This document shows positions 1-64,000 of a DNA stretch of 64,000 bases, piece by piece. The stretch comes from Puniceicoccaceae bacterium. GTDB lineage: Bacteria; Verrucomicrobiota; Verrucomicrobiia; Opitutales; JAFGAQ01. The notes beneath the pieces were generated by a model. The model did not search any database and was not told the DNA's origin. It saw only the letters and a program-made list of their open reading frames with translations. Numbering within the stretch: the stretch's first letter is position 1; each line of letters begins with the position of its first letter. Where the stretch lies: positions 176,768 through 240,767 of the forward strand of contig JANQOQ010000010.1 of NCBI GenBank assembly GCA_028285755.1. Reading direction: 5' to 3'. The translations under genes were made by a program, and so were the position numbers.

Positions 1-755
1 GTCTCAAAGCTAAAAAAATCTCCTGTTCTGCCACAGCCTGCTTGAATGTCATCAATAATGACTAGTGCATTGATCTCTGAGGCAATTTCAAATAATTGCT
101 CTAACCATGCCTTGTTTGCTTTTCTCACACCTCCTTCACATTGAATGATCTCAAGGATGAATGCTGCAGGCAGATCCTTTGAAGCGGTGATATTATGGAT
201 ATAATTATTCAAACATTTGAGTGATGTTTTCGCCATTTCGGCGGAATGACCAAATGGAATAATTGCCGTATCCTTTAAATCTACACCAGAAGATGCCCTT
301 CTTGATCTAGACGCAGATAGAGAAATTGAGCCTATGGTAGAGCCATGAAAGCATCCTTCGAATGAAACGACATTAGAGCGGCCTGTAAACTTTCTCGCCA
401 GTTTTATTGCAGCCTCAACCGCATTAGTGCCCGTAGGTCCAGTAAACTGGAATTTATATTTATAGCCTCTTGGCTTAAGAATAATAGTATTAAACGCTTC
501 AATGAATTCTTGCTTCACCCTAGTTCCCATATCTAGTGAGTTAACCACTAAACTTTGTTCCAAAAAATCAATTAAGGATTTCGAGAGTAAAGGGTTATTA
601 TGTCCATAATTGAGAGACCCTGCTGCACAAAAAAAATCTAAATATTTATTCTGATCAATGTCATAAATGTATTCATTTTTAGCTACATCAAAAATTGTAG
701 GGAAAACCCGAATATAATTACGAACATTGGATTCAAGTTGTTTAAATGTCTTCAT
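1..755 (-). CDS. Class-III PLP aminotransferase, diaminobutyrate--2-oxoglutarate transaminase-like (5' part only; gene runs off the window start)
   Basis: Not in the ORF track (edge-truncated). Own translation from ATG 755..753: MKTFKQLESNVRNYIRVFPTIFDVAKNEYIYD...LNYGHNNP...FTGPTGTNAVEAAIKLARKFTGR...CFHGST...IIDDIQAGCGRTGDFFSFE. The N-terminal pattern and the D-D-I-Q-x-G-x-GRTG motif are typical of class-III aminotransferases of the EctB/DABA-AT type. The start overlaps the stop of the upstream ORF (TCAT at 752-755). Confidence 0.75.
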   Translation of the reverse strand, partial: MKTFKQLESNVRNYIRVFPTIFDVAKNEYIYDIDQNKYLDFFCAAGSLNYGHNNPLLSKSLIDFLEQSLVVNSLDMGTRVKQEFIEAFNTIILKPRGYKYKFQFTGPTGTNAVEAAIKLARKFTGRSNVVSFEGCFHGSTIGSISLSASRSRRASSGVDLKDTAIIPFGHSAEMAKTSLKCLNNYIHNITASKDLPAAFILEIIQCEGGVRKANKAWLEQLFEIASEINALVIIDDIQAGCGRTGDFFSFE

Positions 756-1732
756 TTAGGCAATGCTCCTTCAATCAGCTTACTAACAATGTGCTCGTGG
801 TTTATATCTTCTTGTAGTAATGCTGACACGTATGATGAACCAATACTTAGATCCGGATGAGTTGAGATTTCAATGCAGTATGTTTCCCCTGTTTGGTCAG
901 AGTGTCGAAAATCTATCCTAGAATAACTCTCTAGACCAAGATCTTCATGTATTTTAATTGCAATATTCGAAACCTTCAAAAAAAGTGATTTTTCAGGAAG
1001 TCTGTATTTGACAGAACCATATAGAACATCTTTTCGTGTGATATAATCATATTTCAGTGCTTTCGAATTTTTTAGTATCTCTACACACCCAACAAAATAA
1101 ATGTCCCGCTTTTTGTCCTTCAATATAGCAACTTTAAGTTCGGTGCCATTAATGAATTCTTCGGCTATAATAGGTTGATTAAAATTTGAGACTAAATACT
1201 CGACTCGTTTATAAAGTCCTTTTTCGGAGAAAAATAGAGATTGCTCGTCAATCCCCAAAGCACCACCTTCCCATGTAGGTTTGATGAAAATTGGGAAATC
1301 TATTTTTAAATTTTTATCTTGGTAATTTATTATTTGTGCAAGTGGAACATTGTATCCCATTCCCCTTAAGATATTATTAGTGTGATACTTATGCCTACAT
1401 AAGGCCATATGATAAGCGCTAGACCCAACAATGGGGATGCTAAGAAATTTGCAAATCATTGGAACCATAGATTTTCGATCTACACCTATAGCTCCCTTAG
1501 ATTTATTAAAAACCACCGAAATTTCGTCTCTTTTTTGATATTCCAACAAAGACTTTGCGCCATCAAGTACTATGCATCTGAAACCTAATTTTCTAATTGC
1601 ACCAACTATGTCATCAATTTCGGATGGAAAAATCACATCTCCGTCATTTTTTTCAGATGTGGAGGAAAAAATTGGATTTTTTGAAATATCGTAGACAACT
1701 GCAACTGTTACTTGATTTTCAGTAATTTCCAT
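752..1732 (-). CDS. ATP-grasp enzyme, D-alanine--D-alanine ligase-like
   Basis: 326 aa with Ddl-like organisation: an N-terminal alpha/beta part (VAVVYD...), a central FPIFIKPTWEGGALGI, and a C-terminal SRIDFR...ETYCIEISTHPDL resembling the xRvDf...EvNtxPG motif of ATP-grasp ligases. There is a 13-nt gap to the integrase and a 4-nt overlap with the aminotransferase. Confidence 0.7.
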   Translation of the reverse strand: MEITENQVTVAVVYDISKNPIFSSTSEKNDGDVIFPSEIDDIVGAIRKLGFRCIVLDGAKSLLEYQKRDEISVVFNKSKGAIGVDRKSMVPMICKFLSIPIVGSSAYHMALCRHKYHTNNILRGMGYNVPLAQIINYQDKNLKIDFPIFIKPTWEGGALGIDEQSLFFSEKGLYKRVEYLVSNFNQPIIAEEFINGTELKVAILKDKKRDIYFVGCVEILKNSKALKYDYITRKDVLYGSVKYRLPEKSLFLKVSNIAIKIHEDLGLESYSRIDFRHSDQTGETYCIEISTHPDLSIGSSYVSALLQEDINHEHIVSKLIEGALPK

Positions 1733-1745
1733 AGATAACTTTCTG

Positions 1746-2723
1746 TTATCCTTTAACTGTCAGCTTAAATCTGGGGTGGTTTGCCAGGATGATGTTGCGT
1801 TGGGTATGTTGACTTACAGAGGCGTAAATGGATGTGGTAGCTATAGAACTATGACCTAAGAACTTTTGTATGACTCGGATGTCGGTTCCCTCATCTAAAA
1901 GTTGGGTCGCTATACTATGTCTAAAAACGTGTGGAGTTATAGATTGTAACCCTACTTGGTGCGTGCAACTTTTTACAATCGCTCTGATTGATTGCTCTGA
2001 GAGTCTATTGTTATCACGATTCAAGAAGATGAAATTCTCAAACTCCAATTTCCAGGATTTCCCATATTGTGATTTTAAAAGTTGCTCAAGTTTTTGAACA
2101 TATTCCTTACCACCACAAATTGGAATAATGCGATCCTTGTTTCCTTTTCCGCTAATGTGAAAACAACCATCACCCAGATTAAGACTTTTTACCTTCAGAT
2201 AGCTTACTTCGCTAACTCTCATTCCAGTATTAAAGAGTGTTTCAATTAAAACCAAATTACGTAGGGCTTTCTTATTAACTGAATCTAAGTATTCTGTTTT
2301 AGAATCTAAGGCATTATTGAGCTTTGATAGCAGTTTTGCTATTTCAGATCGTCCCAAGTGCCGGGGTAATTCGTGGGGAACTTTGATTCGAATATTTATC
2401 CGCTTAGTAGGATTATCAAGAATTATATCCTCTTCCTCCAGATATCCAAAGAATGCTTTTAGAGTAGCCAATTTTCGATTGATGGTTCTTGGCTTTGCTC
2501 CTTTGAAGGATCTCAGGAAATCTCTAAATTCATGTTTACTGACGTGAAGCCAAGTAAGAAGCGAAGTGTTTTTTTCGATGTATCCGCTGAATTGTTTGAG
2601 GTCTTGCTTGTAAGACTTCTGGGTATTTTGGCTGAGCCCCTTATCATATTTACAACTACTAATGAAATCTTCAATCATTGTGGATAGCTGAAGGTTTTTT
2701 TTGCTAAGTTTTTGAGAATGCAT
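1746..2723 (-). CDS. Tyrosine site-specific recombinase/integrase (XerC/D-like family)
   Basis: N-terminal SAM-like core-binding domain (SQNTQKSYKQDLKQF). The C-terminal catalytic domain has TGMRVSEV (Arg), HVFRHSIATQLL (H-x-x-R) and LGHSSIATTSIYASV (His...Tyr nucleophile). Confidence 0.9.
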   Translation of the reverse strand: MHSQKLSKKNLQLSTMIEDFISSCKYDKGLSQNTQKSYKQDLKQFSGYIEKNTSLLTWLHVSKHEFRDFLRSFKGAKPRTINRKLATLKAFFGYLEEEDIILDNPTKRINIRIKVPHELPRHLGRSEIAKLLSKLNNALDSKTEYLDSVNKKALRNLVLIETLFNTGMRVSEVSYLKVKSLNLGDGCFHISGKGNKDRIIPICGGKEYVQKLEQLLKSQYGKSWKLEFENFIFLNRDNNRLSEQSIRAIVKSCTHQVGLQSITPHVFRHSIATQLLDEGTDIRVIQKFLGHSSIATTSIYASVSQHTQRNIILANHPRFKLTVKG

Positions 2724-3150
2724 GCTTTGCAGTTCTCACAATTCATTTGACCATTCAAACTTCTTTGAATCTGTAACCGATAAGAAGCAGTCGTGGGCTT
2801 TTTTATCTTAATGGACTATTGAAATATCATATCTGAAAGGTATGGTCTCAATCTTAGAAAACAGTAAGTGATGCGGTTTTTAACCAATTCCTGTATGCAT
2901 TAATCACAAACTATAGCTGCTTTCAGGCTCTTTTAGAATTGTTTGAAAATTGCATTTCATTTAACTTTTAGCAGCCTATCCTGCGCTTAGAATTACTCAT
3001 ATAATAATTTTTATATGCTATCCTGGTTTTTTAATTAATCTAATCGCTTTTATATTATAAAAAAAGAGTATTTAATTTAAATAATAAATTATAAACTTAA
3101 TTTTTTTCTTGATTAATTTATTAAATTAATGATTATACGGAACCTTTCTT

Positions 3151-3780
3151 ATGGCCGTCCGCTCCGATACGTTTCCTCAAGTTCAAGCTACTCAATACAG
3201 TAGAATTCGTAGTAAGCTAAAAAATGGCGACGTATTATTGTGCTCCGGTGAAGGTTTGTTTTCAAATATGATACAACAGGCAACTGGTAGTATCTGGAGT
3301 CACGTAGGATTCATTCTACGATTAGATGATGTCGACAGAGTGATGCTACTTGAAAGTGTTGAACCCATTGGTGTTAGAACAATTAGGCTCTCAAAGTATT
3401 TAACTGGTTACGATGAAAAAGGAAAAACCCCCTACAAAGGTGGTTTAGTTATACTGCGCCACAAGGGTTTTGATAATATTGTAGATTCTCAAAAGCTGAA
3501 GGAGCTTATAAGATATGCTGTTGAGTGTTTTGGTCATCCATATGACAAGGACGAAATTGTAAAAATTGCCGCCCGCATTTTGGCGAGTAAAATACCATTC
3601 ACTCAAAAGCAGAAGAGGAAAATTAAACCCGATAAAGAGTTTATTTGTTCTGAGTATGTAGCTAGATGCTACGAAGAAGTTGGTGTCAATGTGCAATGGA
3701 ACAAATTAGGTTTTATTGCTCCCAATGATTTTGTAAAAGATCATAATTTCGAATTAGTAACTGTATTGAAAAGTAAGTAA
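3151..3780 (+). CDS. Permuted papain-like amidase, YiiX/YaeF (C92-like) family
   Basis: GDVLLCSG...SIWSHVGFIL (His first) followed late by FICSEYVARCYEEVG (Cys). The His-before-Cys order matches the circularly permuted NlpC/P60-type YiiX family. No signal peptide is evident. Confidence 0.6.
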   Translation: MAVRSDTFPQVQATQYSRIRSKLKNGDVLLCSGEGLFSNMIQQATGSIWSHVGFILRLDDVDRVMLLESVEPIGVRTIRLSKYLTGYDEKGKTPYKGGLVILRHKGFDNIVDSQKLKELIRYAVECFGHPYDKDEIVKIAARILASKIPFTQKQKRKIKPDKEFICSEYVARCYEEVGVNVQWNKLGFIAPNDFVKDHNFELVTVLKSK

Positions 3781-3828
3781 ATTATCCTCATAAACTATTA
3801 TGGATGTTATTGGTGTTGCTTAAATTAT

Positions 3829-4257
3829 ATGGCATTAACAGATGAAGAGTGGAATAACCTAAATGAAAGATTGCTTCCAGTGCTTAAGGAAATGCAACGC
3901 TCGCGCAGGCCACTTAAAATTGTGATTTTTGTTTTTATGCTAATTTCTCTTTTTTTGATTGTTGCTATAATCTTAAAATACGTTTGGAGACTATACGTAG
4001 ATGTTCCGTTGGATATAGAGACACGAGTAATTTTTTTTGTATTCACATCAATGGTTTTTTCTAGTGCTCTTTTCGTATACTATTTCCTTATGCAAGGTTG
4101 CGATGATGCTATGCAACAATTTCGGTGCTCTATAGCATTATGTCATGAAAAGGGAATGTATGAAAGTCTGCCTTTGTTGTCCTGTTATATGAAGGCTTCT
4201 GAGACAGCATTGAATGTGCTGAAAAATGTTAACCCAAGAGCAAATCCGGATGAATAA
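3829..4257 (+). CDS. Small membrane protein (about 2 TM helices), function unknown
   Basis: Hydrophobic stretches IVIFVFMLISLFLIVAIIL and VIFFVFTSMVFSSALFVYYFL. It is co-directional with, and overlaps, the next ORF. I recognise no motif. Confidence 0.4.
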   Translation: MALTDEEWNNLNERLLPVLKEMQRSRRPLKIVIFVFMLISLFLIVAIILKYVWRLYVDVPLDIETRVIFFVFTSMVFSSALFVYYFLMQGCDDAMQQFRCSIALCHEKGMYESLPLLSCYMKASETALNVLKNVNPRANPDE

Positions 4258-5770
4258 CCCTATTGAATTGGAAAGTGAGAATTTGCTTTATATAAGAAAA
4301 AGAACTTTTTTTCGGAGATGGTTTACTTGGTTTATTGGTTTATCTTGGATATTAGGCGGTTTTTTTATAATTATTTATTTGAAAACCATTCAAGAAAAGT
4401 TGCAGGCTGATATTTTGGAAACTACCATTTTATTAAGTAATATAAGGAAAGATCATGAAGTGCTACGTAAATTTGTTGATTCTTCATTGAAAACAACAGG
4501 CGACGAAATTGAACATTTTTCTAATAAACTTGTAGATGTTGAGGTGGGTGCAAATGAGTTAGTTAGTACTGTGAGGGTAGATGTAGAGGCTATGAGTGTG
4601 AAGCTTCGAACAATGCAGGATGATTTCGGAGCTTTAGAGGAAGATCGCAAAAAAACTATTGGGTTGCTTCTTAAAACTTTAGACAGCATCTCATTAAAAT
4701 TGGAGGCCTTTGAAGAAGAATTTACTAATTCAATAAAGAATATTGAGGGTTTGGCTGATAATTTACGTTCGACAACAAGCGATATTTTGAGCTCGAATAA
4801 TGAGGAGCTTAATGAACTTTTGAATCGAGGTATAAATCTGATGAGGGTTGATGAAAAAAATTATCAAGCTGCATATAATATGTTTGAAAGTGCCCTTGGT
4901 TTAGCTAAGACGGATCAGCAAAGAATTAGAGTATTAACAGAGATGGCTATTAGTCAGATTAGTAGCCAGAAATTTTTGGATGCAATTAGGCTGCTTAAAG
5001 AAGCTTATAAGTTAGATAATACTGATGGTTTTATTGATTTTTTGCTAGGAGAAAGTTATTTTCTTTATGGTAAACAATCAGGGAATCCGCTTAGATATAA
5101 TGAAGCTATAAGGCACTTTAATAGAGCAATTAGGAATAATTATAAAATTCCTTCCCTGTACTATAAGCTAGGTGAAATCTATTCATCAGAGCTAAATAAA
5201 AACCTTGCTGCTGTTGGAGTTTATAGCGAGGCTATAGAATTATACCCGAAAAATTTGGAATTAATCCTGAAGAGGGCGGAGTCAAATTATAAGATCAATA
5301 GATTGAGGATGTCTATGACAGACTTATCGGTTTTATTGGAGCAGAATTATAAGCCCGAGATAAGTTGTTATTTGGTGGCTGATATAACACTAATTTTAAG
5401 AGAGCTAGAAGGTTATGACATTAATGAATCTCTTGCCTATTATGAAAAATCACTAAAAGCCTTAGAAGATATTAAAAATAACGATGAGGCATCCATGATA
5501 CTTACTAATCGCATATTGTCGCGATTATCTTTGATACGATATATTAAAAAAGAATATGATGAATCAATTATGAGTACTGATTTGATTGATCTGAATTTGA
5601 ACAGTAGTTCTATAGCGTGGTTATCAATGGCCTTATCTTATAGAGTGAAATCCGATAAGGTTAGTTTTAATCAGGCTTTTTCGACTTGGTTAGAGCTTAG
5701 AAATAGTGATGATGAAGAATTCATAAAGAGGGTTTTGGGAGATTCTTTTACTGAATTAGATTATAATTGA
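4226..5770 (+). CDS. Membrane-anchored coiled-coil + TPR-repeat protein
   Basis: N-terminal TM helix (FTWFIGLSWILGGFFIIIYL), a long charged heptad-like segment, then TPR-like repeats (AYNMFESALGLAK, AIRHFNRAIRNN, AVGVYSEAIELYPKN, AYYEKSLKAL). ATG 4250 (8-nt overlap with the preceding stop) is an alternative start. Confidence 0.6.
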   Translation: MLTQEQIRMNNPIELESENLLYIRKRTFFRRWFTWFIGLSWILGGFFIIIYLKTIQEKLQADILETTILLSNIRKDHEVLRKFVDSSLKTTGDEIEHFSNKLVDVEVGANELVSTVRVDVEAMSVKLRTMQDDFGALEEDRKKTIGLLLKTLDSISLKLEAFEEEFTNSIKNIEGLADNLRSTTSDILSSNNEELNELLNRGINLMRVDEKNYQAAYNMFESALGLAKTDQQRIRVLTEMAISQISSQKFLDAIRLLKEAYKLDNTDGFIDFLLGESYFLYGKQSGNPLRYNEAIRHFNRAIRNNYKIPSLYYKLGEIYSSELNKNLAAVGVYSEAIELYPKNLELILKRAESNYKINRLRMSMTDLSVLLEQNYKPEISCYLVADITLILRELEGYDINESLAYYEKSLKALEDIKNNDEASMILTNRILSRLSLIRYIKKEYDESIMSTDLIDLNLNSSSIAWLSMALSYRVKSDKVSFNQAFSTWLELRNSDDEEFIKRVLGDSFTELDYN

Positions 5771-5818
5771 TTATATTACCAAAATATTGTCGTTTTGGAT
5801 CCCTGAAAATGCATCTTA

Positions 5819-5856
5819 TTGCATTTGAGAGTAAAGAGTGATTGGCTAAAATAAGC
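5819..5856 (+). repeat. Copy A of a ~36-nt intergenic motif beginning TTGCATTTGAGAG and containing GATTGGCT
   Basis: A 13-nt exact match and about 30 of 36 positions (hand alignment, no gaps) with 12730-12766. A weaker third copy lies at 12501-12533. Confidence 0.55.
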
Positions 5857-6221
5857 ACTTTGATTGCTTTGTTTGAGTAATCATCCTCCTTTTAGAATTT
5901 TTAATTCTCCTCTTAGCAAGATGTTTCAAGTCTTTTAAAGACGAAAAAGCACGAAGCAATGACATCACAGGCTAATCATGTTTTTATCATAAAACATCTT
6001 CGGGCTAGATTTGAGTAACATCTGAGCAATTTCCAAAATGCTAAATCTGATCTATGGAAAACCATTATTTTTTCCAAATCAAATGATTATCAGTATTGCT
6101 TTTGATGATTTTCAATAATTTTCTTGTATGATATCATCTGTTTGGTAATAACAACTTAATTAATTAGAATATTAGTTCTTTGTATCATTAATATATTTTC
6201 CTTAATATCCCGCTTATCAAG

Positions 6222-7769
6222 ATGTTATCAAATCACCGAGATGATATCCCAAATTTATCGGATGCAGAAGCTCTATCCTTTTTGTATCAAATTGCTGGTG
6301 TAGGCTTAATTGTATGGAACCTAAAACAAGAGTCTTTGTCCATTAGTCCTAATATCTGGGACTTATTCGGTTTTAGAGCAGATCCGGAGGAATATCATGA
6401 TGTAAACTTTTGGCAGGGTATTATCCATGTGGACGATTGGACAAACGTTAATCAGGCGATCAGTGATATAAAATTGAGGAAGACTTTATCGAAAGAGATA
6501 GTCTTTCGAATTAAGAAATCAGAGGATGACTTTTTATGGATTCTAGCACGAGTTCATAATGTTGAATACAACCAAAATACGACATTCAAAATAGTCGCCA
6601 GTCTAATTGAAGTTGACAGACTTAATAGCGATCATGTGGAGGCAAAATTACATTGGGATAGATATAGAAATCTTATAAATTCGTCACCAATCGGAGTTTT
6701 TGTAACATTAAGAGAGAACCCCAAAACTATTATTTATACTAATGACACATTAGCTGAAATCCTTGGAGTAGATGATATAGAAAACGAAGACTCCAAGATA
6801 TTGGAAAAGCGGTATATTCTAAGAGATCACGATTTTACTCAATTTATTTTAGAAACAGACAAAAAAAGAATGTTAGCACTTCTAAATGATAAATACCTCA
6901 ATGATACAAGTGTAAAGGAACTTAAAATGATTACTCAAGATTCTAAAATTTTGGATGTTGAGGTGAAAATAATAGTTTCGGATTGGGAAGAAAAGGAGGC
7001 AATTTATTTCTTTATTCAAGACGTTACTCAAAGAAAGCTAGAGCGGGATCAATTAGCGATGGCAAATGAGGATCTCGAGAGATTTACATACTCTGTTTCG
7101 CATGATCTTAAAACACCATTAACGACTATTCGTAGCTTTTTGGGAGAACTTCAAAAAGAATCTCGAGAGCGTAATTCAGAGCTATTTATAGAAGATCTAA
7201 ATCGGATTACTAGGGCAGCAGGTCGCCTAGAGAAATTAGTTGCTGGTCTATTAGAACTTTCAAGAATTGGTAGATTTCACACAGAAAAAGAGACTGTATC
7301 ACTTGAGAATGTAGTATCTAAGCAACTAGAAAGTTTAAGTGAAATGGTGAAGAATTCTAATGCGGCCATTATAGTGGGAAAGCTACCTACAATTAAGGCT
7401 GTAAGAGTTAGAATGCATCAATTAATGCAAAATCTAATTCAAAATGCCGTGAAATTTATGGGCGATGAAAAAAAGCCAACTGTTGAGATCGGGTCCATTA
7501 AGAAAAACGATATGTACATCGTTTTTGTGAGAGATAATGGTATCGGGATAGAAGATAATCACAAAGAAAGAATTTTCGAAGTGTTTAGTCGGTTAAACCC
7601 TAAAATTGATGGTACTGGTGTTGGACTTGCTGAAGCAAAAAGAATAGTGGAAACACACGATGCTAATTTATGGGTTGAGGAAAGTCCCCCTAGAAGCTGG
7701 AACCCCAAAGGAAAAGGTTCCACTTTCTGTATATCATTTCCCGAAAGCTCGATTATAAATTGGAGATAA
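6222..7769 (+). CDS. Cytoplasmic PAS-domain sensor histidine kinase
   Basis: No TM segment. There are two PAS-like regions, H-box FTYSVSHDLKTPL, N-box LMQNLIQNAVKF, G1 DNGIGI and G2 GTGVGLA. Confidence 0.9.
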   Translation: MLSNHRDDIPNLSDAEALSFLYQIAGVGLIVWNLKQESLSISPNIWDLFGFRADPEEYHDVNFWQGIIHVDDWTNVNQAISDIKLRKTLSKEIVFRIKKSEDDFLWILARVHNVEYNQNTTFKIVASLIEVDRLNSDHVEAKLHWDRYRNLINSSPIGVFVTLRENPKTIIYTNDTLAEILGVDDIENEDSKILEKRYILRDHDFTQFILETDKKRMLALLNDKYLNDTSVKELKMITQDSKILDVEVKIIVSDWEEKEAIYFFIQDVTQRKLERDQLAMANEDLERFTYSVSHDLKTPLTTIRSFLGELQKESRERNSELFIEDLNRITRAAGRLEKLVAGLLELSRIGRFHTEKETVSLENVVSKQLESLSEMVKNSNAAIIVGKLPTIKAVRVRMHQLMQNLIQNAVKFMGDEKKPTVEIGSIKKNDMYIVFVRDNGIGIEDNHKERIFEVFSRLNPKIDGTGVGLAEAKRIVETHDANLWVEESPPRSWNPKGKGSTFCISFPESSIINWR

Positions 7770-7772
7770 TTT

Positions 7773-8243
7773 ATGAACAACATTAATATAGAAGAATTCA
7801 TTGTGTTACTGGTCGAAGATGAAGCAGATCATCAAGAAATGATTAGAAGGAATCTTTCCTTGCCAAATGATCAGCAACTTAAAATTGTAGATGATGGTGA
7901 GGATGCATTATCGTATTTATTTCGTGAAGGTGACTATGCTAACCCTGAGATTTCACCGACACCTTCTTTAATCTTACTTGATATTAATTTGATTCGAGTA
8001 AACGGCACTGAAGTATTAAAGATCCTGAAGTGCTCTGATGAGGCTAAGGCATTAGACCTTCATAAAATACCCGTGGTTATTGTGACTACTTCCTCTACGG
8101 ATAAGGATAAAATTGAGGCCTATGATAACTATGTAAACAGTTACTTATTAAAACCAGGGGAAGCTGAAGATTGGAAGAAATTAGTAAAAGAAATTCAGCA
8201 GTATTGGATGGGCTTTAATTTGTCCACAAGCCATAATGTTTGA
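7773..8243 (+). CDS. Stand-alone response-regulator receiver (CheY/Rcp1-like), no output domain
   Basis: 156 aa: LLVEDEADH (acidic pocket), LILLDINL (phospho-acceptor Asp), VVIVTTSS, SYLLKP (Lys). It starts 3 nt after the kinase stop. Confidence 0.9.
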   Translation: MNNINIEEFIVLLVEDEADHQEMIRRNLSLPNDQQLKIVDDGEDALSYLFREGDYANPEISPTPSLILLDINLIRVNGTEVLKILKCSDEAKALDLHKIPVVIVTTSSTDKDKIEAYDNYVNSYLLKPGEAEDWKKLVKEIQQYWMGFNLSTSHNV

Positions 8244-9850
8244 TGAATAAACGTAAAGCTAGTTTTGATAAGTGTATTCTTATTGTAGAAGATGATCAGG
8301 ATCATATAGAGGTTATTAGAAGATCCTTCAATACATCACTCAATAAGTATGATTTAAAGTGTTTTTCCACTATCCATGAAGCCCAAAGATGGTTAGAAAA
8401 AAACACGCCTAACTTAGCTATCATCGATTGGAAATTTGAATCTGGGGGTTCTGGTACGGACTTGTTGCCTGGTTATGGGAAAAAGCCTACCTATCCTGTC
8501 ATTGTTATGACAAGCTATGGGAGTGAAGAGCTTGTCGTTGATGTCTTAAAAAAGGGTGCTATAGACTTTATTGTAAAAAGGGCTGAAAGTTTAAGGAATA
8601 TGCGACGCACAGCTGAAAGAGCTATGCGTGAATGGGACCAAAAAGAGAATGTATTATTGGATGAAGAGAGGCTGAAAAGAGCATCAAGATTAGCAGAACT
8701 AGGTTCATTGGCGGGAAGCATAGCACACGAATTAAAAAATTTGATCGGTGCAGTCCAAAACTATGGGGAAATTATCCGAGATGATATTCGCTCTGAAGTC
8801 ATTACTATAAGGACGAATGAGAATATTGATAAACTTCTAAACTGCGTAGATAGCAGCTTAGAAATTATCAGTAAAATACGCAATTACAGTCAACAATTAG
8901 ATTCCCAGTTAGTCGTTTTTGATATTGGTGAAAAAATTCAACAGAGAATCGATTTACTTAAGCCGATATTTCCAAAAAATGTAAATATTGACTACGTAGA
9001 CAAACGGACCGATTCAAGAAGGTTGTATTTTGAATCTAACCCAGATGATTTCCAGTCAATCATAATGAACTTGGTTACCAATGCTCGGGAAGCGATGCCT
9101 GAGCGTGGTGGAGATATTAATATTGAGCTTGAAACGAGACAGGTTTCAGATGGCACTGAAGTTCTAATTAACAATCAAAACCATTGGTTAAACCCAGGCT
9201 ACTATCATTTAATTACAGTAGCTGACACTGGGAAAGGTATGAGCAAAGACACTTTAGATCTAATATTTGAACCGTTCTTTACTCAAAATAAAAAACATGG
9301 AACGGGCCTTGGACTTCCCACGGTAAAAAACTTTGTAAGCCAAAGGGAAGGTATGGTGTGGGCAGAAAGCCAGTATAATAAAGGATCGAAATTCTTTATT
9401 ATGCTTCCTTGTTCAGAAAAACGTCCCGATGAAAATGTACATCCAGAGCTACCAATAGAACTCAAAGGAAACGGCCAGAGTATTTTACTAATTGATGATC
9501 AGCAAAGTTATTTGGATAGCACTAAACAAAGTCTGGAGGCACTAGGATACAGAGTTACAGTATCAGACAATAGCGTAAAATTACTAAATCAGCTCAAGCG
9601 ACAGTATGCAGATAACAAATTACCTTATGACTTGTTAATTACCGATCAATTGATGCCAGAATTAAAAGGATACGATTTATACTTGGAGATCAAGAAGTTA
9701 TATCCGGAATTACCCGCAATTTTAATGACGGGATACGGCGAAATCATGGATGAATATAGGGCCCGCAGGGCAGGATTCAAAGATTTCTGGGAAAAGGGCG
9801 CAGGTAGGAAAGCAATGGCAGAAAGTCTCCACGATATCTTTTCGAAATAG
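8240..9850 (+). CDS. Hybrid REC - HisKA - HATPase - REC histidine kinase
   Basis: N-terminal receiver (ILIVEDDQDH, LAIIDWKF, VIVMTSYG, DFIVK), H-box GSIAHELKNLIG, N-box NLVTNAREAM, DTGKGM, GTGLGLP, and a C-terminal receiver (ILLIDDQQ, DLLITDQLMPELKG, AILMTGYG). The likely true start is ATG 8243, overlapping the previous TGA by 1 nt (TGATG). Confidence 0.9.
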   Translation: MMNKRKASFDKCILIVEDDQDHIEVIRRSFNTSLNKYDLKCFSTIHEAQRWLEKNTPNLAIIDWKFESGGSGTDLLPGYGKKPTYPVIVMTSYGSEELVVDVLKKGAIDFIVKRAESLRNMRRTAERAMREWDQKENVLLDEERLKRASRLAELGSLAGSIAHELKNLIGAVQNYGEIIRDDIRSEVITIRTNENIDKLLNCVDSSLEIISKIRNYSQQLDSQLVVFDIGEKIQQRIDLLKPIFPKNVNIDYVDKRTDSRRLYFESNPDDFQSIIMNLVTNAREAMPERGGDINIELETRQVSDGTEVLINNQNHWLNPGYYHLITVADTGKGMSKDTLDLIFEPFFTQNKKHGTGLGLPTVKNFVSQREGMVWAESQYNKGSKFFIMLPCSEKRPDENVHPELPIELKGNGQSILLIDDQQSYLDSTKQSLEALGYRVTVSDNSVKLLNQLKRQYADNKLPYDLLITDQLMPELKGYDLYLEIKKLYPELPAILMTGYGEIMDEYRARRAGFKDFWEKGAGRKAMAESLHDIFSK

Positions 9851-9857
9851 AATACTT

Positions 9858-11195
9858 ATGACTGAAGAACCTCTAAAGGTTGTAATCGCTGATAATAACG
9901 AAGTTTATTTAGATTCACTTGTTTGCCGCATTAATCAGCGTTTTCCGGGTATTAGCTTGTTCACAGAAAAAGGCGAAGATAGGCGGCAATTAATGCACCT
10001 TCTTGAGCAAGAATCAGTATCACTTCTGGTTACAGACAGGGATAAACCCTATGGGGCTCAGGGGGAAATCAATCTCAGGGCATATAAAACAATTAATCCG
10101 AATATACAAATTGCATTTCACAGCTCAAACATACCAAACAATTTAACCCAAAACCTTAGACCGGGAATAGTTGATTATCTTGTTTCCAAAGAGAACCCAG
10201 AAATCATAGAATCAATTATAGAATCTCTCACGTTAAATCGAAATTTTGAGAATATAATGCTCAATCGGCGTACTGCGTCTAGTTCCTTCGCATTAGCTCA
10301 AGCAATCAAATTTATAAATGATAAAACAAATTTAATGAGGGGTCCCGATAACCCGTCCGGAATTATTGTTGGTGTAGGCATAAGCAATATCCAATCAGAT
10401 AACTTATACATACTTGTTGTAAGTAATGAAGATGTCACAAAATTAAGTTCTTCAGATTTATTCCCACCTGACTTTAATGACTTAAGAGTTGAATTTATTG
10501 CAGTTGGAGTTCCTAAAGCTGCTACTACACCTTTCTCTTGTTCAGGCGGCTCCAGATTATGTCGACATGATGATCCCGAATTTGGTGCTGTCAGTTGCTT
10601 AGTAGAAAAAAAAGGAATAAAATATTTGCTTGGAACGTCACATACGATGGCAGGTTCATCTGGTGCCCAAGTAGGAGATATATTATGTTATTGTAAAATT
10701 GATAGTAATTTAGTTTGTAGTGAGAAAATAGATTGTGCGGCATTATCATACTATGAGAACATATATGAAGGTAATTCTAGTAATAAATGTGATGCTGCAC
10801 TAGCGTTACCCTTCGAAGGTGCTAACATACTGGCAGGAATTAAGAATGTTAAAGCACTTAAACCTAACCTTGGTGATCCCGAGAAAGGTATGAAACTCAC
10901 CATATCAAGCTCAAAAACAAATGAGAAATTAATGGGTGAAATAGATTTAGTTGCTACAAATCTAGCCCCTATAAAGTATAAAAACAAGTGGATAGGTCCA
11001 TTTAGTGATGTTATGTTAGTAAACGGGATCAATGGCCCCATAGGTAGGGGCGGTGATTCAGGAAGTATAGGAATAGATAATGACGGCAACCCGGTAGGAT
11101 TATTTTTTGCAGGTTCGGAAGAACTGTGCGTTGGTTACATGTTCCCCCTTAAGCGAATCTTTAGAGATTTAGAAATTGACCGAATAATAGTTTAA
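9858..11195 (+). CDS. Receiver (REC) domain fused to a chymotrypsin-fold (trypsin-like, S1-type) serine protease
   Basis: Start taken at ATG 9858, 7 nt after the hybrid-kinase stop; the ORF-track start at 9750 lies inside the previous gene. REC-like N-terminus: VVIADNN, SLLVTDRDKP (Asp codon 10035-10037), AFHSS, YLVSKENP. The C-terminal half has the catalytic triad in H-D-S order: LLGTSHTMAG (His codon 10641-10643), KCDAALALP (Asp codon 10791-10793), GRGGDSGSIG (Ser codon 11058-11060). No signal peptide. Confidence 0.75.
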   Translation: MTEEPLKVVIADNNEVYLDSLVCRINQRFPGISLFTEKGEDRRQLMHLLEQESVSLLVTDRDKPYGAQGEINLRAYKTINPNIQIAFHSSNIPNNLTQNLRPGIVDYLVSKENPEIIESIIESLTLNRNFENIMLNRRTASSSFALAQAIKFINDKTNLMRGPDNPSGIIVGVGISNIQSDNLYILVVSNEDVTKLSSSDLFPPDFNDLRVEFIAVGVPKAATTPFSCSGGSRLCRHDDPEFGAVSCLVEKKGIKYLLGTSHTMAGSSGAQVGDILCYCKIDSNLVCSEKIDCAALSYYENIYEGNSSNKCDAALALPFEGANILAGIKNVKALKPNLGDPEKGMKLTISSSKTNEKLMGEIDLVATNLAPIKYKNKWIGPFSDVMLVNGINGPIGRGGDSGSIGIDNDGNPVGLFFAGSEELCVGYMFPLKRIFRDLEIDRIIV

Positions 11196-11219
11196 CATAT
11201 TATAAGGAAGTAGGATACA

Positions 11220-11498
11220 ATGCCACAATTTGATGATAATCACCTAAAAGCACTAAATCTCATGTTAGAATATGGTGATGTGGACGGGTTTGAAGGGTAT
11301 GCAATCAATGAAGTTGATGGTGAAAAGGTTTTAATCTTTCTAATTTCTTCTAAGGATTCGCCTGCTTACGTAAAAATATTGGAAGATAGCCAAGCAGGTA
11401 AATTCGGGGATATCCTTTTAGATTTCAGAATAGTTGGGAATACTACTGCATTTAAAACTCAACGAGTTGCAAGTCATTACAGAACACTCTCTCTTTAA
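11220..11498 (+). CDS. Small (92-aa) protein resembling the linker domain of the upstream REC-protease
   Basis: It starts 24 nt after the protease stop and is co-directional. Hand alignment: GYAINEVDGEKVLIFLISSKD ... KFGDILLDFRIVG versus the protease's GVGISNIQSDNLYILVVSNED ... DFNDLRVEFIAVG (10356-10517). Confidence 0.5.
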   Translation: MPQFDDNHLKALNLMLEYGDVDGFEGYAINEVDGEKVLIFLISSKDSPAYVKILEDSQAGKFGDILLDFRIVGNTTAFKTQRVASHYRTLSL

Positions 11499-11508
11499 TC
11501 TTTTTGTT

Positions 11509-11527
11509 GCTACACATTCGTTGTAGC
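11509..11527. terminator. Short hairpin between convergent genes (possible bidirectional terminator)
   Basis: GCTACA-CATTCGT-TGTAGC (6-bp stem) lies between the stop at 11498 (+) and the stop at 11551 (-), with flanking T/A runs. It is weak. Confidence 0.35.
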
Positions 11528-11550
11528 TTAAAATTGCGACAATTCGGTGT

Positions 11551-12036
11551 TTATTCTAATAACTTCTTTAGAGTCACTTTGCTACTGTTCATTGCTTGTA
11601 CATCCGGCTTAGGTAACGCACTAGATGCGGACATTCTAAATAGTGCCGTCGAACTAGCTCCTGCAGCGATACATGTATAAAAGCTAATACTCTTTTGCGA
11701 ATCAAAATATATAGCTAAAGACGATACAATTCCAATTGTAATCAATACAACAACAAGTGACCAAAATTTTAATGACTTAAACTGAGCTTTAAAATCTTGT
11801 TCAGTAAGCACTCTCCACTTATTTCGTTGCTTTAAAATTTCAGATAATACGGAGCCTATAGCACCTAAAAGGGCTACTACCCACGGGTTTAGCACCAAAC
11901 TAGTTTTTTCATTTTGATTCACTAATTCACTTTCTGATACATTTCCATGTGATGCGTAAATGAAGAAGAAAATTGATATGAATATAGAGGTATATAGCAA
12001 TTTTATGGTTTTATCAGCATTAGGATTCATATCCAA
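11551..12036 (-). CDS. Small polytopic membrane protein (about 4 TM), function unknown
   Basis: Hydrophobic segments LLYTSIFISIFFFIYA, PWVVALLGAIGSVLSEIL, FWSLVVVLITIGIVSSLAIYF and FYTCIAAGASSTALF. It converges on the protease operon. Confidence 0.45.
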   Translation of the reverse strand: MDMNPNADKTIKLLYTSIFISIFFFIYASHGNVSESELVNQNEKTSLVLNPWVVALLGAIGSVLSEILKQRNKWRVLTEQDFKAQFKSLKFWSLVVVLITIGIVSSLAIYFDSQKSISFYTCIAAGASSTALFRMSASSALPKPDVQAMNSSKVTLKKLLE

Positions 12037-12500
12037 AATTCAAAGCATTACATTCTATGATTACAAGAATAATCAAATTGCTCAACAATATATCTTTAAA
12101 ATATAGGCTAATAATTAATATAAAAATTCGACATATTTAATTATTTAAGACACTTGATCGATATGATCAGTGCCTCTTCGACTCATCGTTATTTATCTTT
12201 TGATGATAATGAAATTACGGTATGGCTAACTATTTATAGAATGTTCTTAGCAAGAATTGTTCAGCTTCTTGTGCGATAACAAACTGCCGAAGAGTTTTCC
12301 CTGTTTTCGCACAAACTTCTAAACCCTAAGCCCATTGCTCAATGAACTGTGCAATTTACAACCCACCTACAAATCGGGGCAAGCGTCGAAATGACTAATA
12401 GGAAGTTTGATATTTTCACAATGTGAAGGTGTGTTAGAAACGCTGCAAAATTAGCCATTTGATTATAAGTTATTGTGGTATTTATAGACTCCCTAGTTTT

Positions 12501-12533
12501 TTGCATTTGGAGTGAGGCAAGATGGCATTAATC
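12501..12533 (+). repeat. Copy B (degenerate) of the TTGCATTTG...GGC.T.AAT intergenic motif
   Basis: TTGCATTTGGAGTGAGGCAAGATGGCATTAAT shares the 9-nt head and part of the tail with copies A and C. Confidence 0.35.
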
Positions 12534-12729
12534 GGTTTTTCTATTTGAGCCCGTTTCAGTTTTCATCCGATGTGATTTTGTCCTTAAGTGATAGGCTTTC
12601 ATTCGATAAGGAGTTCATATTCTTTAGTTCGAACCTCAGTTCTCATTGACTCAAAAATGCTCTTTTATTTTTATGATTTAATTGTATTGCCAGAATATTG
12701 CCGTAATCGGTGCAGGATAATGCCTATTT

Positions 12730-12777
12730 TTGCATTTGAGAGCATAATGAGATTGGCTTAAATAAAGGGATTGGCTT
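12730..12777 (+). repeat. Copy C of the TTGCATTTGAGAG motif, followed by a GATTGGCTT direct repeat
   Basis: TTGCATTTGAGAGCATAATGAGATTGGCTTAAATAAAG. GATTGGCTT occurs twice (12751-12759 and 12769-12777). Copy A has an analogous pair, GATTGGCT ... GATTGCTT. Confidence 0.55.
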
Positions 12778-13034
12778 GTTTGTGCGGTTTAGTAATGTGC
12801 TTCCGGAAATTTAAAGTCCCTCCCTCAGCACCATATTTTAAGGGGTATGTCCTGCTCGAATGGTTTCAATTTGCGGAGCTCAAGATCGATATTAGAGTAA
12901 GCGTCTATGCTAACAGCAAGAGCTCATTCAAAATAGTTATTACGCTTAAAGGGAGTTGTTCATGTTGTTTGATAAATAGTATCAAATTTTTTGGAAATTT
13001 TGGGGGATATTGTATCTCTGGGATACTACTATAC

Positions 13035-14756
13035 ATGAAGAATTACTATCTCCATTCTGCATGTAATCCTGCAAGGACTGCGTCCTTTTTTGTTATATTA
13101 TTAATTGTTTTCCAACTAAGCGTTTGGGAGCTGCTGTCTCAGCAAAAGACTGAGGCTCCCAGTAGGCCGGAAAATTTTGAACCTTACATTTACAAATATA
13201 CTACCCAAGAGCTTACGAAGTATACAGATGACCTCATTGCGAAAGCCGAACAGGCACTGGCAGAGATGGATGAAGTCATCCATAATGGCCCATACAAAGC
13301 AACCTTTACATCCCTTTCAAATCATGAAACCCCTGAGTGGTTTCAAGATGCGAAGTTTGGTGTAGCCCTCAATCATAGTATTTACAGCATCCCGGGATAT
13401 GGCCCGCGGGGATATGGGGGTAACTATTACACCGATGTGTATCTTGACACCATATATCGTGATTCTGACAAGGGTGAGTATTTCAACGAGCACTGGGGCA
13501 GTGATTTTGAGAAAGATGACTTTATTCAATACTTTCACGCCAAAGACGTGGATGCTGAAGAGTATATCCAACTCTTTGCGTCCGCGGGAGCCAAGTATTT
13601 CCTCCACTTCAATATGCATCGTTCTACGGGATTCTTACTTTGGGACAGTAGTTATACCTTTCGGGATTCTGTGGATATGCTGCCTCACCGGGATCTTACC
13701 GGTGAGTTTGTAGAAGCTTGCCGAAAGTATGGCATGCCTTACGGCTTTTACTTAAATCTGGAAGATTCGGAATACCCTCTAGTGGTCAATGATGGCGAAA
13801 TCCACCTAAGGGAATGGACATTCTTGAACGAGCCGTACGTAGCCGTGAATGGGTCCTACGAGACCACCTATCCATTTGTTCCGGAAAAACATGCGAGGCG
13901 GATGCAGGGAAAGATTCCCGTCTACGACTACGTGAAAGACTATTTAGTCCCAGCATCGAAGGAGTTCATCGATAAGTATGAACCGGATTATGTGTTTTTT
14001 GATGGTGGATGGAGACGACCGGCATGGTACTACAAATCTCATGAAATAGTGGCTTACTATTATAACAAATTTGAGGGCAAAAAGGATGTGATGATCAATG
14101 CCAGGATGGGTAATGACATTTATGGTTTGCTTGGGGATGTGGTTACCAGTGAAGGGGGGCAAGTTGATAACCATGTTGAGCTCGGGGTCTGGGAAGAAGC
14201 TCGACCCATTGGCAATAACTTCGCCTATGATTGGCGAGATACTGAAGAGAATATAATTTCCGCAGAGGATTTATTGCACATGTTTATTCGAGTGGTTGCT
14301 GACGGTGGTAACTTGCTATTGATCGTGGGTCCTGATGGAGATGGAGTCATCCCTGATTATCAGGTAAATCGACTGAATTCCATGGGCGAGTGGCTGGATG
14401 TTAACGGGGAGGCAATCTATGAAACCCGTAAAAGCCCTTTGAGGTATGAAGATAACATTAAGGGGAAAAACGTTTTCTACACTCAAAGCAAAGATGGTAA
14501 ATACACTTATGCCATTTGCATGAAATTAGATGATTACAAAATTTTGTTATCCAAGGCCAGGGCAAGGCCAAATAGTGAAGTGAAATTACTCGGCTACGAC
14601 GGGCGGATATCATGGACTAATTTCCCATGGGGCTTAACCATTCAGATTCCCGAAGAAATGCAGGAAGAATCCAATCGACCCAGTAAACATGCATGGGTAT
14701 TCCGCTTCGAGAGGGAGCAAGCCGAAGACAACCAACCAGCTATTCAGGCTGAATAG
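13035..14756 (+). CDS. Alpha-L-fucosidase, glycoside hydrolase family 29
   Basis: TPEWFQDAKFGV, AGAKYFLHFNMHRSTGFLLWDS and GGNLLLIVGPDGDGVIPDYQVNRLNSMGEWLDVNGEAIY are GH29-typical. The ORF track starts at TTG 12771, but ATG 13035 (MKNYYLHS...FFVILLIVFQLSVW) gives a signal-like N-terminus. Confidence 0.85.
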   Translation: MKNYYLHSACNPARTASFFVILLIVFQLSVWELLSQQKTEAPSRPENFEPYIYKYTTQELTKYTDDLIAKAEQALAEMDEVIHNGPYKATFTSLSNHETPEWFQDAKFGVALNHSIYSIPGYGPRGYGGNYYTDVYLDTIYRDSDKGEYFNEHWGSDFEKDDFIQYFHAKDVDAEEYIQLFASAGAKYFLHFNMHRSTGFLLWDSSYTFRDSVDMLPHRDLTGEFVEACRKYGMPYGFYLNLEDSEYPLVVNDGEIHLREWTFLNEPYVAVNGSYETTYPFVPEKHARRMQGKIPVYDYVKDYLVPASKEFIDKYEPDYVFFDGGWRRPAWYYKSHEIVAYYYNKFEGKKDVMINARMGNDIYGLLGDVVTSEGGQVDNHVELGVWEEARPIGNNFAYDWRDTEENIISAEDLLHMFIRVVADGGNLLLIVGPDGDGVIPDYQVNRLNSMGEWLDVNGEAIYETRKSPLRYEDNIKGKNVFYTQSKDGKYTYAICMKLDDYKILLSKARARPNSEVKLLGYDGRISWTNFPWGLTIQIPEEMQEESNRPSKHAWVFRFEREQAEDNQPAIQAE

Positions 14757-15090
14757 GAGCTCGGATAATGGTCTACTACCGGGCAGGGGGTATATACCTT
14801 ATTAGTGATGCTTTCGAAGCCCTGCACAGGCATCGTTAATGACGGTATTATCATAGGCTACAGATAATATCTCGCATGTGTTTTTTAAAATTTGGGAGAT
14901 AGGATCTGAGGGTTTTGTGTTCTAATGACACGAGAATATGTGATTAGAATGCAGAATAGGTTACATTAGAATTAGTATTGGTTATTATGGTTGTAGATAG
15001 TGTAGCGAAATTATGCTAAGCTTTCATATAGCTCTACAAACCATTACCCATAGTACCTAAGATGTGACTTATTAAAGAACGATACCTATT

Positions 15091-16413
15091 ATGAAACGAA
15101 GATTATTTTTGAAAGCAGCATCGTCTACGCTTCTGGCGGCTCCATTTATCAAAACGAGCGCATTGGAAACCAAGAAACTACGGATTGCGGGAATCGGTGT
15201 CGGTGGAATGGGTTTTGCGAATGTCAATAATGTCAAGGATGAGTCCATAGTGGCACTTTGTGATGTAGATCACACGCATGCTACGCGCGCATTCGAAGCC
15301 TACCCTGAAGCGAAGCGATGGTTTGATCATCGGGAGATGTTTGAAAAACAACCCGAAATAGAGGCGGTAATCATCGGCACTCCGGATCACACCCACGCAA
15401 GTATTGTTAAGGACGCACTTGAAGCGGGTAAGCATGTCTACTGTCAAAAACCGTTGACGCACGATATTTACGAATCGCGAAGGTTGGCATCGATAGCCGC
15501 TGAATATCCGGATCTTGTGGCCGTGATGGGTAATCAATACCACTCCTCCATGGGCGCCAAATATATCTACGAATGGATTCATGCAGGTGTTATCGGGGAA
15601 GTTAAGCGTGTGATTGCCTGGTGTAGCTTGAACTATCGCCCCTTTGGTCACGCATATTGGTCAACGCTTTTGAGTAGGCCGCCGGAAGATAAACCTGTAA
15701 TCCCTGACGATCTGAATTGGGATTTGTGGATGGGGCCACGAAGTATGAGGCCTTATCATCCCACCTATCATCCTGGGCGCTGGAGAGCTTGGTGGGATTT
15801 TGGTTGTGGTATGATGGGTGATCGTGGGGTGCATACTCTCGACTCTGCATGCTGGACGCTGGATTTGGCAGCACCCACAAGTATCAATTGTTTGTCGATC
15901 GAGGGCGAAAACGAATATATCCATCCGGATAAAGCTCATGTGCGTTACGAATTTCCAAAGAGAGGTAAGTTTCCGCCACTTACACTGGACTGGTATTCGG
16001 GCAGTCGCCCCAGTGAAGTGGATGAATTAACGGGAGGTGAGCCCGCTGGAGATAAGGAGGGCGGCGCGCTCTTCATTGGTTCTTCAGGAATGATCAGCCA
16101 TGGCACTTATCCCAATTCGCCCCGACTGTATCCCCGTGAACTCAGAAAGGATGCGGCCGAAGCTCCTGAGCTGTTGCCAGCACATAAGGGAACGCATGAG
16201 GCGGTATGGGTCAAAGCCTGTAAAAAGGAAGGTCCGATATCTTCGGATTTACAACTGGCAGCGAAACTGACGGAACTTACCCATTTGGGCAATGTAGCGA
16301 TTAAGCTCGGCGGTAAAATTGAGTGGGATGCAAAAAAGGCTCAGGTAACCAACCGTAATGATGCTGCAGGACTCATCCGAAGGCCTCGTCGCTCAGGGTG
16401 GGAATTGGAGTAG
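15091..16413 (+). CDS. Tat-exported Gfo/Idh/MocA-family oxidoreductase
   Basis: Twin-arginine leader MKRRLFLKAASSTLLAAPF, Rossmann motif IAGIGVGGMG, ALCDVD, VIIGTPDHTH and VYCQKPLT are typical of the family. Confidence 0.85.
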   Translation: MKRRLFLKAASSTLLAAPFIKTSALETKKLRIAGIGVGGMGFANVNNVKDESIVALCDVDHTHATRAFEAYPEAKRWFDHREMFEKQPEIEAVIIGTPDHTHASIVKDALEAGKHVYCQKPLTHDIYESRRLASIAAEYPDLVAVMGNQYHSSMGAKYIYEWIHAGVIGEVKRVIAWCSLNYRPFGHAYWSTLLSRPPEDKPVIPDDLNWDLWMGPRSMRPYHPTYHPGRWRAWWDFGCGMMGDRGVHTLDSACWTLDLAAPTSINCLSIEGENEYIHPDKAHVRYEFPKRGKFPPLTLDWYSGSRPSEVDELTGGEPAGDKEGGALFIGSSGMISHGTYPNSPRLYPRELRKDAAEAPELLPAHKGTHEAVWVKACKKEGPISSDLQLAAKLTELTHLGNVAIKLGGKIEWDAKKAQVTNRNDAAGLIRRPRRSGWELE

Positions 16414-16437
16414 GCGATCGCAGGCTATCCATTAATA

Positions 16438-17160
16438 TCAGGCGTAATCCTTCTGGAAGGCCTTGAGATTTTCGATGGCCTTGGTTTTCGCGAGCTCTGC
16501 GTTTTGATCCTCGATAGCTTTTAAGATAAGCTCATGATTATCGACGATGGTTTTGCGTTGGTCTGCCTGCTCTGCGTGTTTTTCAAGTATGGGTTGCAGG
16601 TGTTCACTGATCACCAAGTGCATCTGCTGGAGGAAAAGATTGTCTGCCGCAATCGCGATGATCTTGTGGAATTCCCAGTCTAATTTTGAAAATGCTTCAG
16701 CAGTCGCCTCAATTGTTCGCGTCGTATCAATGTTTTTACGAAGTAGTTCCAGGTGCTCCTCAGTGCGTCTGCTTGCGGCGAGTGCTGCGACTTCTCCCTC
16801 CAGTATGATACGGGATTCAAGCAGATCCGCTTGCTTCTTATCCGATGCTGTAATGTGGAATGGTAGAAACACATTGCGTAATGAATCAGAGTCCATCTGG
16901 TCGGTGATTATTGAGCCTTTGCCACGTATCACTTTGATAATGCCCAGGGCGCTCAACCTTGCCAAACCTTCGCGCAATGCAAAACGACTCACTCCGAGTT
17001 GCTCCTGTAAGCGCTTTTCGCTGGGTAGTAGATCCCCAGGCTTGAGCTCGCCTCGCTTGACACGATCGGAGATGAAAATGACGACGGCTTCCGAGGTCGA
17101 GACCACTCCCAATGGGCTACTTCGGATGTTTGTGAATGCGCTATCTGAATTGTCTACCAT
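16438..17160 (-). CDS. GntR-family transcriptional regulator (FadR/FCD subfamily)
   Basis: The winged HTH LPSEKRLQEQLGVSRFALREGLARLSALGIIKVIRGKGSII is followed by an all-helical FCD-like ligand domain. Confidence 0.9.
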   Translation of the reverse strand: MVDNSDSAFTNIRSSPLGVVSTSEAVVIFISDRVKRGELKPGDLLPSEKRLQEQLGVSRFALREGLARLSALGIIKVIRGKGSIITDQMDSDSLRNVFLPFHITASDKKQADLLESRIILEGEVAALAASRRTEEHLELLRKNIDTTRTIEATAEAFSKLDWEFHKIIAIAADNLFLQQMHLVISEHLQPILEKHAEQADQRKTIVDNHELILKAIEDQNAELAKTKAIENLKAFQKDYA

Positions 17161-17218
17161 GATACATGTGTGGGGTGATCGTTAGCTGAGCATACTGAAT
17201 CGTTGTTTAATAACTGCG

Positions 17219-18763
17219 TCATTTCTTATTTCTCAATCGAAAAACGAGATTTTCGCAATCTTTCGGTCGATATCCACCAAATATCAAACTGACACTATAA
17301 CCTACGACAAAGACTATCAGCTGACCGGTTACCCCTATCAACAGTGTATTCATGCTGTAGTTAAAGGATCCTATGTCAATGACTGGATGGCTGCCAGCGG
17401 TTAACACGGCCCATGCCGTAAATAAGATGCATGCACCCATTCCCGCGTAACAACCCGTGCGTGTCGCCTTGCGCGTTAGAAAGCCGAGTAAAAACAAGCC
17501 GAGTGTTCCCGACGAGATGACAGTCGCGATTACCAGAAATTGAGTTGCCAGAGGTTCTGTATCTTCCTTGGGAATAAGCAAAATGGCTATATAGGCAGAT
17601 AGGAAACCGGTTAGAACTACGCTTATTCGCCCTATCCTGAGTCGCACCGTGTCTGAAAACCTTGGGAAAAACCATTGAAAATAGTCCCGATTAATTACGG
17701 TGGCGATACTGTTCAGATCCGAGCTGATTGATGACATCGAGGCTGCAAGGATGGCTGCTACGATGAACCCTACCATACCAACGGGTAAGAAATGAGCGAT
17801 AAAGTGAGGGAAGATTTGGTCACGGACGGCGGGTGGCTCGATTTCGAGCAGCTCGTAATAACCGTAAATACACGCGCCCACTAGGTTGAACCCAATGAGT
17901 ATCGGTACGGAAAGTACGGCCCCCATTAGCGTTGCCTTGCGAGCCTCATTATCCGAGCGCGCGATTAAGTAGCGTTGCACCATATTTTGATCACATATAT
18001 ACTTGCGGCTCCAGATGATAGCCATGGCAGCCATAAACATCCAAACCGTGCGATCTTCTGTATTATAAAGACTTGCGATTGAAAACTCTGTAGAACCGAG
18101 GCTGAATTTTCCTGCTTCCCAGGCCTTCACAACCACTGCAAACGGTTCACCGGCTGCAGGAGAAAAAAGCAGGATGCTAAGCGTGATGAGTCCTCCGAGC
18201 ATGAGGATGACCCCCTGGATCACATCGGTCCAAACAACTGCCTGGATACCCCCGATCATAGTGTAAATGATGATAAATAGCCCGGTAAACAGGATCACCG
18301 GCTCAATATTCCATCCGGTAATCACTTTGATTACGACGGCAGTCGTCACGAGTGTTGCTCCGGTGTCAAAGGTGCGATCGAGCAGAAACCCTGCGGAGGT
18401 ATAAAATCGTCCGCCGATGCCAAATCGCTTACCGATGTATTCATAGGCACTCATACCGACGACCCTCCTGTAAAACGGTACTATAAAGTAAGCCACGGCA
18501 ACCAATACAAATGGCAGGACCAGAAAGCCCGGTACGAGTATCATACTTTTCTGAAAAACCACTCCCGGATGAGCAACCAGGGTATTGCTGCTGATCAGAG
18601 TCGCCATGAGCGTGAATGCCACCGCCCACTGGGGCACAGTTCGATCCGCTATGAAGTAACTGGTCGTGCTTTTTTGGCTGCGGAGCGAAATCCAGATACC
18701 CACCCATGCGATGCACACCAGATAGAGTGCAATGATCAGATAATCAATGAAAGCAAGACTCAT
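17219..18763 (-). CDS. Sodium:solute symporter (SSS) family transporter
   Basis: 514 aa with about 13 hydrophobic segments. An SSS-like core (GGIQAVVWTDVIQGVILMLGG) is present. Confidence 0.85.
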   Translation of the reverse strand: MSLAFIDYLIIALYLVCIAWVGIWISLRSQKSTTSYFIADRTVPQWAVAFTLMATLISSNTLVAHPGVVFQKSMILVPGFLVLPFVLVAVAYFIVPFYRRVVGMSAYEYIGKRFGIGGRFYTSAGFLLDRTFDTGATLVTTAVVIKVITGWNIEPVILFTGLFIIIYTMIGGIQAVVWTDVIQGVILMLGGLITLSILLFSPAAGEPFAVVVKAWEAGKFSLGSTEFSIASLYNTEDRTVWMFMAAMAIIWSRKYICDQNMVQRYLIARSDNEARKATLMGAVLSVPILIGFNLVGACIYGYYELLEIEPPAVRDQIFPHFIAHFLPVGMVGFIVAAILAASMSSISSDLNSIATVINRDYFQWFFPRFSDTVRLRIGRISVVLTGFLSAYIAILLIPKEDTEPLATQFLVIATVISSGTLGLFLLGFLTRKATRTGCYAGMGACILFTAWAVLTAGSHPVIDIGSFNYSMNTLLIGVTGQLIVFVVGYSVSLIFGGYRPKDCENLVFRLRNKK

Positions 18764-18783
18764 AGGTGATCCACAAAATGGCT

Positions 18784-18818
18784 AAAAAAAGTGTCGGGTG
18801 GACTAACCGACCCGACAC
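18784..18818 (-). terminator. Rho-independent terminator after the TonB-dependent receptor gene
   Basis: On the minus strand: GTGTCGGGT-CGGTTAGTCC-ACCCGACAC followed by TTTTTTT (9-bp GC-rich stem). It lies 36 nt after the receptor stop and only ~20 nt before the SSS start codon. Confidence 0.75.
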
Positions 18819-18853
18819 TTCCTGACATTGTAATATAAGACTAGGTATGAAGC

Positions 18854-21172
18854 TCAAAATTCCAGACCGAAGGTAAACTGATACTCCGCTTCGGTTCCAA
18901 ACTCGAATCTTTCATTACTGTTCGGCTTTAAACCGGTATAATTACGACCCGGAGCAACGACGTTGTTACTGAGTACTGCCTGTCCTGTAAGGTTACGAAT
19001 ATTCAGGCCAACGTAGTAACCGAGATCTTCAGTGATCTCACCGTTGTAGCGTACGAAAACATCTGCCCGGGTGTGGTCCGGATTATCGCCTGATACGCCA
19101 TTGATGGTAAACGGAGTACCTTCTACCCAGCGAATGCCCCCTCCGAAGGTGACACCTTGTAGGGTGCCGTCGTTGATTGAGTATTTTGTCCATACACTCC
19201 ACTTATTGGCGGGTGAGCGGAATTGACTCGAATCTGCCGCAGTACCCCCGGCATTGTCCGGGATTTCTTTATCGTTGCGGGAGTAATTAAACAGGATCGT
19301 CCAATTCTCAGTCGGGTAGATGAAGAAGTCAAAGTCAACTCCGGTAGACTCTACGTCACCAATGGGCACTACATTGCCCGTATCCTGATCAACACGAACA
19401 ATATCGATCTGATTGATTTGATAGAGACCAATGTTACCGATCACTTTGCCTTCTAGAAGTTCAAAGCGGGTGCCGACTTCCATCATTTCACCATTTTTGG
19501 GCGGGAAAAAAAAGTCGGGATCATTTTCAGGGGGTGCCTGGTTGGTATTGATCGCGGATGATTTTGTGTAGGCAGCATAGACGCCCCAGTTTTCCGTAAT
19601 ATCATAGACTGCGCCGAATTGTGGCAGGAATTTATCGCCATCGAAACGGGGCTGCGGGTTGGTACCGGCAACGTTGTTGAAGTCCTGCTTCATGTCCGAC
19701 TGGAAGAGGCCGACCATTGTATTTAGTCGTTTATCGAGCCACTTTCCGGTCCAGGTAACATACATGGTCTTTTGATCATTCACCTCTGTGCGATCGAGAG
19801 CAGGGCGCGTGTAGTCATAGTAGAATTCACCCAAGCCTACACTCAGGTTATCTGTGAAATAATCATTCGGATCAAAAAACTGGTAATAACGCTGGCGATT
19901 GCTTCCGGTCGTTCCGGTTTGGTAAGCGTCTGCAAAATGCAGGAGACGATCTTGCTTAAAGGTCTGGTAACCGGCCTGAAAGCGATGGTTCTTTGCACCG
20001 TTTATTTCAGGAGCAAAGGTTAGTATGACATTCAACTGCTCGGTCAGGTTTCCGATAAATGCCCGGCGCAGACCGCGACGTAGCATATAGTTGCCGGGGT
20101 CTTCCGGGTTGCCATTATCGCTGAGTCCCAGCGAGTTTTTACGCACCAATCGTAAGCCTCCAACGATGCCCCCGTGAGACGCTGTATTTTCAAAGAGTAA
20201 ATCCCGGTTATGGCTGTTAAAGGAGACATCCAGAATCAGGTTTTCGGTAAGCACCTGATTAAGCTTGATGGTGTATTCATGCAATGTCTCGGGTACAAAA
20301 GCATCCGGTCCGTTCCAGCTCGCGTAGTAGGGCAGATCATAAGCTGCGTAGATCGGGATTCGCCCGCCGTCCTGGGTTATCGAGCGTGCGCCGCCGTTAT
20401 TCGTAGCCTGGTGACCATCCGTACGGTCTGATTCCATATCGAAGTAATAATACTCGAAAGAAACGCGTGTACCCTCAAAGGGGCGTACGGTGAATTCAGT
20501 GATAAAGGTGGAATCATTGTTCGAGACATCCCGGGCACGTCCGCTGTCATATTGATAAGAGCCAACGAAGCGGAAGCCCATCATGTGTCCGAAATCCGCT
20601 TTGGGGCCGAGTTCTCCGTTGTTTACGTCGATTCCCACGCTTTGATAGTAATTATTATCACCGAAGGTGTGTTGTGCGCGTAATTCTCCAAATGAAGTGT
20701 CCAACACTGAAGCTTTGGTAATGACGTTGATGCCACCACCCGGTTGGATCGGCCCATTGAGGATTGCCGTGGGTCCACGGACAATTTCCATCCGTTGGAT
20801 CAGGAAACCCTGGGTATCGGACAGGTGTTGGAAGCCATTGCGGTAGAATTCTGCGGTATCGAATCCACGAATGGATTTCCCTTCGACCGCAGAGTGCCAG
20901 AGCAGGGCTTCGCGTTGGGTATTGGCCCCGAGGTCCCGAATGAAGTCCTCGGTCATTACCGGAATGTTCAGCGGAACTTCATCGAGGGGTATATTGAGGC
21001 GGGATGCCGATAGGGTGGTCGTAGCCCGATATCCTGATTCTCGATCAGAGGATACCGTAAATGGCTGCAGTAGTAAGATATCATTCTCGTCGTCCTGCGC
21101 GAACGCTACCGTGGATGATATGAGTATAGACAACAGGAGTCTGAAAACAAGCAGGTGTTTGCTAGGGTTCAT
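18854..21172 (-). CDS. TonB-dependent outer-membrane receptor
   Basis: Signal peptide, plug region LLQPFTVSSDRESGYRATTTLSASRLNIPLDEVPLNIPVMTEDFIRD, a long beta-rich barrel, and a C-terminal aromatic residue (FTFGLEF). Confidence 0.9.
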   Translation of the reverse strand: MNPSKHLLVFRLLLSILISSTVAFAQDDENDILLLQPFTVSSDRESGYRATTTLSASRLNIPLDEVPLNIPVMTEDFIRDLGANTQREALLWHSAVEGKSIRGFDTAEFYRNGFQHLSDTQGFLIQRMEIVRGPTAILNGPIQPGGGINVITKASVLDTSFGELRAQHTFGDNNYYQSVGIDVNNGELGPKADFGHMMGFRFVGSYQYDSGRARDVSNNDSTFITEFTVRPFEGTRVSFEYYYFDMESDRTDGHQATNNGGARSITQDGGRIPIYAAYDLPYYASWNGPDAFVPETLHEYTIKLNQVLTENLILDVSFNSHNRDLLFENTASHGGIVGGLRLVRKNSLGLSDNGNPEDPGNYMLRRGLRRAFIGNLTEQLNVILTFAPEINGAKNHRFQAGYQTFKQDRLLHFADAYQTGTTGSNRQRYYQFFDPNDYFTDNLSVGLGEFYYDYTRPALDRTEVNDQKTMYVTWTGKWLDKRLNTMVGLFQSDMKQDFNNVAGTNPQPRFDGDKFLPQFGAVYDITENWGVYAAYTKSSAINTNQAPPENDPDFFFPPKNGEMMEVGTRFELLEGKVIGNIGLYQINQIDIVRVDQDTGNVVPIGDVESTGVDFDFFIYPTENWTILFNYSRNDKEIPDNAGGTAADSSQFRSPANKWSVWTKYSINDGTLQGVTFGGGIRWVEGTPFTINGVSGDNPDHTRADVFVRYNGEITEDLGYYVGLNIRNLTGQAVLSNNVVAPGRNYTGLKPNSNERFEFGTEAEYQFTFGLEF

Positions 21173-21358
21173 AGCTGTTTGAGTATATAGTATAGTGTGA
21201 GCATCCCGGAATCCATAGGTTTGGATGGGAGAGATGCGGGGTTTATGAGATGTACAGATACAAAATTGGATTCAAAATCCGAAATTGCGGTCTCATGTTA
21301 TGCCTAAAAAGAGATCATTGTCAATAAACTTATTATAATATGTATAATATGTTGTAAG

Positions 21359-22648
21359 TTATCCTAATAATCTTACCAGCCAGAGTGACAGATCCGGCAC
21401 ATACGTAATCAGTAGTAACACGGTCATGCTTGCAATGAAGTGGGGGATGAGTCGCTTGGAAATCGCTCCAATCCCCACATTGGCAATACGGCTCGCCACG
21501 AAGAGCGTCCCGCCCACAGGTGGTGTAAATAGCCCGATGGCTAAGTTGGTGGTGATGATGAGGCCAAAATGCACAGGATCGACATCAAAGGCTACGGCGG
21601 TCGGAATAAAGATGGGTGCGGTAAGCAGCAGTGCCGGTACCGGCTCCAGGAAGATGCCTATAAAAATCAGTATGAGATTTATCAGTAAGAGAAACATTAG
21701 GGGGCTCGTTGCAAACTCTCCCAGGAGAATCACGATTTGCTCGGAAACTTGCTCAGCAGTGACCAGCCATGCGAGAGATACGGTAGCTCCGATGACGAGC
21801 ATGACCACTGCATTGGTGGTAAATGCCTCGAGAATGAGGGCTGGTAGATCACGCCATTTCAAATGTTTCTCCAGAAGCATCGAAACGAGCAAACCGTAGA
21901 TAACCGCAACGGCGGCAGCTTCGGTAGGTGTGAATACCCCTGACCAAATGCCACCCAGAATCACTCCCGGCATTAGTAGTGCCGGAATGCAGTGAAAAAA
22001 CTTATCCCTCACTTCTGCAAACGAGCTGCGATCTCCCTGAGTCTGGAGGCCCCCGAATTTACCCTGCCAGATGCAGATGGCAATTAATGCGAGACCGAAT
22101 AAGGTTCCGGGGACGACGCCCGCCAGAAATAAGTCCCTCACCGATACGTTGGCTACAAAGCCATATACGAGCAGGGATATACTGGGGGGTATGATGACAC
22201 CCAGGGTACCGGATACGGCTACCAGTGCTGCGGAGTACGCCTTTGGGTATCCCCGCTTGGCCATGCCCGGTATCATGACCGAGCCGATCGCGGCAGCACC
22301 CGCAATTGCTGAGCCGGAAACAGCACCGAACAGCATCGAGGAAATCACAGTAACGACGGCAAGCCCTCCGGGTAGCCAGCCAAAAAGTGAACCTGCAAAC
22401 TCAATGATGCGATTGCCCACGCCTCCGCGGCTCAATACTTCACCGGCGCAGATAAAGAGTGGGATTGCCAGGAAATGGGCCGGCTCTATACCGCCGGCAA
22501 AGGCGTGAATCAGGATAGTATCCGAGTATTCAAGACCCGCTGCCTTTATCGAACCCAAGGTGGCAAACATCAACGCATAGAGCAGCGGAATACCCAGAAT
22601 GGCAGCCAGCAGGAAAAAGAGTGTAAGCAAAAGGATAAGCATGGGCAT
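21359..22648 (-). CDS. dctM: TRAP transporter large permease subunit (DctM family)
   Basis: 429 aa with about 12 TM segments and DctM-like segments (GGIWSGVFTPTEAAAVAV, PPVGGTLFVASRIA). It lies 6 nt downstream of the DctP-DctQ fusion gene. Confidence 0.85.
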   Translation of the reverse strand: MPMLILLLTLFFLLAAILGIPLLYALMFATLGSIKAAGLEYSDTILIHAFAGGIEPAHFLAIPLFICAGEVLSRGGVGNRIIEFAGSLFGWLPGGLAVVTVISSMLFGAVSGSAIAGAAAIGSVMIPGMAKRGYPKAYSAALVAVSGTLGVIIPPSISLLVYGFVANVSVRDLFLAGVVPGTLFGLALIAICIWQGKFGGLQTQGDRSSFAEVRDKFFHCIPALLMPGVILGGIWSGVFTPTEAAAVAVIYGLLVSMLLEKHLKWRDLPALILEAFTTNAVVMLVIGATVSLAWLVTAEQVSEQIVILLGEFATSPLMFLLLINLILIFIGIFLEPVPALLLTAPIFIPTAVAFDVDPVHFGLIITTNLAIGLFTPPVGGTLFVASRIANVGIGAISKRLIPHFIASMTVLLLITYVPDLSLWLVRLLG

Positions 22649-22654
22649 TTGGGG

Positions 22655-24316
22655 TTATACTTCTGCGCCGTCTCCTATTTTGCCGGGATCGTATTTGCCA
22701 TTCAGCGTTTCTACGAAATCCCGCGCGACGTAGATAAGTATCAGTAAGGAGCCCACCGGCATGGCTGCATATTGCCAACCCACGGGCCAGCCGAGTGCGA
22801 TCAGATTCTGGCCCATGTTGATACGCATAATGCCGATACCCTGAATAATGAAGAGCACCAGTATCCCTATAGGGACCAGGTGTGTGAATGCAGCAATCCA
22901 CTTTCGTGGCTTACTGGGGATTAACCCAATGAATTCCCCCACGCGCATTTGGGTGCGTCTGCGAGTGGCAGCCACCCCGCCCAGGAATATAGCCCAGACC
23001 ATCAGAAAGACCGAGAGCTCACTGGTCCAAGCAACATCGAATTTAAAGAGGAAACGCGAGAGCACATTGCCAAACATAAGCAAAACAATGATTGTGCCGC
23101 TCCACACCAGAGACCAATCTGCCAGGGTGCCAATCCAGCTAAGCAGCGGGTGCTCGTCAGCCTCGAATTCAGGGATCATGGGGTTCTCTGATTTTGAAGA
23201 AGCGTATATGCCAAACGCGATCAAGGCAGTGTAACCGATCATAAACAGAACCATACTCAATGGAAATAGGGCAATCTCCTGGACTCGACTGATTGCGGTT
23301 TCGTTTGAATTAAATTCGCTTCCGTCTCTTACGATTTGCGCATCTGCGAGAAGTGCTTCCACATGCTCACCGTAACGAAGCTGTGCCTGTTCATAGACTG
23401 CCCGAGCTACGGATCTAAAAGGTTCAATATCGATTTCGTGCACAGTGGCTCCCTCGTCCTGCATGATTTGAAGTTGTTGTTGCTCTGCTTTGAGCACACT
23501 TTGACGGCAGTATTCCCCCGCTTCAATCGCTGCGCGTTGAACTGCAGCCTTTTCATTAGCTGTCAGCTTTTGCCAGGTGGATTCTGCTATACAGAAAGGA
23601 ATCGGGCTGTAAATATGGGAGGTAAGTGTGATATGCGGCGCTACTTCGTAAAACCGGAGCGAATAAATGGTGTCGACCGGGTTCTCCTGGCCAATGACGG
23701 TACCTTGCTGAATTGCTAGATAAACCTCCGTAGCCGGTAGGATGACCGGGTTGAAATTAAAGGACTCGACCATCCAGCGCAGTGACTCATTGGGGAACAC
23801 TCGCATCTTTTCATTCCGGGCTTCAGTTGGGTTCGGTAGAGGATCAACGGTCGTAAATTGCCGGAACCCGGCTTCCCAGACTGACAGGATGTGTATGCCC
23901 TGCTTTCTTAAATCCTCAAATTGCTGGGCGACCCAGGGAGACTCATCGTAGAGGCGCCAGCCGTCTTCAAAGTTATCCACCAGATAGGGCAAAAATAACA
24001 GATTCAGGGTTTCAAGGTGGGGTGCATAGGAGCCGGTGCTCGTAACGGTGAAATCGATCCCGCCCAGCTTAATCAGTTCGACGGCCTTGGGATCATTAGC
24101 GATTTGGCCTGAATGAAAGACCCGCACCTCGATGCTACCATGGGTATACTCAGCCACTTTCTCGCTGAACAGCAGTGCTGCTTCATGCCTGGCTCCGGTA
24201 GGTCCATTGGTATGGCTGAAAATCAGCACTTTTGGGGATTCTGCGCATAGACCTTGCGATGCTAGAAGCAATAGCAGGAGTAGCCTTAAGGAAGATTTAA
24301 GAAGTAGGCTGCACAT
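22655..24316 (-). CDS. Fusion of TRAP periplasmic solute-binding protein (DctP) with TRAP small permease (DctQ)
   Basis: A signal peptide is followed by a DctP-like domain (LIFSHTNGPTGARHEAALLFSEKVAEYTHGSIEVRVFHSGQIANDPKAVELIKLGGIDF...). An extra TM helix follows (ALFPLSMVLFMIGYTALIAFGIYA, ~23201-23275), then a 4-TM DctQ-like domain (VLLMFGNVLSRFLF...ELSVFLMVWAIFLGGVAATRRRTQMRV...). Confidence 0.8.
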   Translation of the reverse strand: MCSLLLKSSLRLLLLLLLASQGLCAESPKVLIFSHTNGPTGARHEAALLFSEKVAEYTHGSIEVRVFHSGQIANDPKAVELIKLGGIDFTVTSTGSYAPHLETLNLLFLPYLVDNFEDGWRLYDESPWVAQQFEDLRKQGIHILSVWEAGFRQFTTVDPLPNPTEARNEKMRVFPNESLRWMVESFNFNPVILPATEVYLAIQQGTVIGQENPVDTIYSLRFYEVAPHITLTSHIYSPIPFCIAESTWQKLTANEKAAVQRAAIEAGEYCRQSVLKAEQQQLQIMQDEGATVHEIDIEPFRSVARAVYEQAQLRYGEHVEALLADAQIVRDGSEFNSNETAISRVQEIALFPLSMVLFMIGYTALIAFGIYASSKSENPMIPEFEADEHPLLSWIGTLADWSLVWSGTIIVLLMFGNVLSRFLFKFDVAWTSELSVFLMVWAIFLGGVAATRRRTQMRVGEFIGLIPSKPRKWIAAFTHLVPIGILVLFIIQGIGIMRINMGQNLIALGWPVGWQYAAMPVGSLLILIYVARDFVETLNGKYDPGKIGDGAEV

Positions 24317-24324
24317 GTATTAGG

Positions 24325-25731
24325 CTATTTCAGCTTCGTATATGCTTCATGGAGTGCGGTATCGCTGCCAACATTACCGGGAAATACTACATAATGCATT
24401 CCGGGATAGCGGCTTTCATTACCTAATTTCCAAACCGGTACACCGGGCAATAATTGGCCTTCCACCATCGCCCGTTTCACCCCGAGCCCTTGCGTTGCAA
24501 CGTCGCTCGAAGTAATACCTCCTTTAGCTATGATAAAACGGGGGTGGATGCCGATTCTTTTGACGATCTCGACCAGTGCATTCGAGACAGTATTTCCGAT
24601 AGCGAGATTCTCAGTTTGTGAGCTGCCCGTGACTAATTTGCGACTGGTATAGATCAATACGTGTGTTCCTGCTTCTAAGAGTGCATCCACTTTTTGAATT
24701 AAGTTGGTCAGTGTTTTTTGCCGTTGATCGGCATCTATCAAGTGATTGACATCAAGCTCAATAAATTCGATGCCTTTTTCAGCTTTTGCAAAAAACGCCT
24801 CCAACTGAGCGGAAGTTTTAGGGACGTATGAACCCACGATGATCATACCCCCCTTTGTAGATGTTTGTCCGAAATCTTCGCGGGTAAGCAGGGGTTTCTT
24901 ACTTAAACCGGCGCGCGCTCGCACATAGGAAGCACCGGTTCTTGCGATAAATGTTTTTCCCGATTCCCCGGCGATGATTTGCCCATAGACAAAGACTTCC
25001 ATATCCCGCATGGTCAGTGCATTTACGATACAAACTGAACGATCCGGAATGTTTCGTAATACGTTAGCGACTTCTTCAGGTCCTTCATTTCTCAGGGTCT
25101 CGAGAGAAATCGATGTGACATCCTCAGCAGAGATTGATCCCTGTGTTTTCTCTTCCACCCAGGCCTTGAGATTTGATTGTGTGTAACCAAAGCTGGCATC
25201 CTTTGCAAAGGGTGTCTCAGCACTCGGAATCAGGGTGTCCCCTTCAGCGACGTAGTGCACATCCTCCAGGGTCAAGCGGCCTCCTTCTTCAAAAAAGGGG
25301 ATGATCAAATGAATGGCGTTCGATTGTTCGAGTGCTTCCTGCAGTGCAACCACTTCCGCAGGATAATGCCCGCGCAGGGTTGAATCGCTACGGCTGATTA
25401 CCGATACGAATGTATCTGTTTTTTGGGATGCTTTGAGCAGATTTTTACCAATTGTTTTTGCTAATTCTTCCGCTTCCGCTTCTGGTAAACTGCGGGAATT
25501 GGTCAGGATATAAAACACAGGAGTTTCGCGTTCTATCTCTGCCTGCAGAGTATTGACATCCCACTCCGTCAATACGGGCAAATCATACACCGTTTGGGTG
25601 CCTGTGGGATCATCATCCAGCACAACGATCACCTGCTTGCTTTTGCGAAGGTGTGTGCGAATTTCAGGCAGTGGGTCTATATCCCAGGGCGCAGGATACT
25701 TTGATGAAAGGTCTTTGAGGGAAATATTCAT
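24325..25731 (-). CDS. Four-carbon acid-sugar kinase family protein (DUF1537, OtnK/YgbK-like)
   Basis: N-terminal VVLDDDPTGTQTV motif and C-terminal nucleotide-binding half (IIAKGGITSSDVA). Start moved to ATG 25731 (MNISLKD...), 1 nt after the stop of the upstream cyclase gene; the ORF-track start at 25773 overlaps it. Confidence 0.8.
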   Translation of the reverse strand: MNISLKDLSSKYPAPWDIDPLPEIRTHLRKSKQVIVVLDDDPTGTQTVYDLPVLTEWDVNTLQAEIERETPVFYILTNSRSLPEAEAEELAKTIGKNLLKASQKTDTFVSVISRSDSTLRGHYPAEVVALQEALEQSNAIHLIIPFFEEGGRLTLEDVHYVAEGDTLIPSAETPFAKDASFGYTQSNLKAWVEEKTQGSISAEDVTSISLETLRNEGPEEVANVLRNIPDRSVCIVNALTMRDMEVFVYGQIIAGESGKTFIARTGASYVRARAGLSKKPLLTREDFGQTSTKGGMIIVGSYVPKTSAQLEAFFAKAEKGIEFIELDVNHLIDADQRQKTLTNLIQKVDALLEAGTHVLIYTSRKLVTGSSQTENLAIGNTVSNALVEIVKRIGIHPRFIIAKGGITSSDVATQGLGVKRAMVEGQLLPGVPVWKLGNESRYPGMHYVVFPGNVGSDTALHEAYTKLK

Positions 25732-25732
25732 A

Positions 25733-26392
25733 CTACTCGATTGGCATTGCAAAGGCACGGCATGGGGCGCCATCCCCTTTTAAATATTTGATGGGTGCAG
25801 CTACGAAATGGACTTTCGGCGTTGTTAATTGATCCAGATTACAAAGACCTTCGACGATTACGATCTGACCACCTAGTAATATTTGGTGTATGCGGGTAAC
25901 TTCCTCGAGATTATTGACGTCCGCGACTGAAAGGGACTCAACGCCGAGTATCTTCACACTTTTTTCTGCACACCAGTGGGCGAGTTCCTCACTGATTCGC
26001 GGGAAATGGTCTCTATAGTATTCAAAATTACCATAGTGCCTGCTCCAGTTGGTATGCATCAGCAGTGACTCGCCGGTCTGAAATGATTCTGCGATATTGC
26101 CCAGATGATCGATTTTGATTAATGCACCCGGTTTAATATGCGTAAGATTGACAACCCAGGCTGTCCCCATGCATCGATCTAAGGGCATTTCATCAATTGT
26201 TTCCTCGCTGACTCCGAAATGAAAAGGCGCATCCATATGTGTGCCGGCATGCGAGTAGAGTTCCAGCGTGGATGCATTCCACCCATCTGCTTCTATCGTG
26301 TATTTGCTTTGAATATCCACTCCGGGCATTCCAGAGCGATAAGTCATGGTCAGATCGACGATTGAATTCATGGGGTAGGGTGAAGTGATCAA
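25733..26392 (-). CDS. Cyclase-family metal hydrolase (kynurenine-formamidase-like fold)
   Basis: SHAGTHMDAPFHF is the hallmark motif of the putative cyclase family. The length is 219 aa. Confidence 0.75.
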   Translation of the reverse strand: MITSPYPMNSIVDLTMTYRSGMPGVDIQSKYTIEADGWNASTLELYSHAGTHMDAPFHFGVSEETIDEMPLDRCMGTAWVVNLTHIKPGALIKIDHLGNIAESFQTGESLLMHTNWSRHYGNFEYYRDHFPRISEELAHWCAEKSVKILGVESLSVADVNNLEEVTRIHQILLGGQIVIVEGLCNLDQLTTPKVHFVAAPIKYLKGDGAPCRAFAMPIE

Positions 26393-26395
26393 AGA

Positions 26396-27454
26396 TTACA
26401 GTTGATCGATTATCAAGTCGGTTATGCTTACAGTGCTGAGTTTTCCACCCATATCCGGTGTTCGATTGTCGGGATTTTGCAAAACAGAGACTACCGCGTT
26501 CTGGATCCTCCTGGCTGCTTGGATTGTTTGTGGATGATCCAACCATTCCAGCATGAGTGCCAACGACAGGATGGTCGCAACCGGATTCGCAATATTCTGG
26601 CCTGCTATATCCGGTGCGGACCCATGTGCAGGCTGAAAAACGGCTGCATCCTCACCTAAATCCCCGGAGGGTGCCATGCCCATCCCGCCAACAATGCCTG
26701 CTGCGAGATCCGAGAGAATATCTCCAAACATGTTTTCAGTGACCATCACATCAAATCGCGCAGGATCTTTGACCAGGAAAAGCGATGCGGCATCCACATA
26801 CACTGAGTTTGCTTCGACTTCAGGATAGTCCTTGGCAATTTCAAAGAAGATCTCATTAAAAAACACCATTGAGGGTAATACATTGGATTTTTCGATCAAC
26901 GATACCTTTTTGCGCCGCTTCATGGCTTCTTCAAAAGCAACCTTGATGATTCGCTCACAACCCTTTCGTGTTATCAGTAGAGTATCCCTTACCTCATCGG
27001 CGTTTGGAATTCGTTCATTCAAACGTGAGGAAAATAGCCCTTCTGTGCTTTCACGTACGATCAATAGATCTATTGATCCGGGGGATTGTCCCTTCAACGG
27101 ACTATCTGAGCCGTGATACAGATAGATAGGTCTTAAGCCTGCATAGAGGTCCATTTGTTCGCGCAAATCGAGTTGTGGCGCCATTTCACGACCATCGGGC
27201 CAGCGAACATTGGGCAGACCCATAGCTCCGAGTAACACCGCATCTGCTTTTTTACAGGCTTCAAATGCGGATGAGGGGAGGGGATCTCCATTGAGCAGAA
27301 ACTCACCAGCTCCCACCGATTGATAGTCCAGGTGGAATTTCACCGATTCCATATACGGCTCAATTGTGTTTAATACACGCACGGCTTGTTCCGTAATTTC
27401 TTCGCCGATGCCGTCGCCCGGGAGTATGGCGATATTAAAGTGGGTCGTTGTCAT
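26396..27454 (-). CDS. Isocitrate/3-isopropylmalate/tartrate dehydrogenase-family beta-decarboxylating dehydrogenase
   Basis: [25 protein letters not shown] and [28 protein letters not shown] are present. The 352-aa length fits IPMDH/tartrate dehydrogenase rather than IDH. Confidence 0.85.
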
Positions 27455-27528
27455 TTTCAGTGGGATTGGAATTGGGCGGGAATGAAGTCGGCTTGCTTTT
27501 TTAAGAATAATCCTTTTTACGTCGCGGC

Positions 27529-27936
27529 ATGATTAACCAACTCGATCACATCGCAATCGCTGTAAAAAATACCGATGAAGCGCTTATGTTTTATCGAGAT
27601 AAGCTGGGCCTTCCGGTCGTGTTGAGTGAAGTAATGGACGATTCCAAAGTGAGGCTCACGCATCTGGATCTTGGCAATCTGCATCTCCAACTGGTCGAAC
27701 CCCTTACGGATGAACATCCGCTTCAGGAGTTTCTCGAGACATCGGGAGAGGGTTTGCATCATCTTTGTTTTTACACGGATGATCTGGATGAAACCGTGAA
27801 GGAGGTTTCGCAAAAAGATTTGAAATTGCGAAAGCCTGAGTATCACTCGGCCCCCCTGGCCAAGCAGGCGGCTTTCATTGACCCCGCAACCGCACGCGGA
27901 GTAATCTGGGAGTTTACAGGTCCCAAAACTGAATAA
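27529..27936 (+). CDS. VOC-superfamily protein, methylmalonyl-CoA epimerase-like
   Basis: LDHIAIAVKNTDEALMFYRDKLGL ... LQLVEPL ... GEGLHHLCFYTDDLDE ... AAFIDPATARGVIWEF follows the epimerase/glyoxalase-fold pattern. Confidence 0.7.
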   Translation: MINQLDHIAIAVKNTDEALMFYRDKLGLPVVLSEVMDDSKVRLTHLDLGNLHLQLVEPLTDEHPLQEFLETSGEGLHHLCFYTDDLDETVKEVSQKDLKLRKPEYHSAPLAKQAAFIDPATARGVIWEFTGPKTE

Positions 27937-28132
27937 GCTACATCCAATTAATTGCATAATCCTGAAATACGGTGTCCATACATGGGCTTGTCAGTCATGG
28001 GATAACTTTGACTCACAGCAGCGAACAGATGCAAACCATGGGTGAGGGAAGCAGGAAAGTCAATTAATATATTATAATTATTATAATATGTTGATTAAGC
28101 TATTGATTATGAATTTCTTACGAATTCTTGTT

Positions 28133-30304
28133 TTACTGTGTTTTGAATTTGCGCACTACGCCCTCGCCATCTTTTCCCATCTCGATAAAGTAGATGCCAG
28201 GCTCTAATTCTGGTAGCAATAATTCAGCCCCACTATCATTTACATCGATTGCCTGTTCGTGGATCATATCCCCCTGGATTGATAGCAGACGCAAATGGTA
28301 GGTATCTACACTTAGCCCAATCAAAGAGATGATACCATCTTCATTGGGGCCTTCCACGCTAAAATTGCTTTCGAATCCCGGGGGGTGTACGAAAGACACG
28401 GATTCCTTAGGAATCAGCTGAGAGAGCAAAAGAATATAGGCAGACTGGTAATAGATTGCATTTTCAGTGATTTCCCAGGAATTTTCCGGCCATCCCGTAT
28501 TGAAGTCCAGATATGATTTTTGTGGAGGTTGGTTCGCGGGTGGAGAGTATTTTGTTCCTGTATAAAAACGATTGGGGCCGCCCACAAGGTAGCCGGGTGG
28601 GGGACCATACTTTGAGCTGTGGACATTATCCCAATCCGAGCCATCTGTAAACCAGGTATGATAGAACTCGCTGACCGAGTTTTCAGCACCGTAATCGGCC
28701 ATATTGGAGAGCTGCACTTTGCCCAGTGCATTCACGCCGTGCAGCCAGTTGAGGTATTCTAGGGCCGTATCGTGAAAGTCCTGCGCACTTTCAGGATTTA
28801 GCCCGAAGATATTGTAATTTAGATTCAGATTTCCCGCGTTGGAGCGCGTACGATTACTGCCCCAGGTGTGATGGTTATCAATGAGGTGAGCGCGATAGAG
28901 GTCCAATCCTGCTTCGCGGTCTTCGATTGAGTTGAAGTGCGTCATGCTCGCTTTCTGCTCGAGTATTTTTGTGGCAAATTCCGGAACCGGTTCCTCTGCT
29001 TCAATGGCTGAGGTTTCCCGAAATTTTGCATAAGCGAGTAAGGCGCGACCCACAGTCGGCGTGTAGGGACCCCAGTAAAAATTACTGATCGGCTGTATTC
29101 GGGTATGATTTTCTTCGAAAAATTGACTGTATTTCTCATCCCCCGTGAGCCGGTGTAAATAGGAGGCCGATACTACTGCACTGCGCATTTGCCCCTCCTC
29201 ATTGCGATCCGCATCTCCAGAGGTCACATCCTGGTCATCACAATCCAACTCGAAGACAGTAAAATTCTGGGTGGTCACTGTGGCTCGCTCCCAGGCTTCG
29301 ATTGCGCGAATCTCAAGCTCAGCGCCGTACGCTTCCAGTCCGGCAACTTCCTTTAACAGGAGTGCTGCCCTTGCAAACATATTGGCTCCCGCAAGGGTTG
29401 CAGACGTGCACTCCGGCACGTAATAGCGGGGGCGTGTATCCGCGCTGAGCGGTTGCACCGCATCGTGGTTATCCACACCGATTTTTAGGATGAATCCTCC
29501 TGTTCCGGTCGCATCCTGCATGCGCTTCAGGAATTCCAGCTCATAGATGACCTCATCGAGAATGTCGGGTATGCCATTACCGCTTTCCGGTATGCCATTG
29601 AGGTCTGTAAATACTGCCGGATTCAGCTCATGAGCATCCAGCAGCTCGATCACTACATTCTCCGCAAAAGTAGTGTACTTGTTGGTGTCGCCGGCATCCA
29701 TCCAACCCCCGCGAAGGTCTTTAGCCGTTGCCGGGTCATCCTTGGCCCATCGACTGCGGGCCTCATAATCCTGCTCCGGGCCTGCAAATGCAGCAGTGTC
29801 CGACCATTTTTCCTCTATGTAAGGGGGGAGACGGTCAAAATCCAGCCGTTGGATAAAGAAGGTGCGAAACGCCATTTTGAGCACATCATTATACACATCG
29901 CTTCGAATCTCAAAAGGGTAGGAGGCGACATCATTTTCAGGGTCATAGATATAAAAAGTGCCCGTTTCGCTGTGTTCTGAAAAGTCAAACCATGCCCCCC
30001 GATCTCCGGATTGTTCATGCAGTGCACCGTTTTTCCAGGGGATTGCACTTCCCGTAAAGACAACTGCCTCGCTGAACCATTCCCGTACTTGATATGTTTC
30101 AGCTGCCGAATACTCACTGGGTGCATTAAACCCGACTACTGGCTCACTGATTACGGCTACTTTCGGCGCATCCGGTAGATATCCAAATTGATCGATCCGA
30201 ATGTTCGGTTCAAAAGTGACATTTGCAGTAAACGTAAGCGGTGATGAGGCAAGGTAAAATGCCAGGGCAAATATATGGGAGAATGTTCTAAGAGTTTTAT
30301 GCAT
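28133..30304 (-). CDS. Glycoside hydrolase family 9 with N-terminal Ig-like domain and T9SS-type C-terminal sorting domain
   Basis: Signal peptide, GGWMDAGDTNKY (DAGD catalytic motif), HHTWGSNR, YLVGGPN and WEITENAIYYQ. The last ~80 aa (…YHLRLLSIQGDMIHEQ…LEPGIYFIEMGKDGEGVVRKFKTQ) look like a Por/T9SS C-terminal domain. Confidence 0.75.
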   Translation of the reverse strand: MHKTLRTFSHIFALAFYLASSPLTFTANVTFEPNIRIDQFGYLPDAPKVAVISEPVVGFNAPSEYSAAETYQVREWFSEAVVFTGSAIPWKNGALHEQSGDRGAWFDFSEHSETGTFYIYDPENDVASYPFEIRSDVYNDVLKMAFRTFFIQRLDFDRLPPYIEEKWSDTAAFAGPEQDYEARSRWAKDDPATAKDLRGGWMDAGDTNKYTTFAENVVIELLDAHELNPAVFTDLNGIPESGNGIPDILDEVIYELEFLKRMQDATGTGGFILKIGVDNHDAVQPLSADTRPRYYVPECTSATLAGANMFARAALLLKEVAGLEAYGAELEIRAIEAWERATVTTQNFTVFELDCDDQDVTSGDADRNEEGQMRSAVVSASYLHRLTGDEKYSQFFEENHTRIQPISNFYWGPYTPTVGRALLAYAKFRETSAIEAEEPVPEFATKILEQKASMTHFNSIEDREAGLDLYRAHLIDNHHTWGSNRTRSNAGNLNLNYNIFGLNPESAQDFHDTALEYLNWLHGVNALGKVQLSNMADYGAENSVSEFYHTWFTDGSDWDNVHSSKYGPPPGYLVGGPNRFYTGTKYSPPANQPPQKSYLDFNTGWPENSWEITENAIYYQSAYILLLSQLIPKESVSFVHPPGFESNFSVEGPNEDGIISLIGLSVDTYHLRLLSIQGDMIHEQAIDVNDSGAELLLPELEPGIYFIEMGKDGEGVVRKFKTQ

Positions 30305-30326
30305 GGGTTCTGAGTATTTTCTATTG

Positions 30327-31838
30327 CTAGTTTGCTTTCATTGCCCGGACTGCGATGTAGGGTTTGCCGGGTAGTGGCACTTCAATACTCCCTGAATATA
30401 AGCCAGGCAGCCGATTGATCGTCATTTCCCAAGTATCGATGACATCAATTGTATAGGAATTGCCTTCTGGTAGTCTGATCGGGCGAAAGCTGGGCTGGTA
30501 GTCTTCGTAGTAGAAAAGAAATGCTTCCTCTTCCTGGCTTACACAGTTTTTACGGTTCCACCAGGGTTCAGTCGGATAGCGCATAGGTCCCTCCGTAAAA
30601 GTGCTTTCAACGATTTCCCGCAGAAAACGTATTCGTGCAGGGCTACTCCCATGAGTCACTCCCCCTTTCGACCAGTAGAGTATGTTTTCGGGGTGTTGAT
30701 ACATCTCACCGTGCGTGCCATAGCCTGCTTGAGTGATGCATATCCAGAAACGCATCGTCATGAGTTCGCCAGTCAAGTCTCCGTAATTGTAGCCTAGGTT
30801 ACCCTCATAGCTCATCTCATCAAAGACGACCGGTTTTCCATACTGTTCGTGCCAGGAAGGAGTTGTCTTGGGATTGTGCCTCTGGAGGCTCAGGTGAGTA
30901 ATCGAAGGGTGGGAATGGTCGTATATTTTACCGGCATTGTGGATGGATATAAGGCGATCATAAATGTCGAGACGATCTACTGTTTCAATCAGCGTATTCC
31001 AGTCTTCCACATTTTTTGTTTTAACCAGATCCCATTCGTTAGCGAGCGACCACCAGACATTGCGAAAGGAGGCTAGGCGGGCGATAAGATATTCGAGGTA
31101 AAAAATATCCTCTTCGAGTGACATATGGTCAAAGCCCCAATGGCTTTCGTCATAAGGATGAAAGAGTATCAGGTCCGCTTCCACGCCAATCTTCTGCAAC
31201 TCCAGGATAGATCTTTCCAGATGCCGAAAAAACGCTGGATTAAAACGACTGAAATCCCACTGATCAGGCGCTTCACCCATGTAGGGATAGTGCTCCGGCT
31301 CGTTTGTTATGTAAGGTGCAAAACGTTTGGGAAATACACACATGCGTACTTTGTTAAACCCATATTTTTCGAAGGTTACGAGTGTTTGCTCTCTGAGCTC
31401 TGCCGATTGGTGTTGCCACGCATAGGCGGTAGTTCCGAAGCAGAAGTAGGGCTTGCCACTTGTATACTCAAAATGAAACTGATTGGCGACGCTTACCCCT
31501 CCTTCATTGCCGGGTTCAGGGGCGACACAGGTAAATGTGCCACTATGTCCGTTAAGTGTATCTACATTACTTGAAATTTCGTAATGCCAATTGCCGATTA
31601 CATTGGGCATGAAGCGGCAACGGTAAATACCCTCTCCGTCGTAAAAACCGCTCACTGTAAACTCGTTTTCACCCAATCGGAAAGTAGCCTGAATAGTTAC
31701 GTCCCTGTAAGGGTTACCTTTGCTTGGGCCTGAGTGACTCCATTCATAAAAATCCCATTGCTCAATCTCGGTAGTGGCGTGTGAGAACTGCGATAGCAGA
31801 ATTATTATCAATAACAAATAGAGTGGGTGAGTGTTCAT
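30327..31838 (-). CDS. DUF5060-type N-terminal domain + (beta/alpha)8 clan-A-like glycoside hydrolase
   Basis: A signal peptide is followed by WDFYEWSHSGPSKGNPYRDVTIQATFRLGENEFTVSGFYDGEGIYRCRFMP (DUF5060-like beta-sandwich). GKPYFCFGTTAYAW...GFNKVRMCVFPK then matches TIM-barrel hydrolases of the GH5/DUF4038 kind. Confidence 0.55.
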   Translation of the reverse strand: MNTHPLYLLLIIILLSQFSHATTEIEQWDFYEWSHSGPSKGNPYRDVTIQATFRLGENEFTVSGFYDGEGIYRCRFMPNVIGNWHYEISSNVDTLNGHSGTFTCVAPEPGNEGGVSVANQFHFEYTSGKPYFCFGTTAYAWQHQSAELREQTLVTFEKYGFNKVRMCVFPKRFAPYITNEPEHYPYMGEAPDQWDFSRFNPAFFRHLERSILELQKIGVEADLILFHPYDESHWGFDHMSLEEDIFYLEYLIARLASFRNVWWSLANEWDLVKTKNVEDWNTLIETVDRLDIYDRLISIHNAGKIYDHSHPSITHLSLQRHNPKTTPSWHEQYGKPVVFDEMSYEGNLGYNYGDLTGELMTMRFWICITQAGYGTHGEMYQHPENILYWSKGGVTHGSSPARIRFLREIVESTFTEGPMRYPTEPWWNRKNCVSQEEEAFLFYYEDYQPSFRPIRLPEGNSYTIDVIDTWEMTINRLPGLYSGSIEVPLPGKPYIAVRAMKAN

Positions 31839-31847
31839 GAGGATCGA

Positions 31848-32654
31848 TCAGTTGACGGTGAAATCGAACGGAATACCTAAAGCCTCGTAGAGCTTTTTTC
31901 GGGCCGCCTTATCGAGGTTAAGTTCCTCGCGCGCGGCATCCGCCACTTCTACGGCCATTTTACGCGGGACTACAATGACTCCATCCCCATCGGCAATCAC
32001 CACATCCCCGGGTTCGATATAGACGCCCCCGACAACTACCGGTTCGTTAAAGGATTCCAGTTCGTTGCGTCCCGGGCGTATGCCACGACCACGTTTAAAA
32101 TAGTCCATATAGAGCGGTATCTCCTGCTTGATGATCTCATCGGTATCGCGAACACCTCCTGCCGAGATGATGCCGACTGCTCCTTTCTGAGTCCAGATCA
32201 TACTGTTATTGGAGCCGGTGGTACCGGTGTCCCCATCGTCTGCATTATCGATAATGATGACGTTGCCGGGTCGTATATGTTCGATGAACGGTTCCCCTGA
32301 ATCATGGGTATACCACATGTCCCGCCAGTGTTTATATTCGTCCCGCGAGACATCGCCGGGATGGGGGCGCATATTGGTAGGGACGTATCGTACGGTGAAG
32401 GCTATACCCACAAACATGTGCTTAAACTCGTCAATGTCCTTCCATAAGGGAGCAATCTTGGGGTCCATCAGGCCTATGTCCGGATAACCGATCATATCCA
32501 TTCCGTCTGAGACATCCGCTACCCGCAGACCTTCATAGAGTTTAATAAGCTGTTCGTCGGTGAGTTGGATTTCGTGATCGGACGCATGAATGGATGTAAA
32601 AAGTATGAGGCTGAATAGGCCAAAAAGGCAGTATGATATAGGGAAACTTTTCAT
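31848..32654 (-). CDS. RraA-family protein (aldolase/decarboxylase-like) with an N-terminal signal peptide
   Basis: GAVGIISAGGVRDTDEI ... VVVGGVYIEPGDVVIADGDGVIVVP matches the RraA/HMG-aldolase family core. The N-terminus MKSFPISYCLFGLFSLILFTSIHA|SD looks like a Sec signal. Confidence 0.7.
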   Translation of the reverse strand: MKSFPISYCLFGLFSLILFTSIHASDHEIQLTDEQLIKLYEGLRVADVSDGMDMIGYPDIGLMDPKIAPLWKDIDEFKHMFVGIAFTVRYVPTNMRPHPGDVSRDEYKHWRDMWYTHDSGEPFIEHIRPGNVIIIDNADDGDTGTTGSNNSMIWTQKGAVGIISAGGVRDTDEIIKQEIPLYMDYFKRGRGIRPGRNELESFNEPVVVGGVYIEPGDVVIADGDGVIVVPRKMAVEVADAAREELNLDKAARKKLYEALGIPFDFTVN

Positions 32655-32809
32655 ATTATTACAAAATAGATTTTGGTTGTGTTTTAGGTAGACTCCTCAA
32701 AGTCAAAAAACCCTGAACTCTTATTAGTGGTTTTTAGGTTTTTTTGAGTCTTCTTTGTGCGAATATTCCCTGCGTCATTGTGTATACTGATCCCAAATAG
32801 TTCCCATTT

Positions 32810-33790
32810 ATGAATATCCTGAAGTTGAAATGTTTATCTGTTTTTCTTGTACTTTTTATCCTGACCATTCCTGTGCACTCCAAAATACCCGTTGTCCTGG
32901 ATACGGACATTGGCACCGATATTGATGATACCTGGGCGTTGGCCTATATTTTGAATTGTCCTGAGCTGGATGTAAAAATGGTTGTTACCGCAACGGCTGA
33001 TCCGGTCTATCGCGCTAAAATTGCTGCCAAATTTCTGGATATTGCGGGGCGTTCTGATGTTGACGTCGGTATCGGGGTTAGAGGTGCGCCTTCGGTAGAA
33101 TTTCAAAAACCGTGGGTGGAAGATTATGATTTAGAAGATTACTCAGGCGTCATCCATGAGGATGGGGTGGCTGCGTTTATTGATTTGGTGCATAGTTCGC
33201 CTGAAACCATCACCTGCATTGCTGTCGGTGCTCTGCCCAACTTGCAGGAAGCACTGAGAAGGGACCCCAGCATTGCAGGAAAGGTGCGCTTTATTGGTAT
33301 GCATGGCAGCATTGATATTGGCTATGGAGGCAGCCCTGAGCCCTCTGCGGAGGCGAATGTGGTCTCGAATGTTCCGGCTTTTAAGGCGACCCTTGCTGCG
33401 GATTGGAAAGAGTTTCTGATAACGCCGCTCGATACCTGTGGATTGGTTGTCCTGGGGGGTGAAAATTACCAACGCATTAAAAATTCCGACAGCCCGATGC
33501 TTAAAGCTCTGATGGAGAATTACTATATCTGGAAAGACCTCGTGACCTGGACGACCGTTGATTACATAGAAACCAGAAGCTCCACACTGTTTGATACCGT
33601 TGCCGTCTATATGGCCTATGAGAGCACGTTACTCGAGTATGAAACCGTCAAGATATCAACTACAGATGAGGGATATACGATACGGGATCCCAATGGCAAA
33701 CCGGTCGAAGCAGCCATGCGATGGACTGACCTTAATGCATTCTATGATCACATGACAGAGCGTTTGTTAAAAACTCCCGGTAAAAAATAG
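32810..33790 (+). CDS. Inosine-uridine-preferring nucleoside-hydrolase-family protein with signal peptide
   Basis: The hallmark N-terminal Asp cluster VVLDTDIGTDIDDTWALAYIL is preceded by a hydrophobic leader, MNILKLKCLSVFLVLFILTIPVHS. Confidence 0.8.
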   Translation: MNILKLKCLSVFLVLFILTIPVHSKIPVVLDTDIGTDIDDTWALAYILNCPELDVKMVVTATADPVYRAKIAAKFLDIAGRSDVDVGIGVRGAPSVEFQKPWVEDYDLEDYSGVIHEDGVAAFIDLVHSSPETITCIAVGALPNLQEALRRDPSIAGKVRFIGMHGSIDIGYGGSPEPSAEANVVSNVPAFKATLAADWKEFLITPLDTCGLVVLGGENYQRIKNSDSPMLKALMENYYIWKDLVTWTTVDYIETRSSTLFDTVAVYMAYESTLLEYETVKISTTDEGYTIRDPNGKPVEAAMRWTDLNAFYDHMTERLLKTPGKK

Positions 33791-33875
33791 CATGAAGATC
33801 AATGTTGTATATCTCATGATCTCTTAGAAGGATTAAGATTGACGAAGAAGGGTTCTCAAAATAACGATTAAGATT

Positions 33876-34409
33876 GTGTCTGATTTACCCCTAAAAAGCC
33901 ATACAGAGACATGGTTTCATAATGAGGTTAAACCTCACGAAGATAGCTTACGTGGTTATCTTTTTAAAAACATGCGCGATTATGCGGATGTTGATGATAT
34001 TATTCAGGAAACTTATCGTCGTATCTTGACGGTGCATGAGCAAAATCCGATCCATTCACCCCGTGGACTTTTGTTCCGGATTGCAAAGAATGCAATGAAT
34101 GATGTGTATCGTAAAAATACACGCTCTAAAACGATTGCAGTAGCGGATTTTGAAGGCTTGGACGTCATCGGGGGTGAGTACGATCCCAAGGATGTTTTTT
34201 GCCGTTTCGATGAACTTGAATTGTTGAAGCAGGCAATCGCATCATTGCCGGAGAAGTGCCGGCAGGTGTTGATATTACGTAAATTTCATCATTTGTCTTA
34301 TCAGCAAATATCAGAGAAAATGGGAATAAGCAAAAGCACAATTGAAACTCATCTGGCGAAGGGAATCGAAAAATGCTTGAAATATTTTGAGAAGAAAAAC
34401 GTTATATAA
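33876..34409 (+). CDS. ECF-type RNA polymerase sigma-70 factor
   Basis: Region 2 (DVDDIIQETYRRIL ... LFRIAKNAMNDVYRK) and region 4 HTH (CRQVLILRKFHHLSYQQISEKMGISKSTIETHLAKG). GTG start. Confidence 0.9.
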   Translation: MSDLPLKSHTETWFHNEVKPHEDSLRGYLFKNMRDYADVDDIIQETYRRILTVHEQNPIHSPRGLLFRIAKNAMNDVYRKNTRSKTIAVADFEGLDVIGGEYDPKDVFCRFDELELLKQAIASLPEKCRQVLILRKFHHLSYQQISEKMGISKSTIETHLAKGIEKCLKYFEKKNVI

Positions 34410-34425
34410 TAGTTAACTTAGGGGA

Positions 34426-35478
34426 ATGTTTGGTTTATTTAAAGGTAAACGCAGTAAGCGTAAAGAGGCTGTCAGAGATTTTGTCAGCTCTGAGCGTGGC
34501 TTTACTTTTGAGGAAGAAATCGAGCATCAAAGAAGATCTGAAAATTCCGACTATAAACACTATTTTGAGGAATCGGAGCAGTTGTGGAATGACTTATCGA
34601 AGCTTAGTTCGGATGAGATGAGTGTGCTTATGGGCGGGCCCATACGTAAACGATCCGCACAACCTCAGCTCATTCTTTTAGCAGCATCCATTTTATTGGC
34701 TTTGGGCCTGAGTGTGTTTTATTTGCAAAAACCCAGCGCAGAGACTACCTTGGTATTTGCAAACTCATTTCAGACCGATGCTCCCTGGACCAAGCGCCTT
34801 CCGGATGGCAGTATTATGCGCATGAATGAAAATACGGAAGTTCATGTGAGCTTTGATGAAAATCTGCGTAGTATTGATTTAGTTCGCGGGGAAGCGGTAT
34901 TTACCGTCATGCACGAGGCGATTCGCCCGTTTGACGTAGTTGCAAGAGGGGTAAATATACGGGCTGTAGGTACTGAATTTAACGTAAAGATTAATGAGAG
35001 CGGACTTTCCTTACTCGTTACAGAGGGTACGGTGAGCGTAACGCGAAATAATCCTTCTACACTAAATGTGTCTCAGGATTTAGATCCAGGATCAGTTGCA
35101 CCTGTGATCGAAGAAGTCAATTTTGTGTCCCAGGGAGAAAGAGCAGAAATTAACCTATCGCCTAATCTCCCGGAAGGATTGAATAACTCCATCAATGTAG
35201 ATATAGCCGGAACCAATAATGACGAGATTCAGGACTTTCTCTCATGGCGTAGCGACCTACTGGTGCTAGGGGGTGGAACCCTCGCAGATATCGCCAGTGA
35301 GTTTGAACAAAAAACAGGCGCCATACTCTTTATTGAAAGTCAGGAGCTAAATGACCTTCGCATCGGTGGACGATTTCCAAGTAATGACATACACGCTTTC
35401 CTGCAATTGCTTGAATCCAGCTTTAATATATCCTGGGAACTTAGGGAAGATGGGGTGTATGTCATTGGCAGTAAGTAA
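34426..35478 (+). CDS. FecR-family anti-sigma factor / transmembrane sensor
   Basis: A single TM helix (LILLAASILLALGLSVFYL) and a periplasmic FecR domain (DLVRGEAVFTV ... FDVVARGVNIRAVGTEFNV). It lies between the ECF sigma and STN-receptor genes. Confidence 0.85.
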   Translation: MFGLFKGKRSKRKEAVRDFVSSERGFTFEEEIEHQRRSENSDYKHYFEESEQLWNDLSKLSSDEMSVLMGGPIRKRSAQPQLILLAASILLALGLSVFYLQKPSAETTLVFANSFQTDAPWTKRLPDGSIMRMNENTEVHVSFDENLRSIDLVRGEAVFTVMHEAIRPFDVVARGVNIRAVGTEFNVKINESGLSLLVTEGTVSVTRNNPSTLNVSQDLDPGSVAPVIEEVNFVSQGERAEINLSPNLPEGLNNSINVDIAGTNNDEIQDFLSWRSDLLVLGGGTLADIASEFEQKTGAILFIESQELNDLRIGGRFPSNDIHAFLQLLESSFNISWELREDGVYVIGSK

Positions 35479-35572
35479 CTTAACCCCAAATTATATAACA
35501 TATTAATATTTTTATTTTTTAAGTAGCGGTTTTTAAGTTTCGTGACGTCATCCGAGCGCAGAACTTAATTAC

Positions 35573-38500
35573 ATGACTGCTTACCCTAAAGAGAACTTAT
35601 TAATTGCATCTCCAAACGCACTTAAAGATTATCCCTATAATTTATATCTTCTCCCGTGCGGTGAGGACGACTATCCAATGAATTATAGCCGTTTTTATCT
35701 ATGTTTGGCAATGGCTGCAAGGGCAGGTTTGTCAGGCTATGCTGCGAGCGATATTGAGGAATTTCAGGATGCATCAGTGGGAACTGAGGCATCTTATTAT
35801 TTTGATGTACCGCAAGATTTAGCAGTGTCTAGTCTTGATAAGTTTTCTGAGATTGTAGGTAAACCGCTTGTATACCTGATGGATCAGGTGGAAGGAGTAC
35901 GCCTCAATCGATTATCTGGGTATTATAATCCCGAAACCGCTCTTGAGCGGCTGGTGGAGGATACCGAGTTAAAGTTTATAGAAGATGAAAAAACCGGGGT
36001 TTGGGTAATCAAGCTTCGGGATGAGTTTTCCGTAAACGAAGATGTAATCGGTTCTGCAAATAAACCTGAATCTACATCTGAAAATATGGAAATAGAAAAC
36101 AACAATCGACCCCAACGATTCTTTACAAGAATCATGCAGGCTCTCAGCACTGCAATACTTGCGGGTACTGCAGTGACTGCAAATGCGCAGGATGACTTAG
36201 AGGATGAGGAAAACATCTATAAGCTTTCGCCGTTTATTGTCACTTCTGAAGAGGACGAAGGTTATCGAGCCTCTGCTACTCTGGCGGGTACCCGAATCAA
36301 GACCGATCTTAAGGATTTGGCTTCTTCTATTAGTGTCGTAACCAGCCAATTCCTAGAAGATACCGGTGCCGTAAGTAATACGGACTTGCTGGTATATACT
36401 ACCAACACGGAAGTCGGTGGTATATTTGGTAACTTTGCCGGTGTGGGTAATACCCAGGGTATCGGTGAAGGTGCAAACCTTTCAGCCCCCAATAATAATA
36501 CACGAGTCCGGGGTTTGGATGCTGCCGATAATACGCGTAATTACTTCCTTACAGACATCCCGTGGGATTCTTACATTGTAGATCGCGTAGAAATCCAGCG
36601 CGGACCAAATTCTATCCTGTTTGGTGTGGGAAGTCCGGCCGGTATCATCAATACCAGCACGGTCGTGCCCAGCTTTTCCAATGAAGGCGAATATGAAAAC
36701 CGCCTTGGCAGCTATGGCAGCTACCGGCACTCCTTTAATTACAACCGTGAGATCATCGACGATGTATTGGCAATTAAAGTTGCTTACTTAAATGAAGAGC
36801 AACAATACAAACAGGATCCTGCGTTTGAAAATGACGAACGCCAGTTTGTAGCAGTTACCTTTAATCCGGATTGGTTTGGTGAAGGCAATAATACGACCAT
36901 CACTGCAAATTTTGAAAAGGGAGATATTGAAGCGAATCGTCCGCGTATCCTACCTCCCATTGACCAGGTTACTCCCTGGTGGACAGGCCTCAATCAGGCA
37001 ACCTATAATGCTGCCTGGAGCTGGGCGAACAACGCGCAAATCGACCGGGGTAATGGAGGTCGTGCTTCCAATACTCCAGAGAATAACGTTCCCTGGTTGG
37101 GCAATGAAATGAATGGTATCACCGGTGGGGGTGTGGGTTTCTTCTATAACAACGGAGAGTCAACACCTTCCATTATTCGCCAGACCGATACGCAGACCAA
37201 CTTTGGTATTGGCCCTGATGGAGCCATTGACCGGGGTATTGATGCATTTGTATTCGGTCGCTTGCAGGATGTCGCAGGCTTCAATGAATACTCCCGCAAT
37301 GCGGAGGCTGATGCAATTGCACGTGGTTTAGCTAACCCCTTCCCAGGCGCGTCTAAGAACTTCTACAAGGATATTCACCTGAATGATCCCGGCGTATTTG
37401 ATTTCTATAATAATCTTATAGATGGTGATAACAAGCGTGAATACGATGAATGGGAAGCCTACAACCTGGGTATCTCTCAAACATTTCTGAATAATCGCTT
37501 TGGTGTTGAGTTCATCTACGATTATCAGGATTACGAGCGCAGTAACTATGATGTTCTTGGATTCCGCCCAGCTATTGGTATTGATATCAATACTCATACG
37601 GGCTTAATTCCGGTCACCTATCCGAATGCGATAGATGGCGAAACTCCCGACCCAACAACCGTTACCGGAGGTGATCCTAACCCCAATGTGGGACGTGCCT
37701 ACGTAAGTGGTGGTCGTCCGCGTAGTAGTTCGACTGCGATTGAGCGTGAAAATCTGCGTTTGACTGCATTTGCTGAATTCAGGGGATCCGATATCTTTGA
37801 CGAAGATTCAATCCTTGCACGACTGATCGGGCGTAACATATTTACCGGTCTCATAAGCCGTGATGAGCGCAATATCGAAGAGCGTCAGTGGATGAACTTT
37901 GCCACAGGTGCAAACTATGCTACTATTCAGGACCGAGGTGCATTGGTAGATGGTTGGGAACGAGGTGTTTCCTACGCAGTTTATCTCTCGGATGATCTGA
38001 GTGGTGTTAGTAGCCCTTGGAACTTAAACCTACCCGGCATCCAATCGACGATTAATCCAGCGGGTCAATATGACGTGCGATACTTCAACTCGATGTGGAA
38101 TGCGCCCGGCGTAGACCCTTCAGCATTTTATCGTCATCCGGTAGATGGTTCAGATGCCACACAGTCTGAAAACTGGCAAAATTATGTGGGTATTCAGCAG
38201 CTTCCTGTGAATATACTGAATGCAAATGCAGGGGATCGTAATGATCTTTATACATCCGCATTTAAGCGCACAGAGGTGCTCGATTCTGTCGGACTGACCT
38301 GGCAGGGATACTGGTGGGATGGTATGATCGTTCCCACATTCGGTTGGCGTGAAGACGAAATCGAAACCTGGGGACGCTCCGGTGATATCGATCCAGATAC
38401 CGGAGTCCGTGATATCAACTTTGATAACCCCAAGGAGGACACTATCGTAAAGAAGGGTGAAACCATTAGCTGGGGAGTTGTTGCTCATACGGATAGTTGG

Positions 38501-39799
38501 TTGATGGAGCGTTTAGCCTATGGCACGCATTTCAGCTTCTTCTACAATCGTTCCAAGAACTTCCGTGCGGATAACCGTGTAGGATTCGGTGGAGACACAT
38601 TGCCAAGTCCAGAGGGTAGAAGTGAGGATTACGGTATTGTCCTGAACACCTTCGATGACAAGCTCTCACTGCGAGTTACCTGGTATACCACCGAGGTGGA
38701 GAATGCAAATATCGGCAGCAGCAGCCCATTGGGTAACAATGTCTGGTTCCTGGCTAATATTGAGGCATGGGGCACGGCATCTGCGCTCACTCATGATTTA
38801 TTCTGGCAAGGTGAGTTACCTGGTTTGGATTGGTTTTCCAATTATGGTATGATCGACGAAAATCGCTGGGGAGAAGCCGGTTGGGCTACTGCTCCATTCT
38901 CGCAAGAGTCGATCAACCACCCGTCAAACCAAGCGCTCTTCGCAGCCGTTACGGATTGGTATGCGACCATGCCGGAGCAATCCTTCTTTGATGCCTATGG
39001 CCTGCCGATTGATCGTGCGAAAGCACAGGGTTCATTGGACGATCGCCGCACTATGGTGGATAACGGCAATTGGAATCCATACAACGGTATCGGTAGCATA
39101 CAGCCCAGTGGCGGAGGTCGTGTGAACGGTCTTAGCCCAACAATGACCATCAATCAAGAGTCCAAGGGCGTTGAGTTCGAGGCAACTTACCGTCCATTGT
39201 CAAATTGGAACATCACCGTGAATGCTTCCAAGACTGAAGCCGTGCGCACAGATTTAGGTGCGGCTATCACTGAGTGGATTGACTTCCAGTATAATCGCTT
39301 CCAGGGACCTGCGGGTGACATCCGCATGTGGTGGGGCGGAGACCAAACGATTCGTGAATACTACGATCAGTTTGTCTACCAGGCATACCTGTTCCAGTTG
39401 GATGCGAATGGTCAGTCTGCACCTGAAATTCGCCCATGGCGCTACAATATCATCACGAATTACAACTTTGAGGAAGGTAAATTCAGTGGTGTGAATGTGG
39501 GAGGTGCATTCCGCTGGCAGGATGATGCTATCCTTGGCTATCGTCTCGATCCTACAGAGACCAAGCTCGATGTGACTAACCCGATTGAAGGGGGTGCTGA
39601 GGCTAATCTGGATCTATGGTTCGGCTATCAACGGGAAATCGTGGACGGCAAAATCGATTGGCGCATCCAGTTGAACCTGCGTAACGTAGGTGAGGATTAC
39701 CGACTAATCCCGGTTTCAGTGAATCCTGATGGATCGATGGCAGCTGGCCGTATTGCGGAAGGTACAACTTGGGAGCTGACCAATACCTTCAGTTTTTAA
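35573..39799 (+). CDS. Very large TonB-dependent receptor with N-terminal STN signalling domain
   Basis: STN-like domain (FDVPQDLAVSSLDKFSEIVGKPLVYLMDQVEGVRLNRLSGYYNPETALERLV), plug (LSPFIVTSEEDEGYRASATLAGTRIKTDLKDLASSISVVTSQFLED), a long barrel, and C-terminal ...NTFSF. ATG 35678 (MNYSRFYLCLAMAARAGLSGYA) is a plausible alternative start with a signal peptide. Confidence 0.85.
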   Translation: MTAYPKENLLIASPNALKDYPYNLYLLPCGEDDYPMNYSRFYLCLAMAARAGLSGYAASDIEEFQDASVGTEASYYFDVPQDLAVSSLDKFSEIVGKPLVYLMDQVEGVRLNRLSGYYNPETALERLVEDTELKFIEDEKTGVWVIKLRDEFSVNEDVIGSANKPESTSENMEIENNNRPQRFFTRIMQALSTAILAGTAVTANAQDDLEDEENIYKLSPFIVTSEEDEGYRASATLAGTRIKTDLKDLASSISVVTSQFLEDTGAVSNTDLLVYTTNTEVGGIFGNFAGVGNTQGIGEGANLSAPNNNTRVRGLDAADNTRNYFLTDIPWDSYIVDRVEIQRGPNSILFGVGSPAGIINTSTVVPSFSNEGEYENRLGSYGSYRHSFNYNREIIDDVLAIKVAYLNEEQQYKQDPAFENDERQFVAVTFNPDWFGEGNNTTITANFEKGDIEANRPRILPPIDQVTPWWTGLNQATYNAAWSWANNAQIDRGNGGRASNTPENNVPWLGNEMNGITGGGVGFFYNNGESTPSIIRQTDTQTNFGIGPDGAIDRGIDAFVFGRLQDVAGFNEYSRNAEADAIARGLANPFPGASKNFYKDIHLNDPGVFDFYNNLIDGDNKREYDEWEAYNLGISQTFLNNRFGVEFIYDYQDYERSNYDVLGFRPAIGIDINTHTGLIPVTYPNAIDGETPDPTTVTGGDPNPNVGRAYVSGGRPRSSSTAIERENLRLTAFAEFRGSDIFDEDSILARLIGRNIFTGLISRDERNIEERQWMNFATGANYATIQDRGALVDGWERGVSYAVYLSDDLSGVSSPWNLNLPGIQSTINPAGQYDVRYFNSMWNAPGVDPSAFYRHPVDGSDATQSENWQNYVGIQQLPVNILNANAGDRNDLYTSAFKRTEVLDSVGLTWQGYWWDGMIVPTFGWREDEIETWGRSGDIDPDTGVRDINFDNPKEDTIVKKGETISWGVVAHTDSWLMERLAYGTHFSFFYNRSKNFRADNRVGFGGDTLPSPEGRSEDYGIVLNTFDDKLSLRVTWYTTEVENANIGSSSPLGNNVWFLANIEAWGTASALTHDLFWQGELPGLDWFSNYGMIDENRWGEAGWATAPFSQESINHPSNQALFAAVTDWYATMPEQSFFDAYGLPIDRAKAQGSLDDRRTMVDNGNWNPYNGIGSIQPSGGGRVNGLSPTMTINQESKGVEFEATYRPLSNWNITVNASKTEAVRTDLGAAITEWIDFQYNRFQGPAGDIRMWWGGDQTIREYYDQFVYQAYLFQLDANGQSAPEIRPWRYNIITNYNFEEGKFSGVNVGGAFRWQDDAILGYRLDPTETKLDVTNPIEGGAEANLDLWFGYQREIVDGKIDWRIQLNLRNVGEDYRLIPVSVNPDGSMAAGRIAEGTTWELTNTFSF

Positions 39800-39824
39800 T
39801 ATTCAATAGTTAACACATGTTTTC

Positions 39825-39857
39825 AGGCACCTGTTCGTTGAGCAGGTGCCTTTTTTA
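39825..39857 (+). terminator. Rho-independent terminator after the STN-TonB receptor gene
   Basis: AGGCACCTG-TTCGTTGAG-CAGGTGCCT (9-bp stem) followed by TTTTTTA, starting 26 nt after the stop codon. Confidence 0.8.
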
Positions 39858-39925
39858 TAGGCGTAACTTCTTGCACATTTGACTGCTGGAAACTAGTTAG
39901 TTGCTTTATTACAGATTGATTTGAA

Positions 39926-41359
39926 ATGAGTTTGCCAAAACGATACTGTGCACGATTTACCCATGTTATTTGGGTATCCATAATCGTGCTGGTTTTTGGC
40001 TGCAGCCGGCCATCAGTGGATCTTCGCCCCTTTGTGCCGGGTGATATTGATTTAGGGTCCGCATCGACTGAATTGCGCACGCAAATTAGCGGGGCGCGGG
40101 AAGCTGCATTAACGGGAAACCAATCATTGGAATCGCTGAAAACGCTGGCTCAATTATACCATGCAAACGGTTTCTTAAATGAGGCTATCCAGTCTTATGA
40201 GGGGCTTGTGCTCTTTGAATCCGATGAGCCTAGATGGAAACATAAACTGGCTACGATTCTCTCCGGTTACGGTTATTCTGAGGATGCGATCATGCTCTGG
40301 CGCGAAGCACTCAACGAGGCGCCTGAATATATCCCTATTTACATACGTATAGGGGATGCTTTATTGAAAAGTGGGGAAGCCAATGATGCAAAAATCATCT
40401 TTCAGGAGTGCTTGCAACAAGATGCAAATAATCCCTATGCACTGGTGGGGCTTGCGCGGATAGCGATACAGAATGGTTCATGGGTGGAAGCACGTGAACT
40501 GCTGGAGAATGCGAGTAAACACTCTGAGGGTCGAGTGGGGCGGGATTTGTTAGTTACGGCCTACGAGAACTCGGGTGAACCTATCAAAGCCTATGCCATA
40601 CGTGGGGAAGCAAAAGCATCCGGTAGCTTTGTAGACATACCGGACCCATGGATTAACGAAATGTACACCTATTGTTATAGTGCGAATGATCTGGTCAGCC
40701 TGATGGGCTACGAAGCATTTCGGGGTAATTTTTCGGATGCATTGATCTGGGGTAAGCGAGCGATAAATCTCCAGCCGGATCACGCGATCGCTCACCTGCA
40801 GTTGGCAAGTATTTACGTACAGGATACCAATGCAGAACTCGCGATTAAGCACTACAAGCGTGCGATTGAAATCGATGAGACTCTTTCCGACGCCTGGCTG
40901 CAGCTTTCACAATTGTATGCGAGTCTCAATCAAATCGCTCAAAGTGATCTCATATTCTATCAGGGGCTGGAAAAATGTCCGAACTCTCCCGCTTACCGGA
41001 TCCAGTACGCTGAGAGACTGATGAAGGAGCAAAACTACCGCGAAGCGATTACGCAGCTAAACCGTTCCATAGAACTGTTACCCAATGAAGCCCCTGCCTA
41101 TATCGTGCTTTCAAAAGCCCATTTTGCACTCAATGAGATGGATGCAGGCCTCCAGGCACTGCAAACAGCACTGGAAGTTGAAAACGGGAATCCGGTAGCT
41201 ATGACGACCATCACATTATATTCCATTTTATCCGAGAACCGGGAACAGGCGGACTATTGGATCGAACGGGTGAAACTCCACCCGCGAATCGAGTCTGCAA
41301 TCTTCAATGAGCTCGTGAATAAATATATCACTACGTTCCGGGACACTCCCGATGTTTAA
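39926..41359 (+). CDS. TPR-repeat lipoprotein
   Basis: Lipoprotein-like leader (VSIIVLVFGCSRPS) and repeated TPR-like units (AIQSYEGLVLFE, AIMLWREALNEAPEY, AKIIFQECLQQDANNPYA, AIKHYKRAIEIDE, AITQLNRSIELLPNE). The stop overlaps the next gene's start (ATGTTTAA). Confidence 0.7.
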   Translation: MSLPKRYCARFTHVIWVSIIVLVFGCSRPSVDLRPFVPGDIDLGSASTELRTQISGAREAALTGNQSLESLKTLAQLYHANGFLNEAIQSYEGLVLFESDEPRWKHKLATILSGYGYSEDAIMLWREALNEAPEYIPIYIRIGDALLKSGEANDAKIIFQECLQQDANNPYALVGLARIAIQNGSWVEARELLENASKHSEGRVGRDLLVTAYENSGEPIKAYAIRGEAKASGSFVDIPDPWINEMYTYCYSANDLVSLMGYEAFRGNFSDALIWGKRAINLQPDHAIAHLQLASIYVQDTNAELAIKHYKRAIEIDETLSDAWLQLSQLYASLNQIAQSDLIFYQGLEKCPNSPAYRIQYAERLMKEQNYREAITQLNRSIELLPNEAPAYIVLSKAHFALNEMDAGLQALQTALEVENGNPVAMTTITLYSILSENREQADYWIERVKLHPRIESAIFNELVNKYITTFRDTPDV

Positions 41360-43727
41360 AGAAATTACCCTATTTTGTTCGCTCTGCTTGAGTGCTTTGA
41401 GTTTAATCACGTATGCTTCAGATAAACCGTTTGCGAATACTGAATGGATTAGTTACCCATTGACCGATGGCACAGGCGCGGGCGTTTACCACTTCCGTAA
41501 ATCCTTTAAGCTGGAGGCTGTTCCTGATCGTTTTATTATTCACGTTTCTGCGGATAATCGCTATCGCCTGTATGTGAATGGGATCGAGGTGAGTCATGGA
41601 CCCGCAAGAGGCGACGTTGATTACTGGCAATATGAAACCCTCGATGTTGCCGGATGGCTACAAGACGGAAATAATGTGATTGCTGCTGTAGTCTGGAATA
41701 CTGCAGAACTCAGCCCTTGGGCTCAACTATCGGTAAGAACGGGATTTATCCTCAGTGCTTACGCAGACGGTGAGCTCCACCTTAAATCAGATGAGACCTG
41801 GAAGGCCTATAAAAATGAAGCCATAACGTTCTTCAAAGATGCTCAGGTAAGTAAGTTTCCGCATGGAGTAGGGCCAGGCGAATCGATCAAAGGGGAATAT
41901 TATCCATGGGGTTGGGAAACACTCGGTTTTGATGATTCAAAATGGATAAATGCGGAAAAGCTTAATAGCGGTTTGATCGAAACTCCATGGAGGTTGATTG
42001 AGCGTTACACGCCTATGATGGAGTCAAAGTTGCAATCCTTTGCAGAAGTACGGCGTGTCCAAGGGGCTAAGCTAAATGTGCAGGATATTGAAGATTTGAA
42101 GAACCTGAGCATACCTACCAATAGTTCAGTGGAGATTATTCTGGATCAAGGTCATCTTACTAATGCGTATCCGATCTTAAGTATTTCTGGCGGAGCAGGC
42201 GCAGAAATACGCTTAACCTATAATGAGGCCATGTTTAACGATGCCATGCGCAAGGAGCATCGTGACAAGGTAGAAGGAATGCAGCTTCATGGCCTGTATG
42301 ACCTTATCTACCCAGAAGGAGAGGCTGATAGAAGCTATAAGTCCCTATGGTATCGCACGTTTCGTTATGCTGAGATACGTATCCAAACTCAGGATGAACC
42401 CCTCGTTATTAACAATTTTGCGAGTGAGTTTACCGCTTACCCATTTCCTGAAACGATCGCCTTTAAAAGCTCAGATGAACAGGTGAATGAAATTGCCGAA
42501 GTTGCCTGGCGGACTGCAAGACTGTGTGCCCACGAAACTTACATGGACTGCCCTTATTATGAGCAGTTGAACTACGTAGGGGACACCCGTATCCAGGCGC
42601 TGATCTCTCTGTCGCTAACCGGTGATGATCGTCTGATGAGGCAAGCGATTGATCATTTTGGGCAATCCCGGAAAGCGCACGCTTTGACCAGGCGTTCCTA
42701 TCCCTCTACGAACGGCCTATACATACCGCCTTACTCGCTCATTTGGATTTCAATGATTTACGATCATTGGATGTGGGTTGGAGATAGTAAGTACATCAGC
42801 CAGTTTAATGAACCGATCCAAGAAATAATCGATTGGTTTATGCCTTATTTGGAAGAAGGCTTACTGACTAACTTACCCGATGATTCCTGGGATAAGAGCA
42901 AGAACTGGCTATTTGATTATTGGAATTTTGAGGACGGCAGTGCCTGGCCACAAGGGGTTCCTCCCGGTATTTATGAAGGCAAAACATCTTCGATAATCAA
43001 CTTAAGGTATGCCTACACGCTTCAACACGCTGCATTGCTTATGCAGGCGCTGGGTGAGGGGGCATTGGCAAGCGAATATCAACAACGCGCTGATTTAATA
43101 AGGCAGCGTGTGAAATCTACATTCTGGGATGAGAACAAGGGTATGATTTCTGATACTGATGAGATGAAGCACTACAGTCAGCATGCGAATATACTGGGTA
43201 TTTTAACCGGGCTCTTTGAGGGGAAAGAAGCGCAGAATGTCTTTTTGAGTATTTTCAAAAATGAGGATATCGCCCAGTGCTCTTTATACTACCGTTTTTA
43301 CCTGCATGAAGCGATGCGTGAAGCCAATTTGGGTGATATTCTACTTGATGGTATGGACGAATGGCGGCAATTCATTGAGCTGGGCTTTACGACTTTTCCT
43401 GAACACCCCCATATCAATACACGTTCGGATTGCCATGCATGGAGCTCCAGTCCGTTATATGCATTTCAAACCATTATAGCGGGAATGCGTCCAGACTCGC
43501 CGGGCTTTAACTCCCTGGTTGTAGAACCGAATGTAGGCGCCTTATCCCGGTTATCCACCCGGATGCCGACTCCTCATGGAGTTATCGATTTTGAGTATCA
43601 AATGACCGGGGATGGACGGAAAGTATTTGAGATTTCGCTCCCAGAAAATCTTGAAGGCAGCTTTGGGGGCACAGGGGATAAAATACAACTCGAACCGGGT
43701 CTCAATAAGATATTTGTGGGTGATTAA
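41352..43727 (+). CDS. GH78-like alpha-L-rhamnosidase-family six-hairpin glycosidase
   Basis: Signal peptide, an N-terminal beta-sandwich region (FRKSFKLEAVPDRFIIHVSADNRYRLYVNG) and ETYMDCPYYEQLNYVGDTRIQ, resembling the DCP..E...W.GD catalytic-domain entry motif of bacterial rhamnosidases. Confidence 0.6.
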   Translation: MFKEITLFCSLCLSALSLITYASDKPFANTEWISYPLTDGTGAGVYHFRKSFKLEAVPDRFIIHVSADNRYRLYVNGIEVSHGPARGDVDYWQYETLDVAGWLQDGNNVIAAVVWNTAELSPWAQLSVRTGFILSAYADGELHLKSDETWKAYKNEAITFFKDAQVSKFPHGVGPGESIKGEYYPWGWETLGFDDSKWINAEKLNSGLIETPWRLIERYTPMMESKLQSFAEVRRVQGAKLNVQDIEDLKNLSIPTNSSVEIILDQGHLTNAYPILSISGGAGAEIRLTYNEAMFNDAMRKEHRDKVEGMQLHGLYDLIYPEGEADRSYKSLWYRTFRYAEIRIQTQDEPLVINNFASEFTAYPFPETIAFKSSDEQVNEIAEVAWRTARLCAHETYMDCPYYEQLNYVGDTRIQALISLSLTGDDRLMRQAIDHFGQSRKAHALTRRSYPSTNGLYIPPYSLIWISMIYDHWMWVGDSKYISQFNEPIQEIIDWFMPYLEEGLLTNLPDDSWDKSKNWLFDYWNFEDGSAWPQGVPPGIYEGKTSSIINLRYAYTLQHAALLMQALGEGALASEYQQRADLIRQRVKSTFWDENKGMISDTDEMKHYSQHANILGILTGLFEGKEAQNVFLSIFKNEDIAQCSLYYRFYLHEAMREANLGDILLDGMDEWRQFIELGFTTFPEHPHINTRSDCHAWSSSPLYAFQTIIAGMRPDSPGFNSLVVEPNVGALSRLSTRMPTPHGVIDFEYQMTGDGRKVFEISLPENLEGSFGGTGDKIQLEPGLNKIFVGD

Positions 43728-45157
43728 TTCTGTTTATATTCGGCGATCAATTGACTGAGTGTTTGGATGACCTCTGTATGCTTGCCAAGCGTTGCTAAAT
43801 TCACTTCTGAAACAGGATCCTTTTCGAGGTCATATAACTCCTTTGCCAGAATTTCGTAGGGAGCCTGCATTGTCCAGTACTCGCTGTAGCGATAGCGTCC
43901 ATCCGTCACGCTGTATGCAACCCCTCGTGTTTCGTCGTCTATGTTTCTTTCCACCTGTGAAAAGGCTGGACGGCTTTTCCAGGCTTGAGGATTGCCTTGT
44001 AATAAAGGAAGTAGCGATTGGCCGTCCAAAGCCTGTGAAGGTGAAGGCAAGCCACAATACTCAATCAGCGTTGGGTAGAGATCCACGAGCTGTACTAATT
44101 CCTCATTCGGTCCGTTAATCGTATTTTGACTGGGCAGTTTGATGATAAGAGGGCAACGTAGAGATTCTTCAAAAGCGGTGTTTTTATGCCAATCCCCACG
44201 TTCTCCCAGCTGGAATCCATGGTCCGATAGGAAAACGATCACCGTATTTTCATATAAATCATTATCTTTAAGTGCCTGAATGAGTTGACCAACCTGCGCA
44301 TCCAGAAATGAGACGCTGGCGAGGTATGCACGCTTAAGCTGTTTCATGGCCTCAGGGTCTCCATAATGTGGTGTTTTTGCATTAAATGCAAACTCGGGTA
44401 CGTCACTACGGTCGCCAGTGGGCGGAAGCGTGATCTGTTCTTCGGGGTACGGCCAGAAGTACTTTTCCGGAGCAACAAAAGGGGCATGGGGACGACGATA
44501 GCCTACTCCGATAAAAAAAGGCTGATTCTGGTTCAGCTCCATTTGCCGAATAGCTTCCTGCGTCGCCTGGCCGTCTTCCTGCTCCAGATCACTTTCAAAC
44601 GCCATCATTGCAAAATCGATCAAACCACTCAACCCGGGGAGTTCATACTTTTTTCCTATGCGTGCAAAAGGGGGATTTCCGGTTGCTCCGGCTGAGGCAT
44701 GCAGGCAATTGATCCGATAGTCCCAGCTTTTATCATCACAGAGCCTCCAACCCTTTGTGGGCAGCTGATCATCCCAGTAGCTGACGTGAAAGATTTTACC
44801 TATAGATGCTGTGAAGTAGCCATTTTGACGAAATAACTGGGGAAGTGTTACTGCATCCGGGGCATGATCACGAAAGGGAGTCCAGGATCCGCCTCCGACT
44901 TTGTCAGGGCGTAAACCCGTTAGGAATGAGTTACGAGAGGGGCCACATGCAGGATATTGGCTATAGTTACGTATAAATGTAATGCCTTCTTTGGCAAGGG
45001 CATCCAGGTGGGGGGTAATCGCCGAATTCATGGCACTTGAGGCCAGATCATCCGATACTATAAACAGTACGTTGGGCTTTTTTGCGTAGGACGTGATAAG
45101 CCCGGCGAGTGTTATCAGTAAGCTGCAGAAAAGTATTTTTGATGGAGCCATAAGCAA
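43724..45157 (-). CDS. Formylglycine-dependent sulfatase (S1 family)
   Basis: Signal peptide, PNVLFIVSDDL, the Cys-type FGly motif YPACGPSRNSFLTGLRP, and VIVFLSDHGFQLGE. Confidence 0.9.
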   Translation of the reverse strand: MLMAPSKILFCSLLITLAGLITSYAKKPNVLFIVSDDLASSAMNSAITPHLDALAKEGITFIRNYSQYPACGPSRNSFLTGLRPDKVGGGSWTPFRDHAPDAVTLPQLFRQNGYFTASIGKIFHVSYWDDQLPTKGWRLCDDKSWDYRINCLHASAGATGNPPFARIGKKYELPGLSGLIDFAMMAFESDLEQEDGQATQEAIRQMELNQNQPFFIGVGYRRPHAPFVAPEKYFWPYPEEQITLPPTGDRSDVPEFAFNAKTPHYGDPEAMKQLKRAYLASVSFLDAQVGQLIQALKDNDLYENTVIVFLSDHGFQLGERGDWHKNTAFEESLRCPLIIKLPSQNTINGPNEELVQLVDLYPTLIEYCGLPSPSQALDGQSLLPLLQGNPQAWKSRPAFSQVERNIDDETRGVAYSVTDGRYRYSEYWTMQAPYEILAKELYDLEKDPVSEVNLATLGKHTEVIQTLSQLIAEYKQN

Positions 45158-45222
45158 AATAAGCCGGATGCACGAATCGATTGTGTGCTACCCGACTTAG
45201 ATGTTTTGGTTATATAAAAGGA

Positions 45223-46632
45223 CTAGTCCCGATCAAACTTGATGACCGATGCGATCGTGTCGGGTGCTTTTTCTGGCACTTCGATTACGTATGCGTCTCC
45301 CGTTGATAATAATTTAAGTTTCTTATCTCCCTTAGAGGTGAGCAGCATGGGGTTTGAAATTTTGCCTACTCCCTCAACGACGAGCCGTCCGTCTTCAGGC
45401 CACTCAAATACATGTGCATATAGGGTGCCTTCTTTCGTTGTGTAGCGCCCCCAAACAGGGTGTTCGACTGGGCTCGCATCTGCACCGTGAATGGATTCGC
45501 CGTTCACATCCATCCATTTCCCCATGTTTTCGAGGCTGGTAATGCTGGGCTGCGGGATCAAACCATTCGCCATAGGACCTACATTGAGCAATAAATTGCC
45601 ACCCTTGGAGACGATATCAACAAGATTATGGATCAAAACCTCGTCTGATTTCCAGTTATCATCAAAGTGCTTATAACCCCAGGTATCGTTCATGGTCAGG
45701 CACGACTCCCAATCGACTCCCGGCACTCCGGTATCCGGTATTTCCTTTTCAGGTGTGCCGAAATCTCCGGCAAAGTCACCCTCTCGGTCAAAGCCCATCA
45801 TCCCCTGGCGTCCTACATCGACGCGGTTGTTTACGATAATATCGGGCTGAAGTGTGCGCACAAAATTGTAAACATCCTTGCCCATCTCAGTGGTGTATGC
45901 CACGGGCCATTCTCCATCAAACCAGAGAACTCCAATGTCTCCAAAATCGGTGAGCAATTCATAAAGCTGAGGCTTCATGTAGTTCTCTACATAATAGGGG
46001 AAGCGTGGATTGGTATTCATGTTACCACGTCCGCGCTGATAGTAGGGTTCCCAATATCCCTGAGCATCCGGGTGATGCCAATCCATGATCGAATAGTAAA
46101 AGCAAAATACAATCCCATGGCGCTCACAGGCTTCTGCTAATTCCTTTAAAATATCCTTTTCGTAGGGACTGGATTCACCAATATCCCAATCGGTTACCCC
46201 TGAGTCCCAAAGCCCAAATCCATCGTGATGCTTAGAAGTAATCACAATGTACTTCATCCCCGCACGTTTAGCCAGTGATACCCATTCATCTGCATCAAAC
46301 TGCTTGGGGTTAAAGTGCCGGCCGAAACGCTCATATTCGGCAATGGGAATTTGCATGCTATTCATGATCCACTCTCCGATTCCCCGAACTCTTGAGCCGC
46401 GATATTCGCCCGCCGGTACGGCATAAAGGCCCCAGTGAATAAACATACCGAAACGCGCATCTTTCCACCACTCCATACGTTTTGCTTTATCCTGAGGGCT
46501 TTCATTCAGGAAATTCTGAACCTCCAGTGATTGGGAGGCTTGTATGATTTTATCCGCTCCCGGGTGGGAGGCAAAAGTTATGTTTACAGCAAGGAGTGCA
46601 ATAAGAGCTAGGAAAGTATGGGTACGTTTCAT
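45223..46632 (-). CDS. Alpha-L-fucosidase, glycoside hydrolase family 29
   Basis: Signal peptide, WWKDARFGMFIHWGLYAVPAG, AGMKYIVITSKHHDGFGLWDS, and GGNLLLNVGPMANGLIPQPSITSLENMGKWMDVNGESIHG. Confidence 0.9.
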   Translation of the reverse strand: MKRTHTFLALIALLAVNITFASHPGADKIIQASQSLEVQNFLNESPQDKAKRMEWWKDARFGMFIHWGLYAVPAGEYRGSRVRGIGEWIMNSMQIPIAEYERFGRHFNPKQFDADEWVSLAKRAGMKYIVITSKHHDGFGLWDSGVTDWDIGESSPYEKDILKELAEACERHGIVFCFYYSIMDWHHPDAQGYWEPYYQRGRGNMNTNPRFPYYVENYMKPQLYELLTDFGDIGVLWFDGEWPVAYTTEMGKDVYNFVRTLQPDIIVNNRVDVGRQGMMGFDREGDFAGDFGTPEKEIPDTGVPGVDWESCLTMNDTWGYKHFDDNWKSDEVLIHNLVDIVSKGGNLLLNVGPMANGLIPQPSITSLENMGKWMDVNGESIHGADASPVEHPVWGRYTTKEGTLYAHVFEWPEDGRLVVEGVGKISNPMLLTSKGDKKLKLLSTGDAYVIEVPEKAPDTIASVIKFDRD

Positions 46633-46755
46633 ATTTTGATTATTTGGGTTTATTACGGAAATTCTGTGTTTATAGTGGTATACTATGAGAACGTCAAGTA
46701 ACTCTCACTATTAGATGATTATGAGGCTATTATCAACTACGCCTATTTTTTGCAA

Positions 46756-48054
46756 TTACCCGAATTCTACGCGATGCGTTGCAATATAGTCTGGATCTAT
46801 GTTGATCCCTAAGCCTAGCCCGGTCGGTATATCAACAACTCCATCATGGCTTGCAAATGGCTTTCCCTTACTTTCGATTGGGATATGAGTTCCATTTGCG
46901 TCCGGTGTGTCAAACATCTTAAACTCATGAAAATCGTAAGCTGCCGGACTTACTGATACCATGTGTAACATGTATAAAAAGCCTAATCCCCCACGAGACA
47001 TATGGGGAGTAATTTGCAGCCCGGCGGCCTCAGCCATGCGTGCGACCTGCATGGTGCGAATCATCCCGCCGTAGTAAAAAATATCGGGTTGTAGAACCTG
47101 AAACACCTCATTGCCAATGAGATAGCGAAATGCATGCATCCCGAATTCTACCTCGCCACCGGCCATAGGTATTTGGAGGGCTGCTTCGACTTCTTTTTGC
47201 TCAAGATACCAGTCCCAGGGGATGGGTTCCTCGTAGAAGGCATAATTATACTCCTCAAGAAGCTTACCGATGCGTATGGCCTCCTTTACCGAGTAGGATC
47301 CATTTCCATCGATCATGAGCACCATATCATCTCCAAAAACCTCGCGAGCCATGCGTATTAGTTTTTCAGTGCGACCGGGTGCATTGTCGATATCCGTTGC
47401 CAGATTATCTCCGCGTCCTGCCCTTAATTTTACGGCCTTGGCCTCCGTCGCCTTAACATCTGCCTGCATAAGTGGAAGCGACTCGCTGGGATCAAGTTTG
47501 CGAAAATTTGCGAGATGGTGCCCTAAATATATGGGAATTTCTTTGTGTGTTAAATCACCGATCAGTTGACCCATCGGTAATTCTGCAATCGTTCCAAGCA
47601 TATCGAGGATTGCGAATTCGATATTCGCTATCTGCACACACAGGGGGATGCCCTGCCTTTTAATGTTTCGCTCTACTGCATTGAATATCAGAAGATCCAG
47701 ATCGCGTGCGTCTTTACCCGCAAAATGATGATGCAGGTTATGCTGAAACATGGGGTAGCTTGATTTTGCGATGAAGGGATGACCCACTGCAACTCCCTCG
47801 GCTCCATCCTTGGATCGCACCCGCACAATGCAATTATTGCGGTCACGCAGTAGCTCAATCTTATCGATGATAATGGGGTCTTTAAACAGCTCCCGCTTGA
47901 GTACCGGTTGATTGCGCACTGTATCCAGCTCACTAAAATCGACTCTTTGTTTAAGTGGATTGGGGGTCGAGTATCCCTTGCTTGCAGGGAGAAGGGTAGC
48001 AGCAGTACCTGCGGCTGCTGCTCGGGAGAGAAATTGGCGTCGGGATGATTTCAT
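46756..48054 (-). CDS. Tat-exported enolase-superfamily enzyme (mandelate racemase/muconate-lactonizing type, probable acid-sugar dehydratase)
   Basis: Start placed at ATG 48054: MKSSRRQFLSRAAAAGTAATLLPA (twin-arginine leader). Metal ligands follow the MR/MLE pattern: LMIDGNGSY, FYEEPIP, MAGGEVEF. Confidence 0.8.
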   Translation of the reverse strand: MKSSRRQFLSRAAAAGTAATLLPASKGYSTPNPLKQRVDFSELDTVRNQPVLKRELFKDPIIIDKIELLRDRNNCIVRVRSKDGAEGVAVGHPFIAKSSYPMFQHNLHHHFAGKDARDLDLLIFNAVERNIKRQGIPLCVQIANIEFAILDMLGTIAELPMGQLIGDLTHKEIPIYLGHHLANFRKLDPSESLPLMQADVKATEAKAVKLRAGRGDNLATDIDNAPGRTEKLIRMAREVFGDDMVLMIDGNGSYSVKEAIRIGKLLEEYNYAFYEEPIPWDWYLEQKEVEAALQIPMAGGEVEFGMHAFRYLIGNEVFQVLQPDIFYYGGMIRTMQVARMAEAAGLQITPHMSRGGLGFLYMLHMVSVSPAAYDFHEFKMFDTPDANGTHIPIESKGKPFASHDGVVDIPTGLGLGINIDPDYIATHRVEFG

Positions 48055-48061
48055 AAGGAGA

Positions 48062-49687
48062 TTATGAGTCTTTATATAGCCGATTTTCGCTGTAGAAAAC
48101 AAAAATCGTCGGGGCATCTTTAGGAGCTTTAAGCCTGAAGAATTCCGATTGGTCATCCGCCAGTTTTCCCTCATCAATCAGCTCTGCAGTCTTGGGATCG
48201 TAGATGCGGTAGTTCTTGGGCAGCAATTGGCTGTATTTGAACCAAGGGGTATCCTGATTATCCATGTAAAGGATGAAGAGTTCATCTTTGACGTAGAGTC
48301 CTCTGCGAGAGGGGGCTATGTTCCAGCGAGGTTCTACTCCGGTCATATCATATTTATTGAGAATTTTGCCCAAATTGCCTACATAAGTGGCGCCTTCGAA
48401 CTCGAGTGCGTCATACCAGGCTGCATCTTTGGCAACCGTCCAGTCGGAAAGGCCTGGCTCATTGGGCCTAACCGCCCAGTTCCATAAGCTCCCAGCTCCG
48501 TATACGACCCCCATAGTACCCCCGGCAGTCAGGTTGCTCCAGGCTTCATGTCCCTGCCACCAGCCGGATGCTTTACCTGGGCTTCCCATGTTTTCATAGG
48601 TGGGCTCGCCATTAGCTGCGGCTTTGATGGGTGTCTGGTAATACAGCGCCATGGATGCTTCCGGCAAGTGGGTGCCATTGTGGCCGGTCTGCGACCATTG
48701 AAAATCGAGCCAGTCTGCTGCCTGATGGCTATCAGTTTTTCCATGCGGAGCATAGTGAAGGCCGGTCGGGTGCTGGTAATAATCCCAATATTCGACTACT
48801 TCTCCCCCCGTGGGGATTCCCGGTGCATCCCCATCCCCATCTCCGCCGATGAGCCAGACTGCCGGTGAAGCCCCGTAGCGCGCGACCAGATATTTGCAAA
48901 AGCGTGCATACTCAACCGGATCTGCCGTATTCCCCAGAGTTTCGAGTCCTTTCCAGCCAAAGCCATGAAATACCGGCTGGAATACGGGAACGATCTCATG
49001 CTCGATGAGTATATCGATAATCTGATCGAGATACTGAAAGTAGGAAATATTGATCTCATTAAGGTGACCCTCGGGTAAGTCCCGGAAACCAACCATAAAG
49101 CCTTCATCGACACCACGTTCCTCCGGTCCTACGGCACCCATATCCGGCTGAACCGTCATCAAGAGGGTGGCATTGAACCCCTTATCCTGGCGATCCTTTG
49201 CATACTTGCGGACTTCATCGGTCGTTGCTCGCCACGGGATTGCCCATCCGGTGTCCGCCACAATCAACACTGATCGACCATCCCAGTGGTACATTTGCCG
49301 GCTGTTCTTCGGAATATTCCAGAAACCGTGCCGCGTAAATACATTGTCTGCGTTTGACGATGTCGCCTGTAATTCTCCCTCTACCACAGACAGTGGTTGC
49401 CAACGGTGAGACATGATCAATTCCCATTGCCAGGTGCCTTGTGCTTCGGTTGAGGTAAACCGTACACTGAAGCGATCTCCTCCGTCCCAGAAGAGAGGTC
49501 GTTGGATCACTTCACCTCCCGAATGCGTGAATTGCACATGTCCTTCAACTTCAGTGTAGGGATTGTCTGCGTCGTGTGAAATTTCAAAAGGTATTTCGAT
49601 GGGCTGCAACAGTGGTGCCTTGGTGGGAATTGCATGCGTTATGCAATAAAGCAAGGTGGATAGAGATAATATAAGTAGGTATTTCAT
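48062..49687 (-). CDS. DUF4038-type (GH140-like) glycoside hydrolase with N-terminal beta-sandwich domain
   Basis: Start placed at ATG 49687 (MKYLLILSLSTLLYC, signal peptide). RSVLIVADTGWAIPWRATTDEVRKYAKDRQDKGFNATLLMTVQPD matches the DUF4038 entry motif (GDTAW...GFN). Confidence 0.6.
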   Translation of the reverse strand: MKYLLILSLSTLLYCITHAIPTKAPLLQPIEIPFEISHDADNPYTEVEGHVQFTHSGGEVIQRPLFWDGGDRFSVRFTSTEAQGTWQWELIMSHRWQPLSVVEGELQATSSNADNVFTRHGFWNIPKNSRQMYHWDGRSVLIVADTGWAIPWRATTDEVRKYAKDRQDKGFNATLLMTVQPDMGAVGPEERGVDEGFMVGFRDLPEGHLNEINISYFQYLDQIIDILIEHEIVPVFQPVFHGFGWKGLETLGNTADPVEYARFCKYLVARYGASPAVWLIGGDGDGDAPGIPTGGEVVEYWDYYQHPTGLHYAPHGKTDSHQAADWLDFQWSQTGHNGTHLPEASMALYYQTPIKAAANGEPTYENMGSPGKASGWWQGHEAWSNLTAGGTMGVVYGAGSLWNWAVRPNEPGLSDWTVAKDAAWYDALEFEGATYVGNLGKILNKYDMTGVEPRWNIAPSRRGLYVKDELFILYMDNQDTPWFKYSQLLPKNYRIYDPKTAELIDEGKLADDQSEFFRLKAPKDAPTIFVFYSENRLYKDS

Positions 49688-49824
49688 AATGTAGATAATA
49701 GGGGGACGAATAATGACTCGCAACCCACTATAGACTGAGTCGATTGCATGTTACAATTTGCACAAATACGATTAATGGCTCCATCCGTGCTTGATGTAAT
49801 TATCTTTTTTTACACATTCTTATT

Positions 49825-50595
49825 ATGGAAACTCGCGAAGAAATTGTTCAAAACTGGCTCCCTCGCTATACTGGTTGCCCGCTCGACCAATTCGGTAAAT
49901 ACATCCTCATTTGTAATTTTGATAACTACGTGAAGTGCTTTGCGGATCGCTACGGCGTTCGCATTTACGGGGAGGATAAGCCCATGACCTGCGCTACTGC
50001 CGGGGATATTACGATCATCAATTTTGGGATGGGTAGTGCTTCTGCGGCAACGGTCGTGGATTTACTTTCAGCTATCGACCCCCAAGCCATTTTGTTTCTT
50101 GGTAAGTGTGGGGCCGTTAAGCACCGGGCCGTCCTGGGTGAGTTTATTTTGCCCATTGCTGCCATTCGCGGGGAGGGCGCAAGTGATGATTATTTTCCAA
50201 AGGAAGTGCCCGCGCTACCTTCATTTGCACTGCAAAAGACTATTTCGACTGCCATTCGCGAAGCGGGTAAGGATTATTGGACGGGCTCCATTTACACTAC
50301 CAACCGCAGAGTATGGGAGCATGATGAAAAATTTAAGGAATATTTGCGAAAGATCCGTGTCATTGCCATCGATATGGAGACGGCCACCATTTTTATAACC
50401 AGTTTTTTTAATGAAATACCGAGCGGAGCATTGCTCCTGGTATCGGATGAGCCGATGACTCCCGATGGCGTGAAAACCGCTCAAAGCGACCAAAAAGTAA
50501 ATCAGGAGTTTTTGTTGAGCCACCTCAATATCGGCATAGAAGCCATGGAAAAACTGAAGAATAACGCCCTCACCATAAAACATCTAAAATTTTAG
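49825..50595 (+). CDS. Short AMP-nucleosidase-like protein (PNP/UDP phosphorylase fold)
   Basis: EEIVQNWLPRYTGCPLDQFGKYILICNFDNYVKCFADRYG and IAIDMETATIF resemble the ~255-aa AMP nucleosidase family common in Bacteroidota-like genomes. Confidence 0.6.
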   Translation: METREEIVQNWLPRYTGCPLDQFGKYILICNFDNYVKCFADRYGVRIYGEDKPMTCATAGDITIINFGMGSASAATVVDLLSAIDPQAILFLGKCGAVKHRAVLGEFILPIAAIRGEGASDDYFPKEVPALPSFALQKTISTAIREAGKDYWTGSIYTTNRRVWEHDEKFKEYLRKIRVIAIDMETATIFITSFFNEIPSGALLLVSDEPMTPDGVKTAQSDQKVNQEFLLSHLNIGIEAMEKLKNNALTIKHLKF

Positions 50596-50782
50596 TTTTT
50601 ATAAGCGTATGTGGTTCACGTGTGTGGATAGAAAATCGGACCTATAAACCTTAAAAAGTTAGTTAAATCGCCTTTTTGGGTATTTTTTCAGTTAGTTTCT
50701 GTAAGTTTTTCCCGCAGGTAGCGTTTCTTGGGTCAGAATTACAAAATTCTTGCTTATAGATACTATTAACGGAAGGACTAAA

Positions 50783-52489
50783 ATGAAAAAAGCTTTAGCA
50801 ATACTCTGCTCCAAAGCAATTTTAAGCGTAAGCCTCGTATTTGGTAATGGCGGTGCCCAAGACAGCATCGTAGAAACTGCTACAAATGCCGGGGTTTTTA
50901 ATACTCTCCTTGCAGCTGCTACTGCTGCTGGACTCGTCGAATTTATCGACAATGATGTACCCAAGACGGTTTTCGCCCCCACTGATGATGCTTTTGCAGC
51001 ATTGCCTGCCGGAACAGTAGATACTCTCTTACTCCCTGAAAATATTGATTGGTTGAGAGATATTCTACAATACCACATCGTTGAAGGCAATGTGCTCGCT
51101 GCGGATCTCAGCACAGGTTTTGTAGAAACCACGAGCCGTGCCGGTTTACGTGTGGATGTCAATGGAGGCGTTCAACTGGATCAGCGAGTAAATGTAACGA
51201 CTGCAGACATTATCGCCAAAAATGGTGTGATTCATATCATTGACGGGGTATTATTGCCACCCACAAACAATGTTCTTACGGGTGTATTAACAGATCCTGA
51301 GTTGTCCACATTAGCTGCTGCGGCTGCTGCAGTTGAGGGCTTGCCCGGTATACTTGCAGGGGATCGTCCGATCACACTTTTTGCGCCCACGGATGCGGCA
51401 TTTGCAAAATTGCCCGCAGGCACTGTAGAATCTTTGCTTTTGCCTGAGAATGCGGGAGCACTGGCTAATATATTGCTCTATCACGCGGCTACCACGAGCA
51501 TCTACTCTTCTGACTTTGCCAATCGCCCTTTTGCAATGGCAAATGGTGGATCAATCGAAGTCGAGGTGACTGACCAATATGCAATCAAGTTTCCCGGTGG
51601 CCAAACCACTTTGAAGCAAGGTGATATTCGCTGGTTAAATGGAGTCATTCATAAGATCGAAGATGTATTACTCCCCGGCGATATGGATGTCGTTGATATG
51701 CTGATTGCTAACGGCAATTATAATACACTTGTTGCTGCAGTGCAGGCTGCTGACCTTGTAGATACCTTAAGGGGTTTAAGCGGTGTTACTATCTTTGCTC
51801 CTACAGATGATGCTTTTGCTGCATTGCCGCCCGGATATGTAACTGAGCTCTTAACACCTGAAAAGCGTGATGAGTTGATCGCAGTATTACTTTATCACGT
51901 ATTACCTGCTCAGGTATTCGCGCAGGATATCAGCACACAGACTTTTGAAACGGCCTTGGGCAATGATCTGGTAACTAACGTGAATGGTACCGTGACCATC
52001 AATGGAGGACCCACCGTGACGGGAGTTAACATGCTCGCAAGCAACGGGGTTATTCACTCCATAGACGGTGTGTTACTACCCCCGGTAGATATTGCCACTA
52101 CACTCACCAACATGGGTGATTTCACTACGCTTTTGACTGCAGTTGTGGCAGCGGATCTGGCAGGAACGCTCAGTGGCCCAGGTAACTTTACCGTATTTGC
52201 ACCGACAGATGCTGCATTTGCTGCTCTACCGGATGGTGTCTTGGATAGCCTGCTTGCTGACGTGGATGCCCTAACTAATGTTCTTCTCTATCACGTTCTC
52301 GGAACCAAGGTGCGTGGGGGTGAATTGCTGACCGGTCCGGTAACTACATTACAAGGTGGTTCACACACCGTTCATTTCAATGGCAGCCATTTACAAATTG
52401 GCACAACTAACATCATCATTTCAGATGTGATTACCAGTAACGGTGTGATCCATGTGATTGACGCTGTGTTAGTACCACCTGCCAGCTAA
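50783..52489 (+). CDS. Secreted fasciclin (4 x FAS1 domain) protein
   Basis: Start placed at ATG 50783 (MKKALAILCSKAILSVSLVFG). There are four repeats of the FAS1 signature (TVFAPTDDAFAALP ... NGVIHxIDGVLLPP). Confidence 0.9.
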   Translation: MKKALAILCSKAILSVSLVFGNGGAQDSIVETATNAGVFNTLLAAATAAGLVEFIDNDVPKTVFAPTDDAFAALPAGTVDTLLLPENIDWLRDILQYHIVEGNVLAADLSTGFVETTSRAGLRVDVNGGVQLDQRVNVTTADIIAKNGVIHIIDGVLLPPTNNVLTGVLTDPELSTLAAAAAAVEGLPGILAGDRPITLFAPTDAAFAKLPAGTVESLLLPENAGALANILLYHAATTSIYSSDFANRPFAMANGGSIEVEVTDQYAIKFPGGQTTLKQGDIRWLNGVIHKIEDVLLPGDMDVVDMLIANGNYNTLVAAVQAADLVDTLRGLSGVTIFAPTDDAFAALPPGYVTELLTPEKRDELIAVLLYHVLPAQVFAQDISTQTFETALGNDLVTNVNGTVTINGGPTVTGVNMLASNGVIHSIDGVLLPPVDIATTLTNMGDFTTLLTAVVAADLAGTLSGPGNFTVFAPTDAAFAALPDGVLDSLLADVDALTNVLLYHVLGTKVRGGELLTGPVTTLQGGSHTVHFNGSHLQIGTTNIIISDVITSNGVIHVIDAVLVPPAS

Positions 52490-52518
52490 AAGATAAAAAT
52501 TTAACTTATCTACTTTAA

Positions 52519-52559
52519 AGCGATTATCGGCTTTGGCCGATAGTCGCTTTTTTATTTTT
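52519..52559. terminator. Strong hairpin + T-tract between convergent genes (bidirectional terminator)
   Basis: AGCGATTATCGGC-TTTG-GCCGATAGTCGCT (13-bp stem with one G-U) followed by TTTTTATTTTT on the plus strand. It overlaps the last codons of the minus-strand gene ending at 52524. Confidence 0.75.
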
Positions 52560-54572
52560 GCGTGGCATCGTCAGTCGATTCGTTATGGAGACCTGGAAGG
52601 ATTTGGAGTATCGAAGCAGTATTATACCTACTAGGGTTAATACCGATACTTGAATGATCAGAGAGGATGGATACAAATAGCGAAAATCACGTGCGGGTGA
52701 GGATACAATAAACGATAGATAATATATAAAGGGAATGCTCGTGGCTATTATACATCCGAGGCATGAAAGCGTGCGTTGCCTTGCCCAAAACCAGAGACCC
52801 ACCAGGAGTGCTCCTGAATTGATAATCAGCCATACCAAATGGACCCCAAACATCCATCGAGCGGGAGTATCAAGCATAGATAAAGATTGCCACTTAATTT
52901 GATTTCGAAGATCTCGGGTGGCATTGATTTCATGAATGTCGATGGCATTTGGAATTATGGACGAATGAAACCAGTAATGGGTATATTCCAGGCCAAGAAG
53001 CTCAACAAAATGGCGTATTTTTACATGCAAGATTTTTAGGGGATGTGCTCTTAGAGCACTAAAGTACTCTTCCTCGAGTTTTGCATTGTATTGAGTATAA
53101 GAACCGTAATCAGACTCTACGATTGCGGGATTCTCAGCGCTGCCAAATGATATTAAATAGACATTAGCCCATTGAAATCTCTCTTTCCAATCAGGTTTCA
53201 GGCTTTCAACCGTGTAGAGTATGGTATCTGCCGTTTCCGGATATAGATAATATAGCCCGATCAGATCCATAGTATACATTTGTGCTTGCAGGAAAAACTC
53301 ACTCACATCCAGCAATTTATGGGTTACCGGTTTGAGGCAAAATAGGGCGGCAATAAATAAGGCTCCTGCGGTCATTCTGATGAGTCTCAAACGATTTCTG
53401 ACTAGGAAGTAGACAATGAGCCCAAAAACTGGAAAAAGCACGATCGCATTGTATCGAACTGCGACTATCAGTAACATCAAAACGATTATAAAAACTGACC
53501 GGAAAATGTGCTTATATTTGGGTGCTGTGGTCCGTAGGAAAGCATCCAGGGTTAGCCCAATCAGCCAGGGGGTTAGAATAAGCATCCAGGTATCCTTCCA
53601 GAGTGTATTATAGTAATAGACGAGAGGTGACCAATGAAGAGTAAGGATTACGATAACAACACCCGTTATGATGACTTTCTTTTTACGGGAACTCTCATTT
53701 ATACCCGCGCATTTCAGAATTTGATGAATTAGGAAACGTAAACCGAGTATACCCAGAACACTTTGTGTGAAAATTATATTTTCCAGACTGAAACCCACTG
53801 TAAACACTACACGAAGGATTAATGACATAACGGGTGGATGCTGATCCCAGTATTCACCGCGTTGGGCTTGCAGCAGCTGATCTATGGAATCCGGAGAGTA
53901 AAAGCCTGGCTGAAATAAGTACCAATACAGGAAAACCAATAATAAATAGTAAGGGACTGCACGGCTGATTTTTAGGCTGAATAAAAGGATACAGATAGGG
54001 AAAAAACAAAGGAGCAGCAGCTCTTTCCAGATAACTGATGCCTCAACGGTTTGGTAGATGGGGATATCCTCAGCGCTGATGTTTAACAAAAATTGAGTAT
54101 CGGTATTCGAACGTTCCTCAAGAGATACTATTTTTCCTTCGGATACTGTGAACGGGAAATCCAGTCCGGCAGCTAGCAAATCGCTTATGGGTATTGATTT
54201 TAGTATTTGATGATGGCCGTCGACGATTGCTACTGAATGTATTTCAAACGGTGAAATATTATCGGTAGGGTCAATCCGAAGTCGGTAGGGTTCCGCTTCA
54301 TTTACACTTAGCAGGATATCGGTTAAGAAGGGGCCTTCCCTAACATAATTTCGAGTTGCATCTGCTTCGGTAAAGCCTGAGCCCGTATCCTTGTATATTA
54401 CAAAATTCCCACCCTGGTAAACGGTGGTCGTGATTTTAAGAAAACGTTGGGCTTCCTTTTCTAGCCCATAATTTTCAATACGGTAAAATACAAGTAGTAA
54501 TAGGCCAATCGCTAGAACTAAGAGGAGAATAGAGTATTTGTATGAGGCTAATGCAGTTGAGGAGGATTGCAT
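52524..54572 (-). CDS. Large polytopic membrane protein, possibly a GT-C-fold (ArnT/PMT-like) glycosyltransferase
   Basis: 682 aa with more than 10 hydrophobic segments and an extracytoplasmic N-terminal domain. The loop segment SPDSIDQLLQAQRGEYWDQHPPVMS is reminiscent of the acidic-loop/HPP motif of GT-C enzymes. It lies next to a GT2 gene. Confidence 0.4.
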   Translation of the reverse strand: MQSSSTALASYKYSILLLVLAIGLLLLVFYRIENYGLEKEAQRFLKITTTVYQGGNFVIYKDTGSGFTEADATRNYVREGPFLTDILLSVNEAEPYRLRIDPTDNISPFEIHSVAIVDGHHQILKSIPISDLLAAGLDFPFTVSEGKIVSLEERSNTDTQFLLNISAEDIPIYQTVEASVIWKELLLLCFFPICILLFSLKISRAVPYYLLLVFLYWYLFQPGFYSPDSIDQLLQAQRGEYWDQHPPVMSLILRVVFTVGFSLENIIFTQSVLGILGLRFLIHQILKCAGINESSRKKKVIITGVVIVILTLHWSPLVYYYNTLWKDTWMLILTPWLIGLTLDAFLRTTAPKYKHIFRSVFIIVLMLLIVAVRYNAIVLFPVFGLIVYFLVRNRLRLIRMTAGALFIAALFCLKPVTHKLLDVSEFFLQAQMYTMDLIGLYYLYPETADTILYTVESLKPDWKERFQWANVYLISFGSAENPAIVESDYGSYTQYNAKLEEEYFSALRAHPLKILHVKIRHFVELLGLEYTHYWFHSSIIPNAIDIHEINATRDLRNQIKWQSLSMLDTPARWMFGVHLVWLIINSGALLVGLWFWARQRTLSCLGCIIATSIPFIYYLSFIVSSPARDFRYLYPSSLIIQVSVLTLVGIILLRYSKSFQVSITNRLTMPRKNKKATIGQSR

Positions 54573-54610
54573 TGATAGAGGTCAGAAGACTGCTGGCCTT
54601 TTTTATTAAG

Positions 54611-55912
54611 TTATAATTTAATTCTAAAAAATCCTATTAAACACATCCGGAACAGCTTTATGCTATCTTTGAAGCGGCTAATATTGGTTTCACCATAAGT
54701 GCGCGCTTTATAAATAATGGGTATGTCCACAATGCCGAGTTTAAGAACGGATGCGGGAAAAATCATTTCGTAGTCTCCGAATGGATCAAAATCACCAAAG
54801 TCATCATTCCATTTACGGATACGTTGGTAGTCATTGCGCGAGAAAAACTTGGTCCCGCACAGGGAATCACTGATCTGGATATCCAGGATAGTGCTCAGGA
54901 GCTTCGCAAAAAAGATATTGCCGACGTGATTGATAAATCGCATGGCATCCTTCTCCATTGGGTATACGAGGCGGCTGCCATTGATAAAATCAGCCAACCC
55001 TTTCTGATAGGCTTCGTAATATTTGGGTAGATCCTCGGCAGGCATCGTCAGGTCTGCGTCCAGAATGGTGACCAGGTCCTTGGTCGCATTACGAAAGCCC
55101 ACGCGGACCGCGTCCGCCTTGCCTTTGCCCGGTTGTTTAAGTGCCATCATCGTGTATCGTTTTTGATACTCAGGCTCCGCGATGAGTGTATTGATTTTCT
55201 CCCAGGTATCGTCCGTCGAGTTACCTTCTACAAAGATGAGCTCGATATCCTGTGTGAAAGGTGGGATAGAGTCTAAAATATTCTTAATATTGCCCGACTC
55301 ATTGCGAGCAGCGATGATAATGCTGATGCTTTTTTCCTCGGTTTCGGGTTTTCTGGGGCTTAAGTAAGCAATGGATGCAATCGCCAGTTTATTGATAATG
55401 GGGATGATTTTGAATAATCGATTGATCCAGTCCCCCAATCCCCACAGGCGAAACGGGAAAAAGTAAACATTGGAGATATTAACTACATCATAACCGGTGA
55501 TTTTTGCGAAGTTGATCAGGCTGGTCTGGGTAACGAAGTTTTGGGTTTCGTGAGATTTAGAGAGTCCCAGTTTATTCGTGATTTTGTAAAGCCAGCGCAG
55601 GTAGGGATTATAAAGAATTGCAGCGACTCTGCAGGATCGGTTACTGCTGTCATAAATCTGGGCAAGCTGTTCTTGTATTTCGCTGTTATGATTGAGGTCC
55701 CCATCGATTACGAAAAGCTGGGTGTGGTTGATGTTTTCAGCTGCATTTTTTGAGGGTGTAACCGAGACCTGATGATGTTTTGCTCCGAGTAATTCAAACA
55801 GCCTTTGCTTGCCGGTATCTCCCTGGTGATCCAGGACTAGTTCATCAAAATACGGTGCAATGCGGCCCAGTTCGGATGCCAAAAACGCTTTTAAGGATTT
55901 TCGAAACAGCAT
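54611..55912 (-). CDS. Bifunctional-type protein: degenerate class-I methyltransferase-like N-domain + family-2 glycosyltransferase
   Basis: GT2 core ISIIIAARNESGNIKNILDSI...ELIFVEGNSTDDT and ILDADLTMPAED (DxD). The N-domain LVLDHQGDTGK ... LFVIDGDLNHNSEIQEQL follows the methyltransferase motif I / post-I pattern, but the Gly-rich SAM loop is substituted. Confidence 0.75.
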   Translation of the reverse strand: MLFRKSLKAFLASELGRIAPYFDELVLDHQGDTGKQRLFELLGAKHHQVSVTPSKNAAENINHTQLFVIDGDLNHNSEIQEQLAQIYDSSNRSCRVAAILYNPYLRWLYKITNKLGLSKSHETQNFVTQTSLINFAKITGYDVVNISNVYFFPFRLWGLGDWINRLFKIIPIINKLAIASIAYLSPRKPETEEKSISIIIAARNESGNIKNILDSIPPFTQDIELIFVEGNSTDDTWEKINTLIAEPEYQKRYTMMALKQPGKGKADAVRVGFRNATKDLVTILDADLTMPAEDLPKYYEAYQKGLADFINGSRLVYPMEKDAMRFINHVGNIFFAKLLSTILDIQISDSLCGTKFFSRNDYQRIRKWNDDFGDFDPFGDYEMIFPASVLKLGIVDIPIIYKARTYGETNISRFKDSIKLFRMCLIGFFRIKL

Positions 55913-56010
55913 AATATGCGGTGGTAGGTCTTAAAAATCCGTATCACAAGACTAGTCTTGTGAAATGCAAACCCTTAATTCGAGCAAGCGGTTTATATTA
56001 AAGAAATAAG

Positions 56011-56087
56011 CCGGAGTAATGGTCGGGATGACTGGATTCGAACCAGCGACTTCTACGTCCCGAACGTAGCGCTCTGCCAGGCTGAGC
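56011..56087 (-). tRNA. tRNA-Pro (anticodon CGG), CCA encoded
   Basis: Hand-folded cloverleaf from the reverse complement: acceptor CGGGATG/CATCCCG, D stem GCTC/GAGC, anticodon stem CTACG/CGTAG with loop TTCGGGA, variable AAGTC, T arm GCTGG-TTCGAAT-CCAGT, discriminator A + CCA. Confidence 0.9.
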
Positions 56088-56337
56088 TACATCCCGATTG
56101 ACCAAAAGAACAAGCTACCAGAGATTGTCGTTGGATTTCAATACTATTGTAACTTAGGAGCCGGTTGGATTAGGCGACTTTGTAGGAATTTAATCATTGT
56201 TAATTTCTAGGGGCAGAAATTGAACCCATACGGGTTTTTTAATTAAGCCATCGATTTTAATTGAATCCCCCAAAAAGCCACAATAAGGGATAGCTATCTC
56301 TTATTTCCACAACGCCTTATCTTCAATCCCTCGAAGC

Positions 56338-58719
56338 ATGTATAAGCAATTTCAGATTCTGTTTCTATTCGTAAGCTGCCTATTAATTAACAGCATATCT
56401 AATGCTTCAATAACTCTCAAATATAAAACGGCGAATGGTTACATCCCGATCACAGCCGTAAATGATGGGAAGCTAATTGCTGAGGTAAATGGTAAGCCAA
56501 ATCCGGTGAACCCCAGTAACTTATTCTCATTAGAAGCTAGCATGGATGATCTTTTAGATTATGCCATACATCCTCCATTTTACAGTATCACCCGTAATAC
56601 GAAGGATCCTGATTCGGCGAATCGAAATTTTATGCACAGTTTCAATATTCATGGGTCAGGACTAAAATTAATGACCTCACCTGCTTTTAAAGGGACTATA
56701 ATTAGTAAATCGTGGGATGTAGAGGACGAGCAGAATACTAAGATAGTTGTTGCATGGTTTCACCCCGATGAATTGAGCCACCCGGCTGAGCTTTCACATA
56801 TTAACTACAAATATTTGACGGATAAGAACAGCGCTGCTCGTTTTAAACCCTCGCATGCTGAAAAACGGAGGTTGCTTCCTGCCATATTGCTATTTGGAGG
56901 TAATGGGAAATTTGTTAAACCAAAAGAGACTAAGGATCGTGCCCTGGAGAAGGCTATTATTAGTTCTCTTATTCGGGATGATTCAGCTGCCCTCCAAGCA
57001 CTGATCACAGAGAATAAGCGTATTGTTAGATCTGAATTTTTTGAAGGGGATTTATTGCACTGGGCTGTTGGTTACAAAAGTCACAAATGTATGGAAGTAC
57101 TTCTTGCGAATGATGCCCGGCTTAATGGGAAATATTCAGATCACTTTACTCCGTTGATGCTAGCCTCTGGAAATAGTGATACCAAATCAGTTGCAATGCT
57201 GCTAAAGGCGGGTGCTAACATTAAGTCAGCGGATTCTCTTGGCAATACACCTCTGCATTCTGCCGCTCATATTGGTAATAATGAGATAGTTAAGGCACTC
57301 CTGGATGCAGGAGCTTCTATAGACAAGGAGAATATTATTAAGTGGAGTCCTGTATATATGGCGGCTGCCCAGGGGCAAAATTCTACCGTTAAGCTATTAC
57401 TGGAAAATGGTTCGAAGTTCAAACTGGATAAGGACCAGAAGCAATTCCTGCTCTTTCGTGCATTGCGCAAAAATAGTCTGGATGAGCTAGAATTCATTCT
57501 TTCAAGGGGAGCTAAAGCCGATTTGGCTTCAAGAAACCATTACCCAATTTTCGAGGCAGCCCGATGGAGTAGCGGGCAGTTGATTGATGTATTGGTGGAA
57601 AATGGAGCGGATGTAAATCGCACTAAAAAGGGTGGTATGACACCGGTCATGATTGCTGCGCTTCACAATTATGATGGCTTGCTTGCACTATTGAAACATG
57701 GTGCGGATCCGAATGCGATAACGGAAGCAGGTGCAACTGCACTGCACCTGGCGATTACTGAGAATAACTTGGATGCTACCCGATTTCTGCTTCAAAATGG
57801 GGCTGATCCCAATTTAGAGAATCCCGATGGTGTGAATTTACTCTGGTGGGCAACCATGGTGGGTGATCGCATGAGTCTTAATGAGCTAATCAGTGCAGGT
57901 GCCGTTTGCAAAATGACCCCTGAAACGGCAATGCCCCTAATGGACTATGCGTTCAGGCATAATATACCCGAAATAGTCGAGATTACGATCGCTCAGTGTT
58001 TGGAGCCGGATTTTAGATTTTATGATGCATTTCCCAATACGTGGGTTGCGGAAAGGTATGGAGCTGAGCTCATAGGGAATTACCTGAATGATATCACTAA
58101 ATCCAATGATAGCATGGGAGTTCCCGAATTTAAAACGTATCGGGATGTTCGAAATCACATAAAGGTAAAGAATCAGGTTTCACCTAAATACCCGCGCGAT
58201 TTACAAAAAGAGTACGGTGAGTTTCTGGCTGTATTAGATGCTATCATAGATGTGGATGGTAGCGTGCGTTTTCCTGTTATAATCGAGAATCCGGCCAATG
58301 AAATGAGTGAAAACATCGTCAATGCATTGAGTCGTTGGCAATTCGAACCCATTGTGATGGATGGGAAACCTGTCCGTGTACGTCTTGAAATCCCTATACA
58401 AATGGTTCCAAGTCTTGAAGATGAACGGGTCTATGATATTGAGGCTGCTGACCAGAAGCCAAGGCCCTTACGAATTATTGAGCCGGTTTATCCACCTGGA
58501 ATGAAGAGAAAAAAAATCGAGGGTGAAGTGATGCTTGAGTTTGTGGTTACAGTAGAGGGTAATGTTGACAATGTTGAAGTGGTTAGTGCCACTCATCGAG
58601 AATTCGTGATGCATGCGGTTGATGCGATGAGGCGATGGAAGTTTTCGCCGGGTTATGTAGATGGAGATGCCGTCAACGTACTTGCCAGAGTACCGCTTCG
58701 CTTCAGTATTCAAAAATGA
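56338..58719 (+). CDS. Secreted ankyrin-repeat protein with two tandem C-terminal TonB-C-like domains
   Basis: Signal peptide. There are about 8-9 ankyrin repeats (GNTPLHSAAHIGNNEIVKALLDAGASI, GMTPVMIAALHNYDGLLALLKHGADPN, GATALHLAITENNLDATRFLLQNGADPN). Two TonB-C-like units follow: PKYPRDLQKEYGEFLAVLDAIIDVDGSV...WQFEP (58174-58410) and PVYPPGMKRKKIEGEVMLEFVVTVEGNV...WKFSPG (58462-58716). Confidence 0.8.
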   Translation: MYKQFQILFLFVSCLLINSISNASITLKYKTANGYIPITAVNDGKLIAEVNGKPNPVNPSNLFSLEASMDDLLDYAIHPPFYSITRNTKDPDSANRNFMHSFNIHGSGLKLMTSPAFKGTIISKSWDVEDEQNTKIVVAWFHPDELSHPAELSHINYKYLTDKNSAARFKPSHAEKRRLLPAILLFGGNGKFVKPKETKDRALEKAIISSLIRDDSAALQALITENKRIVRSEFFEGDLLHWAVGYKSHKCMEVLLANDARLNGKYSDHFTPLMLASGNSDTKSVAMLLKAGANIKSADSLGNTPLHSAAHIGNNEIVKALLDAGASIDKENIIKWSPVYMAAAQGQNSTVKLLLENGSKFKLDKDQKQFLLFRALRKNSLDELEFILSRGAKADLASRNHYPIFEAARWSSGQLIDVLVENGADVNRTKKGGMTPVMIAALHNYDGLLALLKHGADPNAITEAGATALHLAITENNLDATRFLLQNGADPNLENPDGVNLLWWATMVGDRMSLNELISAGAVCKMTPETAMPLMDYAFRHNIPEIVEITIAQCLEPDFRFYDAFPNTWVAERYGAELIGNYLNDITKSNDSMGVPEFKTYRDVRNHIKVKNQVSPKYPRDLQKEYGEFLAVLDAIIDVDGSVRFPVIIENPANEMSENIVNALSRWQFEPIVMDGKPVRVRLEIPIQMVPSLEDERVYDIEAADQKPRPLRIIEPVYPPGMKRKKIEGEVMLEFVVTVEGNVDNVEVVSATHREFVMHAVDAMRRWKFSPGYVDGDAVNVLARVPLRFSIQK

Positions 58720-58819
58720 GCCTTTACGTCATTACAGGCAGTCCCGGGGTGGAGAAGAGCATCTTAGCACTCTGATAAGGCGCTTGCATAGAGTTAAATC
58801 ATTAGATTCATCTCAATTG

Positions 58820-59545
58820 ATGAGTGAAGGTAGGAAATCGGGTATTCTCATTTATGCGGCGTATGCTTGTATACTGATTTCGTGTTTGCTTATCATCTTT
58901 TTGCCTGGGACGGGTTGGTTTTTTGCGGCACCTCTATTTTTTGCGGTTTTGGTGCTTTGCATTGTGGCAATGACTCGCGGTATTGTCTCGATGAGCATAT
59001 TTACGCTTATCGTTTCGATGATTTTGCCCGCTGGAGTGCAATTTGTTTTTGTTGGGCTCGTAGCCAAGTGCGGTATGAATTCTATCGAAAAAGAAACCGA
59101 ATACCTGCATACTGAAGAAGCCGCAATGATATTAATCACCCATAGCGAAGTTGGAGAGGTTTTAGTAGATGCCGAAGGGGTGGAAACGGATGTTGAAGTC
59201 AGGGCTAGACCTGAAGTAGTAGAGGCAAATATCCAAATAGAAGTGCCTCAAATCGAATTAAATGTAATCCGGGAACAACTCGCTTTTCGAGGAAACGAAG
59301 GTTTTATTGAAGATGGCAAACGGGTTGCAACTACTCAGCTGTATAATGGAAGTGAGTATTGGATTAAGGATGCTCAAATCATTCTTCGGTGGGTAAATAT
59401 TGAAGGGGAGATTTTTAGGGAACAATTACAATCAAGTGGGGTCCTTCAAGTTGGAGAATCCAGGCAATACCGTTTCGAATTACAAGACGACCCAGAAATT
59501 GAGAAGTTTGAATTTACGATAGGAGATTTCGAGCTCGAGCTTTGA
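58820..59545 (+). CDS. Membrane protein (3-4 TM) with acidic C-terminal soluble domain, function unknown
   Basis: Start placed at ATG 58820 (MSEGRKSGILIYAAYACILISCLLIIF...); the ORF-track start at 58661 overlaps the previous gene. I recognise no motif. Confidence 0.4.
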   Translation: MSEGRKSGILIYAAYACILISCLLIIFLPGTGWFFAAPLFFAVLVLCIVAMTRGIVSMSIFTLIVSMILPAGVQFVFVGLVAKCGMNSIEKETEYLHTEEAAMILITHSEVGEVLVDAEGVETDVEVRARPEVVEANIQIEVPQIELNVIREQLAFRGNEGFIEDGKRVATTQLYNGSEYWIKDAQIILRWVNIEGEIFREQLQSSGVLQVGESRQYRFELQDDPEIEKFEFTIGDFELEL

Positions 59546-59618
59546 TCCTAGATCGATGCGAGCCCAGACGTAGTATTCTGGTAGGGATCGTCCAGGGTTT
59601 TATTACCATTGTAAATAA

Positions 59619-60527
59619 TCAGGGCAGTGTAATTTCAATGCTCCAGTCTGGGCCTGAGCCTATACCATGTGCTTCAGCAAAGTTTGCCATATTGAGCGCA
59701 ACCGAAACATTTTTTAAACTATTCATATATAAGATGGGTTGGCCAACTTCCACTGAGCCAAAGGCCTCACCGTACAGAATCTCACCGTTGTAGACTCTTT
59801 TACCATCCTTAAAGATTTTAACTTCCACGAGATCGCCCACTTCAGCACCTGCTTCCAGGAACATACTCTGGTGTATATTCGTCCAGACATTGCCAAACTG
59901 GGTATCCAGGATGGGGATGCCGCCCATCACTTTATTGCCCTTGGTTTTTGCTTTGGGGTATTCAATCCTCACCACGTCAGGGGGGAGTAAGGGCCCCACT
60001 TCTTCAAAGGTAATGACTGCTGCAGCCAGACGCGCCCCGGTGTATGCATAGAGATCGCGCCCGGGAAACGTATTGGAATCGATAGCACCCGGGATGAGAT
60101 TAATCTTTTCGTCAATCTCGCGCACGCCATCAATACCCAAACTCTCAGCAACGAGTGTAAGTGAGCCGTTGTCAGCGGATACAAAGTAGTGTCCGCTTTT
60201 GGTTTTTAGCACGACGGATTTGCACGTTGTGCTATCGCCCGGATCCACCACGTTGACAAATACGGTTCCTGGCGGCCAGTAGGGGCTGGTTTGATTGAGT
60301 CGGTATGCAGCCTCCCAAATATTATACTCAGGAATCAGGTGAGTAAGGTCATGAATCGCGATCTCGCTGCTCACCGAAAATGCGACCCCTCTCATGGCTG
60401 CTACGCCACCGTCCTTTTCACTGAAATCTGTCTGAAAGACGACCGCATTGCGCGCATGTGACAAATTTATTGTCAGTGAAAGAAGTATGATTGGAAGATA
60501 GAAGCAATTGCTGTTTGGAAAGGACAT
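59619..60527 (-). CDS. SAM hydroxide adenosyltransferase family protein (DUF62; fluorinase/chlorinase-related) with signal peptide
   Basis: VVFQTDFSEKDGGVAAMRGVAFSV...IHDLTHLIPEYNIWEAAYRL...PPGTVFVNVVDPG...YFVSADNGSLTLV follows the TDFG..D.yvg.mkGv / VVDPGVG / PDNG pattern of DUF62. The N-terminus MSFPNSNCFYLPIILLSLTINLSHA looks like a signal peptide. Confidence 0.75.
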   Translation of the reverse strand: MSFPNSNCFYLPIILLSLTINLSHARNAVVFQTDFSEKDGGVAAMRGVAFSVSSEIAIHDLTHLIPEYNIWEAAYRLNQTSPYWPPGTVFVNVVDPGDSTTCKSVVLKTKSGHYFVSADNGSLTLVAESLGIDGVREIDEKINLIPGAIDSNTFPGRDLYAYTGARLAAAVITFEEVGPLLPPDVVRIEYPKAKTKGNKVMGGIPILDTQFGNVWTNIHQSMFLEAGAEVGDLVEVKIFKDGKRVYNGEILYGEAFGSVEVGQPILYMNSLKNVSVALNMANFAEAHGIGSGPDWSIEITLP

Positions 60528-60601
60528 ATTAATAAAGATTTCTTAAAAATTGCTTAGCAAAGAATCTACCCATTCACTATTTTCAACTTATTTAGATACA
60601 T

Positions 60602-61102
60602 ATGCACCTTACTATTATCACCGGGAGTCCAGGGGTAGGGAAGAGTACCTTCGGGCGTGAACTTGCTGCCGAAAGTGGGGCTTGTCTGCTGGATATTGAT
60701 ACGTGTTCGGAGCTGCTCGTTAGAGCGGGGCTCCGGCTCGCTGATCAGGATCCGGAGGATCGGGACAGCTCATTGTTTAAAGAGACCTTCCGGGAGCCTA
60801 TCTATGAAAGTCTCTTTCGGGTGGCTGCGGAAAATTTGCCCCACGTTCCTGTGGTCATTGTAGGGCCCTTTACCCGCGAGATTCGGGATACGGAATGGTT
60901 GAGTAAGCTCAAGGATCGTTTCCAATGCCCGGTAGAAATCTATTACCTGTATTGTGATCCGCAAGAACGTTATCAAAGACTGGTTGACCGTGCGAATCCC
61001 CGCGATCGTTTGAAATTTAAGGATTACAATACCTTCAATCAATACTACGGGGAAGAGGCTCCCCCTGCATTTGAGCATATTTACGTAGATACATCCAAAT
61101 AG
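60602..61102 (+). CDS. P-loop NTPase / small-molecule-kinase-like ATP-binding protein
   Basis: Walker A ITGSPGVGKST at the N-terminus. The 166-aa size and layout are like AAA-type/nucleotide-kinase-fold proteins. No further specificity can be assigned. Confidence 0.6.
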   Translation: MHLTIITGSPGVGKSTFGRELAAESGACLLDIDTCSELLVRAGLRLADQDPEDRDSSLFKETFREPIYESLFRVAAENLPHVPVVIVGPFTREIRDTEWLSKLKDRFQCPVEIYYLYCDPQERYQRLVDRANPRDRLKFKDYNTFNQYYGEEAPPAFEHIYVDTSK

Positions 61103-61148
61103 CATTAGGGATTGTGCTCAAACTCTGCGTCTACTAGCATATACTTTT

Positions 61149-62582
61149 ATGAATGATTTAAATACCCCTTTATCCCGTAGAGATTTCATTAAAAACGCTT
61201 CGGCCGCAGGTGCCGGATTTATGGTTTTGCCCAGTTTTGTTGCCGGCCAGTCCAATTCATCCAAAGCGCCCAATAGCCGGATCAATATTGCCATCGTAGG
61301 TGTTGGCGGTAAAGGCCGGGGTCCAACCATAGACTGCCTGGAAGAAAACGTCGTGGCGCTATGCGACGTGGATATGGGCAAAGTGGCCAGTGATCGTCAG
61401 CCTACCGGCTGGAATCCTCAGCAAGGCACATTGTTTAGTGAGGCAATTACAGAACATGAAAAACGGGGTGCCAAGTGGTATAAGGACTATCGGGTGATGT
61501 TTGAGGAAATGGCTGACAAGATTGATGCGGTCATTATTTCCACCCCGGACCACATGCACTTTCCCATTGCGCTTTCAGCCCTCAATTTGGGAATGCATGT
61601 GTATTGCGAGAAGCCGCTGACTCACACAGTCGATGAGGCACGTATTTTAACGGAAGTGGCTGCCAAGAAGGGTGTAGTCACGCAAATGGGTAACCAGGGG
61701 CACTCCAACGAGGGCACGCGCCTGGTCAAGGAATGGATCGAAGGCGGGGTGCTTGGTGAAGTGCGTGAAGTCCACTCATGGACGAGCCGTCCCATCGGCT
61801 CATGGAAAGATATCCACGGCATGGATAAACCCGATCACAGTGAGTTCATACCGGTGGTGCCGGAGGGATTGGATTGGGACCTTTGGCAAGGCGTTGCAGA
61901 ACGGCGTGCGTATGATCCTCACTATCTACCTTTTAGTTGGCGAGGATATCTGGACTATGGTTGTGGTTCTCTTGGGGACATGGCGTGCCATATCATGAAC
62001 TCATCCAACTGGGCGCTCAATCTCGGGCAGCCGACTGAAATTTCTGCGCTAACGAGCCACCGTTCGGGTTATACATATCCTTACAGCTCCGTGGTTACCT
62101 ATGAGTTTCCCCAACGAGGCAAAATGCCGCCGGTAACCTACAAATGGTATGATGGAGACTTGCTGCCCAGCCTTCCGCATTTCCTAAAGGATTACAACCC
62201 CTATGATGGCAATGAAGGGGAGAATGGCACTCTCATCATCGGGGAAGGGATCGCACTGCATTGTTCGAGCGATAGCAGCATTGTCAGAATTGTTCCGGAT
62301 GAGAAATTCCGCGAAGTGCGAACATCCCTGCCGCCCAAAACGTTAAGACGTGTAAAAGGCACCCATCTGGATGAATGGCTGAATGCAATCCGTGAGGATC
62401 GTCCCGCAAATGGTGATTTCAGCTATTCAGGGCCTTTCACGGAGATGGTGCTGCTAGGGTGTGTAGCCCAGCAAACGGGTCGTCACATGGAATACGATGC
62501 GGCAAAGCGATCATTTAAAAATGACATCGAAACCACTGCATTGTTGAAAAAGGATTACCCGGACGGTTGGGTCGTTGGCTAG
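61149..62582 (+). CDS. Tat-exported Gfo/Idh/MocA-family oxidoreductase
   Basis: Twin-arginine leader LSRRDFIKNASAAGAGFMVLP, IAIVGVGGKG, ALCDVD, VIISTPDHMH and VYCEKPLT. It is a paralogue of 15091-16413. Confidence 0.85.
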   Translation: MNDLNTPLSRRDFIKNASAAGAGFMVLPSFVAGQSNSSKAPNSRINIAIVGVGGKGRGPTIDCLEENVVALCDVDMGKVASDRQPTGWNPQQGTLFSEAITEHEKRGAKWYKDYRVMFEEMADKIDAVIISTPDHMHFPIALSALNLGMHVYCEKPLTHTVDEARILTEVAAKKGVVTQMGNQGHSNEGTRLVKEWIEGGVLGEVREVHSWTSRPIGSWKDIHGMDKPDHSEFIPVVPEGLDWDLWQGVAERRAYDPHYLPFSWRGYLDYGCGSLGDMACHIMNSSNWALNLGQPTEISALTSHRSGYTYPYSSVVTYEFPQRGKMPPVTYKWYDGDLLPSLPHFLKDYNPYDGNEGENGTLIIGEGIALHCSSDSSIVRIVPDEKFREVRTSLPPKTLRRVKGTHLDEWLNAIREDRPANGDFSYSGPFTEMVLLGCVAQQTGRHMEYDAAKRSFKNDIETTALLKKDYPDGWVVG

Positions 62583-63895
62583 CCGCGCAATCCCCATTTA
62601 ATCACAGTCAAGAGACTGGGAGTTTTCCCCTTGGTCAGGATAGTCATCCTGAAAATACGACTACCCAGCCACACTGCGAAAACCGAATACAGGATCATCC
62701 CGGTCACTCCTGCGATGGGTTGCCACAGGGGTATTCCATCGATCAGGTTCTGCCGAAACATCATCAGCATAGGCGTGAATGGAGGGATCAGCGAGGCCAC
62801 CATTGCAAATTGACTCATGGGCTCCCGGATGACGGGCGTAATCAGGAAGAGTGGAATCATCAAGGGCAACAATGCAGGAAATACAAAATTTTGGGATTCC
62901 TTGGCATCATTGCACATGGCCCCGATGGTTGCCATACTGGTGCCGACGAGGATGATCGCAAAGATTTGATAAAATATAAACCAAGGGATGATGGATAATG
63001 AAATGTAACCCATGAAACCCATATTGGTCATCACAAACAGGATACCTCCCATGTAGAAGGCGGACCCCGTTAAACTAATGGCAACCCCTCCCAGAATTTT
63101 GCCGAACAAGAACTCAAATGGTGTTGCGGAACACAACAGCGTTTCCACTATATTTTGGGATTTTTCTTCCATCACCGAATTCATCAGCGGGCTGGCACCC
63201 ATCATGGTCATGGCAAACATAAGCATCATCAGTCCGACCGGTACTCCGAAGGCGATCAGCTCATTGACTTTCTGGGCTTCATCGGCGATGCCATCTGAAT
63301 CAGCCTTTACGAGTTCCATGGTTTCTACTCCATGATGTCTGAAGATATAAGAGAGATCATCTGCTTCATAGCCGAGGTTGGTGAGATGATGCTTGCGGAT
63401 TTGCTGATTGATCTCGTGGTTTAGCCACCAGCGAAAATCATCGATGGATGAATTGCTGGCATAGTAGCGGACACCGGTTTGATTACTGCCCGCATTGCTA
63501 TCCTCGGATATGACATAAGCGGGGATTTCGACAAAACCGCTCAATTCTCTTGAGCGCACTTCGTCAGAAAGGTTTAACTTTTGCTGGTTTGACCCATCCA
63601 GGATGATATCGCGTATTTCCAGTTTATAGGCGGGTTGGATTTGCTTGTTATCATCATTGTAAACCTCACGCTCATTACGCTGCTCAGCCGCTTCGATCAG
63701 AGCTTCCCCCAGTTGCCCGGTACCATCGAGTATCACGTATCGCTTATCCGTAAGGTCTACATTGTCTTTCAGTAATACCGGAACGAAAATACTCCCCAGC
63801 ATGAAAATAGGGATCATAAAAAGGCTGATGATAAAGGCCTTGCTTTGAACCGTTGCGAGATATTCGCGTTTGGCGATGAGATAAATATTACGCAT
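62579..63895 (-). CDS. ABC-2-type transporter permease (NatB-like)
   Basis: Start placed at ATG 63895 (MRNIYLIAKREYLATVQSKAFIISLFMIPIFM...). An N-terminal TM helix and a large extracytoplasmic loop are followed by about 5 C-terminal TM helices, typical of ABC-2 permeases. Confidence 0.7.
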   Translation of the reverse strand: MRNIYLIAKREYLATVQSKAFIISLFMIPIFMLGSIFVPVLLKDNVDLTDKRYVILDGTGQLGEALIEAAEQRNEREVYNDDNKQIQPAYKLEIRDIILDGSNQQKLNLSDEVRSRELSGFVEIPAYVISEDSNAGSNQTGVRYYASNSSIDDFRWWLNHEINQQIRKHHLTNLGYEADDLSYIFRHHGVETMELVKADSDGIADEAQKVNELIAFGVPVGLMMLMFAMTMMGASPLMNSVMEEKSQNIVETLLCSATPFEFLFGKILGGVAISLTGSAFYMGGILFVMTNMGFMGYISLSIIPWFIFYQIFAIILVGTSMATIGAMCNDAKESQNFVFPALLPLMIPLFLITPVIREPMSQFAMVASLIPPFTPMLMMFRQNLIDGIPLWQPIAGVTGMILYSVFAVWLGSRIFRMTILTKGKTPSLLTVIKWGLRG

Positions 63896-64000
63896 GGTTC
63901 TCTCCGGGATGAATGGATTCGGTGTCCGCCTGTGAAGGCTGTGCAATATCTACAAATATGTCGTGAAGCTTCGGTCGAATGATTTCAGCTCTTTCGATGC
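63889..64000 (-). CDS. 3' end of an upstream gene, probably the ABC transporter ATP-binding subunit (partial)
   Basis: Own translation of the minus strand gives an open frame ending ...IERAEIIRPKLHDIFVDIAQPSQADTESIHPGENHA-stop (TAA at 63891..63889), overlapping the permease start. The call rests only on position upstream of an ABC-2 permease and an ABC C-terminal-like sequence. Confidence 0.35.

Follow-up and report, generated by a model that had tools for sequence, protein, structure and literature searches.

Related systems

Several described systems share parts of the architecture analysed here. In Detocs, a kinase, a receiver-only protein and an effector in which a receiver is joined to an enzyme act in the cytoplasm without a DNA-binding output. 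Its kinase, DtcA, carries a TPR sensor, by definition the system comprises dtcA/B/C and no more than one foreign gene, and the effectors described are PNP, REase, TOPRIM and TM hydrolase. The methylesterase CheB consists of an N-terminal receiver, a linker and a hydrolase with a Ser/His/Asp triad that is gated by the receiver. RssB and CpdR act as adaptors, bringing substrates to ClpXP, a two-component output that is intracellular protein degradation and not transcription.

Other systems are related through the protease. Rice NAL1 (NARROW LEAF 1; PDB 8PMM, 8PMG, and 7Y77; Pfam NAL1_N and Nal1_C) is an intracellular protein in which a small N-domain precedes the chymotrypsin-fold domain with its His-Asp-Ser triad. 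Its activity requires assembly into a D3 hexamer, built from two stacked trimers, in which the N-domain (the ‘ABD’) forms the trimer interface and the segment preceding it makes two-fold contacts that align the triad (PMC12012508). The alpha-lytic protease is a secreted enzyme. Its pro region, a small N-terminal domain that is cleaved off, can also catalyse folding in trans and inhibit the protease tightly. In Pepco/Trypco and EACC1 defence modules, which contain STAND or Avs sensor fusions, a small unannotated protein is encoded next to a trypsin-like protease. No equivalent of the operon described below was found in the literature searched, in line with an earlier interpretation made from the letters alone (the sequence-only reading), which knew of no described case.

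Organization of the operon and the surrounding island

The window, a 64,000-nucleotide stretch of a Puniceicoccaceae contig, contains five ORFs in the same direction (Table 1), all intact and closely spaced. Direct reading of the sequence gave, in order, a 3-nt gap, a 1-nt overlap (TGATG, indicating translational coupling of ORF2 and ORF3), a 7-nt gap, and a 24-nt gap, exactly as previously described. The products had also been described as lacking TM segments and any DNA-binding or transcription-factor output, and both points were confirmed: the most hydrophobic 19-residue window in the five proteins reaches a Kyte–Doolittle value of 1.32, below the 1.6 taken to indicate a TM segment, and Pfam and profile searches found no DNA-binding domain in any of them.

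Table 1. Features of the operon and its surroundings, in window coordinates
Feature	Coordinates	Strand	Length	Basis or remark
Low-GC stretch	1 to about 13100			Contains the operon
Tyrosine recombinase gene	1746-2723	-		Within the low-GC stretch
AT-rich intergenic region, candidate promoter region	5771..6221	+	451 nt	5' of the first kinase gene
ORF1, cytoplasmic sensor histidine kinase (PAS-PAS-HisKA-HATPase_c)	6222..7769	+	515 aa	Pfam
ORF2, stand-alone canonical receiver	7773..8243	+	156 aa	Pfam Response_reg, 9.1e-14
ORF3, hybrid kinase (REC-HisKA-HATPase_c-REC)	8243..9850	+	535 aa	Pfam; in-frame TTG at 8240
ORF4, receiver-like domain fused to a protease	9858-11195	+
ORF4 residues 1 to ~131, divergent receiver-like domain	9858..10250	+		Profile comparison
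ORF4 D60, candidate phospho-acceptor	10035-10037	+		Codon
ORF4 residues ~139-222, helix and beta domain, NAL1 N-domain equivalent	10272..10523	+		HMM, AF2
ORF4 residues ~230-445, chymotrypsin-fold serine protease domain	10545..11195	+		Conservation, profile, AF2, Foldseek
ORF4 H262 (triad)	10641-10643	+		Codon
ORF4 D312 (triad)	10791-10793	+		Codon
ORF4 S401 (triad)	11058-11060	+		Codon
ORF5, small partner protein (divergent)	11220..11498	+	92 aa	Partner HMM, hhalign, AF2
Hairpin, weak, 6 bp	11509..11527	+		Between convergent ORF5 and 11551-12036(-)

The operon and an upstream recombinase gene lie in an AT-rich island, as proposed earlier (31-39% GC, compared with 45-52% in the backbone). The region upstream of ORF1 contains no ORF of at least 60 aa and is probably the operon promoter region; several sigma-70-like matches occur at 6109-6170, their number over the scanned stretch being not above that in shuffled sequences. 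The hairpin thought to close the operon does exist but is no better than chance: it folds at -7.2 kcal/mol (z = -1.09), an energy also reached by 29 of 200 shuffles, no T-run follows it, and a terminator scan made no call there.

The domain architectures assigned to ORF1–ORF3 were confirmed by Pfam, with matches to HATPase_c (3e-22), HisKA (8.9e-14), PAS_3 (residues 40-121), and PAS_8/PAS_9 (residues 147-270) in ORF1 and to Response_reg (1.9e-33, two stretches), HATPase_c (1.4e-19), and HisKA (6.6e-5) in ORF3. Both reported H-boxes are present (FTYSVSHDLKTPL in ORF1 and SIAHELKNL in ORF3). All five receiver active-site residues could be aligned in ORF2, and the three receivers outside ORF4 are all canonical. 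Because none of the five products contains an Hpt domain, the operon is a two-tier kinase cascade rather than a His-Asp-His-Asp relay, and the earlier label ‘phosphorelay’ is a misnomer. The best homologues of ORF3 share just 28-31% identity with it, and its closest relatives belong to ordinary multi-kinase cassettes, e.g. one ending in a sigma-54 activator and another adjoining HSP20 and PdxJ genes. ORF1–ORF3 resemble such cassettes.

ORF4, a fusion of a receiver-like domain and a NAL1-type protease

Three parts are joined in ORF4: a divergent receiver-like domain, a linker of helical structure, and a complete NAL1-type protease module. The fusion is unique, with no relative in any collection searched. 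Since it is a singleton, conservation cannot argue for the function of the fusion. Full-length ORF4 matched no Pfam family, but its 416 representative homologues, all aligning to residues about 145-445, are matched by Nal1_C, NAL1_N, and Trypsin_2. The family profile matched the rice NAL1 structures (6.9e-17), and an N-domain HMM built from the homologues matched ORF4 (2.9e-12). In the AF2 model, the N-domain (pLDDT about 71-89) comprises helices at residues 139-156 and 190-197 and strands at 170-175, 182-187, and 209-215, and the protease domain is predicted with pLDDT values of mostly 80-96. Foldseek placed NAL1 entries on top (1.5e-13), followed by the alpha-lytic protease, the second-best structural match to the catalytic domain, and SGPB. 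Profile search, AF2, and Foldseek thus agree in identifying the C-terminal 300 aa as a NAL1-type chymotrypsin-fold protease with an intact predicted triad. The motifs GTSHT, CDAALAL, and GGDSGS, the last being the oxyanion-hole motif, are preserved; across 57 family sequences, H262 and S401 never vary and D312 shows a conservation of at least 90%. The sequence-only reading had recognized the fold and the H-D-S motifs, and the codons it gave for D60 and S401 are correct, but it missed the NAL1 type.

Rice NAL1 is the best match of ORF4 in both sequence-profile and structure searches, at about 15% identity. In place of the hexamer-contact segment of plant NAL1, ORF4 has the receiver-like domain and helical linker; cage formation and ATP binding are features of the plant protein that might extend to ORF4. 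A conserved linkage of the protease family to kinase and receiver genes, raised in the sequence-only reading, was not seen: such genes lie near NAL1-like proteases at 10 of 116 loci, judged to be about background, and the family appears to have no general link to two-component signalling.

The N-terminal domain is far more divergent. The isolated N-terminus scored 14.5 bits against Pfam Response_reg (E 0.041; cut-off, 30.2), ORF4 ranked third of 394 window ORFs with a custom REC HMM (E 0.0099), and hhalign aligned residues 3-117 with receivers at 88.5% probability (E 2.7e-6). Searches returned no homologue of the domain, and its AF2 model (pLDDT 40-60) is uninformative. The domain keeps both the phospho-acceptor D60 and the first acidic residue, and has a Ser in place of the Thr; at the second acidic position, however, it has N13, and the Lys position is taken by S110, with K111 adjacent. 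The proposed receiver–protease fusion therefore stands in part: the receiver call is carried by profile–profile comparison alone, and the domain is an atypical or pseudo-receiver. As two of the five canonical active-site residues are missing, phosphotransfer to ORF4 is uncertain. The domain, with N13 and a Lys shifted by one position, fits the definition of a pseudo-receiver of Bourret et al. and may escape phosphorylation.

ORF5 and the small partner family

ORF5, previously listed merely as a 92-aa ORF, is not an orphan; sequence comparison assigns it, as a divergent member, to an unannotated family of small proteins that copy the N-domain of the protease (partner family versus N-domain, hhalign 93.4%, E 2.4e-7). 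A partner gene adjoins the NAL1-like protease gene in 58 of 114 loci, which span bacteria, plasmids, and phages (40 downstream and 18 upstream). No conserved neighbour other than the partner emerged from unbiased clustering, in which the main cluster comprised 49 loci and a second cluster 4, the strand being the same in every case. Protease and partner thus behave as a self-contained two-gene cassette elsewhere, and the ORF5 gene occupies the canonical position of the partner. With a partner HMM, ORF5 ranked first among the 394 window ORFs (E 0.063). Against an hhalign profile of 63 partners from which ORF5 had been left out, it scored 23.3 (E 4.4e-4), a value reached by none of 100 shuffles, the match being weak in absolute terms (probability 34%). 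AF2 predicted an alpha-beta-beta-alpha-beta-beta fold at residues 11-70 (pLDDT 84-92) and a disordered tail at residues 78-92, of which 13 residues extend past the end point of most partners.

No adjacent small partner gene has been described for plant NAL1. With its N-terminal helix, beta core, and unstructured C-terminal tail, ORF5 is similar to Pepco; however, the partners have no Pfam match, are homologous to the N-domain of the protease, and mostly lack a tail, and the proteases lack STAND or Avs sensors. The arrangement of an N-domain and a free partner also parallels the alpha-lytic pro region. A fold search with ORF5 retrieved a free-standing ‘alpha-lytic protease prodomain-like protein’ (4HLB) as a weak match (rank 48, E 0.15, TM 0.41), and no sequence match was found.

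Possible functions of the operon

The operon may well be a horizontally acquired, cytoplasmic signalling operon on a genomic island with regulated proteolysis as its output, a reading to which we give about an even chance.

Alternatively, the N-terminal domain of ORF4 may be a genuine pseudo-receiver, never phosphorylated and serving solely in oligomerization, docking, or ligand binding, the protease–partner cassette having landed within the island 3' of an unrelated kinase cassette whose target is unlinked. This is rather unlikely. The missing active-site residues, set against three canonical receivers in the same operon, speak for it, as does the autonomy of the protease–partner pair elsewhere; pseudo-receivers make up ~6% of bacterial receivers (Bourret et al.), kinase-independent receivers have been reported in conflict systems, and the C-terminal receiver of ORF3 could be the real phosphoryl sink of that kinase. 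However, the retained Asp, first acidic residue, and Ser argue against it, as do the distance of just 7 nt to the hybrid kinase gene and the lack of another output domain. Moreover, Bourret et al. described 20 atypical response regulators, of which all but two are orphans, unlike ORF4.

An abortive-infection role against phages, as in Detocs, is possible but unsupported, and we consider it unlikely. The kinases would sense infection, ORF2 would buffer stray phosphate, and the phosphorylated receiver would free a toxic protease, with ORF5 acting as an antitoxin-like inhibitor or, as in Pepco and EACC1, as a latent effector freed by cleavage of its tail. The island with its recombinase, the Detocs-like gene layout, the cassette behaviour of protease and partner, and the disordered tail of ORF5 fit such a role. 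A trypsin-like protease paired with a small adjacent protein is a recognized theme in defence, and the family of the ORF4 protease occurs in 30 IMG/VR contigs, a phage-like contig, and plasmids, with one homologue fused to a TIR domain. Nevertheless, nothing found marks an anti-phage system. PADLOC gave no match beyond noise for the five proteins, the flanking genes, or 57 family members, apart from trivial matches of ORF3 at the receiver level; no known defence gene was present among the scanned island genes; and the nearest kinase relatives lie in housekeeping-type cassettes. No partner fits a Trypco or Pepco model, most lack a cleavable tail, and a singleton fusion allows no enrichment test for defence islands. 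Membership in Detocs, the kinship suggested by the sequence-only reading, was rejected: the sensor is PAS-PAS instead of TPR, there are five genes including an extra hybrid kinase (REC-HK-REC), the effector is a protease with a degenerate receiver, and no sequence-level match links the operon, known from sequence alone, to Detocs. That the fusion arose recently by chance in a decaying island and has no selected function is very improbable: the singleton status, degenerate receiver motifs, and unusually divergent protease domain would fit it, but the frames are intact and closely packed, the triad and oxyanion hole are preserved, the protease domain and ORF5 are modelled at high confidence, and the partner gene has been kept in its canonical position.

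Under the favoured reading, signal-gated proteolysis, ORF1 would sense an intracellular cue (for instance redox state, light, or a small ligand) and signal to ORF2 and/or the N-terminal receiver of ORF3; we infer that ORF3, as the second kinase, would then act on the terminal protein ORF4. Gating of ORF4 would follow the logic of CheB, in which a receiver likewise controls a Ser-His-Asp hydrolase through a linker, although CheB has a canonical receiver and an unrelated alpha/beta methylesterase fold, and its substrates are the glutamyl methyl esters of chemoreceptors rather than peptide bonds. Speculatively, phosphorylation of D60 or kinase docking could induce two-fold pairing of receivers, which would stack protease trimers and switch the protease on towards its putative substrates. 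Equally speculatively, ORF5 could bind ORF4 as a trimer-interface decoy, a product-like inhibitor, or a chaperone, setting an activation threshold. Two-component output would then be intracellular protein degradation, as with RssB and CpdR, but with the receiver-like domain fused to the protease itself rather than acting as an adaptor to ClpXP, making ORF4 a candidate signal-gated intracellular protease.

Organization of the operon and its surroundings

The five genes of the operon are co-directional and tightly packed, as the sequence-only reading had it, and the junctions read directly from the sequence bore out its spacings: ORF1 and ORF2 are joined by TAA, 3 nt and ATG; ORF2 and ORF3 by a TGATG overlap; ORF3 and ORF4 by TAG, 7 nt and ATG; and ORF4 and ORF5 by TAA, 24 nt (including AGGAAG/AGGA) and ATG. 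A longer frame of ORF4, starting at 9750, is also open but would share 101 nt with ORF3; in the public annotation, the protein has the 445-aa form. Pfam reproduced the domain architectures proposed for ORF1–ORF3, and the H-boxes and the GTSHT, CDAALAL and GGDSGS motifs quoted in that reading were all found in the translated ORFs. Both absences that it had claimed also held: no transmembrane (TM) helix is apparent in ORF1–ORF5 (the highest 19-mer Kyte–Doolittle value is 1.32, compared with 1.9–3.5 in neighbouring membrane proteins), and domain searches found no DNA-binding domain in any of the five. The hairpin described downstream of ORF5 does exist, but its role as an operon-closing terminator was rejected, the fold (−7.2 kcal/mol, z = −1.09) being no better than those of shuffled sequences (29 of 200 were equal), with no T-run after it and no call by the terminator scan.

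The operon lies in a low-GC island that spans the window from position 1 to ~13100 (31–39% GC, compared with 45–52% in the backbone, which carries genes for TonB-dependent receptors, a GH9 enzyme and a fucosidase). The AT-rich, recombinase-bearing context proposed earlier was thus recovered. The island extends past the left end of the window, and no tRNA gene is present at its right edge. It also contains genes for a Ddl-like ATP-grasp enzyme and a class-III aminotransferase.

Several other genes in the window were recorded. Upstream of the operon on the same island, a second tight gene set encodes a Peptidase_C92 protein (a YiiX-like permuted papain), a 142-aa protein with two TM segments, and a TM/coiled-coil/TPR protein of 514 aa, the gene of which begins 32 nt before the preceding one ends; PADLOC found no match for the genes of this set. 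Convergent on ORF5 is a gene for a 161-aa protein with three hydrophobic segments and only noise-level family matches. Far to the right, with a tRNA-Pro gene just upstream of it, lies a gene for a 793-aa protein of unusual architecture, in which many ankyrin repeats are joined to a C-terminal TonB_C domain.

Features of the operon, its surroundings and the homologue loci (bare coordinates refer to the window; L-numbers are loci fetched with the protease alignment)
Feature	Coordinates	Strand	Description
Class-III aminotransferase	3-755	-	in island
Ddl-like ATP-grasp enzyme	752-1732	-	in island
Tyrosine recombinase	1746-2723	-	in island
Second gene set	3151-5770		Peptidase_C92, 2-TM and TM/coiled-coil/TPR proteins
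TM/TPR protein	4226-5770		upstream of operon
ORF1	6222-7769	+	PAS-PAS-HisKA-HATPase_c (Pfam)
ORF2	7773-8243	+	stand-alone Response_reg (Pfam)
ORF3	8240/8243-9850	+	Response_reg-HisKA-HATPase_c-Response_reg (Pfam)
ORF4	9858-11195	+	receiver-like domain and predicted NAL1-type protease
ORF5	11220-11498	+	92 aa, divergent member of small partner family
Hairpin	11509-11527		rejected as terminator
161-aa protein	11551-12036	-	three hydrophobic segments
tRNA-Pro	56020-56096	-	
Ankyrin/TonB_C protein	56338-58719	+	793 aa
Partner ORF	L002:1196-1414		beside NAL1-like protease
Partner ORF	L004:8933-9133		beside NAL1-like protease
Partner ORF	L039:6873-7097		beside NAL1-like protease
Partner ORF	L121:3658-3888		beside NAL1-like protease
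Acidic ~300-aa protein	L027:6970-7896		after protease
Acidic ~300-aa protein	L057:1271-2182		after protease
Acidic ~300-aa protein	L058:1632-2558		after protease
Acidic ~300-aa protein	L059:6881-7789		after protease
Receiver and histidine kinase	L041:3298-3660	-	Anaerolineae, downstream of protease
Receiver and histidine kinase	L050:7090-7452	-	Anaerolineae, downstream of protease
Tandem protease array	NZ_CP029460.1 48621-59460		L120, Clostridium novyi plasmid pCN2
'Putative serine protease'	HE681887.1 10559-11446		Alphaspiravirus yamagawaense (H2/H3)

The protease part of ORF4

Searches with full-length ORF4 against Pfam, NCBIfam and PDB sequences returned nothing at useful thresholds, with no Pfam model matched even at E 10; the protein falls below the Pfam gathering thresholds of the NAL1_N and Nal1_C (PA clan) models. 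It was identified when 1.84 billion representative proteins were searched exhaustively with phmmer (E up to 1e-3); the 416 matches are all to residues ~145–445. The homologues are mostly stand-alone proteins of 300–350 aa, the best sharing 36% identity. Because those examined in Pfam match Nal1_C (36 of 57), Trypsin_2 (35) and NAL1_N (20), ORF4 was assigned to the family of proteins resembling the rice serine protease NARROW LEAF 1 (NAL1). When the homologue profile was compared with the PDB, the rice NAL1 structures came first (6.9e-17), followed by streptogrisins and alpha-lytic protease.

Across the 57 aligned sequences, H262 and S401 do not vary, and at least 90% of the sequences retain D312; these residues sit in GTSHT (H262), GGDSGS (S401) and CDAALAL (D312), in the order His-Asp-Ser at the conserved columns of the family. 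The AF2 model built on the 57-sequence alignment has pLDDT values of mostly 80–96 across residues 240–445, and the first 34 Foldseek matches to it are all NAL1 entries (from E 1.5e-13), with alpha-lytic protease-type enzymes and SGPB thereafter. The chymotrypsin-like fold that had been proposed for this region was recovered in this check, and the C-terminal part of ORF4 is predicted by the model to be a NAL1-type protease with a chymotrypsin double beta-barrel. Ahead of it lies an N-domain (N-domain HMM match, 2.9e-12), which is called the ABD in NAL1; in the PDB profile alignment, the N-domain of the ORF4 family corresponds to NAL1 residues 79–205.

The family also occurs in replicons of other kinds. 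Plasmid pCN2 of C. novyi carries at least six paralogous NAL1-like protease genes in tandem, encoding proteins of ~310 aa without small partners, and up to 24 matching places per record were found in C. novyi and Clostridium botulinum plasmids. A NAL1-like 'putative serine protease' sharing 29.5% identity with P0006, one of the protease homologues, is encoded by Alphaspiravirus yamagawaense, a virus of the archaeon Aeropyrum pernix, so that the family reaches archaeal viruses.

A divergent receiver-like domain at the N-terminus of ORF4

The identity of the receiver is the weakest part of the proposed receiver-fused protease. The isolated N-terminus of ORF4 matches Pfam Response_reg weakly (E 0.041; 14.5 bits compared with a cut-off of 30.2), but does so end to end (residues 8–118 on profile positions 1–107 of 111), and a word-index search for homologues of the N-terminal 146 aa, run to E 10, gave no scoring candidates. 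An independent receiver (REC) HMM, built from 195 receiver domains of hybrid-kinase homologues, ranked ORF4 third among the 394 ORFs of the window (E 0.0099), with only ORF3 and ORF2 ahead and the next ORF at E 2.9, and hhalign aligned residues 3–117 with receivers at a probability of 88.5% (E 2.7e-6). D12 as the first acidic residue, the phospho-acceptor D60 and S89 at the Thr/Ser position are retained, whereas the second acidic residue is replaced by N13 and the Lys column is occupied by S110, with K111 adjoining. A receiver without the full catalytic set is a pseudo-receiver or atypical receiver by the definition of Bourret et al. Since two of the five catalytic residues are missing, the alignment places the domain in this class, in contrast to the other three receivers of the operon (ORF2 and both in ORF3), which are canonical. 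On a (beta-alpha)5 receiver fold, the AF2 model is uninformative because the underlying alignment did not cover the domain (pLDDT 40–60, unreliable secondary structure). Thus, the earlier claim of a receiver fused to a protease holds only through profile–profile comparison, and for a divergent domain below the Pfam cut-off and with an incomplete catalytic set.

The fusion is a singleton. No receiver is fused to any of the 87 protease-family members scanned, and the other listed homologues are too short to contain one; a single-query search for ORF4 relatives in genome contigs, metagenome contigs, phages and plasmids found none. Similarly, no response regulator with a receiver–protease fusion is described in the limited collection of papers searched. 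ORF4 therefore has no known counterpart among these sources, and what it combines are two known kinds of protein, i.e. response regulators with an enzymatic output and NAL1-like proteases.

The upstream kinases

The best homologues of ORF3 share only 28–31% identity with it, and its REC-HK-REC relatives sit in ordinary multi-kinase cassettes. In one locus, such a relative has a REC-PAS kinase beside it and a receiver–sigma-54 activator at the end, and in another, a PAS kinase and a stand-alone receiver come after it, beside HSP20 and PdxJ genes. No Hpt domain was found in the operon with Pfam, which leaves no route for receiver-to-receiver transfer; the label 'phosphorelay' was therefore dropped, a true His-Asp-His-Asp relay was rejected, and the arrangement is described here as a two-tier kinase cascade.

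Only 10 of 116 loci have a kinase or receiver gene at a distance of up to 6 kb from the NAL1-like protease, a frequency judged to be about background. The sole other hint of a two-component link comes from two related Anaerolineae loci (L041 and L050), where a stand-alone receiver and a histidine kinase are encoded on the opposite strand just downstream of a protease that has its partner upstream, and this may be due to chance. That the N-terminus of ORF4 is a pseudo-receiver that is never phosphorylated, or that cascade and protease are adjacent by chance, is a lesser but appreciable possibility; the two lost catalytic residues speak for it and the retained D60 against it.

A family of small partners resembling the protease N-domain

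Behind P0003, the closest protease homologue, a 72-aa ORF starts after a gap of 9 nt; the 66-aa ORF behind P0005, which is found on phage-like contigs, overlaps the protease gene; and a similar but truncated ORF comes after P0004. All three ORFs share the pattern helix ... GVxGVGIG ... V.V ... P ... G.P.V ... G.I.A. A protease alignment of five sequences was used to fetch 80 genomic and 30 viral loci. Of 114 protease loci, 58 contain a small partner ORF on the same strand, which lies downstream of the protease in 40 and upstream of it in 18. Unbiased all-against-all clustering of the neighbours identified the partner as the sole broadly conserved neighbour (clusters of 49 and 4 loci), the next clusters (7 and 6 loci) being generic receivers and kinases. 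The partners exist as called genes labelled only 'hypothetical protein'. None of 19 partner sequences, including ORF5, matched any related Pfam family at E up to 1, and the partner profile had no match in the PDB. By contrast, hhalign related the partner family to the N-domain of the protease itself (93.4%, E 2.4e-7; columns 23–79 on protease positions 43–108), at the sequence level indicating the partner to be a stand-alone version of this domain. The resulting two-gene module, a NAL1-like protease and an N-domain copy of 60–95 aa, was observed in many phyla, on phage contigs and on a B. cereus plasmid (loci L002–L117; examples in the table). At L027, L057, L058 and L059, where the small partner is missing, the gene after the protease instead encodes a conserved, acidic, coiled-coil-like protein of ~300 aa, which may be an alternative partner.

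ORF5 belongs to this family as a divergent member. It follows the positional pattern of the family, starting 24 nt 3' of ORF4 on the same strand, aligns with the partners over its full length, and is the top match of the partner HMM among the 394 window ORFs, albeit a weak one (E 0.063). Compared by hhalign with 63 partners from which it had been left out, it scored 23.3 (E 4.4e-4; probability 34%, weak in absolute terms), the maximum over 100 composition-preserving shuffles being 14.9. AF2 modelled residues 11–70 at pLDDT 84–92 as a helix, a beta hairpin, a helix and beta strands, in the same order as in the modelled N-domain of ORF4. Foldseek matches to the ORF5 model were weak only; they include a KH-like domain (E 0.011) and, at rank 48, a stand-alone 'alpha-lytic protease prodomain-like protein' (4HLB).

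Among the partner ORFs (L008–L117), 34 of 60 end exactly one residue past a conserved Ala (G-x-[IFV]-x-A-x-COOH). This fixed end suggests a functionally positioned C-terminus, possibly as in alpha-lytic protease, where the pro region occupies the active site. ORF5 deviates: it reads GNTTAF at this point and continues for 13 residues, which AF2 models as disordered.

The operon in relation to known defence systems

The sequence-only reading had compared the operon with Detocs, which protects against phage by abortive infection. Three components define that system, namely a kinase with a TPR sensor (DtcA), a buffer consisting of a receiver only (DtcB) and a receiver fused to an effector (DtcC); its detection rule asks for three genes, among which no more than one foreign gene may intervene. 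The DtcC effectors described are cell-killing (PNP and, rarely, REase, TOPRIM or a TM hydrolase) and do not include a protease. The likeness is confined to the abstract layout of kinase, receiver-only protein and receiver-effector. ORF1 has a PAS-PAS sensor and no TPR, unlike DtcA with its N-terminal TPR sensor, and the TM/TPR protein encoded upstream is separate and not a kinase. There are five genes instead of three, including a second, REC-HK-REC kinase and ORF5, and the effector receiver is degenerate. ORF2, a canonical stand-alone receiver of a sort common beside PAS kinases, matched no model of PADLOC-DB 2.0.0; PADLOC gave no match for ORF1–ORF5 and the upstream genes except receiver-level noise on ORF3, and noise only for the protease family. 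Strict membership of Detocs was rejected, and the earlier analogy survives in layout alone.

A defence function of Detocs-like logic may nevertheless be considered in view of the low-GC island, the occurrence of the protease family on phage contigs and plasmids, one protease homologue fused to TIR, and the established theme of trypsin-like proteases acting with small latent effectors, e.g. Pepco and EACC1. However, the partner family matches no Pfam model of the Pepco/EACC1 type, and most partners lack a cleavable tail. We regard such a function as unlikely. Pepco/Trypco pore formers form a stable beta-barrel oligomer and are activated once a C-terminal tail is removed. An identity of ORF5 with them was rejected, no related family being matched by the 19 partner sequences in the Pfam version searched, which we take to contain the Trypco models. 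A new two-component-gated suicide or anti-phage system can also be envisaged, in which the cascade would phosphorylate the degenerate receiver and thereby stack NAL1-type protease trimers into an active cage, ORF5 would serve as a built-in antitoxin or a latent effector freed by loss of its tail, and the widespread, unannotated protease–mimic pair of bacteria, plasmids and phages would by extension constitute a new toxin/antitoxin-like or conflict module; we consider this quite doubtful. That the operon is a non-functional relic, with the catalytic His, Asp and Ser of ORF4 in the conserved columns of its family, appears very improbable.

A possible mechanism and its implications

The architecture itself is real. 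It centres on a singleton fusion of an atypical receiver to a NAL1-type protease, with a family partner, at the end of a cytoplasmic kinase cassette that is otherwise ordinary and lies on a genomic island. Its best reading, which we hold to have about an even chance of being correct, is signal-gated intracellular proteolysis. In rice NAL1, the ABD makes a trimer interface with the neighbouring protease domain, and activity needs two trimers stacked via the segment N-terminal to the ABD (PMC12012508). The stacking orders the loop that bears the catalytic His, this cage requirement being known for rice NAL1 only (PMC12012508). In ORF4, a receiver-like domain and a helical linker take the place of that segment. 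ORF1 may act on ORF2, on the first receiver of ORF3 or on both; the histidine of ORF3 may then act on the C-terminal receiver of the same protein, on ORF4 or on both. Phosphorylation of D60, or docking of a kinase, would promote receiver pairing across the two-fold axes, and the pairing would in turn allow the protease trimers to stack and render ORF4 active, transferring the CheB principle to a cage protease. ORF5, as a free N-domain mimic, would bind the protease. It may be a decoy of the interface, or it may resemble the alpha-lytic protease pro region in acting as a product-like inhibitor or a chaperone; a product-like role would agree with the fixed C-terminus found in most partners.

If the receiver truly gates the protease, the output of ORF4 as a response regulator would be proteolysis itself, carried out by a self-compartmentalizing NAL1-type protease; no such class of output is described in the literature searched. 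ORF4 would also provide a natural on/off handle for studying the oligomerization-driven activation of NAL1-type proteases, which matter for rice yield and whose bacterial relatives are uncharacterized. The more general result, independent of the operon, is a conserved, unannotated and broadly distributed pair of a protease and a mimic of its N-domain, for which inhibitor, chaperone, antitoxin and substrate are the candidate roles of the mimic.
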